From positions 3,152,411 to 3,184,410 of the forward strand of contig NC_020409.1 in NCBI RefSeq assembly GCF_000341895.1: 32,000 nt of DNA, read 5' to 3'. The position numbers were made by a program, and so were the translations under genes. The notes beneath the pieces are model-generated. The model was not told the origin of the DNA, did no database searches, and worked only from the letters and a program-made list of their open reading frames with translations. Each line of letters opens with the position of its first letter. Position 1 is the stretch's first letter. This DNA is from Pseudodesulfovibrio piezophilus C1TLV30 (GTDB taxonomy: Bacteria; Desulfobacterota; Desulfovibrionia; Desulfovibrionales; Desulfovibrionaceae). Positions 1 through 32,000 of this stretch are shown piece by piece.

Positions 1-116
1 AATTTCGTGGATGAACGAAAGGTCTGCTCTTAACACCGATGCCTTTGACCCGGGAGGAATAAAAGAGAAAATGCAACCAAAAGTACATAATTCAAGTAAG
101 ATAGGAGAGCGTTAAA

Positions 117-470
117 ATGATGATCATGGTAAGAGCGATTGTACGGCCTGAAAAAGCGGATGATGTCTTGGCTGCCCTGATGGACAATGGTTTTCCGGCA
201 GTCACCAAATACTCCGTGGCTGGTCGCGGCAAGCAGCGCGGCATCAAGATCGGTGAAGTCACCTATGATGAAATCCCCAAGACCATGCTCATGAGCGTTG
301 TCAACGCCGCAGACAAGGACTTCGTCATCACGACAATCATGAACGCTGCGCGCTCCGGCACCAAAGGTGCTTTCGGTGATGGTAAGATTTTTGTTTCCGA
401 AGTCGAGGATGTCTACACCATCAGTTCCGGCGTCAACGATACTGCCGCCGCTTCCGAGGAGGCAGCATAA
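117..470 (+). CDS. nifI1: PII-family nitrogenase regulatory protein NifI1 (GlnB-like)
   Basis: 117-aa ORF with PII signatures (VRAIVRPEK, T-loop GRGKQRG, GDGKIFV). AGGAGAG lies 7 nt upstream of the ATG. Sits immediately 5' of nifI2-nifD-nifK. Confidence 0.9.
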   Translation: MMIMVRAIVRPEKADDVLAALMDNGFPAVTKYSVAGRGKQRGIKIGEVTYDEIPKTMLMSVVNAADKDFVITTIMNAARSGTKGAFGDGKIFVSEVEDVYTISSGVNDTAAASEEAA

Positions 471-844
471 TGAAGGAAATCATCGCAGTTGTGCGCATGG
501 ACATGATGAACCGCACCAAGGCTGCCTTGACTGAGGTTGGCGTGGATGCCTTCTTTGCTCACGAAGCACAGGGCCGAGGCAAGGGGTTTATCAACTCAAG
601 TGTCCTGGAAGGCGCTGAGAGCGGATACGAAGAAGCCGCAGCAGTCCTGGGAGAAAAAGGGAAATTGTATCCAAAGCGCATGTTGACGGCAGTAGTCACT
701 GACGATGTCGTGGAAGAGGTGGTGGAAGCAATCACCTCTGTCAACCAGACCGGGAAACCCGGCGATGGCAAGATTTTCGTCCTGCCTATTGGGGACGCAG
801 CCCGCGTCAGAACCTCTGAAACCGGCGAAAAGGCGATCGCCTAA
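470..844 (+). CDS. nifI2: PII-family nitrogenase regulatory protein NifI2 (GlnB-like, extended T-loop)
   Basis: 124-aa ORF with a PII fold (IIAVVR..., GRGKG, GDGKIFVLPI). Its ATG overlaps the nifI1 TAA by 1 nt (TAATG), with GAGGAGG upstream. Confidence 0.9.
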   Translation: MKEIIAVVRMDMMNRTKAALTEVGVDAFFAHEAQGRGKGFINSSVLEGAESGYEEAAAVLGEKGKLYPKRMLTAVVTDDVVEEVVEAITSVNQTGKPGDGKIFVLPIGDAARVRTSETGEKAIA

Positions 845-871
845 AGCGCCGCTTTGAAGGAGAGCAAATAC

Positions 872-2509
872 ATGGCTAAGACGAAAAAGGTCGTGCAGTT
901 CGATGCCGCCGATATCAAGGAAGAACTTCTCAAGAAGTATCCGCCCAAGGTGGCTCGCAAGCGCGCAAAGCAAATAATGATCAATGAGGCTCAGGAGTCC
1001 GAGACTCCGCCTGAGATCCTGGCAAATGTCCGTACCATCCCCGGTATCATCACCATGCGTGGATGCACTTATGCCGGTTGCAAGGGGGTTATCCTCGGCC
1101 CCACCCGTGATCTCGTAAATATCACCCACGGTCCCATTGGTTGTGGTTTCTATTCCTGGCTTACTCGCCGTAACCAGACTGAACCTGGACCGGACGGTGA
1201 TAACTACATGCCGTACTGTTTCTCGACCGATATGCAGGATCAGGACATCATCTTTGGTGGTGAAAAGAAACTCGCAGCAGCGATTCAGGAAGCATACGAC
1301 CTGTTTCATCCCAAGGGGATCGCCATATTCGCGACCTGCCCGGTCGGCCTGATTGGTGATGATGTCCACGCAGTGGCCAAAAAGATGAAAGCCAAATTCG
1401 GAGACTGTAACGTGTTCGGCTTCTCCTGCGAAGGATACAAGGGAGTTTCCCAGTCCGCAGGTCACCACATCGCGAATAACCAGGTCTTCACGCACCTGAT
1501 CGGTGAAAATGAGACCCCTTCTGAAGGCGAATACAAAATCAATCTCTTGGGTGAGTATAACATTGGTGGAGACGGTTTTGAGATAGATCGTATCTTCAAG
1601 AAGTGCGGTATCACCAATATCGCAACCTTCTCAGGCAACTCGTCCTATGATCAGTTCGCCTCTGCCCAGCATGCTGATTTGAGCGCGGTCATGTGTCATC
1701 GCTCTATCAACTATGTGGCTGATATGCTTGAAACTAAGTATGGCATTCCCTGGATAAAGGTCAACTTCATCGGAGCAGAGGCAACAGCGAAATCTCTGCG
1801 TAAGATTGCTGAATACTTTGGCGACAAGAAGCTTATCGATAAGGTCGAGGCTGTCATTGCAGAAGAGCTGGTCGAAGTGAAGACTGTCATCGAAGACGTT
1901 CGTTCGCGTACTGAAGGCAAAACAGCCATGATGTTTGTTGGTGGTTCACGTGCCCACCACTACAATGAACTGTTCGTCGAGATGGGAATGAAAACATTAT
2001 CCGCCGGGTATGAGTTCGGTCATCGTGATGATTACGAAGGGCGTGACGTTATCCCCACTCTTAAAGTTGATGCAGATTCTCGTAATATTGAAGAAATCGA
2101 AGTCGTGCAGGATGAAAAACTCTACAATCCGCGCAAAACACCGGAAGAGTACAAGGCTTTGGAAGATGCCGGATTTAAGTTCAAGCACTATGAAGGCATG
2201 AATCCAGATATGGATAAGGGATCTTTGATTATCGATGATCTCAATCAGTACGAAGCTGACAAGCTGGTGGAAATCCTCAAACCTGATCTCTTTTGCGCAG
2301 GTATCAAAGAGAAATTCTCCATTCAGAAACTGGGCATCCCCATGAAACAGTTGCACAGCTATGACTCCGGCGGCCCGTATGCCGGGTTCAAGGGCGCAGT
2401 CAATTTCTACAAGGAAATCGACCGTCTCGTGAACAGCAAGGTCTGGAGCTACATGAAGGCTCCCTGGCAGGAAAATCCTGAACTTACCGGCACCTTCGTG
2501 TGGGAATAA
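872..2509 (+). CDS. nifD: Nitrogenase MoFe protein alpha chain NifD
   Basis: Carries FeMo-co ligand motifs MCHRS and QLHSYD(S)GGPY, GHHIAN, and P-cluster Cys contexts (RGC, GPIGC, ATCPVG). I trimmed the start from the track TTG at 854 to the ATG at 872, which lies 7 nt after GAAGGAGAG. Confidence 0.97.
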   Translation: MAKTKKVVQFDAADIKEELLKKYPPKVARKRAKQIMINEAQESETPPEILANVRTIPGIITMRGCTYAGCKGVILGPTRDLVNITHGPIGCGFYSWLTRRNQTEPGPDGDNYMPYCFSTDMQDQDIIFGGEKKLAAAIQEAYDLFHPKGIAIFATCPVGLIGDDVHAVAKKMKAKFGDCNVFGFSCEGYKGVSQSAGHHIANNQVFTHLIGENETPSEGEYKINLLGEYNIGGDGFEIDRIFKKCGITNIATFSGNSSYDQFASAQHADLSAVMCHRSINYVADMLETKYGIPWIKVNFIGAEATAKSLRKIAEYFGDKKLIDKVEAVIAEELVEVKTVIEDVRSRTEGKTAMMFVGGSRAHHYNELFVEMGMKTLSAGYEFGHRDDYEGRDVIPTLKVDADSRNIEEIEVVQDEKLYNPRKTPEEYKALEDAGFKFKHYEGMNPDMDKGSLIIDDLNQYEADKLVEILKPDLFCAGIKEKFSIQKLGIPMKQLHSYDSGGPYAGFKGAVNFYKEIDRLVNSKVWSYMKAPWQENPELTGTFVWE

Positions 2510-2528
2510 CCGAGGGAGAGAGAAGACA

Positions 2529-3902
2529 ATGTTATTAAGACATACTAAAAAAGAAGTTGCTGACCGCAAGGCTCTGGTGATCAATCCGGCCAAGACATGT
2601 CAGCCTATCGGAGCCATGTACGCCGCCCTCGGTATTCACGGCTGCCTGCCTCATAGCCATGGTTCTCAGGGGTGCTGTGCGTATCATCGCTCCACCCTGA
2701 CACGTCACTATAAGGAACCCATTTCGGCCGCGACCAGTTCCTTTACTGAAGGAGCATCGGTTTTTGGCGGACAGGCCAACCTGGTGCAGGCCATCGACAA
2801 TATCTTCACGGTCTACGAGCCTGAAGTTATCGCAGTGCACACCACGTGTCTGTCCGAGACCATTGGTGATGACCTGAACCAGATTCGTACCAAGGCTCAG
2901 AAAGAAGGAAAGATCCCTGAAGGCAAGACTGTCATCGGAGCTCCCACTCCGAGCTATGTCGGTTCCCACGTCACCGGATTCTCCAATATGGTGAAAGCCA
3001 TGGCTCAGTTGGCTGAACCGTCTGGCAAGAAATCCGGCAAGGTCAATGTCATCCCCGGTTGGGTCGAACCTTCCGATATGGCCGAGATCAAGCGTCTCGC
3101 TGGTTTGATCGGTGTGGACATCACTCTGTTCCCTGATACTTCCGGTGTTCTCGATGCTCCGCTGACCGGAGAATACAAGATGTTCCCTGATGGAGGCGTT
3201 ACCGTCTCCGAACTCAAGAAGAGTGGCGATGCCATTGGAACTCTCGCTCTGGGTGAGTGGTGTTCGGCAGACGCTGCCCGCTGGCTCGATTCCAAATGCA
3301 AGGTGCCGTGCACTGTGCTGGATATGCCATTCGGACTGGCTGCCACTGACCGTTTCATTGATGTTCTGCGTACCGTGGCCGGAGTCTCTGTCCCCGATGC
3401 CGTGGCCACTGAACGTGGTCAGCTCGTGGATATGATTTCCGACATGCACCAGTACTTCTACGGCAAGCGTGTTGCCATCTGGGGCGACCCAGATCAGCTC
3501 ATCTCCATGTGTGAATTCCTGGTCTCTCTGGACATGCAACCCGTGTATGTCGTGACCGGAACTCCGGGCAAGAAGTTCGAGAAGCGGATTCAGGAAATCT
3601 GTGAAGGGCAGCCCTTTGAAGTCAAAGTCAAGGCCAAAGGCGATATGTTCCTGATGCACCAGTGGATCAAGAACGAGCCTGTCGATCTGCTTATCGGAAA
3701 TACCTATGGCAAGTACATTGCCCGTGACGAGGACATCCCGTTCTTGCGCTGGGGCTTCCCGATCCTGGATCGCCAGGGTCACCAGTACTTCCCGACAGTT
3801 GGCTACAAGGGCGGGCTCAGGTTGCTTGAAAAGATCCTGACCCTGTTCCTGGACCGTAAGGACCGCGACGATCCAGAACGGGTATTCGAACTCGTCCTGT
3901 AG
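2529..3902 (+). CDS. nifK: Nitrogenase MoFe protein beta chain NifK (short N-terminus type)
   Basis: 457-aa ORF with NifK motifs (NPAKTCQPIGA, HGSQGCCAY, TTCLSETIGDD, GFPI.DR). Follows nifD by 19 nt. Confidence 0.97.
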   Translation: MLLRHTKKEVADRKALVINPAKTCQPIGAMYAALGIHGCLPHSHGSQGCCAYHRSTLTRHYKEPISAATSSFTEGASVFGGQANLVQAIDNIFTVYEPEVIAVHTTCLSETIGDDLNQIRTKAQKEGKIPEGKTVIGAPTPSYVGSHVTGFSNMVKAMAQLAEPSGKKSGKVNVIPGWVEPSDMAEIKRLAGLIGVDITLFPDTSGVLDAPLTGEYKMFPDGGVTVSELKKSGDAIGTLALGEWCSADAARWLDSKCKVPCTVLDMPFGLAATDRFIDVLRTVAGVSVPDAVATERGQLVDMISDMHQYFYGKRVAIWGDPDQLISMCEFLVSLDMQPVYVVTGTPGKKFEKRIQEICEGQPFEVKVKAKGDMFLMHQWIKNEPVDLLIGNTYGKYIARDEDIPFLRWGFPILDRQGHQYFPTVGYKGGLRLLEKILTLFLDRKDRDDPERVFELVL

Positions 3903-3913
3903 CACTCCCATAC

Positions 3914-3949
3914 CCGCGGCGGAGAGCTTCCCCCTCCGCCGCGGCTTTT
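3914..3949 (+). terminator. Rho-independent terminator after nifK
   Basis: Perfect 11-bp stem: CCGCGGCGGAG (3914-3924) pairs with CTCCGCCGCGG (3934-3944). The loop is 9 nt and is followed by CTTTT. Confidence 0.7.
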
Positions 3950-4070
3950 GAAAGAGGCCCGATTGCCACGACGTCCACCTTTTGACATTCCGGTCCGACG
4001 GGCTGGACCGGAATACTTCTCCGGCATTCGGACCTTTTTGAAAAGCCGTAACATACAAAGGATACGCAGC

Positions 4071-5246
4071 ATGGCACCCAGCTCCACTTCATACGATACC
4101 CATCCTTGCTTCGGCCTTGCTTCACGCAAGAATGTCGGACGCCTGCATCTTCCTGTCGCTCCCCGGGCGAATTCAAAAATCAGATTTTCTGGTTTGATCA
4201 AGGCCAAGTCCGCCATGCTTCCGGAGGAGGCCATGACCTGGCTTAAAAGCGTGATATCCGAAGGGACAACTGTCGATGTCGTTGGGATTACCGGTCCCGG
4301 CGATCCCATGGCTGTGCCTGAGCCGACCCTTCGGACATTGAACATGGTTCATGCAGAATTTCCGAAAATTTCATTGTGCATGACCACCGTTGGTATCGGG
4401 AGTGCCAAGTATGCATCTGAACTGGCCGCACTCGGGCTTTCCCATGTCACATTGCTGGTGGACGCCGTCTCTCCAGAGGTCGCAGAGAACCTGTACGCCT
4501 GGGTTAGACCGTCAACCAAGACGGTTCCATTACCGGAAGCGGTTCAGCTTTTGATGAAAGATCAGGCCGATGCCGTGGTTGCTTTCAAGGAAGCAGGAAT
4601 CACCGTCAAGATCAATACCACGGTCTATCCGGGGATTAACGCCGGGCATGTGGAAGAGATCGCCTCAACCATGGCGAGCCTCGGCGCCGATATCATGGCA
4701 GTGGTTCCCTACAGGCCGGACCCTGACTGTACCGATGCTCCCGCCGAATGCGGTGCGGAGCTTATGGACACCATTCGCGAGGGGGTGGCGCGTCACCTGC
4801 ATCTCATGCCTGCCTGGGAGGACTGTGGCGAGGACATCGTCGGTCTGACTTCACTCGAAAAGCGCGACGCCCCTATTTCTGTGCTGCCCAAGCCCATAGC
4901 CGATCGTCCCAACGTGGCCGTTGTCAGTTCAGGTGGTATGGACGTGGACCTGCATCTTGGCCACGCGGTCAAGGTTTTGATCTATGGCCCACGAGAAGAT
5001 GGCCTGCCATGTCTGCTGGAATCCAGGGATGCGCCTGAACCCGGTTCCGGTTCCAGGCGTTGGAAAGACCTTTCCAAGCTGCTGAAGGATTGCTTTGTGC
5101 TCCTGACCGCGAGTGCAGGCGAAAAACCACGACAAATTTTGAGCCGCGATGGGCTGTCAGTCCTGATCACCGATGGGGAGATCGCAGGGACGGTAGACGT
5201 GCTTTATGGCGGCGGAAAAAAAGGCAAGAAATTCCGCAAACAATAG
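4071..5246 (+). CDS. NifB-like protein lacking the radical-SAM CxxxCxxC motif, with NifX-like C-terminal domain
   Basis: By eye it is collinear with the true NifB at 8989-10263: HPCF, GRLHLPVAP, GPGDP, LSHVT, LGADI and a NifX-like tail. Where NifB has CNIQCNYC, this protein has ANSKIRFS. The start was trimmed from the track TTG at 3948, which lies inside the terminator, to the ATG at 4071. Confidence 0.8.
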   Translation: MAPSSTSYDTHPCFGLASRKNVGRLHLPVAPRANSKIRFSGLIKAKSAMLPEEAMTWLKSVISEGTTVDVVGITGPGDPMAVPEPTLRTLNMVHAEFPKISLCMTTVGIGSAKYASELAALGLSHVTLLVDAVSPEVAENLYAWVRPSTKTVPLPEAVQLLMKDQADAVVAFKEAGITVKINTTVYPGINAGHVEEIASTMASLGADIMAVVPYRPDPDCTDAPAECGAELMDTIREGVARHLHLMPAWEDCGEDIVGLTSLEKRDAPISVLPKPIADRPNVAVVSSGGMDVDLHLGHAVKVLIYGPREDGLPCLLESRDAPEPGSGSRRWKDLSKLLKDCFVLLTASAGEKPRQILSRDGLSVLITDGEIAGTVDVLYGGGKKGKKFRKQ

Positions 5247-5261
5247 CGAGGAGAATCAATC

Positions 5262-5564
5262 ATGGCCGTACCTGAGAGAATGATCATTTGTTGTCAGAGT
5301 TTTCGTGCAGCAGGCGAACCCAAAGGCATCTGTCACAAGCAGACCGATGGTTTCCTGCAGTACATCGAGGAAGAAATCCTGGACCGTGGTCTGGATGCCC
5401 TGGTTGTCGCCACAACCTGTCTCAAGCAGTGTGAATCCGGTCCGATCATGGTCGTTCAGCCTGAGAACTGGTGGTTCAAGGGTGTGGATAGTGAAGCGGT
5501 CATTGATGAGATTCTTGATGCTTTGGAAGACGGCGAACCCTGCGCTGCTTACCTTGCCGCATAA
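5262..5564 (+). CDS. Thioredoxin-like [2Fe-2S] ferredoxin
   Basis: 100-aa ORF with the Cys pattern CC-x12-C ... C-x3-C (IICCQSF, GICHK, TTCLKQCESGP), typical of thioredoxin-fold 2Fe-2S ferredoxins. GAGGAGA RBS. Confidence 0.8.
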   Translation: MAVPERMIICCQSFRAAGEPKGICHKQTDGFLQYIEEEILDRGLDALVVATTCLKQCESGPIMVVQPENWWFKGVDSEAVIDEILDALEDGEPCAAYLAA

Positions 5565-6044
5565 AAATTGAGAGAGTCCGATGTCTGAAGCCGCCGTCAT
5601 CCGCCCCGCAATGAGTGTCCCCTTGACAGGGTACAGTGCTCCGCTCAGGTCGCTGACCTTTATGAGAGAGAGTGTCACGCTTGATGCACTGGAGCTGCGG
5701 CGCGGTCTGGAAAAGATGCTGAACAACGGTCGGGGACGCATCCTGATCGCGTCGAGTTCCAGCATGACTGAAGCTGGAGCCTGTTCGGGGCTTTTGATGG
5801 CACCCATGGCTCAAGACAGTCCCGCCCTCCCGAAAGGGAACATGCTTTCCCCAGTGGGAAGGCGGGACTCGGACATCGGTTCACAGTTGCAAGACAGGGG
5901 CACGGGACGGGGACTGCGCTCGGAGACGGCTCGAATACGTTTCGGGAAGGCATCGCCCCTGCCATCCTTTGCCCACTGTCCTGTTGTTAACAGACCGGAA
6001 TTCCGGCTGTCATGTTCAGGGACCAACTCATAAGGGGAAGACTC

Positions 6045-7430
6045 ATGAGTACGACGATCTTGGAAGAAAGAAAGGATCAGATCCACCGGACCGGTGAGGG
6101 CGCTATTGACATCGCCTGCAATCGTGAATCCTTGGCGGGCGCGGTCAGCCAGCGTGCGTGTGTATTCTGTGGTTCCCGCGTGGTTCTGTATCCTATTGCC
6201 GATGCCCTACATCTTGTGCATGGCCCCATCGGTTGTGCTGTCTATACCTGGGATATCCGGGGAGCGCTTTCCAGTGGCCCGGAGCTTCATAGGCTTTCCT
6301 TTTCTACGGACCTTCAGGAGATCGATGTCATTTTCGGTGGGGAAAAGAAGCTGTCGGCAGCGCTTGATGAATTGATTGACCGGCATCAGCCCAAGGCTGC
6401 TTTTGTCTACTCCACCTGTATTGTCGGTTTGATCGGTGATGATCTTGAAGCCGTCTGTCGCAAAATGAGCGAAGAGAAGGGGATTCCGGTTCTGCCGGTC
6501 ATGTCCGAGGGATTCAAGGGAAACAAGAGAGCTGGGTATCTTGCCGCGTGCAAGGCGATGTTCCGGTTGATCGGCACACGCGATACTTCAGGGATTACTC
6601 CCATATCCATCAATATTTTTGGCGATTTCAATCTCGCTGGCGAGATATGGATCATTCGCGAATATTTCAGGCGCATGGGCGTGGAAGTCGTGGCAAACGT
6701 CACGGGTGATGGCCGTGTCAACGACATTGGGCGCTGCCATGGTGCCGCCTTAAATCTCGTCCAATGTTCTGGTTCAACTCTTGATCTGGCCAAAATGATG
6801 GAAGAAAAATATGGGATTCCCTATTTGCGGGTCTCCTATCTCGGTATCGAGGATATGGCTGATTCGCTCTATCAGGTGGCCGACTTTTTCAAGGATCAGG
6901 ATACTGGGATCGTTGAACGCACCCAGGAGCTTGTCCGTGAAGAACTTGCCTCGCTCATGCCTGAATTGGCCCAGTACAGGAAAGATTTGGATGGGAGAAA
7001 AGTTGCTATGTACGTCGGCGGTTCTTTCAAGGCTTTCTCGCTGGTCAAGGCATTTCGTCACCTCGGCATGAAGGTTGTCATGGTCGGGTCCCAGACCGGG
7101 ACCAAGGAAGATTATGCCGAATTGGAGCAGATCACTGATCCGGGCACAATCATTGTTGATGATGCCAACCCCTTGGAACTTTCCGCGTTCATCAAGGAAA
7201 AGGACGTCGATCTTTTTGTGGGTGGCGTCAAAGAGCGGCCTATAGCCTACAAATTGGGCGTTGGCTTTTGTGATCATAACCACGAACGCAAAGAAGCATT
7301 GGAAGGTTTCGAAGGTATGCTCAATTTTGCTCGTGAAGTTCATTCCTCTGTCATGTCCCCCGTGTGGAATTTTGTGCCCCGTCGCGCCAATCGCGTGCTT
7401 GAAGCCGAAAAGGAGGCTGTCAATGAGTAA
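6045..7430 (+). CDS. nifE: Nitrogenase FeMo-cofactor biosynthesis scaffold NifE
   Basis: NifD-like fold with NifE motifs (ACVFCGSR, HGPIGCA, STCIVGLIGDD, GFCDHNHER). The ATG at 6045 follows AAGGGGAAG; the track start at 6012 was trimmed. Confidence 0.93.
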   Translation: MSTTILEERKDQIHRTGEGAIDIACNRESLAGAVSQRACVFCGSRVVLYPIADALHLVHGPIGCAVYTWDIRGALSSGPELHRLSFSTDLQEIDVIFGGEKKLSAALDELIDRHQPKAAFVYSTCIVGLIGDDLEAVCRKMSEEKGIPVLPVMSEGFKGNKRAGYLAACKAMFRLIGTRDTSGITPISINIFGDFNLAGEIWIIREYFRRMGVEVVANVTGDGRVNDIGRCHGAALNLVQCSGSTLDLAKMMEEKYGIPYLRVSYLGIEDMADSLYQVADFFKDQDTGIVERTQELVREELASLMPELAQYRKDLDGRKVAMYVGGSFKAFSLVKAFRHLGMKVVMVGSQTGTKEDYAELEQITDPGTIIVDDANPLELSAFIKEKDVDLFVGGVKERPIAYKLGVGFCDHNHERKEALEGFEGMLNFAREVHSSVMSPVWNFVPRRANRVLEAEKEAVNE

Positions 7431-8799
7431 TGCTTCCACCAAGAAAACAGCTCGACCGAACTTTGTTTCAACAACCAATGCTTGCAAGCTGTGTACTCCA
7501 TTAGGGGCGGCAATGGCTTTTCGTGGCATCGAAGGAGCCATCCCGTTTCTGCACGGTTCTCAGGGATGCGCCACGTATATGCGCCGATATGTCATTTCCC
7601 ATTTTCGCGAACCCGTGGATATCGCCTCTTCGGCTTTGGGTGAGAAAAATGCCATTTATGGCGGTGGCCCGAACCTGAAAAAGGGTGTGCTCAATGTCAT
7701 GAAGAAATATGAGCCGAAGCTCATCGGTGTGGCGACCACCTGCCTGACCGAAACCATTGGTGATGACGTCCGTATGATTCTCAAGGAATTTCATGGTGAA
7801 TTTGGTGATCTGGATCTGCCTGAGATCGTGCATGTTTCCACTCCCAGCTACAATGGGACTCATACGGATGGATGGCATGGTGCCGTGCGTTCGCTGGTGG
7901 AACAACTCTGTACGACCAAGGCAGAGGAGGCCAATCGAGTCAATATCCTGCCTAACATGGTCTCCTGTGAAGATGTTCGCCAGCTGCATGACATCTGTCG
8001 TGATTTCGGCATCATGGGAACGATATTGCCGGATATTTCCGAAACCTTGGATGGTCCGACACTGGAGGATTATGTGAAAATACCCTCCGGTGGAACCACT
8101 CTCGAGGATATCAAGACCATGTCCGGCTCAAGGGCGACTATTGAATTTGGTCGTTGCCTTCCACAGTCCACAGGGGGAACCAGTCTGGAATCGATATTTG
8201 GTGTCAAAAATCATCGTTTAGGTCTTCCTATCGGATTGCGGGAGTCTGATCGCTTTTATGAGGCTCTCGAAGCTCTTTCCGGGACGCCTATGCCTCGGCG
8301 GTACGAATTGGAACGCGGCCGGCTGATTGATGCCTATGTTGATGGGCATAAATATGTCTTCGGAAAACGAGCTGTGGTTTATGGCGAAGAAGACCTTGTG
8401 GCCGGCCTGTGCGCCTTTCTTGCCGAGATTGGTATTGATGTTGTTCTGGCAGGAACAGGTTCTCGCAACAAAGGGCTGGAGAATGCCATTGCAGCTGTCA
8501 CGGATGGTGTGGCCCGTCGTGCTCCGGAAGTCCGTGAAGGTGTGGATTTTCAGGATATAGCGGATGAGGCTGAAACGTTGAAGCCGGATCTGCTTATTGG
8601 GCATTCCAAAGGGTACAAGTACGCCAAGGCGTGGAACATTCCGTTGGTGCGGGTAGGATTTCCGATTCATGATCGCTTTGGCGGGCAACGGGTACTCCAT
8701 CTTGGGTATAAAGGAGCACTCAACCTTTTTGACATGATCGTCAACACGGTCATCGACAAGAAGCAGACAGAGAGCCCTATCGGCTATGGATATATTTAA
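7423..8799 (+). CDS. nifN: Nitrogenase FeMo-cofactor biosynthesis scaffold NifN
   Basis: NifK-like with NifN motifs (NACKLCTPLGA, HGSQGC, TTCLTETIGDD, GFPIHDR). The ATG at 7423 overlaps the nifE stop (ATGAGTAA) and AAGGAGG lies upstream. The track start at 7261 is inside nifE. Confidence 0.9.
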   Translation: MSNASTKKTARPNFVSTTNACKLCTPLGAAMAFRGIEGAIPFLHGSQGCATYMRRYVISHFREPVDIASSALGEKNAIYGGGPNLKKGVLNVMKKYEPKLIGVATTCLTETIGDDVRMILKEFHGEFGDLDLPEIVHVSTPSYNGTHTDGWHGAVRSLVEQLCTTKAEEANRVNILPNMVSCEDVRQLHDICRDFGIMGTILPDISETLDGPTLEDYVKIPSGGTTLEDIKTMSGSRATIEFGRCLPQSTGGTSLESIFGVKNHRLGLPIGLRESDRFYEALEALSGTPMPRRYELERGRLIDAYVDGHKYVFGKRAVVYGEEDLVAGLCAFLAEIGIDVVLAGTGSRNKGLENAIAAVTDGVARRAPEVREGVDFQDIADEAETLKPDLLIGHSKGYKYAKAWNIPLVRVGFPIHDRFGGQRVLHLGYKGALNLFDMIVNTVIDKKQTESPIGYGYI

Positions 8800-8988
8800 G
8801 ATAATTATTGAAAGTATGGAATAACGATAACTGATCGATATGTTAACCAGCCTTCCGCCATCCCCGGTCTGCGCCAATGCGCTGACGCACTGACCGAGAG
8901 AGAGCGGGGTCTGGGGGAAAGGATGAGGGAGAATCTCGCAAGAGGTTTTCCCGTCCCCCACCCGGTGAAGGCAGCACAGGAGATTGTC

Positions 8989-10263
8989 ATGAGTAGCAAG
9001 GACACAACCAAGCACCCCTGTTTCAATAAGGAAACCGCAGGTAGCTGCGGCCGCGTACATCTACCCGTAGCGCCCAAGTGCAACATTCAATGCAACTACT
9101 GCAATCGCAAATATGACTGTGTCAACGAGTCGCGTCCCGGCGTGACAAGTGGTGTGCTCAAGCCGTTTCAGGCCGCTGAATACATGGATAAGGTCTTGGA
9201 AAAGGAGCCGCGTATCACTGTCGCGGGTATTGCCGGACCTGGCGATCCTTTTGCCAATCCTACTGAAGTGTTGGAAACCATGCGGCTGCTCAATCAGCGT
9301 CACCCTGAATTGCTCTTTTGTCTCTCCAGCAATGGCATGGGCATCCTGCCGTATCTAGATGATATTGCGGAGCTTGGTGTTTCCCATGTGACCATCACCA
9401 TCTCGGCTGTCGACCCTGTCATCGGCGCTCAAATCTATTCATGGGTCAAAGATGGCAACGTTGTCTATCGTGGAGAGAAAGGGGCTGAAATACTCCTTGA
9501 CCGCCAGCTCAAAGCAATCAAAGGCCTCAAGGAACGGGGGATTGTCGTCAAGGTCAATTCCATCGTTATCCCAGGTGTCAATGAAGAGCATCTTGTGGAA
9601 GTTGCCAAGGTTGTTTCTGCCCTGGGTGCAGATATCCAAAACATGATTCCGATCAAACCGACACAGGATACACCCTTTGCCGAAGTTCCCGAACCGGGCA
9701 AGGAAACCGTACTCCCCCTGCGGAAGGAAGCCGGTGAATACATTTCGCAGATGACGCATTGCAAGCGGTGTCGAGCCGATGCAGTGGGCTTGCTGGGGAA
9801 TGATCAATCCGTGGCCTTGTGCGGGACCCTCAAGGCGTGTGCGTCGCTCAAGCCGATAGAAGTGAAGATGCCCAAGCCGTATGTAGCGGTTGCGACTCGT
9901 GAGGGTATGCTCGTCAATCAACACCTGGGTGAAGCCAAGAGTTTTCAGATTTGGGGGGAAGCGGAAACCGGTGGATTTCACATGATCGAAGAACGAAAAG
10001 CTCCTAATGCAGGCTGCGGTCCCAAACGATGGGCAGATCTCGCTGCCATGCTCAATGACTGTAGGGCGGTCTTGGCTGCTGCCATGGGTGAAACGCCACA
10101 AATGCTCTTGGAAGAGCATGGTGTGAAAGCACATGTTGTAGACGGTTTTATTCAGGATGCCTTGGCGGTTGTTTTCAGTGAGGGTGACATTAAGACTCTC
10201 AAAGGTCGCCGTGGCGGCATCGGTGGAGCCTGTTGTACCGGAACCGGTACTTCCTGCGGATAA
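8989..10263 (+). CDS. nifB: Radical SAM FeMo-cofactor biosynthesis protein NifB (with NifX-like C-terminal domain)
   Basis: Contains HPCF, LPVAPKCNIQCNYCNRKYDC (intact CxxxCxxC), GPGDP, HCKRCRADAVG and a NifX-like C-terminus. The ATG at 8989 follows AGGAG. Confidence 0.95.
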   Translation: MSSKDTTKHPCFNKETAGSCGRVHLPVAPKCNIQCNYCNRKYDCVNESRPGVTSGVLKPFQAAEYMDKVLEKEPRITVAGIAGPGDPFANPTEVLETMRLLNQRHPELLFCLSSNGMGILPYLDDIAELGVSHVTITISAVDPVIGAQIYSWVKDGNVVYRGEKGAEILLDRQLKAIKGLKERGIVVKVNSIVIPGVNEEHLVEVAKVVSALGADIQNMIPIKPTQDTPFAEVPEPGKETVLPLRKEAGEYISQMTHCKRCRADAVGLLGNDQSVALCGTLKACASLKPIEVKMPKPYVAVATREGMLVNQHLGEAKSFQIWGEAETGGFHMIEERKAPNAGCGPKRWADLAAMLNDCRAVLAAAMGETPQMLLEEHGVKAHVVDGFIQDALAVVFSEGDIKTLKGRRGGIGGACCTGTGTSCG

Positions 10264-10333
10264 TATGTCCAATAGAGGAACGATCGCTGAAATATCTTGG
10301 CGCTCGTGAACCATTAGCATAGGAGAACCGTCG

Positions 10334-10579
10334 ATGAACAAGGCTACACTCGAGAAGGTCTTTGAGTACGCGTCAAAACCTGTCCAGGGGACAATGTCGC
10401 GAAAACTCCGCAAAGATGTGAAAATTCAGGTCAACGAGGGAGAAGTCTACGAAGGCGCAACCCTGTTCCTGGGCGAAGAATTCGTCCGCGTCACCTGTAC
10501 GCAGGATGGGTCCAATATCAACACTTACTATGATTGGGAAAAGATCATTTCGGTCCGTACTATCGGGGCAGTTGAATAA
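10334..10579 (+). CDS. Hypothetical small protein (81 aa), nif-linked
   Basis: AGGAGAA lies 7 nt upstream of the ATG. Same strand as nifB and 70 nt downstream of it, followed directly by a strong terminator. I recognise no family. Confidence 0.55.
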   Translation: MNKATLEKVFEYASKPVQGTMSRKLRKDVKIQVNEGEVYEGATLFLGEEFVRVTCTQDGSNINTYYDWEKIISVRTIGAVE

Positions 10580-10603
10580 GACATCTCCTACTATCCCATA
10601 ACA

Positions 10604-10640
10604 GAAAACGGCCAACATCAGTGTGATGTAGGCCGTTTTC
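10604..10640. terminator. Bidirectional rho-independent terminator between convergent genes
   Basis: The hairpin reads GAAAACGGCC-A-ACATCA-GTG-TGATGT-A-GGCCGTTTTC, 16 bp with one A/A mismatch. Its own terminal bases supply A/T runs on either side. Lies between the + ORF ending at 10579 and the - ORF ending at 10674. Confidence 0.8.
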
Positions 10641-10673
10641 GCTTTGGGGGTTGGTAGGAGTACTGTATGTGAT

Positions 10674-12758
10674 TTATGCTTTGCTCACGGTCACGAAATG
10701 TTCCTGCATGGCGATGGCTCCACCGCCTTTGTCCCACTTCGTGATTCCCTTGGGCATCAGTTCATTGTCGGCAACACCTCGCCCCTGTGCGCGAGATTCG
10801 CACGGGAGAGTGTGCCCGAAACCATGGATCATGAAGACTGCTTCAGGATGGATAAAATCAGTGACGAAGGCCTTTATTTCACCGGAATGGCCATTGTTGG
10901 AAATGGTGACGGTGTCATCAGTGCTGATCCCGAGTTTTTTGGCCCGTTCACTGTTGATCCACAAGGTGTTCTCGGGCATTTGTTCAAAGAGGAGTGAATT
11001 GTTGACCGTATGTCCCTGGGTATGCAGGGCACATCGGCCAAAGGTGATACGGAATTTGTCCAGAGGGGGAAGTTCTGGTGATTCATAAGGCTTGAGGGAG
11101 AGCTGGCCGTCTCCTTCCAGTTTCTCGTCAATGACCTGAACCTTGCCCGAAGGAGTCTTGAAAGAACCGTCCTTAACCGGTTTGTATGTTGGCGAATCAG
11201 CCAGATCCACAATTCCGGTTTCATCAAAGTCGGCAATGGAAACCCCTGTCCCTTCGAGCTGGAAGTTCCAAAGGTCTTCGACGTTGTCCATGGCCAGTTC
11301 ATCAAGCCCAAACCGTTTTGCCAGACCTGCGTATATTTCCCAGATGGCTTTGGTATCATAGAGTGGTTCCATGGCCCGTTTGCGCATTTGGAAACATGGT
11401 TTGGGGCCATTTTTGGTCATGATCTGATCGTCTCTTTCCAGATAGGGTGAGATCGGCAGGATGACATCAGAATACCAGGCGGTGTCTGACCAGGAAAATG
11501 TGACAGCAACCAGCAATTCGATGTTTTCCCACAATACCTTAACATCGGCAGAGTCTGGGAAGGCCATGAGAGGGTCATGGCGTTGGGCAATGTATGCCTT
11601 GACCGGATACGGGGAACCTTGGGCAACACTTTCATAGGCGAGATTGACTAATCCCGGTCCCGCATCAAAGTGCTTGCGTCCATCCATCCAGCCGATACCG
11701 TCTGCGCGTTGTCCTTCCGGTTTGGGATAGAGTTCCATGAAGCTTTTAAGTCCCTTGGCACCCACATCGCCGGGCTTGTTCATGAAAGGAAGGCCACCCT
11801 TGGCTCCGATAGCTCCGAGCAGGGCGTTGATTATGTACGCCGTGCGAGACATATAGAAGGAGTCCGAGTAGCGGGCGGTCATCCAACCAGGATGCCAGAC
11901 AACACTGGGCGCGGCCTCTCCGAGTTGCTGTGCAAGGTCGCGGATGGAATCTGCATTGACCCCGGTTTCTTTTTCGGCCCATTCCGGTGTGTACTGGGCG
12001 ACAAAGCTCTTGAGGGCGTCGAAATCCTGCATCCAATCTGCCACAAATTGTTTGTCATAGAGTTCTTCAGCGATAATGACATTGATGACGGCCAGGTTGA
12101 ATGCGTAATCTGTTCCGGGGCGAATCAGAAAGAAATTATCCGCTTTGGTCGCAGTGATGTTAGCACGAATGTCGATGACCGAGAGTTTGGCTCCGTTTTT
12201 CATGCCTGTCAGAACATTGTTGACTTCTGCAACATTGATTGCCTCGAAGATATTACGCTGCTGTACAATGATATGCTTGGCGTTCTTGAAATCATAAGAA
12301 ACACCCTTGCGGCCGAATCCGAAGACTGACAACGCTGCATTCTGCACGTTACGGGCGCAAGCCGAATCATGGTTGTTGTAATTGACCGTCCCAATCCCAC
12401 GCAGAAACGCACGGTAGAAATCTCTGAATGGACCTCCACGATCCGAAAAAAGAACGGAGTTCTTACCGTGTTCAGCCTGGATGGCCTTGAGTTTGTCTGC
12501 GACATGGTCAAGAGCTTCATCCCACGAGACTCGTTTCCATTTTCCTTCGCCTCGTTCTCCCTGACGAATCATCGGGTATTGAGGGCGTTCCTCATCGTAG
12601 GTGAGAGCAGTGCCAGCGGCACCGCGAGGACAGAGTGCACCCTTGAGAGCCTTCGGGCTTCCCTGAATGTATTCGGCCTTGCCATCCACCACTTCAACCT
12701 GAATGGGACAGCGGACCGAACACATGCCGCACATGCTGTTTACATATTCCTTACTCAT
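10674..12758 (-). CDS. Molybdopterin (bis-MGD) oxidoreductase catalytic subunit, PsrA/PhsA-like, no Tat signal
   Basis: N-terminal 4Fe-4S motif CGMCSVRC...C begins at residue 10. A candidate Mo-ligand context NHDSACARN is present, along with family-typical blocks (IRPGTDYA, SDVILP, FGHT). The ATG at 12758 follows AGGAGGAG. No RRxFLK twin-arginine leader. Confidence 0.88.
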   Translation of the reverse strand: MSKEYVNSMCGMCSVRCPIQVEVVDGKAEYIQGSPKALKGALCPRGAAGTALTYDEERPQYPMIRQGERGEGKWKRVSWDEALDHVADKLKAIQAEHGKNSVLFSDRGGPFRDFYRAFLRGIGTVNYNNHDSACARNVQNAALSVFGFGRKGVSYDFKNAKHIIVQQRNIFEAINVAEVNNVLTGMKNGAKLSVIDIRANITATKADNFFLIRPGTDYAFNLAVINVIIAEELYDKQFVADWMQDFDALKSFVAQYTPEWAEKETGVNADSIRDLAQQLGEAAPSVVWHPGWMTARYSDSFYMSRTAYIINALLGAIGAKGGLPFMNKPGDVGAKGLKSFMELYPKPEGQRADGIGWMDGRKHFDAGPGLVNLAYESVAQGSPYPVKAYIAQRHDPLMAFPDSADVKVLWENIELLVAVTFSWSDTAWYSDVILPISPYLERDDQIMTKNGPKPCFQMRKRAMEPLYDTKAIWEIYAGLAKRFGLDELAMDNVEDLWNFQLEGTGVSIADFDETGIVDLADSPTYKPVKDGSFKTPSGKVQVIDEKLEGDGQLSLKPYESPELPPLDKFRITFGRCALHTQGHTVNNSLLFEQMPENTLWINSERAKKLGISTDDTVTISNNGHSGEIKAFVTDFIHPEAVFMIHGFGHTLPCESRAQGRGVADNELMPKGITKWDKGGGAIAMQEHFVTVSKA

Positions 12759-12852
12759 CGTCTCCTCCTGAAAATCCGGGGGTAAATTGCAGTACTTTTT
12801 TGTAGAATGCACGCTAGCAACGTGCGTCAAGCAACTGCAACAAGTTACCCTG

Positions 12853-12870
12853 ATGTGAAAATTTTCACAT
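12853..12870. promoter_or_regulatory. Perfect 18-bp palindrome with CRP/FNR-type half-sites in divergent control region
   Basis: ATGTGAAAATTTTCACAT contains TGTGA-N6-TCACA exactly. It is followed immediately by TATAAT (12871-12876, inside the self-complementary ATTATAAT). It lies 95 nt from the Mo-enzyme ATG and 158 nt from the 4Fe-4S gene ATG. Confidence 0.5.
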
Positions 12871-13027
12871 TATAATCCCAAAAAAATAAAAAAAATGCTG
12901 AAGTCACACAGTAATTTTTGAGAAAAAAATCACAAGAAGGGGCTTCATTGACCAGTTTCTCTTTTTCCTTGAAAGGGAAACATATCATAAGAACTGCGCG
13001 CATTAAATCGATTTTAGGGGTGAACAG

Positions 13028-13477
13028 ATGGCCATTTACAAAATCAAGTTCGACAAGACGAGGTGCATCGCCTGTGATGCCTGCCTTGTCCACTGCAAGG
13101 TGAAGAACAAGGTTCCTGCCGGAATCAGCCTCAACCGACTGACGGCTGAGGGACCTCTTGCCGACAAGGATGGTAAGCCCACGGCTAAGCTTAAATATCA
13201 GCCGTGCCTTCACTGTAAGAAGCCGGGATGTGTCCCGGCGTGTCCCACAGGAGCCATGTACCAGCGAGAGGACGGTCTGGTCCTTGTTGATCTGGATAAG
13301 TGCGATGGATGCCAGTCCTGCATTGATGGCTGTCCGTGGCAGGTTCCCGTGTATAATGAAATGACCGGGAAGATCATGAAATGTGACTATTGCGTAGATC
13401 GGGTGGATGCCGGGGGCATACCTGCCTGCGTTACCGGCTGTACGGCCAATGCCTTGAGCTTCGTACGACCGGAATAG
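13028..13477 (+). CDS. 4Fe-4S dicluster electron-transfer subunit (DmsB/PsrB-like, small)
   Basis: Four Cys groups: CIACDACLVHC, CLHCKKPGCVPACP, CDGCQSCIDGCP and CDYC...C...C. No signal peptide. Confidence 0.88.
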   Translation: MAIYKIKFDKTRCIACDACLVHCKVKNKVPAGISLNRLTAEGPLADKDGKPTAKLKYQPCLHCKKPGCVPACPTGAMYQREDGLVLVDLDKCDGCQSCIDGCPWQVPVYNEMTGKIMKCDYCVDRVDAGGIPACVTGCTANALSFVRPE

Positions 13478-13557
13478 AGTGGTTTCGACCGAGTATCCGG
13501 GGGATATTCGGTGCAAATTTGAGGACTTTAACTTTATCTCTTTGAGGAGGAGTAACT

Positions 13558-14685
13558 GTGTTACGTTCCAACAAAATTCTCCTGATGCTGGCCCTCCTGG
13601 CCGTGGTCTGCTTTGTCGCAGAACCGGCATGGGCCGACCGTCTTGCTGAGGCTATTGCCGAGGCGAAACCCGAAGGTGAGCCTGGCTATCTCGGAATTCC
13701 CGGCGGTCCGCAGCTGAATGTCATGATCGGTCTCGTGTGGGCGATCTGGGTTGGCTGGATTTTCTCCACTGTCGGTGCATTTGGTGGAATCATGGCTGGT
13801 GTCGGCCATATCACCATTTACGGACTGGGCGACTACGCCAAGAGCTTCAAGAAAACCATGAAGCTGAACAAGGTTGTGACCGATTCCATCCGTGTCTCGA
13901 ACCAGTGGTTGGTCGGTTGCTCCGCAGCACTGTCTTCCTTCAACTACTACAAAGCTGGTCGTCTGGTTCTGCCCTTGGGTATTGCCCTTGCCATTGGAGC
14001 CGTGTCCGGTTCCTGGCTGGTTCCCTGGCTCACTGCCGGAAAGATCAGTCTGAAAGCGTATCTTGGCTACTTTGGTTTGTTTGTCCTGTTTCTGGGCTGC
14101 TACCTGACCTACGAGACAACTCCGAAGGGCCAAGCCAACAAAAAGGCCGCCAAAAAGGCCGCAGAAGCTTTTCAGAAATCTGTGAAAGAACAGCAGGCCG
14201 GTGGTCAGGTCGATCTCGCCGAGATGGGCGTTAAAGTCCAGAAGTTTACCCCGACAGCCTGTGAATTTACTTTCTTTGGTGTCGAGTTCAGATTCAATCC
14301 GCTGATTCCGGTTGTCGGTGGTTTCTTCATCGCAGCATTGGCTTCCTTCCTGGGCGTTGGTGGCGGCTTCCTGTTGGTGCCGTTCCTGACTTCCGTTGCC
14401 GGTTTGCCCATGTACCTTGTTGCAGGAACCTCTGCCATGGCCGTTTTCATTGGTATGGTCAACTCCATCGCTTCCTACATGTTGCTCAAGCAAACTCCTG
14501 TTGCCTGGGGACTGATTGGCGCTGAACTTATCGGTATCGTTATTGGTTCCGTTATTGGTCCCAAGACCTCCAAGTTCATCCCCGAGAAAGTACTGAAGTA
14601 CATCTTCATCTTCCTCGCCCTGTATGTGGGTATTCGCTATACCACCAAGGGTTTCCTGGGTCATTCCCTGGTTCCTCCCTTCTAA
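13558..14685 (+). CDS. TauE/SafE (DUF81) family anion permease with N-terminal signal peptide and long central loop
   Basis: GTG start 7 nt after GAGGAGG. Cleavable-looking leader ...FVAEPAWA. Two 4-TM halves carry the Gly-rich motifs VGAFGGIMAG and FLGVGGGFLLVPFL, separated by a Lys/Ala-rich hydrophilic loop. Confidence 0.8.
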   Translation: MLRSNKILLMLALLAVVCFVAEPAWADRLAEAIAEAKPEGEPGYLGIPGGPQLNVMIGLVWAIWVGWIFSTVGAFGGIMAGVGHITIYGLGDYAKSFKKTMKLNKVVTDSIRVSNQWLVGCSAALSSFNYYKAGRLVLPLGIALAIGAVSGSWLVPWLTAGKISLKAYLGYFGLFVLFLGCYLTYETTPKGQANKKAAKKAAEAFQKSVKEQQAGGQVDLAEMGVKVQKFTPTACEFTFFGVEFRFNPLIPVVGGFFIAALASFLGVGGGFLLVPFLTSVAGLPMYLVAGTSAMAVFIGMVNSIASYMLLKQTPVAWGLIGAELIGIVIGSVIGPKTSKFIPEKVLKYIFIFLALYVGIRYTTKGFLGHSLVPPF

Positions 14686-14711
14686 GTCGGGAAAACACCA
14701 ATTCAATCATT

Positions 14712-14736
14712 GGGGCCGCCCATAGTGGGCGGCCCC
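14712..14736 (+). repeat. GC-rich hairpin (GGGGCCGCCC-ATAGT-GGGCGGCCCC), member of a locally repeated motif
   Basis: Perfect 10-bp stem directly after the TauE-like stop, with no downstream T-run. A related copy sits at 15628-15656. Confidence 0.5.
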
Positions 14737-14755
14737 GCAAAAGACAGGAAACAGC

Positions 14756-15346
14756 ATGACGAGCCAAGCCATATACGAATTCCTTGACCCTTGGATGATC
14801 TGGGCATTTCGCACCAGCGACAACCCATATCTCGGGTTTGCCATAGGGCTTTTCTGGCTCTGCCTTCTCGCAACCATTATAGGTGAATTATGCATGGCTG
14901 GTATCTATTTCCTGAATGCCAAACATTTTTCAAAAATCAATCGGGATATGGTCAATCACCATAACTTGTCGGTTCAGGCCATCGGTGTGAAAGACAAGGT
15001 TGCGTGGAAAGCCTGCAACTCCATTGCCAATGAAGCCTTTGGCAAGAATTTCTTTTCTCATATTGCACTCTTTGCCTCATCATTGTGGATTGTTCCGTTT
15101 GGTATCGGCTGGCTTTTCTATCGATTCGGTTCAGTTGATTTCGTTGTTCCGTTTATCGGGCAGGTTGGACCTTCCTTTATCTTTATTCCTCTCTATATCT
15201 TGGTCCGTTGGTTGTTTGGTAAAGCCAAACCCTGGCTTCCGGTCTTCAAGACAATTCGTCGCAAGATCAAGGAAAACGAAGGGGAAGATGAGATGCTGTT
15301 GTTTTCGGATCTCATCAAAGAGAAAGAAGCTGTTCCCGGAAATTAG
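14756..15346 (+). CDS. Hypothetical integral membrane protein (196 aa)
   Basis: AGGAAA RBS. Several hydrophobic helices and an acidic/basic C-terminal tail. No family recognised. Confidence 0.6.
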   Translation: MTSQAIYEFLDPWMIWAFRTSDNPYLGFAIGLFWLCLLATIIGELCMAGIYFLNAKHFSKINRDMVNHHNLSVQAIGVKDKVAWKACNSIANEAFGKNFFSHIALFASSLWIVPFGIGWLFYRFGSVDFVVPFIGQVGPSFIFIPLYILVRWLFGKAKPWLPVFKTIRRKIKENEGEDEMLLFSDLIKEKEAVPGN

Positions 15347-15636
15347 GATATTTGAAGAGCCGCCCATGGAGTTGTCCATGAAAGTGGCTTTGGCGTATTG
15401 ATCGACCATGACGTGAAAGGCTTTTGGCGAAGGAGTGAATGTCAGCTTTCGCAAGCCTGTTTTGAGAAGCGATTGAACTCTGGTTGAAGGCTTTGGGCAG
15501 GGGGAATCAGCTCTGTTTTTGTTCTGATAAAAAGGGCCTTATCTCTCGTTTTGCACTCTTCTGGCCTGAGTTCTTTTCATACCGAGCGGCTGACTCTTTT
15601 CGTCAGTCCATCAGATTGGACTCTGGATTCAATCGG

Positions 15637-15660
15637 AGCCGCCCATGAAGGCGGCTTTTG
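15637..15660 (+). terminator. Rho-independent terminator (plus strand)
   Basis: AGCCGCC-CATGAA-GGCGGCT followed by TTTGTTCTTT. Confidence 0.6.
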
Positions 15661-15743
15661 TTCTTTGATAGTGTGTCGCACCCATTTCTTTTTGCAGTCA
15701 GTGCTCTTTTGGGAAAAAATAATTCTCTTGCGTTCATCATTGC

Positions 15744-15778
15744 AAAAAAAAGCACTGACTCAATAAAGAGGCAGTGCT
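15744..15778 (-). terminator. Rho-independent terminator for the minus-strand gene ending at 15800
   Basis: The minus strand reads AGCACTG-14 nt loop-CAGTGCT followed by T8. Confidence 0.7.
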
Positions 15779-15799
15779 TTCAATTCATGGGGAGAAAAT

Positions 15800-16318
15800 C
15801 TACAATTGTTTTGCAATTGTTTCGACATCCTTGGTGAATCCTTCCATGTCGGATGGGCCGAGCAGGTAGAAGCGTTCTTCTGTCTGAATACAGAGAACAT
15901 CAATACGATTGGCGACAATCACCGCTTCCTGCTTGTTTTTCAGTTCTGCAACACCGGAGCGGTAGCCGATAAATTCCATGAATTTTTTGGTTTTTCCAAT
16001 CTTGAAATCGTCATCAGTTTTTAAATTGGCGGGGAACACCTTGACCACCGAGGCCCATGGAATGACGGCACTGGCAAAGGGCGGTGCAGCCAGCAGAATG
16101 CCTTCATCTGCCACGGTAATGGCGGCGCGTTTCGGTGTAATGTATAACATATACCAATAAAAGATGGCGAGTGGACCAGCCACGGCAACCAGACAGATGC
16201 CTGTCCAAAGCAGGCCGGAGTTGAAACTCCAGGCCACGGCAGCGGCGATTGCCGCGACAAAGAGCAGAAATATGGTCAGAACCACCTTGCTCATGGGAAT
16301 TTTATAGATACGAGCCAT
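15800..16318 (-). CDS. Hypothetical membrane protein (2 TM plus ~110-aa soluble domain; possibly bacterial PH/YdbS-like)
   Basis: The ATG at 16318 lies 5 nt after AAGGAGA; the track start at 16408 was trimmed. Two N-terminal hydrophobic helices. The PH-like call is an impression only. Confidence 0.6.
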   Translation of the reverse strand: MARIYKIPMSKVVLTIFLLFVAAIAAAVAWSFNSGLLWTGICLVAVAGPLAIFYWYMLYITPKRAAITVADEGILLAAPPFASAVIPWASVVKVFPANLKTDDDFKIGKTKKFMEFIGYRSGVAELKNKQEAVIVANRIDVLCIQTEERFYLLGPSDMEGFTKDVETIAKQL

Positions 16319-16463
16319 GGAAATCTCCTTGTGAGTGCTGTTGCGCGCAGGGACAGTCATACGGTGTAAGAAAGCCATTGCCAAGTGATATAACGCCTTG
16401 GTCTGCATTGATAACTAGAGTACGCTTTGAGACGGATGTCTCAAACGGCCAAAGAGGATTGTT

Positions 16464-17432
16464 TTGAAAACACAGTCAATGACAAAACAGAGATCTGCTG
16501 CCTTCTTACACCAGTTTGTGACACTTCTTTGTGTAATGACGCTGTTTGTGTGTGCCGTGTCACTTTCCGGGTGTAGTGATGAAGAACCCGTGGTCAGGGT
16601 GGATTTGACCAGGCTGGCGAAGATTACCGCCCCGGAGCGCAAAGAAGCTATTACCTATGCCTATTTGCCTCAATATTCTCATACCATATCATACAAGCGT
16701 CACCGAGCACTGTTGCAGTATTTGAGGCAGGTCACCGGGCTGCCGTTGCGCCAGATATTTCCGGATACCTTTGACGAACACATTGCCATGGTTCAGCGTG
16801 GTGAGATCGATATCTCGTATTCCAATCCTTTTGTGTACATCAAGCTTGCCGAAGCAGGGGCCACGGCTTTTGCAAGGATCATCGAGCCGTCCGGCAAACC
16901 CAATTTTCAGGGACAGGTCATCTGTCGAGCTGATAATCCGACTATTGCCTCATTGAGCGATTGTCGGGGGAAGAGCTGGATTGCCGTGGACCCAGGGTCT
17001 GCCGGAGGATATCTTTTCCCACGAGGTCTTTTTTATGACCATGGTATCGGAATGAAGGACTTCTCCGAAGTGGATTTTGCGCCTGGACCGGGTGGAAAAC
17101 AGGAAAAAGTGGTGCTGGCGGTCCATGCGGGAGCCTATGATATCGGGACCATCCGAAAAGGAACACTGGATATTGTGGCCGGGAAGATTGATCTGAGTGA
17201 TATCCGTGTGCTGGCCGAGACCAGAAATTATCCCGGTTGGGTCTATTCAGCTCGAAAAGGGTTGGACCCCGAGGTCGTCAAGACGCTTGCTCAGGCCATG
17301 TTCGCTCTGGATTACGATAATGTTGATCAACAACGTATCCTGCGTGCGGCAGGCATGCGTGGTATCATACCCGCCAAGGATATAGACTATGATCCGGTTC
17401 GGGAATTGGCTGATAAACTGGGAATGAAGTAG
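16464..17432 (+). CDS. PhnD-like (phosphonate/phosphite ABC-type) periplasmic substrate-binding lipoprotein
   Basis: Lipobox LSGCS after a hydrophobic leader. PhnD-family blocks are present (YLPQYS, GEIDISYSNPFVY, WIAVDPGSAGGYLFP, AGAYD.GTI). No cognate permease or ATPase is nearby. The start is TTG at 16464 (AAAGAGGA upstream) or ATG at 16479. Confidence 0.8.
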   Translation: MKTQSMTKQRSAAFLHQFVTLLCVMTLFVCAVSLSGCSDEEPVVRVDLTRLAKITAPERKEAITYAYLPQYSHTISYKRHRALLQYLRQVTGLPLRQIFPDTFDEHIAMVQRGEIDISYSNPFVYIKLAEAGATAFARIIEPSGKPNFQGQVICRADNPTIASLSDCRGKSWIAVDPGSAGGYLFPRGLFYDHGIGMKDFSEVDFAPGPGGKQEKVVLAVHAGAYDIGTIRKGTLDIVAGKIDLSDIRVLAETRNYPGWVYSARKGLDPEVVKTLAQAMFALDYDNVDQQRILRAAGMRGIIPAKDIDYDPVRELADKLGMK

Positions 17433-17440
17433 GAGTGCTC

Positions 17441-19516
17441 ATGCGACTTGTTTCCAGGCTCAAATTTCGGACCAAGCTTAATCTCGGCATTTCCGCGATT
17501 CTCATAGCCATGGCTCTCCTACTTTTACCTCTGGTAGGCACCATGACATCCAAGACGTTGGTCGAGGAGAGCAAGAAACGCGGTTCAGCATTGGCTGAAA
17601 GCCTTGCGGCCCGAGCTGTCGAGCCTCTCCTCGCAGGCGATTTTCTGCGCCTGAAAAATATGGTTGATGAGCAGATAGCGGTTGGGGATGTGGTTTATGT
17701 TTTTGTCCAGGACAACCGGGGGCATGTGCTGACGCATACTTTTCACAAGGGATTTCCTACGGACCTGATCAAGGTCAATACCGTGGGGGACGGTTTGCTC
17801 GTTCATATCCAGTTGTTGGCTGATGGTGCTCAGCGTATCTATGATTTTGCATCACCCGTGGCAGTCGGGCGTGATCGGCTTGGCACGGTTCGGATAGGGT
17901 TATCCAAAACCCGTATCGAAGCTTCGGTGAACAGGCAACTGACCACCATGGCCGGGCTATTTGCTGGGGCGTTGTTCTTGGCCACCGCGCTGGGAACCAT
18001 TTTTGCCCGTCAGGTCGCTCTTCGGTTGGCGGCCCTCCGGCAGCACGCTGAGGCCATGTTGATGGGCAATCTCGATTCCCAATCCGGGCCATTGGACGGC
18101 GTGTATTGTTGGGAGCGGCAGGATTGCGGCCTGCGGTCCTGTCCGGCCTTTGGTGAGAAACAACGGCGATGTTGGTATATTGCCGGGACAATGTGCCCTG
18201 ATTGCAATGACGATGATACAACACAGGACTCCTGCCGGAGGTGTCGGGTATACCGGGAGAGTGCCGGGGATGAGTTACAGGATTTGGCGGAAACCTTTGA
18301 TGTCATGGCTCTCTCTCTGAAGACGCATATTGCGGAACTGCGCGGTGCTGAAAGGAATTTACGCGATCAGCAGCGGTTGATGCGAACTATTCTGGATGTC
18401 ACGCCTGACAGGGTCTCGCTGGTTGATAGCCGTATGCGCTATCAGGGGGCAAATAGGAGCTTTGCCGAATATGTCGGGCTGGCCTTGAATGAAATAGACG
18501 GCAAGACTGACTTTGATCTTTTTGATGAACAGACAGCAGAAGAACGTCACATGGCGGCACGGGATATTTTGCAGTCGGGTGAGCGGTTGGACACGCAGGT
18601 CATGGTTCGTGATGAAGATGGTGAACGCTGGTTCCACGTCGTGTGCATTCCGGTCTACAATGAGGATGGTAAAATCACCGGGCTGCTTCGGACAGATCGT
18701 GATATCACTGATATCAAAGGGTATGAGAAGCAACTCCTTCAGGCCCAGAAAATGGAATCCCTTGGTTTGATGGCTGGGGGTGTTGCCCACGAGATCAACA
18801 CTCCATTGGGTATTATCCTCGGGTACGCGCAACTGTTGCAGGAAGATGTGGAGCAGGGGAGCCTCATGCAACAGGACCTGACTGTCATCGAGAAACAGGC
18901 CAAGGTCTGCAAGAAAATCGTTTCGGACCTCCTCGGTTTTTCACGGCAGAGTCATTCCGCCAAGCGTGAAATGTGCTTCAATAATTCCGTGATGGAGGCA
19001 GTCAGCCTTGTTCGGCATACATTCGAGTTGAGCCGCGTTGAAATCGTGACTGAATTGGATGACCGTTTCCCTATCATTTATGGAGACCCGGAGAAATTGA
19101 AACAGGTCTGGATCAATCTGCTGACCAATGCCCGTGATGCCTATCCTGAAGCCGGGGGAACCATTGTCATCAGAACGAGGCTTGATACGCCGGGTGGCAT
19201 TGTCTCGCTTTGGGTCGCCGATACCGGACAGGGTATTGCCGGAGATGATCTCAAAAAGATTTTTGATCCGTTTTATAGCACCAAACCCGTGGGTTTGGGC
19301 ACTGGGCTTGGTCTCTCCGTATCCTTCGGGATTATCGAAGATCATGATGGTCATATCTATGCGGCCAGTCCGATTCCCCCGGAGTTCAAATTTCCAAGCA
19401 AGGGAGACCCCATGGGACCGGGAACTCTCTTTGAAGTCAATCTTCCTCTTGATCATAGTGTTGAGAGTCCCGTGGATATGAACTGCGCGCATGCAGTGGA
19501 AAATGATGAGACGTAA
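17441..19516 (+). CDS. Sensor histidine kinase (periplasmic domain, HAMP with Cys-rich insert, PAS, HisKA, HATPase_c)
   Basis: Two TM segments flank a ~140-aa periplasmic domain. H-box is HEINTPLG; N, G1 and G2 boxes are present (NLLTNARDA, DTGQGI, GLGTGLGLS). A PAS region is present. The ATG at 17441 follows GTAGGAG. Confidence 0.93.
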   Translation: MRLVSRLKFRTKLNLGISAILIAMALLLLPLVGTMTSKTLVEESKKRGSALAESLAARAVEPLLAGDFLRLKNMVDEQIAVGDVVYVFVQDNRGHVLTHTFHKGFPTDLIKVNTVGDGLLVHIQLLADGAQRIYDFASPVAVGRDRLGTVRIGLSKTRIEASVNRQLTTMAGLFAGALFLATALGTIFARQVALRLAALRQHAEAMLMGNLDSQSGPLDGVYCWERQDCGLRSCPAFGEKQRRCWYIAGTMCPDCNDDDTTQDSCRRCRVYRESAGDELQDLAETFDVMALSLKTHIAELRGAERNLRDQQRLMRTILDVTPDRVSLVDSRMRYQGANRSFAEYVGLALNEIDGKTDFDLFDEQTAEERHMAARDILQSGERLDTQVMVRDEDGERWFHVVCIPVYNEDGKITGLLRTDRDITDIKGYEKQLLQAQKMESLGLMAGGVAHEINTPLGIILGYAQLLQEDVEQGSLMQQDLTVIEKQAKVCKKIVSDLLGFSRQSHSAKREMCFNNSVMEAVSLVRHTFELSRVEIVTELDDRFPIIYGDPEKLKQVWINLLTNARDAYPEAGGTIVIRTRLDTPGGIVSLWVADTGQGIAGDDLKKIFDPFYSTKPVGLGTGLGLSVSFGIIEDHDGHIYAASPIPPEFKFPSKGDPMGPGTLFEVNLPLDHSVESPVDMNCAHAVENDET

Positions 19517-19525
19517 GGAGCTGTC

Positions 19526-19885
19526 ATGGCAAATATTATAGTAGTTGATGATGTTTCTGATGCCGGAATGCTGGTCAAGCGGATTCTCGAACGCAAGGGA
19601 CACAGCGTGACCGCTTTCACTGAGGAAGAGGAGGCTCTGAAACATGCCGCTGAAAAGCAGGTGGACCTGGCGATTCTTGATATCAAGCTTAAGAAAATGA
19701 CCGGCGTGGATGTGTTGGAAGAACTCAAGAAACTCAACCCCGAAACCAAGGCCATCATGTTGACCGGATATCCGACCTTGGAAACCGCACGGGAATCATT
19801 GCGTCTTGGGGCACAGGAATACTGTGTCAAACCCATTAATAAAGATGAACTGGAAACCAAAGTCGCCGAGGTCATGGGAGAATAG
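19526..19885 (+). CDS. Stand-alone receiver (CheY-like) response regulator
   Basis: DD at residues 8-9, phospho-acceptor context LAILDIKL, then LTGY and VKP. No output domain. Confidence 0.93.
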   Translation: MANIIVVDDVSDAGMLVKRILERKGHSVTAFTEEEEALKHAAEKQVDLAILDIKLKKMTGVDVLEELKKLNPETKAIMLTGYPTLETARESLRLGAQEYCVKPINKDELETKVAEVMGE

Positions 19886-19887
19886 AC

Positions 19888-22350
19888 ATGCATCTGTCCC
19901 AATTATTCAAGCACTGGACCTATCAGGTCTTTGCCCCTGGTACGTTGCTTCGACGCAAGTATGAAGCGTTCAAATCCTTGTTGCATCATGATGCTATCGC
20001 ACTGGAATTGATCGCTGATCTTGAAGAACTTTTTTACGGTGAGACTCTGGCGGATCGGCAACGGGCCAATCATTTGGCTGCACGGCTGACAGAGGCTGTA
20101 GGGACTATGGCGGGGCAATTGGTGGAGATGAATCCCACCGGATATATGGAATTACCTGAATATTTCCGCAAGATCGATTTTTATGTCCGCATGGCGCTGG
20201 AATTGGACCAGCCCGAAGTGGGGCCACCTTATATTCTGTCTTTGGAGGATGCTGCCAGTTTCCCTCGATTGGTTGGAGGTAAGGCGTGTAATCTTGGTCG
20301 TGCGACCCAGGTCGAGGGGGTTCCCATCCCGCCGGGATTGGTGGTCACGGCCAATGCGTTTAACTATTTTATTGATTATAACGATCTTAGTCATGAAATC
20401 GAGGATCGTCTTCGCCAGATGGTGGTGGGGGACCGCGACCTTCTGGCCCGACTGACCGGAGAAATGCAGGAATTGATCCTGGCGGCGGAAGTGCCTGAGG
20501 AAATAGCCCGGGGTATCCGATTTGCCGTTTCCGAGATTATTGACGGTGACGACCTTATTGCCGTGCGATCAAGTGCTCTTGCTGAGGATGGCGAGATATC
20601 TTTTGCCGGGCAATACGCCAGCGAATTGAATGTCCAGCCCAATGATGTTCTTGAAGCATACAAGCGGGTTCTGGCGGGCAAGTATTGTCCTCGCGCCGTT
20701 TCTTACCGTATTTCAAATGGGTTGACAGACAGTGATACGGCCATGGCTGTGTTGATTATACCTATGGTTGATGCGGATAATGCAGGCGTCGTGTATTCTA
20801 GGGACCCGGATTGCCGGGGAGGAGAAGCCATTGGCGTCTATGGGGTATGCGGATTGGGTGAGGGACTGGTGGACGGAAGCGTTTCTCCTGGGAAGGCTGT
20901 CTTGACTCGTGAGGAAGTCCCTCTTCTGGATACGGAATGCACGCCGGAGGAAGGTGGGCTTCCGCGGAAGGAAACACTGGAAGAGTTGGGCCGATTGGCC
21001 ATGGTTTTAGAGGATGCTTTCGGAGCGCCGCAAGATATTGAATGGGCGGAAGATGTCACCGGCAAACTGTTTATCCTGCAAACTCGACCATTGCAGGAAG
21101 AACGGGACGAAGCTGTGGTGGAACATGAACCTGTGGCTGCAGTCCCATTGGCTGACGGGTTGGAGAGGGCGTCTTCGGGAGTCGGGTGCGGAGAGGTTTA
21201 CTACGCGCCAACGGGCGAGAAAATTGCTCTTATTCCCGATGGGGCTATTGTCATGACCCCGAGTCTCAAACCGTCACTTCTGACTTTTATCGGTCGTATG
21301 AACGGCGTCATAGCCTCCACAGGCAGTCGGGCCAGTCATTTTGCTTCGGTGGCCCGAGAATCCGGTGTGCCTGTCCTTGTCGGTGAGTTGCCCACTCTTC
21401 CCGAATCTGGACAGGTGCTGACCGTGGATGGTTCCGGTGGGCGGGTTTTTGAAGGATGCGTGACATCGCTTTTGACTCGGGCCAAGGATGGCAACAAGGT
21501 CTCGCAACGTGTGGTGGACCAGTACTCCAAGGTTGTGCCGATTACGGTCAAGTTGAATCTGACCGACCCCAAGGCCGAAGAATTTTCCCCGGAGGGGTGC
21601 CGCTCCATGCACGATGTCGTTCGGTTTTGCCATGAGAAAGCCGTGGGAGAGATGTTCTCGATCGTGGATAAACGAGGGCGTGGCATGGGCGCGGCAAAGC
21701 GGCTCAAGACCGATTTGCCCTTGGTCATGTATTTGCTTGATCTGGGTGAGGGGTTCTTCTCCGGGGCGGCCAAGGAAAAGTTGGTGACTCCCCCGGATAT
21801 CAAGAGCCGACCCATGTGGGCGCTCTGGTATGGCTTATCCGATGAACGGGTGGAATGGCCCAGTCGGTTGACGCACATGGATTGGGAAGAATTCGATAAG
21901 GTTTCCGGCGGGATATTCAGTTTCGATTCCAAGCTTCTGGCGAGCTATGGGCTGATTTCTGAGGATTATCTTCATTTGATGATTCGTTTCGGATATCATT
22001 TTTCGGTAGTGGATGCCGTGTGCAGTTCGGACGAAGGACGCAACTATATCAACTTCCGGTTTAAGGGCGGTGGAGCAGGGTTCGACCAGCGATTGTTGCG
22101 TTTGGAATTCATCCGTGCTGTTCTGGAACGATATGGGTTTGAGACGTCGACCCGTGGAGATATGATTGATGCCAAGTGCTCCCGTCTGGATGAGAACGGA
22201 ACCCGTCTTCTGTTGGCTCGGTTGGGATATCTGATGGCTGTAACCCGGCTCATGGATATGCGGATGGAGACCATGGATCACGTGGAAAGCGAAGTGGAAC
22301 GGTTTATCACCGATGCGGAGCACAAAAATGCTGGGATGGAAAAAGCGTAA
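19888..22350 (+). CDS. PEP-utilising enzyme family protein (PPDK_N ATP-grasp plus phosphohistidine swivel domain; PpsA-like length, divergent N- and C-terminal regions)
   Basis: Motifs seen: GGKACNLG, VRSSALAEDG..SFAGQ, AVLIIPMV, GLGEGLVDG, QDIEWA...ILQTRP. The swivel domain follows with STGSRASHFASVARESGVPVLVG. Confidence 0.85.
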   Translation: MHLSQLFKHWTYQVFAPGTLLRRKYEAFKSLLHHDAIALELIADLEELFYGETLADRQRANHLAARLTEAVGTMAGQLVEMNPTGYMELPEYFRKIDFYVRMALELDQPEVGPPYILSLEDAASFPRLVGGKACNLGRATQVEGVPIPPGLVVTANAFNYFIDYNDLSHEIEDRLRQMVVGDRDLLARLTGEMQELILAAEVPEEIARGIRFAVSEIIDGDDLIAVRSSALAEDGEISFAGQYASELNVQPNDVLEAYKRVLAGKYCPRAVSYRISNGLTDSDTAMAVLIIPMVDADNAGVVYSRDPDCRGGEAIGVYGVCGLGEGLVDGSVSPGKAVLTREEVPLLDTECTPEEGGLPRKETLEELGRLAMVLEDAFGAPQDIEWAEDVTGKLFILQTRPLQEERDEAVVEHEPVAAVPLADGLERASSGVGCGEVYYAPTGEKIALIPDGAIVMTPSLKPSLLTFIGRMNGVIASTGSRASHFASVARESGVPVLVGELPTLPESGQVLTVDGSGGRVFEGCVTSLLTRAKDGNKVSQRVVDQYSKVVPITVKLNLTDPKAEEFSPEGCRSMHDVVRFCHEKAVGEMFSIVDKRGRGMGAAKRLKTDLPLVMYLLDLGEGFFSGAAKEKLVTPPDIKSRPMWALWYGLSDERVEWPSRLTHMDWEEFDKVSGGIFSFDSKLLASYGLISEDYLHLMIRFGYHFSVVDAVCSSDEGRNYINFRFKGGGAGFDQRLLRLEFIRAVLERYGFETSTRGDMIDAKCSRLDENGTRLLLARLGYLMAVTRLMDMRMETMDHVESEVERFITDAEHKNAGMEKA

Positions 22351-23413
22351 CAAATCTGCCGCGTATGAGGTGACATGGGTGACTGACCAGCTTGGTGTCG
22401 GCCATGCGCCCATGAGCTATCCTCAGCTTGAAGCTATCAGGGCGGAAGGAGTGGATGCCATCCTCAACTTGTGCGGTGAGTTCTGTGATCTGCATGATAT
22501 CGAAACCGGTGCCGGGTTTGAGGTGCATTATCTTCCTCTGGCCGATGAAGAAGCGCCTGGACTGATCGAGTTGGAAAAGGCATTGGAATGGCTTGATGAA
22601 GCGATTTATCTTGGTAAGAAGGTGCTTATTCACTGTCGCCATGGGATTGGCCGGACCGGGACAGTGCTCAATGCCTATCTGCTTCGACGAGGGTTGGGGC
22701 ACAAAATGGCAGGCAAGGCGCTCAAGAAACTCAAGAGCAAACCCGCCAATTTCGTTCAGTGGCGGACAGTACGCAAATACGGCAAACAGTCTGGCCAGCT
22801 CAGGGTGCGGGAACCGTCTCTGGAATTCAAACGACTGGTGGATCTCTCCCCGTTTTTTAATGATTATGAAGAAGTGGTTCAACGGGTGGAAGAGCGGGCC
22901 GGAAAAAATGGAGGAGGCGAAGCCTGCGGGCTGGATCATGATCAGTGTTGCCGGACACCTGTTCGGGTTTCGCTTGTGGAAGCAGTTCACATAAGCCACC
23001 GGATCAATACGGAACTGACCTGTGAGCAACGGCTTTCGGTCATTGAGCGTGCCGTTGAAACGGCGCAGGCTGAGCGGAGAGCAGCCTCTGCCATCGGCGT
23101 GGATGGGGAAAATCTGGAATACTGTCTCTCCGAAGTCGGTGCAGTCTGTCCTCTTTTGAGAAAGAGGCAATGCATGTTGTTTGAATACCGCCCTATACAA
23201 TGCCGTGCTTTTGGGCAGGATCAAAGTTTGGATGGAGAGCTGTGGAGCACACTCCTCACTCCGGCTCTTGAAAAAATTTCATCGGAAATCTGGTTTGCTT
23301 ATACCGGGTCAATGGCTGGCTCCCTTCCGCTTTTCTCTTTTCCTGACGTGGTCTCGGGAAAATTTATGGAAATGATCTTCAAGTTGATGATGGAACAGGG
23401 ATTGGAGTCCTGA
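22328..23413 (+). CDS. Dual-specificity (Cys-based) protein phosphatase fused to YkgJ/UPF0153-type Cys-rich domain
   Basis: P-loop VLIHCRHGIGRTG (the CX5R motif). The C-terminal half has C-x7-CC and CPLL...QC...RP..CR, typical of CxxCxxCC-family domains. The start is ATG 22328 or 22313, and either overlaps the upstream gene. Confidence 0.82.
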   Translation: MLGWKKRNKSAAYEVTWVTDQLGVGHAPMSYPQLEAIRAEGVDAILNLCGEFCDLHDIETGAGFEVHYLPLADEEAPGLIELEKALEWLDEAIYLGKKVLIHCRHGIGRTGTVLNAYLLRRGLGHKMAGKALKKLKSKPANFVQWRTVRKYGKQSGQLRVREPSLEFKRLVDLSPFFNDYEEVVQRVEERAGKNGGGEACGLDHDQCCRTPVRVSLVEAVHISHRINTELTCEQRLSVIERAVETAQAERRAASAIGVDGENLEYCLSEVGAVCPLLRKRQCMLFEYRPIQCRAFGQDQSLDGELWSTLLTPALEKISSEIWFAYTGSMAGSLPLFSFPDVVSGKFMEMIFKLMMEQGLES

Positions 23414-23433
23414 TCGCTGCTGAGAACGGAAAA

Positions 23434-23461
23434 CGCCCCTCGCGTCAAAGCCGGAGGGGCG
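23434..23461. terminator. Bidirectional terminator between convergent operons
   Basis: CGCCCCTC-12 nt-GAGGGGCG. Flanked by GGAAAA on the left and GTTTTTCTTTT shortly after on the right. Confidence 0.6.
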
Positions 23462-23505
23462 CAGAAGTTTTTCTTTTCTCCCTGCAATGTTCTCTTGGAG
23501 AAAAT

Positions 23506-24249
23506 TTAGCCCGTTATCACGAACAAATGCATCTCCCGTGGCCCGTGTGCTCCGTGTACAAGCTGGGCTTCGATATCAGCTGTTTTGGATGGGCCGGAAA
23601 TAAAGTTGAATGAAACCGGAAGGGTCTCGCGACTTTCCAGCTTTGCGTAGAGCTCCGAGAGGTTTGCCACCAGTTGGTTCAGGGTCAGAACAGCGATGTG
23701 AACCGAGGGGACAAGGGATGTGGCTCGCGCTTTTCCCGGTCCGCCAAGCACGGCGATAGCTGCGCAGTCGACCGCGCACCAATCAGCACCAGTCACACCT
23801 ATATAGGCACCCTCTGCCTGCTGGCGCAGTCGAGCTTTGCCTATGCTTTCATCTTCATTCTGGTTCAGGCTTGCGAGATCAACAGGAATGGCATCTTGTT
23901 GCAGCAGTGCATCAAGTCCGAGGCTTTCGAGTAGAGGAGTGTCATGCCTCGTTACCCGTTTCTTTCCTCCCCATTCCGTCTCTGTGGTGCGTACTCTTTC
24001 TGCGATACCGTTTCCTGCGTCTTGAGCTGTCGCGACTTCGTGAACATGGAGGTTGAGCGGGCCTGCATTTCCTTTCAAAATGGCAAGGAGGTCAAGCTGT
24101 TCATCCTTTTCCCTTTCTGCCGCAGCAAGCAGCGCGTCCAGTTCGCCTTTGGGGCGGGAAACAAAAAGGTCCGGGTTACCCGGAATTGTGTCTCGGCCAA
24201 GGGCGCGGCTCACCCGATTCAAGAAGGTCTGTTCGTTCTTATTCATCAT
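23506..24249 (-). CDS. lutC: Lactate utilisation protein C (LUD domain)
   Basis: 247 aa starting MMNKNEQTFL. LUD-type C-terminus (GPSKTADIE..LV.GAHGP...H). The start overlaps the lutB stop by 11 nt; the track start at 24600 was trimmed. Confidence 0.85.
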   Translation of the reverse strand: MMNKNEQTFLNRVSRALGRDTIPGNPDLFVSRPKGELDALLAAAEREKDEQLDLLAILKGNAGPLNLHVHEVATAQDAGNGIAERVRTTETEWGGKKRVTRHDTPLLESLGLDALLQQDAIPVDLASLNQNEDESIGKARLRQQAEGAYIGVTGADWCAVDCAAIAVLGGPGKARATSLVPSVHIAVLTLNQLVANLSELYAKLESRETLPVSFNFISGPSKTADIEAQLVHGAHGPREMHLFVITG

Positions 24250-25687
24250 TTCCCCCCTGGAGCCGTTTGGAGTGAATGGTTTTCCAGCGATCGGCAAAAG
24301 TCTTTTCGGGCATGGCTGGCAGATCGCGCGTGGCGGTCCATTTGCCAACCGGTCCGACCCCTTTGCTGAGGACGCCCCGGCGAATGAACGGGAGCTGGAC
24401 ATATCGTCCACTTTTGACCAAAAAATCGTACAACCTTCTGTCGGACATGGCCAAAGCCCATGCCTTGAAAGCCAGCGCTTCCATCGTACCAACCGGCTGG
24501 ACATTCCATTGCGAGTCACCATAGGCAAGCATGTACCGTAACTCGGAAAGCATGCGGGGAAGGTCATTTTGCACCGGGCAGATGTCTTTGCATGCGCCAC
24601 ATAATGTTTCGCCCCGGCAGAGGTCGGCGTACTTGTTCACGCCATCAAAGAGCGGCATGACCACGGAACCGATGGGGCCAGGATATGGGCCGTTGTAAGC
24701 ATGACCTCCAATCCGGCCATAGACGGGACAGATATTCAGGCACCCCCCACAGCGAATACAGGCCAAGGCCTCTCGAAATCGAGGATCAGCCAACATCTTC
24801 ATCCGTCCGTTATCTATAATGACCAGATGGAACTCTTCCGGGCCATCTGCCTCTCCCGGTTGGCGGGGACCTCCTAGAAAGCTGACATACGTTGAGACTT
24901 TCTGGGCAGCGGCTCCACGGGTGAGCAGGCGCAGGAGCATGTCATGCTCTGCTAGGGTGGCGGTTACCCGTTCCATGCCCATGAGTGCAACATGCACCTT
25001 CGGCATACTGGTGGACATGCGTATATTACCCTCATTGGAAACCAATGAGATATGGCCTGTTTCGGCGCAGGCTATGTTGCATCCGCTCAGCCCCATGTCG
25101 GCGGAAAGCAGCTTTTCGCGCAAGGCTTTGCGGGCAGCTTTGGTCAAGGTCGGGGGATCTTCCGAGTATGGTATATTGAGCTTTTCCTGAAAAAGTTTTC
25201 CTATCTGCTGGCGGTTCATGTGAATGCAGGGTGCGATGATATGAGATGGTGCATCACCGGCCAATTGGATGATGAACTCACCGAGGTCCGTTTCTACCAC
25301 TTCGATGCCGTTTCCCTCCAGCAGAGGGTCAACTCCTATTTCCGTGGAGGTCATGGACTTTCCCTTGACCACACGGCGCACATCATTTTCCCGGGCCACT
25401 TCCAGACAGTATTGACTGGCTTCTTCTGCGGTTTCGGCAAAATAGACATGCCCACCGTTGGCCCGTATTTTTTCGGCCAAGGTCGCCAGGATGGTGTCGA
25501 GATTATTCAGTGTGCGCATTCGAGCTTCCTTGGCTCTGCTGCGCAAAGTCGGGTCAATTTCTTTCCACGCTCCCTGTGTGCCTTTGCCTATGCGATCCTG
25601 AATCATCCTGATAGAAGCGTGCAGTTTGTCATCTGCAATGGCTTCTCCAGCCAGTTTGCTATATGTCTTATCGCTGTTCCGGTGCAT
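24239..25687 (-). CDS. lutB: Lactate utilisation protein B (LUD domain plus 4Fe-4S)
   Basis: CIRCGGCLNICPVY and CGACKDICPV ferredoxin motifs plus an N-terminal LUD domain. Tightly packed after lutA. Confidence 0.92.
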   Translation of the reverse strand: MHRNSDKTYSKLAGEAIADDKLHASIRMIQDRIGKGTQGAWKEIDPTLRSRAKEARMRTLNNLDTILATLAEKIRANGGHVYFAETAEEASQYCLEVARENDVRRVVKGKSMTSTEIGVDPLLEGNGIEVVETDLGEFIIQLAGDAPSHIIAPCIHMNRQQIGKLFQEKLNIPYSEDPPTLTKAARKALREKLLSADMGLSGCNIACAETGHISLVSNEGNIRMSTSMPKVHVALMGMERVTATLAEHDMLLRLLTRGAAAQKVSTYVSFLGGPRQPGEADGPEEFHLVIIDNGRMKMLADPRFREALACIRCGGCLNICPVYGRIGGHAYNGPYPGPIGSVVMPLFDGVNKYADLCRGETLCGACKDICPVQNDLPRMLSELRYMLAYGDSQWNVQPVGTMEALAFKAWALAMSDRRLYDFLVKSGRYVQLPFIRRGVLSKGVGPVGKWTATRDLPAMPEKTFADRWKTIHSKRLQGGNDE

Positions 25688-25689
25688 GG

Positions 25690-26436
25690 TTATTCCCCTG
25701 TATTAGCCAGTATTTCAGCCAGATGCAAAGCCCGGACGGTTGAACCTATACGGCTTAATCTGCCGCTGATGTTCATAAGACAACTGACATCGCACCCGAC
25801 AACTGCCTTGGCTCCGGTCTCAAGGATGGTCTTAACCTTGTCGTCAACCATGGCCGAAGATATTTCCGGGTACTTGACGCTGAAGGTGCCGCCGAAGCCG
25901 CAACATCGGTCGCTTTCGTCCATCTCTATCAAGGAAAGTCCGGGAATATTCTCCAGTAACTGTCGCGGTTGGCGGCGGATGCCGAGGCCACGGGAGAGAT
26001 GGCATGAGTCATGGTAAGTAATGCTTCCATGAAAACGGCTTCCCAGTTCTTTGCCCGGATCAGTGACACCTAAGACATCCACAAGATATTCCGAAAATTC
26101 ATAGGTCTTGGCTGCAATAGCCTGGGCGCGGCTGTGTTGCGTTGGTTCGTCACGGAAGAGGTCGAGATAGTGATGTCTGACCATATGAACGCATGAGCCG
26201 GATGGACAGACAATGGCTTCACTCTTTTCAAAAATGTCAAGGAAGCGAAGAGCCGTTTTTTTGGCTTCCTTGCGATAGCCGCTATTGAAGGCGGGCTGGC
26301 CACAACAGGTTTGGTCCGGAGGGTAGGTCATGGAAACGCCGAGGCGCTCCAGAACATGGACCATGGCATCGCCGACTTCGGGGTGCAGCGAGTCAACGAG
26401 GCATTGAATAAAAAGGGTAACGGAATGTTCTTTCAT
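25690..26436 (-). CDS. lutA: Lactate utilisation protein A ((Fe-S)-binding, CCG-domain)
   Basis: Two CCG-type motifs (TCCGQP, DRCCGFGG) and an N-terminus LFIQCLVDSLHPEVG, typical of LutA/YkgE. Confidence 0.92.
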   Translation of the reverse strand: MKEHSVTLFIQCLVDSLHPEVGDAMVHVLERLGVSMTYPPDQTCCGQPAFNSGYRKEAKKTALRFLDIFEKSEAIVCPSGSCVHMVRHHYLDLFRDEPTQHSRAQAIAAKTYEFSEYLVDVLGVTDPGKELGSRFHGSITYHDSCHLSRGLGIRRQPRQLLENIPGLSLIEMDESDRCCGFGGTFSVKYPEISSAMVDDKVKTILETGAKAVVGCDVSCLMNISGRLSRIGSTVRALHLAEILANTGE

Positions 26437-26596
26437 TATTCTGGATGATTAAGAGGTGAAATATGTGTTTGGGAGTCAGAATGGTGCACCCTTCGCCAGG
26501 AACTTGCAAGGTGTTTCGTGATGATATAAAAATACGGCGTGTTAGATGTACTTACAGGATTGTCAAACTTGCCATTGTTCATTTCAGGGGGCTTTC

Positions 26597-27559
26597 ATGA
26601 AACGTTGTCTTTTTTTTGTCGCGGTACTGCTCGTTCTGGGCACTTTTCCCGCAGCCTACGCGGCAAAACCGGTCATTGCCATCAGTCAGTTTGTCGAACA
26701 CCCGGCTTTGGATGCTGTGCTCAAGGGGTTCCAGGATGAGTTGAAGGACAACGGTATTGACGTAAATTACAAAATTTACAATGCGCAGGGCAATGTGGGG
26801 ACAACCTACCAGATCGCCACACAGATAGTGGGTGAAAAGCCAGACATGATTGTTGCCATTGCCACGCCTTCTGCTCAGGCTTGTGTCAAGCAATACGAAA
26901 AATATCCTGATCTCAAAGGGATTCCAATGCTTTTTTCCGCTATCACCGATCCGTTGGCTGCGGGACTTGTCTCCAATTATGAGAAGCCGGGCGGAGATGT
27001 TTCCGGCGTTTCCAACCAGATGCCAATGGGGAAACATCTTGATATGATGCAGCGTTTCATGCCTGATCTTAAGAATGTCGGTGTCATTTACAATAGGGGT
27101 GAGATGAATTCCGTCTCCAGCATCAGGCGACTCAAGAAAGCTGCCAAGGAACGTGGAATGACGATTGTTGAAACAAGCGTGACCAACTCATCCGAAGTGC
27201 AGCAGGCAGCCATGAGCCTGATTGGGAATGTTGATGCGTTATTCATTCCCACGGATAATACAGTGGTTTCGGCCATGGAAGTGGTTGTCAAAGTCTGTCG
27301 TCGGACACAGACGCCGCTTTTTGTGGCAGATACCGATTCAGTGACACGAGGCGCTATCGCCGCCCTCGGGTTTGATTACTACCTGCACGGTCGTCAGACT
27401 GGAGCCATGGCAATCCGAATCCTCAATGGGGAAAGGGTTGGTGACATGCCAGTTGAATTTCAGGAAAAACTTGATTTTCACGTCTTCCCGGCCGCAGCCC
27501 AGAAAATGGGGGTGACTCTCTCCCAGACCTTGATCGACGCAGCAGATACAGTTCACTAA
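26597..27559 (+). CDS. ABC-transporter substrate-binding protein (ABC_sub_bind/BMP-like family), orphan
   Basis: Signal peptide ...FPAAYAAKP. Family-like blocks IAISQFVEHPALD, DMIVAIATPSAQA, VSGVSN and ALFIPTDNTV. The ATG at 26597 follows AGGGGG. No permease or ATPase adjacent. Confidence 0.82.
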   Translation: MKRCLFFVAVLLVLGTFPAAYAAKPVIAISQFVEHPALDAVLKGFQDELKDNGIDVNYKIYNAQGNVGTTYQIATQIVGEKPDMIVAIATPSAQACVKQYEKYPDLKGIPMLFSAITDPLAAGLVSNYEKPGGDVSGVSNQMPMGKHLDMMQRFMPDLKNVGVIYNRGEMNSVSSIRRLKKAAKERGMTIVETSVTNSSEVQQAAMSLIGNVDALFIPTDNTVVSAMEVVVKVCRRTQTPLFVADTDSVTRGAIAALGFDYYLHGRQTGAMAIRILNGERVGDMPVEFQEKLDFHVFPAAAQKMGVTLSQTLIDAADTVH

Positions 27560-27627
27560 AAAAAATGACGAGGCTTCCTTGAGAACCCTGAACGTTTCTC
27601 AGGGGAGTTTATCCTAGGATATAAGCT

Positions 27628-27671
27628 GGGACTGGCATGCGCAGAAGAGCGAACGCCAGTCCCCTTTTTTT
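27628..27671 (+). terminator. Rho-independent terminator
   Basis: GGGACTGGC-18 nt-GCCAGTCCC followed by CTTTTTTT. Confidence 0.8.
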
Positions 27672-28156
27672 ATGAAATATTTTTTCCCGGTCTAAAAGTC
27701 CTTTTTCATGGTACAGGGAGTATGACGAAGTTTTCCACATTCTGACTCCTTGAATTCCTTATTATATACTTTGCCTGCGCAACTCTCTGGATGTTTGCAG
27801 GGTATAGCCGAGAGCACACTTTGTCCCTTCAGTTTCTCAGTCAAAATCCGACAAAACTGACTGTCAGTTTTTGTGGCTGTTTTTTTACGTATCCCCTCTT
27901 GCCGCAGCCTTTTCTGAATGCCATATTGCCAAGCATTACTGTGAGGACGGGACACCGGGTGGTGTTTCCCGAAACGCACAGTTCCATGGGCGCAGTCCAT
28001 GGTTGGTCGGCAGGGAGGCTTTGAAAGAGTCCTTCTGGTTTTGGCTCATTAAAAGAGCGGTGCGAGGAATTTTTAGTCCGGCGGTGCCTCTATGGTGTTC
28101 AACCCAATTTGCAGTTGACAATTTATCGAGACAGCAATATTGCGTTGATAACGATT

Positions 28157-28184
28157 TTCAATTTCATGAAATTGAAGCATGCTT
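28157..28184. promoter_or_regulatory. Two abutting perfect palindromes (20 bp and 10 bp), candidate operator
   Basis: TTCAATTTCATGAAATTGAA (28157-28176) and AAGCATGCTT (28175-28184) are each exactly self-complementary. They lie ~80-100 nt upstream of the small ORF and deiminase-like gene. Confidence 0.4.
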
Positions 28185-28264
28185 AGGATAGAAATCTCAC
28201 ACTGTTTAATGAGTTGAATCAGGATTTTATACTCCTTAGATTCGACAAGAAGAGGATGAATGTC

Positions 28265-28435
28265 ATGGTTTGGTATGATCGAGAATCCGAGAGTGAACAA
28301 AACGTGGCAACACTTCTTGAACGAATTGAGCAAAGAGTTAAACGCGAAGTCTGGTGGATGTCAGGCGTCGCTTCCTGCCTCGTCAGTGTCATGGTCGTGA
28401 TTCATGTGGCACTCATTCATTACTCAGTGCCTTAA
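28265..28435 (+). CDS. Possible small tail-anchored membrane protein (56 aa)
   Basis: The ATG at 28265 lies ~9 nt after AGAGGA (alternative ATG at 28256). Charged N-terminus, single C-terminal hydrophobic helix. Its TAA abuts the GTG of the next ORF (TAAGTG). Weak support. Confidence 0.35.
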   Translation: MVWYDRESESEQNVATLLERIEQRVKREVWWMSGVASCLVSVMVVIHVALIHYSVP

Positions 28436-29659
28436 GTGGCGAAGGGGAAGCTTGTGAGATTGTCTGTTTTTCAATTTTTTGTCTTTTTTTTCAGCCTGAT
28501 GGTTCCTGTTCAGACCTCTTTGGCTTCGGGGGGTGTGATCCATGTTCCCGAGTATGAGAATACGCTTGAAAAAGTGGTTCTTTCGTTACCAGCCAAGGTG
28601 TCTCAGCTCGTCTACCATGAGGATTTGTTGACCCGATTTCCTTCCTATACGGAATTTTTGATTTTGGTGGAGGGCACCAATCTGCCGATACTCCAAAAAA
28701 ACCTTGAAGGGAAACCATATGCATCACGGGTCAAATTGATTCCGTATTATTCAAAAAACGTGGACGAAGGACGGTATTTTACCATGGTTGACAAGAATCC
28801 GACCCTTGCCGGTGTCTTCCGAGACCGCCTCTGGCCCCAGGGGACAGTCTGGGCGCGGGATTCTTTTGTCGCGTGTAAGGATCAGAATGGTGAGCCTGTG
28901 CTCATGGTCCCGACGTATTATCGAAATATTGTTTTCCCTTCAGTCAATGTCGGGGAAAAAAGCCATCTTCAGTTCGATAATGACTATCTCAAGTCACTGC
29001 GAGGCTTGGGAGTACACATGCAAAAGAGCGTTCCTCTTGTCTTTGACGGTGGAAACGTCTTTTTTGACAATCTCGGTGGGAAGTCGGTGGCTCTCGTGGG
29101 CAAGGATAGCGTGAGAGCCTCCGTTGCCCTGAGTCGGGCCATCAAATCCGGCATGGATGAGGCTGCGATTCTCGACTCATTCAAGACGTTTTTCAATGTG
29201 GATAATGTTGCCATTGTCGGCATCGAGCGACAGCCGCAACTTCTGTTTCATCTGGATCAGGCCATGGCTCCACTGCCGGGCGGTATTGCAGCGGTCGTCA
29301 AGACCGTGGGAACAATGCCCGAGAGTGATACTGAGAAGAAACAGGTTGAAGAGGTCCGTGAATTTCTCAGTCATCTGAGAATCCAGCTGCATCAGCTTGG
29401 TTACACGATTATCGACGTTGAGACCTCCATGGACGCTGTCCTGCATAGGCGGTTTCCGAATATGGTTGTCTATACCAATCGAGAGACGGGCAAGGTGAAC
29501 CTTTTGCTCAGTACATACAGCGATGATTCAGAACTGGATGCACAGTTGAGGGAAAAGAATATTCATCAGCTGCAAGAGCGCGGGTATGTCGTTGATCACG
29601 TCAATACCGACGCCAACAGAAACAACGGAGGAGTCCATTGCCTATACAACACTTTATAA
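28436..29659 (+). CDS. Secreted guanidino-group-modifying enzyme superfamily protein (agmatine/peptidyl-arginine deiminase or amidinotransferase-like)
   Basis: Signal peptide FFVFFFSLMVPVQTSLA. Superfamily-like motifs WARDSF, FDGGNVFFD, FHLDQ and a C-terminal GGVHC (Cys codon at 29639-29641). The start is uncertain: GTG 28436, GTG 28454 after AAGGGGAAG, or TTG 28460. Confidence 0.75.
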   Translation: MAKGKLVRLSVFQFFVFFFSLMVPVQTSLASGGVIHVPEYENTLEKVVLSLPAKVSQLVYHEDLLTRFPSYTEFLILVEGTNLPILQKNLEGKPYASRVKLIPYYSKNVDEGRYFTMVDKNPTLAGVFRDRLWPQGTVWARDSFVACKDQNGEPVLMVPTYYRNIVFPSVNVGEKSHLQFDNDYLKSLRGLGVHMQKSVPLVFDGGNVFFDNLGGKSVALVGKDSVRASVALSRAIKSGMDEAAILDSFKTFFNVDNVAIVGIERQPQLLFHLDQAMAPLPGGIAAVVKTVGTMPESDTEKKQVEEVREFLSHLRIQLHQLGYTIIDVETSMDAVLHRRFPNMVVYTNRETGKVNLLLSTYSDDSELDAQLREKNIHQLQERGYVVDHVNTDANRNNGGVHCLYNTL

Positions 29660-29681
29660 CGGAGCGGAGTTGTATCGCACC

Positions 29682-30848
29682 ATGACACAGGAAGTGTTCC
29701 GAAAGGAGAATCGAGTGCTGGACAGGGCAAAAACCGCTCTGGACGACCTTCACACATCCGGAGAATCTGTGAATCCCGCTTTTTCGTCCCTTATCAAGGG
29801 GTACGAGAAGCTTCTGCGACAGAGCCATCGATTAGTCACGATGGGGGATCGGATGCAGCAGAATCTGAGCGAGTTGAACCGGGAATTGGGGGTCAGCGAG
29901 GAGAAATACCGGGGCATTTTTGAAAATGTGACCGAAGGTATTTATCGGTGCGGCTCGGATGGAAGACTGATCGAGGTCAACCCGGCCATGGCCACCATGT
30001 TCGGCTTTAAGGATTCCGCCCAATTCTTGTCAGCGATTCCTACTCTTCAAGCTCTTTTTTGCAATGAAGAGGATTACGCTCGATACGAATCCCTGCTTGT
30101 GGTCGAGAGTGTGCGGCAGTTCGAAGTCAAGGTCTGTGGTCCCAAAGGGCTTTCCCTTTGGGCCGAGATCAGTGCCAGCGCCATGCATGAGGAAGGGAAT
30201 GGGCGTCATGCGCATTTGCGAAGTGGAGTCGTGGGCGTCCTGGCGGATGTGACGGAGCGCAAGCACATGGTGGAAGAAATGTGCAGATTGGCGCGGACAG
30301 ACAGCCTGACAGGATTATGGAATCGTCGCTATTTCATGGAAGTGGCCGGGCGGGAGATAGCTCGGGCGAGTCGAAACAAGACTCAAATGTCCTTGCTTAT
30401 TCTCGATGCCGACTATTTCAAATGCGTCAATGACAATTATGGGCACGATATAGGGGACAAGGCTCTTGTTGTCATGAGTCGACTACTTCTTGATTCGGTT
30501 CGGGATGTGGATGCGGTGGGTCGGTATGGTGGTGAGGAGTTTGTCGTCCTTCTGCCGGATGCATCCCGCAAGGCAGCCTGTTATGTGGCCGAACGGATTC
30601 TGAAGAATATTCGCAGAACAAAGATTGAGCACGGCAAAGGAGCTTTCTCCATGACCGTCAGTATTGGACTGGCTTCGCTGGAAGAAGAGGAGACCTTGGA
30701 TGGTCTGCTTAAATACGCTGATATAGCACTCTATGCCGCCAAGAAAAACGGACGGGATAGGGTTGAGATTTATAGCCGGTCGGAATGCCCATGCTCCGTC
30801 GATGAAGAAGGTTCGGAGGCTTCGGCCTGCGCAGGGAGGGAGCAATGA
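29682..30848 (+). CDS. PAS-GGDEF diguanylate cyclase with intact GGEEF and RxxD I-site
   Basis: RDVD-AVGRY-GGEEF spacing matches the I-site plus A-site arrangement. DSLTGLWNRR is present, and a PAS region (EEKYRGIFENVTEGIY). I trimmed the start to the ATG at 29682, because the track start at 29586 overlaps the upstream gene. Confidence 0.9.
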   Translation: MTQEVFRKENRVLDRAKTALDDLHTSGESVNPAFSSLIKGYEKLLRQSHRLVTMGDRMQQNLSELNRELGVSEEKYRGIFENVTEGIYRCGSDGRLIEVNPAMATMFGFKDSAQFLSAIPTLQALFCNEEDYARYESLLVVESVRQFEVKVCGPKGLSLWAEISASAMHEEGNGRHAHLRSGVVGVLADVTERKHMVEEMCRLARTDSLTGLWNRRYFMEVAGREIARASRNKTQMSLLILDADYFKCVNDNYGHDIGDKALVVMSRLLLDSVRDVDAVGRYGGEEFVVLLPDASRKAACYVAERILKNIRRTKIEHGKGAFSMTVSIGLASLEEEETLDGLLKYADIALYAAKKNGRDRVEIYSRSECPCSVDEEGSEASACAGREQ

Positions 30849-32000
30849 GCTTCATGATCGGTCTGGTGGATTCCCTGCTCAATTGGAGTGTCGAACGGAA
30901 AATGGTTGTCCTGCTTCTGCTTGGCATTGTCCTTTTCCCTTTGACGACACTGCTCATATTACAGTCTCAGGGGGCGCAACTTGCCACGAATTTTTTGGTG
31001 GGACTTTTGGCAGTGGCCATTATAACTTTAGTTCCTTTTGCCAAGATGATCAGTCACCTCGTTGCTCTGCGCAGTATCAAGGAGTTGAATGACCAGTGCA
31101 AATTGCTAAAGCGGGGAGACTATGCCCATGTCGACCTGCCTGCCGGGGATGATGAAGGGCATGATTTTCTGACTCTCAAGCGAAATATGCACTGGATGGG
31201 CTACACTATTGCCACCCGTGAGCAACGGTTGCAGTCGGCCATGAAAGATCTGGCCGTGGCCCAGCGTCAAATTGGTGAAAGCCTCGATTATGCCAGCTTG
31301 ATTCAGACCTCGTTTTTACCGGATCGGGAAGCTTTTTCCGAATTGTTGCCGGAACATTTTCTCATCTGGAGTCAGCGGGACAAGGTCGGTGGAGATTCCT
31401 ATTGGTTCAAGCAGTCCGGCGATGGTTTTTTTCTCGGTGTCATTGATTGTACCGGCCATGGTGTGCCGGGTGCGTTCATGACTCTGATTGTCCACTCCCT
31501 GCTGGAAGAGGCCATGGATGGCGACCCTGAGAGTCCCGCGATAATTCTCAGCCGCATGAATCAGCTTATCAAGGATGCCCTGAAACAGCACAAGAAGGGT
31601 GCCATGTCTGATGACGGTATGGACTGCACCTTGTGCCACCTTGATCCCAAGACAGGAAAACTCCTTTTCGCAGGAGCGAACAACCCGCTGTTTATCGTTG
31701 AAAAAGATGAGGTCAGATCAATCAAGGGTGACCGTTGTGGGCTTGGGTACATCCGGTCTCCTCGCGATTTCTCTTTCACTGATGTCGAGATGTCACTGGC
31801 CCCCGGAACCCGTGTGTATATGGCGACGGATGGTATCGTTGACCAGGTTGGGGGAGACAAAGGGTTTCCGTTTGGTAAGCGGAGATTCATGGATTTCATC
31901 AAACAAACCCGGCAGCTCCCCATGGAGCAGCAGGGAAGCGCATTAATGCGTTTATTTGCCGATTATCAGGGTGAGCAGACACGTCGGGACGATGTCACTG
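30845..32000 (+). CDS. Membrane HAMP-PP2C/SpoIIE (RsbU-like) serine phosphatase, 3'-truncated by window end
   Basis: Absent from the supplied ORF track because there is no stop inside the window. I translated it by hand from the ATG at 30845, which overlaps the GGDEF stop (ATGA). Two TM helices, a HAMP-like segment, then GGDSYWF, VIDCTGHGVPGAFM, DDGMDC, ATDGIVDQ and RRDDVT. Confidence 0.88.
   Translation, partial: MSFMIGLVDSLLNWSVERKMVVLLLLGIVLFPLTTLLILQSQGAQLATNFLVGLLAVAIITLVPFAKMISHLVALRSIKELNDQCKLLKRGDYAHVDLPAGDDEGHDFLTLKRNMHWMGYTIATREQRLQSAMKDLAVAQRQIGESLDYASLIQTSFLPDREAFSELLPEHFLIWSQRDKVGGDSYWFKQSGDGFFLGVIDCTGHGVPGAFMTLIVHSLLEEAMDGDPESPAIILSRMNQLIKDALKQHKKGAMSDDGMDCTLCHLDPKTGKLLFAGANNPLFIVEKDEVRSIKGDRCGLGYIRSPRDFSFTDVEMSLAPGTRVYMATDGIVDQVGGDKGFPFGKRRFMDFIKQTRQLPMEQQGSALMRLFADYQGEQTRRDDVT

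What the first reader, a model, noticed from the sequence alone, without database searches (positions are those of the whole stretch)
4071..5246. Intact NifB paralogue with all three radical-SAM cysteines substituted, embedded between nifK and nifE
I aligned this protein by eye to the genuine NifB in the same window (8989-10263).

- Both share HPCF...GR(L/V)HLPVAP, GPGDP, (L/V)SHVT, LGADI and a NifX-like C-terminal domain.
- The SAM-cluster motif C-NIQ-C-NY-C of NifB reads A-NSK-I-RF-S here, so the three Cys become Ala, Ile and Ser.
- The downstream HCKRCRAD region is reduced to a single Cys (WEDCGED).

The 391-codon frame is uninterrupted. It follows the nifK terminator and is followed after 15 nt by a thioredoxin-like 2Fe-2S ferredoxin. 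A protein like this cannot perform NifB radical chemistry. It looks maintained rather than decayed, so it may be a pseudo-enzyme recruited as a NifB-co/FeMo-co carrier, scaffold or regulator. I do not know of a characterised role for such a protein.
Basis: partly seen in the sequence, partly recalled or inferred. Interest (0 to 1): 0.7.

Follow-up and report, generated by a model that had tools for sequence, protein, structure and literature searches.

The report
Catalytically dead NifB paralogue beside nifK
This intact gene encodes a copy of the nitrogenase-cofactor enzyme NifB that has lost the iron-sulfur site needed for its chemistry; copies sit in the same place, just after nifK, in many sulfate-reducing bacteria and their relatives, so it most likely acts as a non-catalytic carrier or chaperone for nitrogenase metal clusters, a role nobody has tested.

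Summary
ORF 4071-5246 (+) is an uninterrupted 391-aa NifB paralogue: 33% identical to the window's true NifB, E 2e-75. The CX3CX2C motif reads A-NSK-I-RF-S, the loop after it is deleted, and one of the two C-terminal K-cluster Cys is Trp.

It is not a one-off or a decaying pseudogene.
- More than 240 full-length homologues lack the motif. All that carry an organism name are Thermodesulfobacteriota.
- In all 14 genomic contexts read with an RS-less copy, the gene lies between nifK and a ~100-aa 2Fe-2S ferredoxin.
- A canonical nifB lies further downstream in all 7 loci that reach past nifEN.
- dN/dS is 0.39-0.58, below 1 but 3-6 times that of neighbouring nif genes.
- Megalodesulfovibrio gigas has a syntenic copy that still carries the motif and branches at the base of the clade (99/100 NJ bootstrap).

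The best-conserved part is the NifX/NafY-type domain. Its invariant His295 aligns with NifX His35 and NafY His121, the known cofactor ligands. A basic GGGKK tail is also conserved. In the Desulfovibrionaceae subclade, four NifB K-cluster ligand positions are 95-98% conserved.

Best reading: a non-catalytic NifB-co/FeMo-co carrier or chaperone. The function is inferred, not shown. Databases list the family as "radical SAM protein" or "nifB_1/nifB_2", and I found no paper that characterises it.

The parts
4071..5246 (+). Gene for the RS-cluster-less NifB paralogue ('psiB'), 391 aa plus stop
   Evidence: Intact ORF. 33% identical to NifB, E 2e-75. nifB HMM 167 bits against cut-off 343.65. AF2 model pLDDT 85.7; the barrel superposes on NifB structures with TM 0.79-0.93.
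4167..4190 (+). Degenerate radical-SAM motif A33-NSK-I37-RF-S40, in place of CX3CX2C. The NifB loop RKYDCVNESRPGVT that follows it is deleted.
   Evidence: In 115 close homologues the three positions are A/S/T, I/T/S/V and A/S/G, never a conserved Cys.
4107..4148 (+). HPCF Cys13 (4107-4109) and His26 (4146-4148), equivalent to NifB K-cluster ligands Cys18 and His31 (M. thermautotrophicus numbering)
   Evidence: Conserved in 97% and 98% of 115 close homologues, but only 50% and 15% of 60 family representatives. Ligand identities from PMC8179604 and PMC7145814.
4377..4379 (+). Cys103, equivalent to NifB K1 ligand Cys115 (Mth) / Cys129 (Ma)
   Evidence: 95% conserved in the close subclade, 15% family-wide.
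4815..4826 (+). W249-E-D-C252: remnant of the NifB CxxC K2-ligand pair. The first Cys is Trp, the second is kept.
   Evidence: Trp in 77% and Cys in 96% of the close subclade; Cys in 18% family-wide.
4206..4715 (+). Partial TIM-barrel core of the radical-SAM fold (residues 46-215), including the invariant GPGDP (G75, G77) and YAWIRP (W144, R146) blocks
   Evidence: Pfam PF04055 residues 47-199. Invariant columns. dN/dS 0.37-0.49. pLDDT 90-98.
4905..5210 (+). NifX/NafY-type cofactor-binding domain (residues 279-380) with invariant His295 (4953-4955) and Cys341 (5091-5093); Cys314 (5010-5012) is subclade-conserved
   Evidence: PF02579. It is the best-conserved region (0.65 column conservation) and has the lowest dN/dS (0.24-0.49). 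A domain profile hits the NafY core 1p90 (6.7e-6) and NifX 9ian_E (2e-4). His295 aligns with NifX His35 and with the HFG His of NafY (PMC13128457, PMC8496260).
5211..5243 (+). Basic C-terminal tail GGKKGKKFRKQ (family motif LYGGGKKGK(C)KK)
   Evidence: GGG[KR][KR] occurs in the last 30 residues of 184 of 244 RS-less homologues. The tail has net charge +5.8. pLDDT is below 50, so it is probably flexible.
3914..3944 (+). GC-rich hairpin between nifK and the paralogue, followed by UUUU
   Evidence: -26.6 kcal/mol, z -4.0. Not called by the terminator scan. Possibly an attenuator or an mRNA-stabilising hairpin.
4057..4062 (+). Shine-Dalgarno-like AAAGGA, 8 nt before ATG 4071
   Evidence: Read directly from the sequence.
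5262..5564 (+). Thioredoxin-like 2Fe-2S ferredoxin (100 aa, pI 4.2), the invariant downstream partner
   Evidence: NCBIfam fdxn_Clost 49.5 bits and fdxn_Azotob 36.6 bits, both below cut-off. Present directly after the paralogue in every locus read. dN/dS 0.03-0.15.
117..3902 (+). nifI1 (117-470), nifI2 (470-844), nifD (854-2509), nifK (2529-3902): the invariant upstream neighbours
   Evidence: Named from the ORF list and from the Pfam-annotated genes at the same positions in related loci (P-II, P-II, two Oxidored_nitro). BLASTP orthologues at 72-94% identity in the same order in L001-L007.
6012..10263 (+). nifE (6012-7430), nifN (about 7366-8799, start uncertain) and the canonical nifB (8989-10263) with intact CNIQCNYC
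   Evidence: NifB scores 381 bits against cut-off 343.65.

Best explanation
The gene encodes a pseudo-enzyme. It descends from an old duplicate of nifB that settled next to nifK and then lost the radical-SAM [4Fe-4S] site, so it cannot cleave SAM or make NifB-co.

Three things have been kept under selection:
- the NifB-type barrel;
- a NifX/NafY-type cargo domain with the invariant histidine that ligates NifB-co in NifX and FeMo-co in NafY;
- a flexible basic C-terminal tail.

In the Desulfovibrionaceae subclade, which includes this window, four of the five strictly conserved NifB K-cluster ligand positions are also kept.

I infer that it is co-expressed with nifHI1I2DK and the 2Fe-2S ferredoxin and works as a non-catalytic cluster carrier or chaperone. 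In this model it picks up the 8Fe precursor (NifB-co) or finished FeMo-co on the His295 site, and possibly also in the old K-cluster pocket. It then holds the cofactor protected and hands it to NifEN or apo-NifDK, with the dead barrel and the basic tail serving as docking or tethering modules. This would parallel the C-terminal tether of NifX and the N-terminal targeting domain of NafY.

Shown: loss of the catalytic site, the fold, family-wide conservation, synteny, and purifying but relaxed selection. Inferred: cluster binding, the partner, and the direction of transfer.
For: - Catalytic site lost: all three RS Cys are replaced, the flexible loop is deleted, and no compensating Cys column exists.
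- Fold kept: AF2 pLDDT 85.7, and Foldseek top hits are NifB 7bi7/7jmb/7jma/6y1x with target-normalised TM 0.79-0.93.
- Family: all 120 closest homologues lack CX3CX2C. About 60 further 50%-identity clusters also lack it and share the GGGKK tail.
- Selection: dN/dS is 0.58 (CI 0.41-0.87), 0.45 (0.33-0.61) and 0.39 (0.29-0.50), against 0.03-0.20 for nifD/K/E/N/B/fdx. The NifX-like domain is the most constrained region.
- Cargo site: His295 and Cys341 are invariant in 60 representatives. His295 aligns with NifX His35 and with the His of the NafY HFG motif. These are the NifB-co ligand (PMC13128457) and the key FeMo-co ligand (PMC8496260).
- Carrier architecture is precedented. NifX is tethered to NifE through its C terminus by salt bridges, and NafY uses a separate targeting domain.
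- Synteny: nifH-I1-I2-D-K-paralogue-fdx holds in the window and L001-L007, L009, L010 and L012-L015. It holds even where nifENB is not adjacent.
- No stand-alone nifX/nafY-type domain lies in any of these nif loci. The only NifX-like domains are this protein and NifB.
- Subclade conservation of C13, H26, C103 and C252 at 95-98%. These equal NifB K-cluster ligands C18, H31, C115 and C263 (PMC8179604).
Against: - No experiment, expression data or binding data exist for any member.
- Constraint is clearly relaxed relative to true nif genes.
- The nif cluster of N. vulgaris Hildenborough has nifK followed directly by the ferredoxin, with no paralogue. The protein is therefore dispensable in at least one relative.
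- The residual K-cluster ligands are not conserved across the wider family (15-50%), so a barrel-pocket cluster site cannot be the family's common function.
- The Pfam NifX-domain score is only at threshold (26.3 bits).
- Sequence alone cannot tell a NifX-like role (towards NifEN) from a NafY-like role (towards NifDK).
- I could not inspect the coordinates of the model, so the spatial clustering of C13/H26/C103/C252 is unverified.
Confidence: 0.5

Rival explanations
1. Non-catalytic partner subunit of NifB. The dead paralogue would form a heteromer with the active NifB, as pseudo-enzymes often pair with their active paralogues. It would modulate NifB's activity, stability or product release, or present a K1-type [4Fe-4S] substrate cluster to it.
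For: The NifB-like barrel is under purifying selection (dN/dS 0.37-0.49) and has invariant surface and structural blocks. K1-type ligands C13/H26/C103 are kept in this subclade. The basal M. gigas paralogue shows the complementary pattern: RS motif and the CxxC pair kept, HPCF Cys and C111 lost. A canonical nifB is present in every locus that reaches past nifEN.
Against: The gene travels with nifDK, not with nifB. In several loci nifENB is not adjacent. K1-type ligands are not conserved family-wide. The best-conserved part is the NifX-like domain, not the barrel. The archaeal NifBs used for the solved structures are single-domain proteins that work in FeMo-co synthesis assays without any such paralogue (PMC13474568).
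Confidence: 0.15
2. Fe-S cluster donor, store or maturation factor for NifDK itself, for example P-cluster assembly or protection, working with the adjacent 2Fe-2S ferredoxin rather than trafficking NifB-co or FeMo-co.
For: Strict linkage to nifDK and to the thioredoxin-like 2Fe-2S ferredoxin in all loci. The NifB K-cluster site has a P-cluster-like ligand geometry (PMC8179604), and four of its ligands persist here. Many family members have Cys-rich N termini and a Cys in the basic tail. The ferredoxin is very acidic (pI 4.2), while the paralogue's N terminus and tail are basic.
Against: The barrel ligands are lost in most of the family. The ferredoxin persists without the paralogue in N. vulgaris Hildenborough, so the two are separable. 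The invariant residues are those of a NifX-type cofactor site.
Confidence: 0.12
3. Slowly decaying relic. The duplicate lost its function with the RS motif and persists only through operon position, translational coupling or weak structural constraints, with no role of its own.
For: dN/dS is 3-6 times that of neighbouring nif genes, and the linker and N terminus evolve nearly neutrally. Cluster ligands erode progressively across the family. The gene is absent from one diazotroph-type cluster.
Against: More than 240 full-length RS-less homologues, down to about 30% identity, all retrieved as intact ORFs, although a search of predicted proteins would not list frameshifted copies. The 95% CI of dN/dS excludes 1 in all three pairs. 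Twelve columns are invariant across 60 representatives, including the cofactor-ligand His, and the tail motif is conserved. The position is fixed across at least three named orders.
Confidence: 0.1
4. Still an enzyme. It would bind SAM or a related nucleoside without the RS cluster, for instance as a methyl donor or sensor, or it would use an unconventional cluster ligation.
For: The GPGDP block, which is the GGE-type SAM-contact motif in NifB, is invariant (G75, G77). Pfam still scores the radical-SAM core above threshold.
Against: No Cys, His or other ligand is conserved in or near the former motif, where the positions are Ala/Ser, Ile/Thr and Ala/Ser. The Asn of the NifB SxNG strand is replaced (TTVG/TTLG). 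GPGDP may be purely structural. I know of no case of radical SAM chemistry without the site-differentiated cluster (own knowledge).
Confidence: 0.05

Closest known systems
NifB (TIGR01290; radical-SAM NifB-co/L-cluster synthase; structures 6Y1X, 7JMB, 7BI7)
   Same: Same two-domain architecture: a radical-SAM partial barrel plus a NifX-like domain. Sequence is clearly homologous (E 2e-75 to the cognate NifB; 1.6e-50 to 7jma). The predicted barrel superposes (TM 0.79-0.93). Equivalents of K-cluster ligands C18, H31, C115 and C263 are retained in this subclade. Both are encoded in the nif cluster.
   Different: No CX3CX2C. The flexible loop with the C52/E53 equivalents is deleted. One K2 Cys is Trp. 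The Cys-rich C-terminal tail is replaced by a Lys-rich tail. The HMM score is half the family cut-off. It forms a separate clade (99/100). It sits after nifK rather than after nifEN. It evolves 3-6 times faster.
NifX / NafY / NifY / VnfX cofactor carriers (PF02579 Nitro_FeMo-Co)
   Same: The C-terminal domain is of this type. The invariant His295 aligns with NifX His35 (NifB-co ligand) and NafY His121 (FeMo-co ligand), and the 'DC' Cys is shared. It combines a cargo domain with an extra docking element, like the NifX C-terminal tether or the NafY N-terminal domain. The gene position directly after nifHDK resembles nifY/nafY in nifHDKTY operons (own knowledge).
   Different: The extra module is a roughly 275-residue inactivated NifB barrel, not a SAM-motif domain or helices. 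The Pfam score is only at threshold. No member has been studied. NifY and NafX lack the His, whereas this family keeps it.
nifK-adjacent NifB paralogue of Megalodesulfovibrio (Desulfovibrio) gigas (WP_021759917.1) and Oceanidesulfovibrio indonesiensis (WP_167590508.1)
   Same: Same clade (99/100 NJ bootstrap). The M. gigas copy has the same position, nifK-paralogue-fdx-nifE-N-B. Both have a basic tail and a similar NifX-like domain.
   Different: These basal forms still carry CX3CX2C and the YDC loop. M. gigas also keeps the CxxC pair but lacks the HPCF Cys and C111. They may still cleave SAM; the window protein cannot.
Other pseudo-radical-SAM proteins (e.g. NCBIfam TIGR04347 'pseudo-SAM/SPASM protein')
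   Same: A radical-SAM fold maintained without the canonical Cys triad, named as such by database curators.
   Different: An unrelated subfamily and context, and its function is likewise unknown.
NifEN versus NifDK (a duplicated nitrogenase component turned assembly scaffold)
   Same: Conceptual parallel: a nif gene duplicate that gave up catalysis and serves cofactor assembly or trafficking.
   Different: A different fold and a well-characterised function. The parallel is an analogy only.

Membership tests
NifB (functional NifB-co synthase, TIGR01290) | CX3CX2C motif ligating the radical-SAM [4Fe-4S] cluster | tested here: not met
   A33/I37/S40 replace C31/C35/C38. The motif is absent in all 120 closest homologues.
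NifB (functional NifB-co synthase, TIGR01290) | K-cluster ligands (Mth C18, H31, C115, C260, C263) and the flexible loop Cys/Glu (C52/E53) | tested here: not met
   C13, H26, C103 and C252 are present. The C260 equivalent is Trp249 and the loop is deleted. Ligand list from PMC8179604.
NifB (functional NifB-co synthase, TIGR01290) | Score at or above the curated equivalog cut-off (343.65 bits) | tested here: not met
   167 bits, against 381 bits for the window's true NifB.
NifB (functional NifB-co synthase, TIGR01290) | Homology, fold and two-domain architecture of bacterial NifB | tested here: met
   E 2e-75 to NifB. PDB NifB hits at 1.6e-50. Foldseek TM 0.79-0.93. PF04055 plus PF02579.
Radical SAM superfamily (PF04055) | Pfam gathering score for the core fold | tested here: met
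   34.2 bits against 29.5, but the match covers profile positions 26-164 only and so misses the Cys-motif segment.
Radical SAM superfamily (PF04055) | SAM cleavage on a site-differentiated [4Fe-4S] cluster | not testable with these tools
   The sequence lacks the ligands, so activity is not expected. This needs biochemistry.
NifX/NafY-type cofactor-binding domain (PF02579) | Pfam gathering score | tested here: inconclusive
   26.3 bits, exactly the cut-off of 26.3. A family profile of the domain hits the NafY core 1p90 at 6.7e-6 and NifX 9ian_E at 2e-4.
NifX/NafY-type cofactor-binding domain (PF02579) | Cofactor-ligating His of the H-F/L-G motif (NifX H35, NafY H121) | tested here: met
   His295 (HLG) aligns with it and is invariant in 60 of 60 representatives. 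Role of the residue from PMC13128457 and PMC8496260.
NifX/NafY-type cofactor-binding domain (PF02579) | Actual binding of NifB-co or FeMo-co and transfer to NifEN or NifDK | not testable with these tools
   Requires anaerobic biochemistry.
nifK-adjacent NifB-paralogue clade (defined here) | Position nifK-[paralogue]-2Fe-2S ferredoxin, basic GGGKK-type tail, membership of the clade | tested here: met
   Synteny in the window and 14 loci. Tail motif. Clade support 99/100 in the NJ bootstrap.

The most novel reading that the evidence does not exclude
The nifK-adjacent paralogue would be a previously unrecognised, lineage-wide component of nitrogenase assembly in Thermodesulfobacteriota. It would be a two-site L-cluster/FeMo-co holding protein, using the old K-cluster pocket plus the NifX-type His site. 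It would take product off NifB and deliver it to NifDK or NifEN in organisms whose nif clusters have no NifX, NafY or NifY. In this reading it arose by stepwise disarming of a second NifB, and intermediates such as the M. gigas form (RS cluster and K2 ligands only) are still alive.
Probability: 0.3. Interest if true: 0.75.

Novelty: new variant of a known kind. Interest (0 to 1): 0.6.

Why it matters
How anaerobic diazotrophs move NifB-co and FeMo-co between maturases is largely unknown. Most of their nif clusters lack the NifX, NafY and NifY carriers studied in Azotobacter and Klebsiella.

- A conserved, catalytically disarmed NifB welded to a NifX-type cargo domain and co-located with nifDK is a concrete candidate for that missing carrier.
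- It is a natural 'product-bound-state' mimic of NifB that could help structural work on L-cluster binding.
- It offers a series of natural intermediates (M. gigas, O. indonesiensis, Alkalidesulfovibrio) that show how a radical SAM enzyme is converted into a pseudo-enzyme.
- It matters for annotation and diazotroph surveys. These proteins are labelled 'radical SAM protein', 'nitrogen fixation protein NifB' or 'nifB_1/nifB_2', which can inflate nifB counts. One large NifB survey discarded Cx3Cx2C-less sequences as mis-annotated NifX (PMC5715403).
- For engineering minimal nif clusters, an accessory carrier that relieves NifB product hold-up could be useful.

Tried and rejected
- **Sequencing error or one-off mutation:** rejected. 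All 120 nearest homologues share the substitutions.
- **Pseudogene:** rejected by the intact ORFs, the invariant columns and dN/dS below 1.
- **'orf150' (5581-6033) as a third conserved partner:** rejected. It has no Pfam or NCBIfam hit, odd composition, and no homologue in L002-L004 or the Desulfobulbales loci. The 143-149-aa ORF that follows the ferredoxin in those loci is unrelated and absent from the window.
- **Sigma-54 promoter search** (TGGCAC-N5-TTGC, at most 1 mismatch): nothing before the paralogue or nifE, and the hit count was not above chance.
- **N. vulgaris Hildenborough as a model with fitness data:** its pDV1 nif cluster has no paralogue. The tblastn hit was the true nifB.
- **The search for related loci with the single protein:** I compensated with the look-up of encoding contigs.
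- **Exact look-ups that found nothing:** the window protein and P0313.
- **phmmer of the NifX-like domain alone against PDB:** no hit. A family profile was needed.
- **First bootstrap script:** timed out and was rewritten.
- **Literature searches** for a described RS-less NifB paralogue in sulfate reducers: only unannotated mentions (nifB_1/nifB_2 in PMC11505543) and the filtering remark in PMC5715403.
Full report
**1. The observation**

ORF 4071-5246 (+) is an uninterrupted 391-codon frame.
- It has a Shine-Dalgarno-like AAAGGA 8 nt upstream.
- Its length equals that of its 99%-identical homologue in Pseudodesulfovibrio piezophilus, WP_015416177.1.
- BLASTP against the window's own NifB (8989-10263) gives 33% identity over the whole length, E 2e-75.

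- The NifB motif C31-NIQ-C35-NY-C38 aligns with A33-NSK-I37-RF-S40.
- The 16 residues after it (RKYDCVNESRPGVT...), which carry the flexible-loop Cys, are deleted.
- HCKRC has become WEDC.

The domain searches agree.
- Pfam sees the radical-SAM core only from profile position 26 onward (34.2 bits), and the Nitro_FeMo-Co domain exactly at threshold.
- The NCBIfam nifB equivalog model gives 167 bits against a cut-off of 343.65. The true NifB scores 381.

The gene lies between nifK (stop 3902) and a 100-aa thioredoxin-like 2Fe-2S ferredoxin that starts 15 nt after its stop. nifE, nifN and nifB follow. The 'nifK terminator' is a strong hairpin (3914-3944, -26.6 kcal/mol, z -4.0) with only a UUUU tail. 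The terminator scan did not call it.

**2. It is a family, not an accident**

- All 120 best homologues in the 5.8-billion-protein collection (50-99% identity) lack CX3CX2C.
- An exhaustive HMMER scan of 1.84 billion cluster representatives shows about 60 further 50%-identity clusters without the motif. Nearly all end in a basic 'LYGGGKKGK(C)KK' tail. Canonical NifBs appear only from about 40% identity downward.
- GGG[KR][KR] occurs in the last 30 residues of 184 of 244 full-length RS-less members.
- Named members are Pseudodesulfovibrio, Maridesulfovibrio, Desulfovibrio, Salidesulfovibrio, Desulfocurvus, Humidesulfovibrio, Alkalidesulfovibrio, Desulfobulbaceae including Ca. Electrothrix gigas, Desulfobacterales and 'Thermodesulfobacteriota' MAGs.

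**3. Synteny**

In the window and in L001-L004, L006 and L007 the order is nifI1-I2-D-K-paralogue-fdx-nifE, continuing to nifN-nifB where the contig reaches (nifH lies upstream of the window and was not scored there).
- In L009, L010 and L014 the nifH-I1-I2-D-K-paralogue-fdx order is kept while nifENB is not adjacent. L005 keeps the same genes but has a ~5-kb insertion between nifK and the paralogue. L013 starts within the gene upstream of the paralogue, so nifH-K cannot be read there.
- In L012 and L015 other small ORFs intervene before nifENB.
- The conserved unit is therefore nifHI1I2DK-paralogue-ferredoxin.
- A canonical nifB is present in all 7 loci that extend past nifEN (L001-L003, L007, L011, L012, L015).
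- An HMM of the NifX-like domain finds only two such domains per nif locus: this protein and NifB. None of these clusters contains a stand-alone nifX/nafY-type gene.
- The nif cluster on pDV1 of N. vulgaris Hildenborough has nifK followed directly by the ferredoxin, with no paralogue.

**4. Origin**

In Megalodesulfovibrio (Desulfovibrio) gigas the gene at the same position is a 403-aa protein (P0188, WP_021759917.1).
- It still has CNIQCKYC, the YDC loop and a CCTHC pair.
- It lacks the HPCF Cys and the C111 equivalent.
- It already has a basic tail.
- Oceanidesulfovibrio indonesiensis has a related form that keeps the motif.

In an NJ tree with 100 bootstraps:
- the nifK-adjacent paralogues, RS-retaining forms included, are monophyletic against canonical NifBs (99/100);
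- the RS-retaining forms branch at the base;
- the RS-less proteins form one group (70/100) (a first tree is).

The canonical NifBs of the same organisms cluster together inside the NifB clade. I read this as one old duplication followed by loss of the RS site. The NJ method and the long branches make the single-loss inference tentative.

**5. What is conserved**

Within 115 close homologues, mostly Desulfovibrionaceae, four positions equivalent to NifB K-cluster ligands are strongly kept.

| Window residue | Conservation in close subclade | NifB equivalent (Mth numbering) |
|---|---|---|
| C13 | 97% | C18 |
| H26 | 98% | H31 |
| C103 | 95% | C115 |
| C252 | 96% | C263 |

- These are four of the five strictly conserved K-cluster ligands (PMC8179604, PMC7145814). 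The fifth, the C260 equivalent, is Trp in 77%.
- Across 60 representatives of the whole family the same positions drop to 50%, 15%, 15% and 18%.
- The invariant columns family-wide are G75, G77 (GPGDP), G108, R146, H295, G297, R319, R330, W331, D340, C341 and P353.
- Mean column conservation is 0.65 for the NifX-like domain, 0.50 for the barrel, 0.32 for the N terminus and 0.27 for the linker.
- A profile of the C-terminal domain hits the NafY core (1p90, 6.7e-6) and NifX (9ian_E, 2e-4). His295 falls on the HFG histidine.
- That histidine is NifX His35, the apical NifB-co ligand seen in the NifEN-NifX cryo-EM structures (PMC13128457). It is also NafY His121, the key FeMo-co ligand (PMC8496260). 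NifY and NafX lack it. This family never does.

**6. Selection**

| Pair | dN/dS of the paralogue | 95% CI |
|---|---|---|
| L002/L003 (dS 0.16) | 0.58 | 0.41-0.87 |
| L006/L007 | 0.45 | 0.33-0.61 |
| L001/L002 | 0.39 | 0.29-0.50 |

- In the same pairs nifD, K, E, N, B and the ferredoxin give 0.03-0.20.
- By region, the NifX-like domain gives 0.24-0.49, the barrel 0.37-0.49 and the linker about 0.5-0.8.
- The nifN and nifB values for the L006/L007 pair are mapping artefacts of a truncated contig and were ignored.
- The gene is therefore maintained by selection but far less tightly than core nif genes. This fits an accessory role.

**7. Structure**

AlphaFold2 with a 61-sequence alignment gives mean pLDDT 85.7 and pTM 0.74.
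- The barrel is confident (pLDDT 90-98) and so is the NifX-like domain.
- The N terminus, the linker 255-270 and the tail are of low confidence.
- Foldseek's best PDB matches are the NifB structures 7bi7, 7jmb, 7jma and 6y1x (E about 1e-21, target-normalised TM 0.79-0.93). Other radical SAM enzymes follow at far weaker scores.
- I could not access coordinates, so I cannot say whether C13, H26, C103 and C252 converge in space.

**8. Mechanism**

Shown:
- the protein cannot ligate the RS cluster and so cannot do NifB chemistry;
- it keeps the NifB fold and a NifX-type domain with the cofactor-ligating His;
- it is conserved with nifDK and a 2Fe-2S ferredoxin.

Inferred:
- It is a non-catalytic carrier or chaperone for NifB-co or FeMo-co.
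- Known carriers combine a His-bearing cargo domain with a tether. NifX is fixed to NifE by its C-terminal helices and salt bridges. NafY targets apo-NifDK with its N-terminal domain.
- Here the dead barrel and the basic, probably flexible tail could play that part.
- In this subclade the old K-cluster pocket could be a second cluster site.
- Linkage to nifDK modestly favours a NafY-like direction over a NifX-like one. Sequence cannot decide this.

I put this at about 0.5. The rivals are a NifB partner subunit (0.15), an Fe-S or P-cluster factor working with the ferredoxin (0.12), a slowly decaying relic (0.10) and a residual enzyme or SAM binder (0.05).

**9. Known or new**

- Databases call these proteins 'radical SAM protein', 'NifB/NifX family molybdenum-iron cluster-binding protein' or 'nitrogen fixation protein NifB'.
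- A species description lists 'nifB_1, nifB_2' in the Pseudodesulfovibrio nif cluster without comment (PMC11505543).
- The largest NifB survey removed the 28% of annotated NifBs that failed its motif filter, most of them lacking Cx3Cx2C. It assumed they were mis-annotated NifX (PMC5715403).
- A 2026 review of NifB homologues does not mention such a form.
- NCBIfam has no model for the family.

I therefore rate it a new variant of a known kind: a pseudo-enzyme derivative of NifB. It is recorded in databases but has not been recognised or characterised.

**10. Verdict**

The main additions are:
- the size and phylogenetic spread of the family;
- its invariant nifK-paralogue-ferredoxin linkage;
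- the RS-retaining basal forms;
- the relaxed but real purifying selection;
- the identification of His295 as the equivalent of the experimentally established cofactor ligand of NifX and NafY.

Interest is 0.6. It is a concrete, testable candidate for the missing cofactor carrier of anaerobic diazotrophs, but its function is so far only inferred.

Noticed in passing
window 5565-6011 (ORF 5581-6033 +): A 447-nt gap separates the ferredoxin from nifE. The 150-aa ORF in it has no family hit, Ser/Arg/Gly-rich composition, and similarity only in the closest locus (40% in L001). It is probably non-coding and may hold the nifENB promoter or regulatory region. No sigma-54 consensus was found there.
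   Followed up: partly
L011 8001-9212 (Megalodesulfovibrio gigas, AUBO01000025.1): The nifK-adjacent paralogue of M. gigas keeps CX3CX2C, the YDC loop and the CxxC pair, but lacks the HPCF Cys and the C111 equivalent. That is an 'RS + K2 only' ligand set, the combination reported to suffice for SAM cleavage and methyl transfer in MaNifB. It may still be a partly active second NifB.
   Followed up: partly
L005 ~11986-12387, L009 11682-12113, L010 11998-12447, L012 11436-11882, L013 2869-3303: In Desulfobulbales/Desulfobacterales-type loci the ferredoxin is followed by a conserved 143-149-aa protein with no Pfam hit. There is often also a GNAT acetyltransferase and a Nif11-domain peptide. None of these is in the window.
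   Followed up: partly
L008 (N. vulgaris Hildenborough pDV1) 9007-10485: The nifB match is in two same-frame pieces separated by about 300 nt, and only a 98-aa 'NifB/NifX family' CDS is listed there. nifE (5832-7166) is also not in the gene table. These may be pseudogenes, or simply unlisted, because the PLSDB table omits pseudogenes.
   Followed up: no
L007 2541-3842 and 5555-7151 (Desulfovibrio sp. UBA6121 MAG): nifK and nifE are broken into several frames while the paralogue, the ferredoxin, nifN and nifB are intact. These are most likely assembly errors in a low-quality MAG rather than decay.
   Followed up: no
window 10204-10260 (NifB C terminus): The true NifB ends in a Cys-rich tail (GGACCTGTGTSCG). 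The paralogue has the Lys-rich tail instead. Many canonical NifB representatives end in similar Cys/Gly tails.
   Followed up: no
window 7261-7430: The longest nifN ORF (TTG 7261) overlaps the end of nifE by 170 nt. Orthologues align only from about residue 36, so the real start is probably near 7366.
   Followed up: partly
window 10674-12830 (-) and 16464-23413 (+): The nif cluster ends at nifB. Downstream lie a molybdopterin oxidoreductase (718 aa, minus strand), a phosphonate-type ABC binding protein, a Cache/PAS histidine kinase, a PEP-utilising (PPDK_N) enzyme and a DSP-type phosphatase.
   Followed up: no
Family-wide N termini (e.g. P0131, P0132, P0135, P0140, P0150, P0166, P0176): Many non-Desulfovibrionaceae members replace HPCF with short Cys-rich N-terminal runs (CC, CxC, CCC), and about half have a Cys inside the basic tail (104 of 201). 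This may mean extra metal- or cluster-binding termini.
   Followed up: partly

Follow-up and report, generated by a model that had tools for sequence, protein, structure and literature searches.

INTRODUCTION

Nitrate injection is used against souring by sulfate-reducing bacteria. A 'nitrate cluster' (DVU0251-0245 / Dde_0597-0605) was described in these organisms by Korte et al. in 2014, and loss of its function gives resistance to nitrate but not to nitrite (PMC4001038). Insertions in the genes for a TauE permease, a solute-binding protein (SBP), a response regulator (RR) and a dikinase all led to nitrate resistance in D. vulgaris and G20 (PMC4001038). The G20 mutants were mildly sick on thiosulfate. 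In D. vulgaris, whose histidine kinase (HK) gene is a pseudogene, mutants of the receiver and of the dikinase nevertheless had strong phenotypes of the same sign (PMC4001038). Opposite nitrate phenotypes were found in D. vulgaris for the DVU0246 mutant, which was resistant, and for the mutant of the phosphatase DVU0245, which had a fitness of -6.04 and was not resistant (PMC4001038). The G20 phosphatase mutant (+2.08) had the same sign as the other mutants and, for DVU0250, the results from pooled and isolated mutants disagree (PMC4001038); the genetic antagonism thus rests on one organism. A compendium of DvH fitness data makes no mention of the nitrate-cluster genes (PMC10102598). Losing the cluster is thus documented to make cells nitrate-resistant; the 2014 publication reports phenotypes only and gives neither a mechanism, nor an analysis of the domains in the dikinase C-terminus, nor a survey of fusions or of neighbouring transporters.

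A reversible cycle formed by a phosphohistidine dikinase and DSP-fold phosphatases is known from plants, namely glucan, water dikinase (GWD) and the glucan phosphatases SEX4 and laforin. The kinase VadK of Mycobacterium tuberculosis is about 490 residues in length and is not known to carry a counterpart of the C-terminal domain described below. VadK (Rv1127c) is a PPDK-derived autophosphorylating regulatory kinase which has lost the PEP/pyruvate domain (PMC13400623). On the sensory side, TtrS and ThsS, sensor kinases for tetrathionate and thiosulfate, sense through PhnD-like (PF12974) domains (PMC5408782). The locus examined here lies in a window of 32,000 nucleotides, the whole stretch of DNA analysed, from Pseudodesulfovibrio piezophilus C1TLV30.

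RESULTS

Organisation and conservation of the locus

A preliminary description of the window had proposed an operon of five tightly packed genes and the open reading frames agree with this. All five are found on the plus strand at the coordinates in Table 1, with starts at 17435 or 17441 for the HK and at 22313 or 22328 for the phosphatase, and are separated by gaps of 8, 9 and 2 nt followed by an overlap of 23–38 nt between dikinase and phosphatase. In independent JGI gene calls for an identical contig the HK starts at 17441 and has 691 aa, while the phosphatase starts at 22328 and has 361 aa; the ATG at 17441 and position 22328 are the likely starts. Scans for promoters and terminators within the operon gave nothing above shuffled expectation, and an Rfam scan of the window returned no families.

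All five genes are present at 32 of the 52 reference-genome loci with a dikinase at least 36% identical, and most of the other loci are truncated contigs. Chance falls far short of explaining this arrangement. Synteny extends across Desulfobacterota, clearly contrary to the lack of synteny outside this strain that the preliminary description had named as a refutation; in Desulfobacterales, RR, HK and SBP are inverted as a block but still adjacent to the rest. The proposal of a conserved functional unit is supported. Its five-gene boundary is not, as the unit also takes in the TauE permease and the 196-aa membrane protein upstream.

Table 1. Coordinates of the genes, domains and hairpins in the window.
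Feature	Coordinates	Strand	Basis or remark
Mo-pterin oxidoreductase, most like thiosulfate reductase PhsA	10674..12830	-	Pfam Molybdopterin, Molydop_binding, Fe4S4 domains
Conserved hypothetical, 261-aa ORF, between the PhsA-like and TauE genes	12845..13630	-	syntenic, 30-45% identity
TauE/SafE-family (TSUP) anion permease	13558..14685	+	PF01925, E=4.8e-25
Strong GC hairpin without U-run, between TauE and the next gene	14711..14737	+	dG -26.8 kcal/mol, z = -4.7
196-aa membrane protein	14756..15346	+	homologous to the 196-aa gene that occupies the DVU0250/Dde_0600 position
Terminator-like hairpin with U-run, end of the TauE/196-aa unit	15635..15668	+	
Bacterial PH-domain (bPH_5) protein, opposite-strand insertion	15800..16408	-	PF10882, E=1.3e-7
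PhnD/PtxB-like periplasmic solute-binding lipoprotein (SBP)	16464..17432	+	PF12974 Phosphonate-bd, E=3.6e-57; lipobox LSGC
Membrane histidine kinase (HK)	17435..19516	+	sCache_3_2, HAMP, PAS, HisKA, HATPase_c (Pfam)
Cytoplasmic 8-Cys insert, HAMP region of HK	18107..18244	+	Cys conservation
Stand-alone receiver (RR), 119 aa	19526..19885	+	PF00072 (Response_reg) only
820-aa atypical 'X, water dikinase'-type phosphotransferase	19888..22350	+	ATP-grasp and phosphohistidine swivel
C-terminal 300-aa domain of the dikinase (putative acceptor side)	21448..22347	+	motifs HDxxRxxHE, RFGYH, FRFKGGG, TRLMD
Cys-based dual-specificity-type phosphatase with 6-Cys domain	22313..23413	+	DSPc / Tc-R-P aa 36-157
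GC hairpin where the phosphatase and lutC genes converge	23433..23462	.	U-run better placed on minus strand

The TauE permease has a conserved central hydrophilic loop of ~60 aa and is adjacent in about 21 loci; it is not adjacent in many Desulfobacterales loci. The hairpin following TauE was not equalled by any of 200 shuffles. Neither the 196-aa membrane protein nor the 261-aa hypothetical has a Pfam or NCBIfam match. The PhsA-like gene is a conserved divergent neighbour in Desulfovibrionaceae and lies beside TauE in about 20 loci; its product scores 509 bits against NCBIfam PhsA, below the cut-off of 694, and inspection of its N-terminus found no Tat signal. The bPH_5 gene occurs in some Desulfovibrionaceae loci only; it is lineage-specific and probably lies outside the system. 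The hairpin beyond the phosphatase gene is probably a bidirectional terminator.

Comparison with the nitrate cluster

The preliminary description knew of no described system with this composition, whereas loci laid out like the published nitrate cluster are collinear with the window. The order of TauE, small hypothetical, PhnD/PtxB-like SBP, PAS/HAMP kinase, receiver-only regulator, PPDK_N/mobile-domain protein and DSP is the same (PMC4001038 Table 3), and the sizes, published versus window, are 360 bp in both for the RR, 588 versus 591 for the hypothetical (DVU0250) and 1110 versus 1101 bp for the phosphatase. Loci in Nitratidesulfovibrio and Oleidesulfovibrio, the genera of DvH and G20, read DUF169, TauE, 196-aa hypothetical, Phosphonate-bd, HK, RR (119 aa), PPDK_N/mobile and DSP. 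Seven proteins of the window are collinear with these loci (L083 and L085) at an overall identity of 32-76%: TauE 59-66%, in loci laid out like DVU0251/Dde_0598, the 196-aa protein 32-40%, SBP 59-64%, HK 52-53%, RR 75-76%, dikinase 42-46% and phosphatase 38-46%. The link to the DVU and Dde genes is made by way of these congeneric genomes and of agreement in gene order and length, rather than by aligning the DvH or G20 sequences themselves.

There are also differences. DVU0246, at 744 aa, is shorter than the dikinases here; the HK of the window is intact while DVU0248 is a pseudogene; and the window has the opposite-strand bPH gene, absent from L083 and L085, with the divergent PhsA-like gene and the hypothetical in place of DUF169. 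That the locus is the Pseudodesulfovibrio ortholog of the nitrate cluster forms part of our best explanation, which taken as a whole we regard as slightly favoured. The system is already published rather than undescribed. What is new is the pairing of dikinase and phosphatase across Desulfobacterota (47/47 loci, below), their occasional fusion, the conservation of the catalytic residues, the domain analysis with its misannotated dikinase and its putative acceptor domain without a characterised relative, and the association with transporters.

The dikinase

The 820-aa protein was said to carry a PPDK_N domain and a swivel domain with a GSRASH motif, and both are present. PF01326 matches aa 128-410 (E=2e-68), the ATP-grasp domain, and the PEP-utilizers mobile domain PF00391 matches aa 449-518 (E=6e-13), with the motif at 21322-21339 and His484 at 21337-21339. 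His484 and Arg490 are invariant in 48/48 homologs. The N-terminal domain, aa 1-125, belongs to no family and is conserved, with a near-invariant FKHWTYQVF motif. The C-terminal domain, aa 521-820, had no Pfam match even at E<=10 and a PDB profile search was also empty. A first AF2 model of this domain, built on 17 close homologs, was of low quality at pLDDT 70 and found no structural match; a second, from 113 diverse sequences, reached pLDDT 89 and pTM 0.82. Foldseek with the second model gave a best E=0.026 and TM<=0.24, and no RPH (rifampin phosphotransferase) chain matched. The domain, which is carried by at least 1315 clusters at 50% identity, is therefore without a Pfam or PDB relative despite a confident model.

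As in PpsA and PPDK, an ATP-grasp domain is followed by a swivel with conserved His and Arg, but there is no PEP/pyruvate TIM barrel; an unrelated domain of 300 aa is found instead, and the protein has a further N-terminal domain of 125 aa. Scores against NCBIfam PpsA models are below their cut-offs (NF005057, 249 bits versus 598; TIGR01418, 238 versus 740), and the PDB matches to PpsA form two stretches within aa ~127-565 with nothing past the swivel region. Given that aa 521-820 match no Pfam domain, no TIM barrel (PF02896) is present, and the earlier term 'PEP-utilising', with the PEP-driven cycle proposed alongside it, is a misnomer; the expected donor is ATP, via the ATP-grasp domain. 'PEP-utilizers' is merely the Pfam name of the swivel domain. 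Public databases misannotate the protein as PEP synthase.

RPH, GWD and the phenol- and hydroxyphenylethanone-type kinases are alike in passing phosphate from ATP via a swivel His to a non-pyruvate acceptor on a dedicated domain, and the RPH structures 5hv1 and 5fbs are among the best PDB matches. The swivel of RPH is C-terminal, however, with the rifampin-binding domain set between it and the ATP-grasp domain, and its acceptor domain is unrelated to that of the dikinase. An RPH identity was rejected: the score against the RPH equivalog NF041857 is 162 bits with a cut-off of 999, the swivel is central and the C-terminal domain matches no RPH chain. We know of no enzyme among the RPH, GWD, phenol- and hydroxyphenylethanone-type kinases that is phosphatase-paired or under a two-component system. 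VadK, PPDK-derived and without the PEP/pyruvate domain, is a precedent for a regulatory role, although it belongs to another lineage and its description includes no phosphatase, receiver or transporter partner (PMC13400623). The GWD/SEX4 pair differs in that the present dikinase subfamily lacks carbohydrate-binding modules, has another domain order and occurs in a bacterial signalling and transport context.

The sensor proteins

The SBP is below all NCBIfam transporter equivalog cut-offs (TIGR03431 PhnD, 90 bits versus 261), and no ABC ATPase or permease was found in the cluster or in the homologous loci examined; a phosphonate or phosphite ABC transporter (PhnCDE/PtxABC) was rejected on these grounds. 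The earlier statement that the lipoprotein has no transporter partners is correct for ABC partners but overlooks the TauE-family permease 1.8 kb upstream. The lipoprotein is a candidate co-sensor. TtrS and ThsS likewise use a PF12974 periplasmic module for sensing and not transport, and the locus here is near a thiosulfate-reductase-like gene; here, by contrast, the module stands apart as a lipoprotein, a Cache domain belongs to the kinase itself and the regulator has no DNA-binding output.

A membrane HK with a Cys-rich module was correctly recognised: the domain calls agree, and seven Cys of the 8-Cys insert (C225, C231, C236, C246, C254, C267 and C270) occur without exception in 32/32 homologs, with C257 kept in 30/32. 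The insert is a candidate metal or Fe-S redox module. The receiver, as described, has no output domain. The canonical two-component features are all present, including HATPase_c, the HisKA His452 (invariant, 32/32) and the Asp pocket of the receiver; all 43 of 43 receiver homologs share D8, D9, D52, T80, Y99 and K102. The identity floor of the receiver across loci (54-88%) is above those of SBP, HK and dikinase and similar to that of the phosphatase DSP domain (57-91%).

The phosphatase and its pairing with the dikinase

The phosphatase matches PF00782 at 47 bits (cut-off 33.5) and PF22785 at 64.7 bits (cut-off 27), and its best Pfam matches are DSP-PTPase clades, one of them named after a fusion to NAD+ kinase. 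The HCRHGIGRTG motif spans aa 107-116 (nt 22631-22660) with the catalytic Cys108 at 22634-22636. The HCx5RTG signature including C108, R114 and T115 is kept in 35/35 homologs and the general-acid position D78 in 34/35, the one exception to invariance among the catalytic residues of HK, receiver, dikinase and phosphatase. A fused YkgJ-type metal-binding domain had also been proposed. Six Cys residues (C205, C212, C213, C279, C287 and C297, motif Cx6CC...Cx7Cx9C) in a domain at aa 205-297 (nt 22925-23203) are indeed invariant in 35/35 homologs, but the YkgJ label comes from a sub-threshold match to the CxxCxxCC family PF03692 (16.4 bits versus 23, E=0.016).

The suggested coupling of the kinase-like and phosphatase-like proteins is borne out. 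The phosphatase gene is directly downstream of the dikinase gene at 47 of the 47 reference-genome loci having downstream sequence. Two independent in-frame dikinase::phosphatase fusions, P0167 and P0189, were found in SBP-HK-RR contexts; frameshift artefacts were rejected as an explanation, the two being only 43% identical to each other and from separate source datasets. In Maridesulfovibrio a different two-component pair, with a sigma-54-type regulator, precedes the dikinase-phosphatase pair. Desulfopila has TauE, a hypothetical and the dikinase in that order, and neither a phosphatase nor a cognate SBP-HK-RR set lies next to them. A CheX gene lies 3' of the operon in L082.

DISCUSSION

The reading we prefer, with modest confidence, is a two-part system in which an oxyanion sensor acts through an ATP-driven phospho-switch to control anion transport. 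One part would be the TauE-family permease with the 196-aa membrane protein and the other the five-gene operon. The PhnD-like lipoprotein would bind an oxyanion of tetrahedral shape, thiosulfate or another sulfur oxyanion being the most plausible, and signal to the Cache/PAS kinase, which may add a redox or metal signal via its 8-Cys insert and would phosphorylate the stand-alone receiver. An oxyanion ligand, suggested earlier, is plausible given the PhnD-like sensing domains of TtrS/ThsS and the neighbouring PhsA-like Mo enzyme. The receiver may then govern the 820-aa enzyme by protein-protein contact. ATP at the ATP-grasp domain would phosphorylate His484, from which the phosphoryl group would pass to an acceptor on the C-terminal domain, and the Cys-based phosphatase would undo that phosphorylation. 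The output would be a post-translational on/off switch on anion transport by TauE, with nitrate let in incidentally. The nature of the ligand and the step from receiver to dikinase are inferred, as is the phospho-acceptor, for which the transporter, the 196-aa protein, some other protein and a small molecule are all candidates. A linear SBP-HK-RR-dikinase sequence may not be correct, since the D. vulgaris HK is a pseudogene while its receiver and dikinase still matter. Both the loci of many Desulfobacterales, where TauE is not adjacent, and the Maridesulfovibrio pair behind its different two-component system were counted against the model, as were the indirect link to the DVU and Dde genes and the shorter DVU0246.

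A possible, if unlikely, explanation is that dikinase and phosphatase together form and remove a phosphorylated compound, small or polymeric, which could be a metabolite, an adduct of sulfur or an oxyanion, or a glucan of the GWD/SEX4 kind; the two-component system would regulate them, and the transporter would supply or remove the compound instead of being the target. The dense invariant polar residues of the C-terminal motifs (HDxxRxxHE, RFGYH, FRFKGGG, R218 and D270) are typical of a catalytic pocket; they resemble an active site for a small molecule more than a surface for docking a protein, which also counts against our preferred reading. Most characterised relatives (PpsA, RPH, GWD and the phenol-/hydroxyphenylethanone-type enzymes) act on small molecules or glucans, the phosphatase falls nearest to DSP-PTPase clades including the NAD+ kinase-fusion one, and neighbours include the PhsA-like enzyme and, in L078, TusA and Se/S-carrier proteins. 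However, the cluster has no further metabolic genes to use a phosphorylated product, and the genes that recur nearby encode transporters from several unrelated families, not enzymes. Some paralogs have lectin/ConA-like C-terminal extensions, but these matches are sub-threshold (26.3 bits versus 27) and in a different, distant subfamily; as the present subfamily lacks a carbohydrate-binding module, a GWD/SEX4-like glucan cycle is kept only within this explanation.

It is rather improbable that the dikinase is instead an alternative ATP-driven phosphodonor or modulator of the receiver, from swivel His to Asp52, with the phosphatase resetting the pathway and the phosphorylation state of the receiver, in place of a separate substrate, forming the output that acts on transporter or motility proteins. 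This would suit the strong, same-sign receiver and dikinase phenotypes in D. vulgaris with its kinase pseudogene, the 2-nt gap between RR and dikinase genes, the high identity floor of the receiver, the conserved and otherwise unexplained N-terminal domain with FKHWTYQVF, and the CheX gene in L082. Yet to our knowledge no member of this enzyme family transfers phosphate from a swivel His to a receiver Asp, nor is a Cys-based DSP known to us as an aspartyl-phosphate phosphatase. The pair also persists with a sigma-54-type regulator in Maridesulfovibrio, the Desulfopila dikinase has no adjacent stand-alone receiver, and the conserved 300-aa C-terminal domain is left unexplained. A role of the 820-aa protein as a conventional gluconeogenic PEP synthase or PPDK, placed beside unrelated signalling genes by chance, was rejected as highly improbable. 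Public annotation reads 'pyruvate, water dikinase' or 'phosphoenolpyruvate synthase' and PEP synthases are the best NCBIfam and PDB matches, but there is no PEP-utilizers_C / PEP-pyruvate TIM barrel, the equivalog scores are below cut-off, matches to solved structures end at ~aa 565 with the C-terminal domain unrelated to any of them, and the protein is strictly syntenic and sometimes fused with the phosphatase.

For our preferred reading of a phospho-switch on anion transport, a set of poorly annotated genes becomes a testable model in which an ATP-driven His484 kinase is set against a Cys108 phosphatase under receiver control. If the substrate is a transporter, a new class of regulatory kinase would be defined. 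More speculatively, the swivel kinases with this C-terminal domain, a large and uncharacterised family, might send ATP-derived phosphate onto membrane transporters or their accessories; in the present subfamily this would be made reversible by a dedicated metal-binding Cys phosphatase and gated by the receiver. If true, this would be a new post-translational control of transporters and a new class of two-component output outside Hanks-type kinases and the PTS. The dikinase family does adjoin several unrelated ion and anion transporter families. A PF03601 membrane protein is near the dikinase-phosphatase pair in Maridesulfovibrio, a YeeE/YedE-type Sulf_transp permease lies with TusA beside the module in L078, and ~1030-aa dikinase paralogs adjoin CitMHS/Na-sulfate-symporter permeases with TrkA_C, TrkA channels or P-type ATPases.

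Organisation of the operon and its conservation

Open reading frames, Pfam and NCBIfam searches and motifs bore out the five plus-strand genes of the preliminary description, with their positions, spacings and domains. With ATG 17441 as start of the kinase gene and ATG 22328 as start of the phosphatase gene, the spacings are 8, 9 and 2 nt followed by a 23-nt overlap; in an identical metagenomic contig, the independent JGI gene calls start both genes at these codons. A GC hairpin lies 3' of the phosphatase gene, before the convergent lutCBA operon, and an Rfam scan found no Rfam family in the window.

Features of the window and of two homologous loci (L083, L054)
Feature	Position	Strand	Remarks
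Long ORFs upstream of nifE	854-5246		may be further nif genes
nifE	6012-7430	+	nitrogenase cofactor biosynthesis
nifN	7261-8799	+	nitrogenase cofactor biosynthesis
nifB	8923-10263	+	NifX-like tail; nitrogenase cofactor biosynthesis
Mo-pterin oxidoreductase	10674-12830	-	best likeness thiosulfate reductase PhsA, 509 bits, under 694 cut-off
261-aa ORF	12845-13630	-	no family; divergent from TauE
TauE-family permease	13558-14685	+	extra cluster member directly upstream of operon side
Hairpin	14711-14737	+	TauE/196-aa gene gap
196-aa membrane protein	14756-15346	+	no family; second extra cluster member upstream
bPH_5 membrane protein	15800-16408	-	bacterial PH domain
SBP (PhnD-like lipoprotein)	16464-17432	+	Phosphonate-bd (PF12974), lipobox (Pfam/NCBIfam)
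Histidine kinase (HK)	17435-19516	+	sCache_3_2, HAMP, PAS, HisKA, HATPase_c (Pfam/NCBIfam)
Kinase insert, aa 225-270	18107-18244	+	second membrane segment to HAMP end
Receiver (RR), 119 aa	19526-19885	+	receiver domain alone (Pfam/NCBIfam)
Dikinase, 820 aa	19888-22350	+	PPDK_N aa 128-410; 'PEP-utilizers' swivel domain aa 449-518
GSRASH motif, dikinase	21322-21339	+	sequence
Phosphatase	22313-23413	+	DSP-type phosphatase domain aa 36-157
HCRHGIGRTG motif, phosphatase	22631-22660	+	sequence
LutC-like gene and two more ORFs	23506-26436	-	LUD domain (Pfam); convergent with operon
ABC_sub_bind solute-binding gene	26546-27559		beyond lut genes
SIR2_2-domain protein, 1275 aa	L083 14190-18017	-	Nitratidesulfovibrio sp. 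HK-II, directly downstream of cluster
~1030-aa dikinase paralogs	L046-L067, for example L054 7944-12835		lectin/ConA-like C-terminal extension

Scanning a single genome of each species gave 77 loci, and the 52 with a dikinase homolog at least 36% identical were counted. All five genes are present in 32 of these, the remainder being mostly truncated contigs, and the receiver adjoins in 45. In every locus with downstream sequence (47/47) the dikinase is followed on the same strand by the phosphatase, Cys-rich C-terminal half included. In several Desulfobacterales loci (L032, L035, L040, L041, L045) the half carrying receiver, kinase and SBP is inverted and placed 3' of the phosphatase, still adjoining, which is the signature of selected linkage and not of inherited gene order. 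The preliminary description had staked its proposal on synteny outside this strain; such synteny was found across the loci and refutation on this ground fails. Invariant residues are His484 and Arg490 of the dikinase (48/48 homologs), His452 of the kinase (32/32), D8, D9, D52, T80 and K102 of the receiver (43/43) and HCx5RTG of the phosphatase (35/35, with Asp78 in 34/35), whose C-terminal domain also has six invariant Cys.

The 820-aa dikinase

Identity of the 820-aa protein as a PEP synthase was rejected, its score being 249 bits against a PpsA equivalog cut-off of 598. That score comes from two stretches, both within aa ~127-565, and solved structures of PEP synthase and rifampin phosphotransferase match aa ~110-565 only. 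Even at E<=10, Pfam matched neither the first 125 nor the last 300 residues, and a profile of the C-terminal domain matched no PDB sequence. The label 'PEP-utilising' thus has no basis. Family membership suggests that the protein is most aptly called a phosphotransferase of the 'X, water dikinase' type. VadK of M. tuberculosis sets a recent precedent for regulatory kinases derived from PPDK (PMC13400623).

AlphaFold modelled the C-terminal domain only moderately well when given 17 close homologs (pLDDT 70), but with confidence (pLDDT 89, pTM 0.82) when given 113 sequences, among them representatives of 50%-identity clusters. The modelled domain is a mixed alpha/beta fold dense in invariant polar motifs (HDxxRxxHE, RFGYH, FRFKGGG, R218, D270); the best Foldseek hit against the PDB had E=0.026, with TM<=0.24. 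An exhaustive profile search found the domain in 1315 clusters at 50% identity, nearly always at aa ~520-840 of 800-870-aa proteins of the same architecture.

Coupling of dikinase and phosphatase

In two of the cluster representatives, P0167 (1252 aa) and P0189 (1205 aa), an entire dikinase is fused in frame to an entire phosphatase with its Cys-rich domain, and both fusions lie behind SBP-HK-RR. They are only 43% identical and originate from separate datasets, indicating that the fusion is real and old. Together with the 47/47 pairing, the fusions support the coupling of kinase-like and phosphatase-like proteins that had been proposed; the accompanying claims of PEP use and of a system without described counterpart did not stand. 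In D. vulgaris (DvH), mutants of the dikinase, receiver, SBP and TauE genes are nitrate-resistant but the phosphatase mutant is not, with a fitness of -6.04 (PMC4001038). Such phenotypes would be expected of two enzymes that work against each other on one switch, with the caveat that the G20 phosphatase mutant, like the other cluster mutants, is mildly positive (PMC4001038).

Relationship to a published nitrate cluster

A full-text search found that a cluster of this composition had been described by Korte et al. 2014 (PMC4001038), so the earlier statement that no such system was known is incorrect, though the published description is purely genetic. Gene lengths there agree with those of the window (RR 360 bp; hypothetical 588 versus 591; phosphatase 1110 versus 1101). 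Comparison was made with loci from congeners of DvH and G20, Nitratidesulfovibrio sp. HK-II and an Oleidesulfovibrio sp., using a profile of divergent family members. Their gene order is DUF169, TauE, 196-aa hypothetical, Phosphonate-bd, HK, RR (119 aa), dikinase, DSP, and all seven window proteins align collinearly with them at 32-76% identity. From this alignment and the matching lengths we conclude, at the level of sequence and by way of the congeneric loci, that the window holds an ortholog of the nitrate cluster. The locus is therefore the Pseudodesulfovibrio ortholog of a published, mechanistically unsolved cluster and not the discovery of a new system.

Within the searched literature four results appear to be new: the fusions of dikinase and phosphatase, the strictness with which their genes are paired throughout Desulfobacterota, a dikinase with an uncharacterised acceptor domain instead of a PEP/pyruvate domain, and the association between the dikinase family and transporters of several families. 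They render a twelve-year-old question about the cluster directly testable.

Association with transporters

TauE adjoins the module in about 21 loci. Desulfopila has the order TauE, small hypothetical, dikinase, the phosphatase and cognate SBP-HK-RR set not being adjacent. In locus L078 the genes directly upstream of the module encode a YeeE/YedE-type Sulf_transp permease, TusA and a Se/S-carrier protein, and in Maridesulfovibrio a PF03601 membrane protein is near the pair, with a different kinase and a sigma-54-type regulator instead of SBP-HK-RR. Paralogs of ~1030 aa (<=35% identity, no phosphatase partner) are directly followed in ten loci by a CitMHS/Na-sulfate-symporter-type permease with TrkA_C domains; in other loci TrkA-gated (K+) channels or P-type ATPases are nearby. 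This recurrent adjacency to unrelated transporter families suggests that the dikinase family regulates transport.

TauE differs from the Pfam model in an N-terminus that resembles a signal peptide and contains a conserved EPGYLGIPG stretch (aa 1-50), and in a conserved hydrophilic central loop of ~60 aa (aa 185-240, …GVKxxKFTxTxCxFTFxGVEFxFNP), the latter a candidate regulatory or phospho-acceptor region. The hairpin behind TauE is a perfect 12-bp GC stem (dG -26.8 kcal/mol, z = -4.7) lacking a U-run. Its core, GCCGCCCAT, is found again at 15359 and 15638, giving 3 matches where 0.42 would be expected. The hairpin could serve in mRNA processing or stability, or could be a small repeat. The bPH_5 gene, which separates the TauE unit from the operon and runs on the opposite strand, occurs in Pseudodesulfovibrio and some relatives and is absent from Nitratidesulfovibrio and Oleidesulfovibrio.

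Signal input

The SBP scores under every NCBIfam equivalog cut-off for phosphonate, phosphite and selenate transporters and has no ABC partner. PhnD-like domains do the sensing in TtrS and ThsS, the sensor kinases for tetrathionate and thiosulfate (PMC5408782). The PhsA-like gene and the 261-aa ORF are kept beside TauE, divergent from it, in about 20 Desulfovibrionaceae loci; the PhsA-like protein has no Tat signal and may act in the cytoplasm as a reductase of sulfur oxyanions that the permease supplies. Thiosulfate leaves G20 cluster mutants mildly sick, and Korte et al. proposed that nitrate leaks in through a thiosulfate transporter (PMC4001038). Taken together, the SBP scores, TtrS and ThsS, the PhsA-like neighbour and the thiosulfate phenotype make a sulfur oxyanion the leading candidate for both ligand and cargo.

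The 46-residue kinase insert (CWERQDCGLRSCPAFGEKQRRCWYIAGTMCPDCNDDDTTQDSCRRC), which matched no Pfam family, has eight conserved Cys, seven in 32/32 homologs and C257 in 30/32. It may serve in redox sensing, as an Fe-S or zinc module.

Mechanism and alternative explanations

We favour, at somewhat better than an even chance, a sensor-controlled dikinase/phosphatase switch on anion transport. The oxyanion-bound lipoprotein would signal to the Cache/PAS kinase, to which the 8-Cys insert may add a redox or metal reading; the kinase would phosphorylate the receiver, which would gate the dikinase. Going by the chemistry of the family, ATP at the ATP-grasp domain would phosphorylate the swivel His, and the swivel would carry the phosphoryl group over to the C-terminal domain and its acceptor. 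Acceptor phosphorylation would turn on the transport of anions by way of TauE and the 196-aa protein, and the Cys phosphatase would turn it off.

The C-terminal domain of the dikinase looks catalytic, and the acceptor might instead be a small molecule or polymer, with the transporter as supplier of substrate; we hold this possible but rather unlikely. That the DvH kinase is a pseudogene prompts another reading, improbable to us, in which the receiver itself takes the swivel phosphate. An ordinary PEP synthase is effectively excluded.

Flanking genes

The two minus-strand ORFs beside the LutC-like gene are taken, from their translations, to be LutB and LutA. The SIR2_2-domain protein of the HK-II locus is possibly a defence gene.
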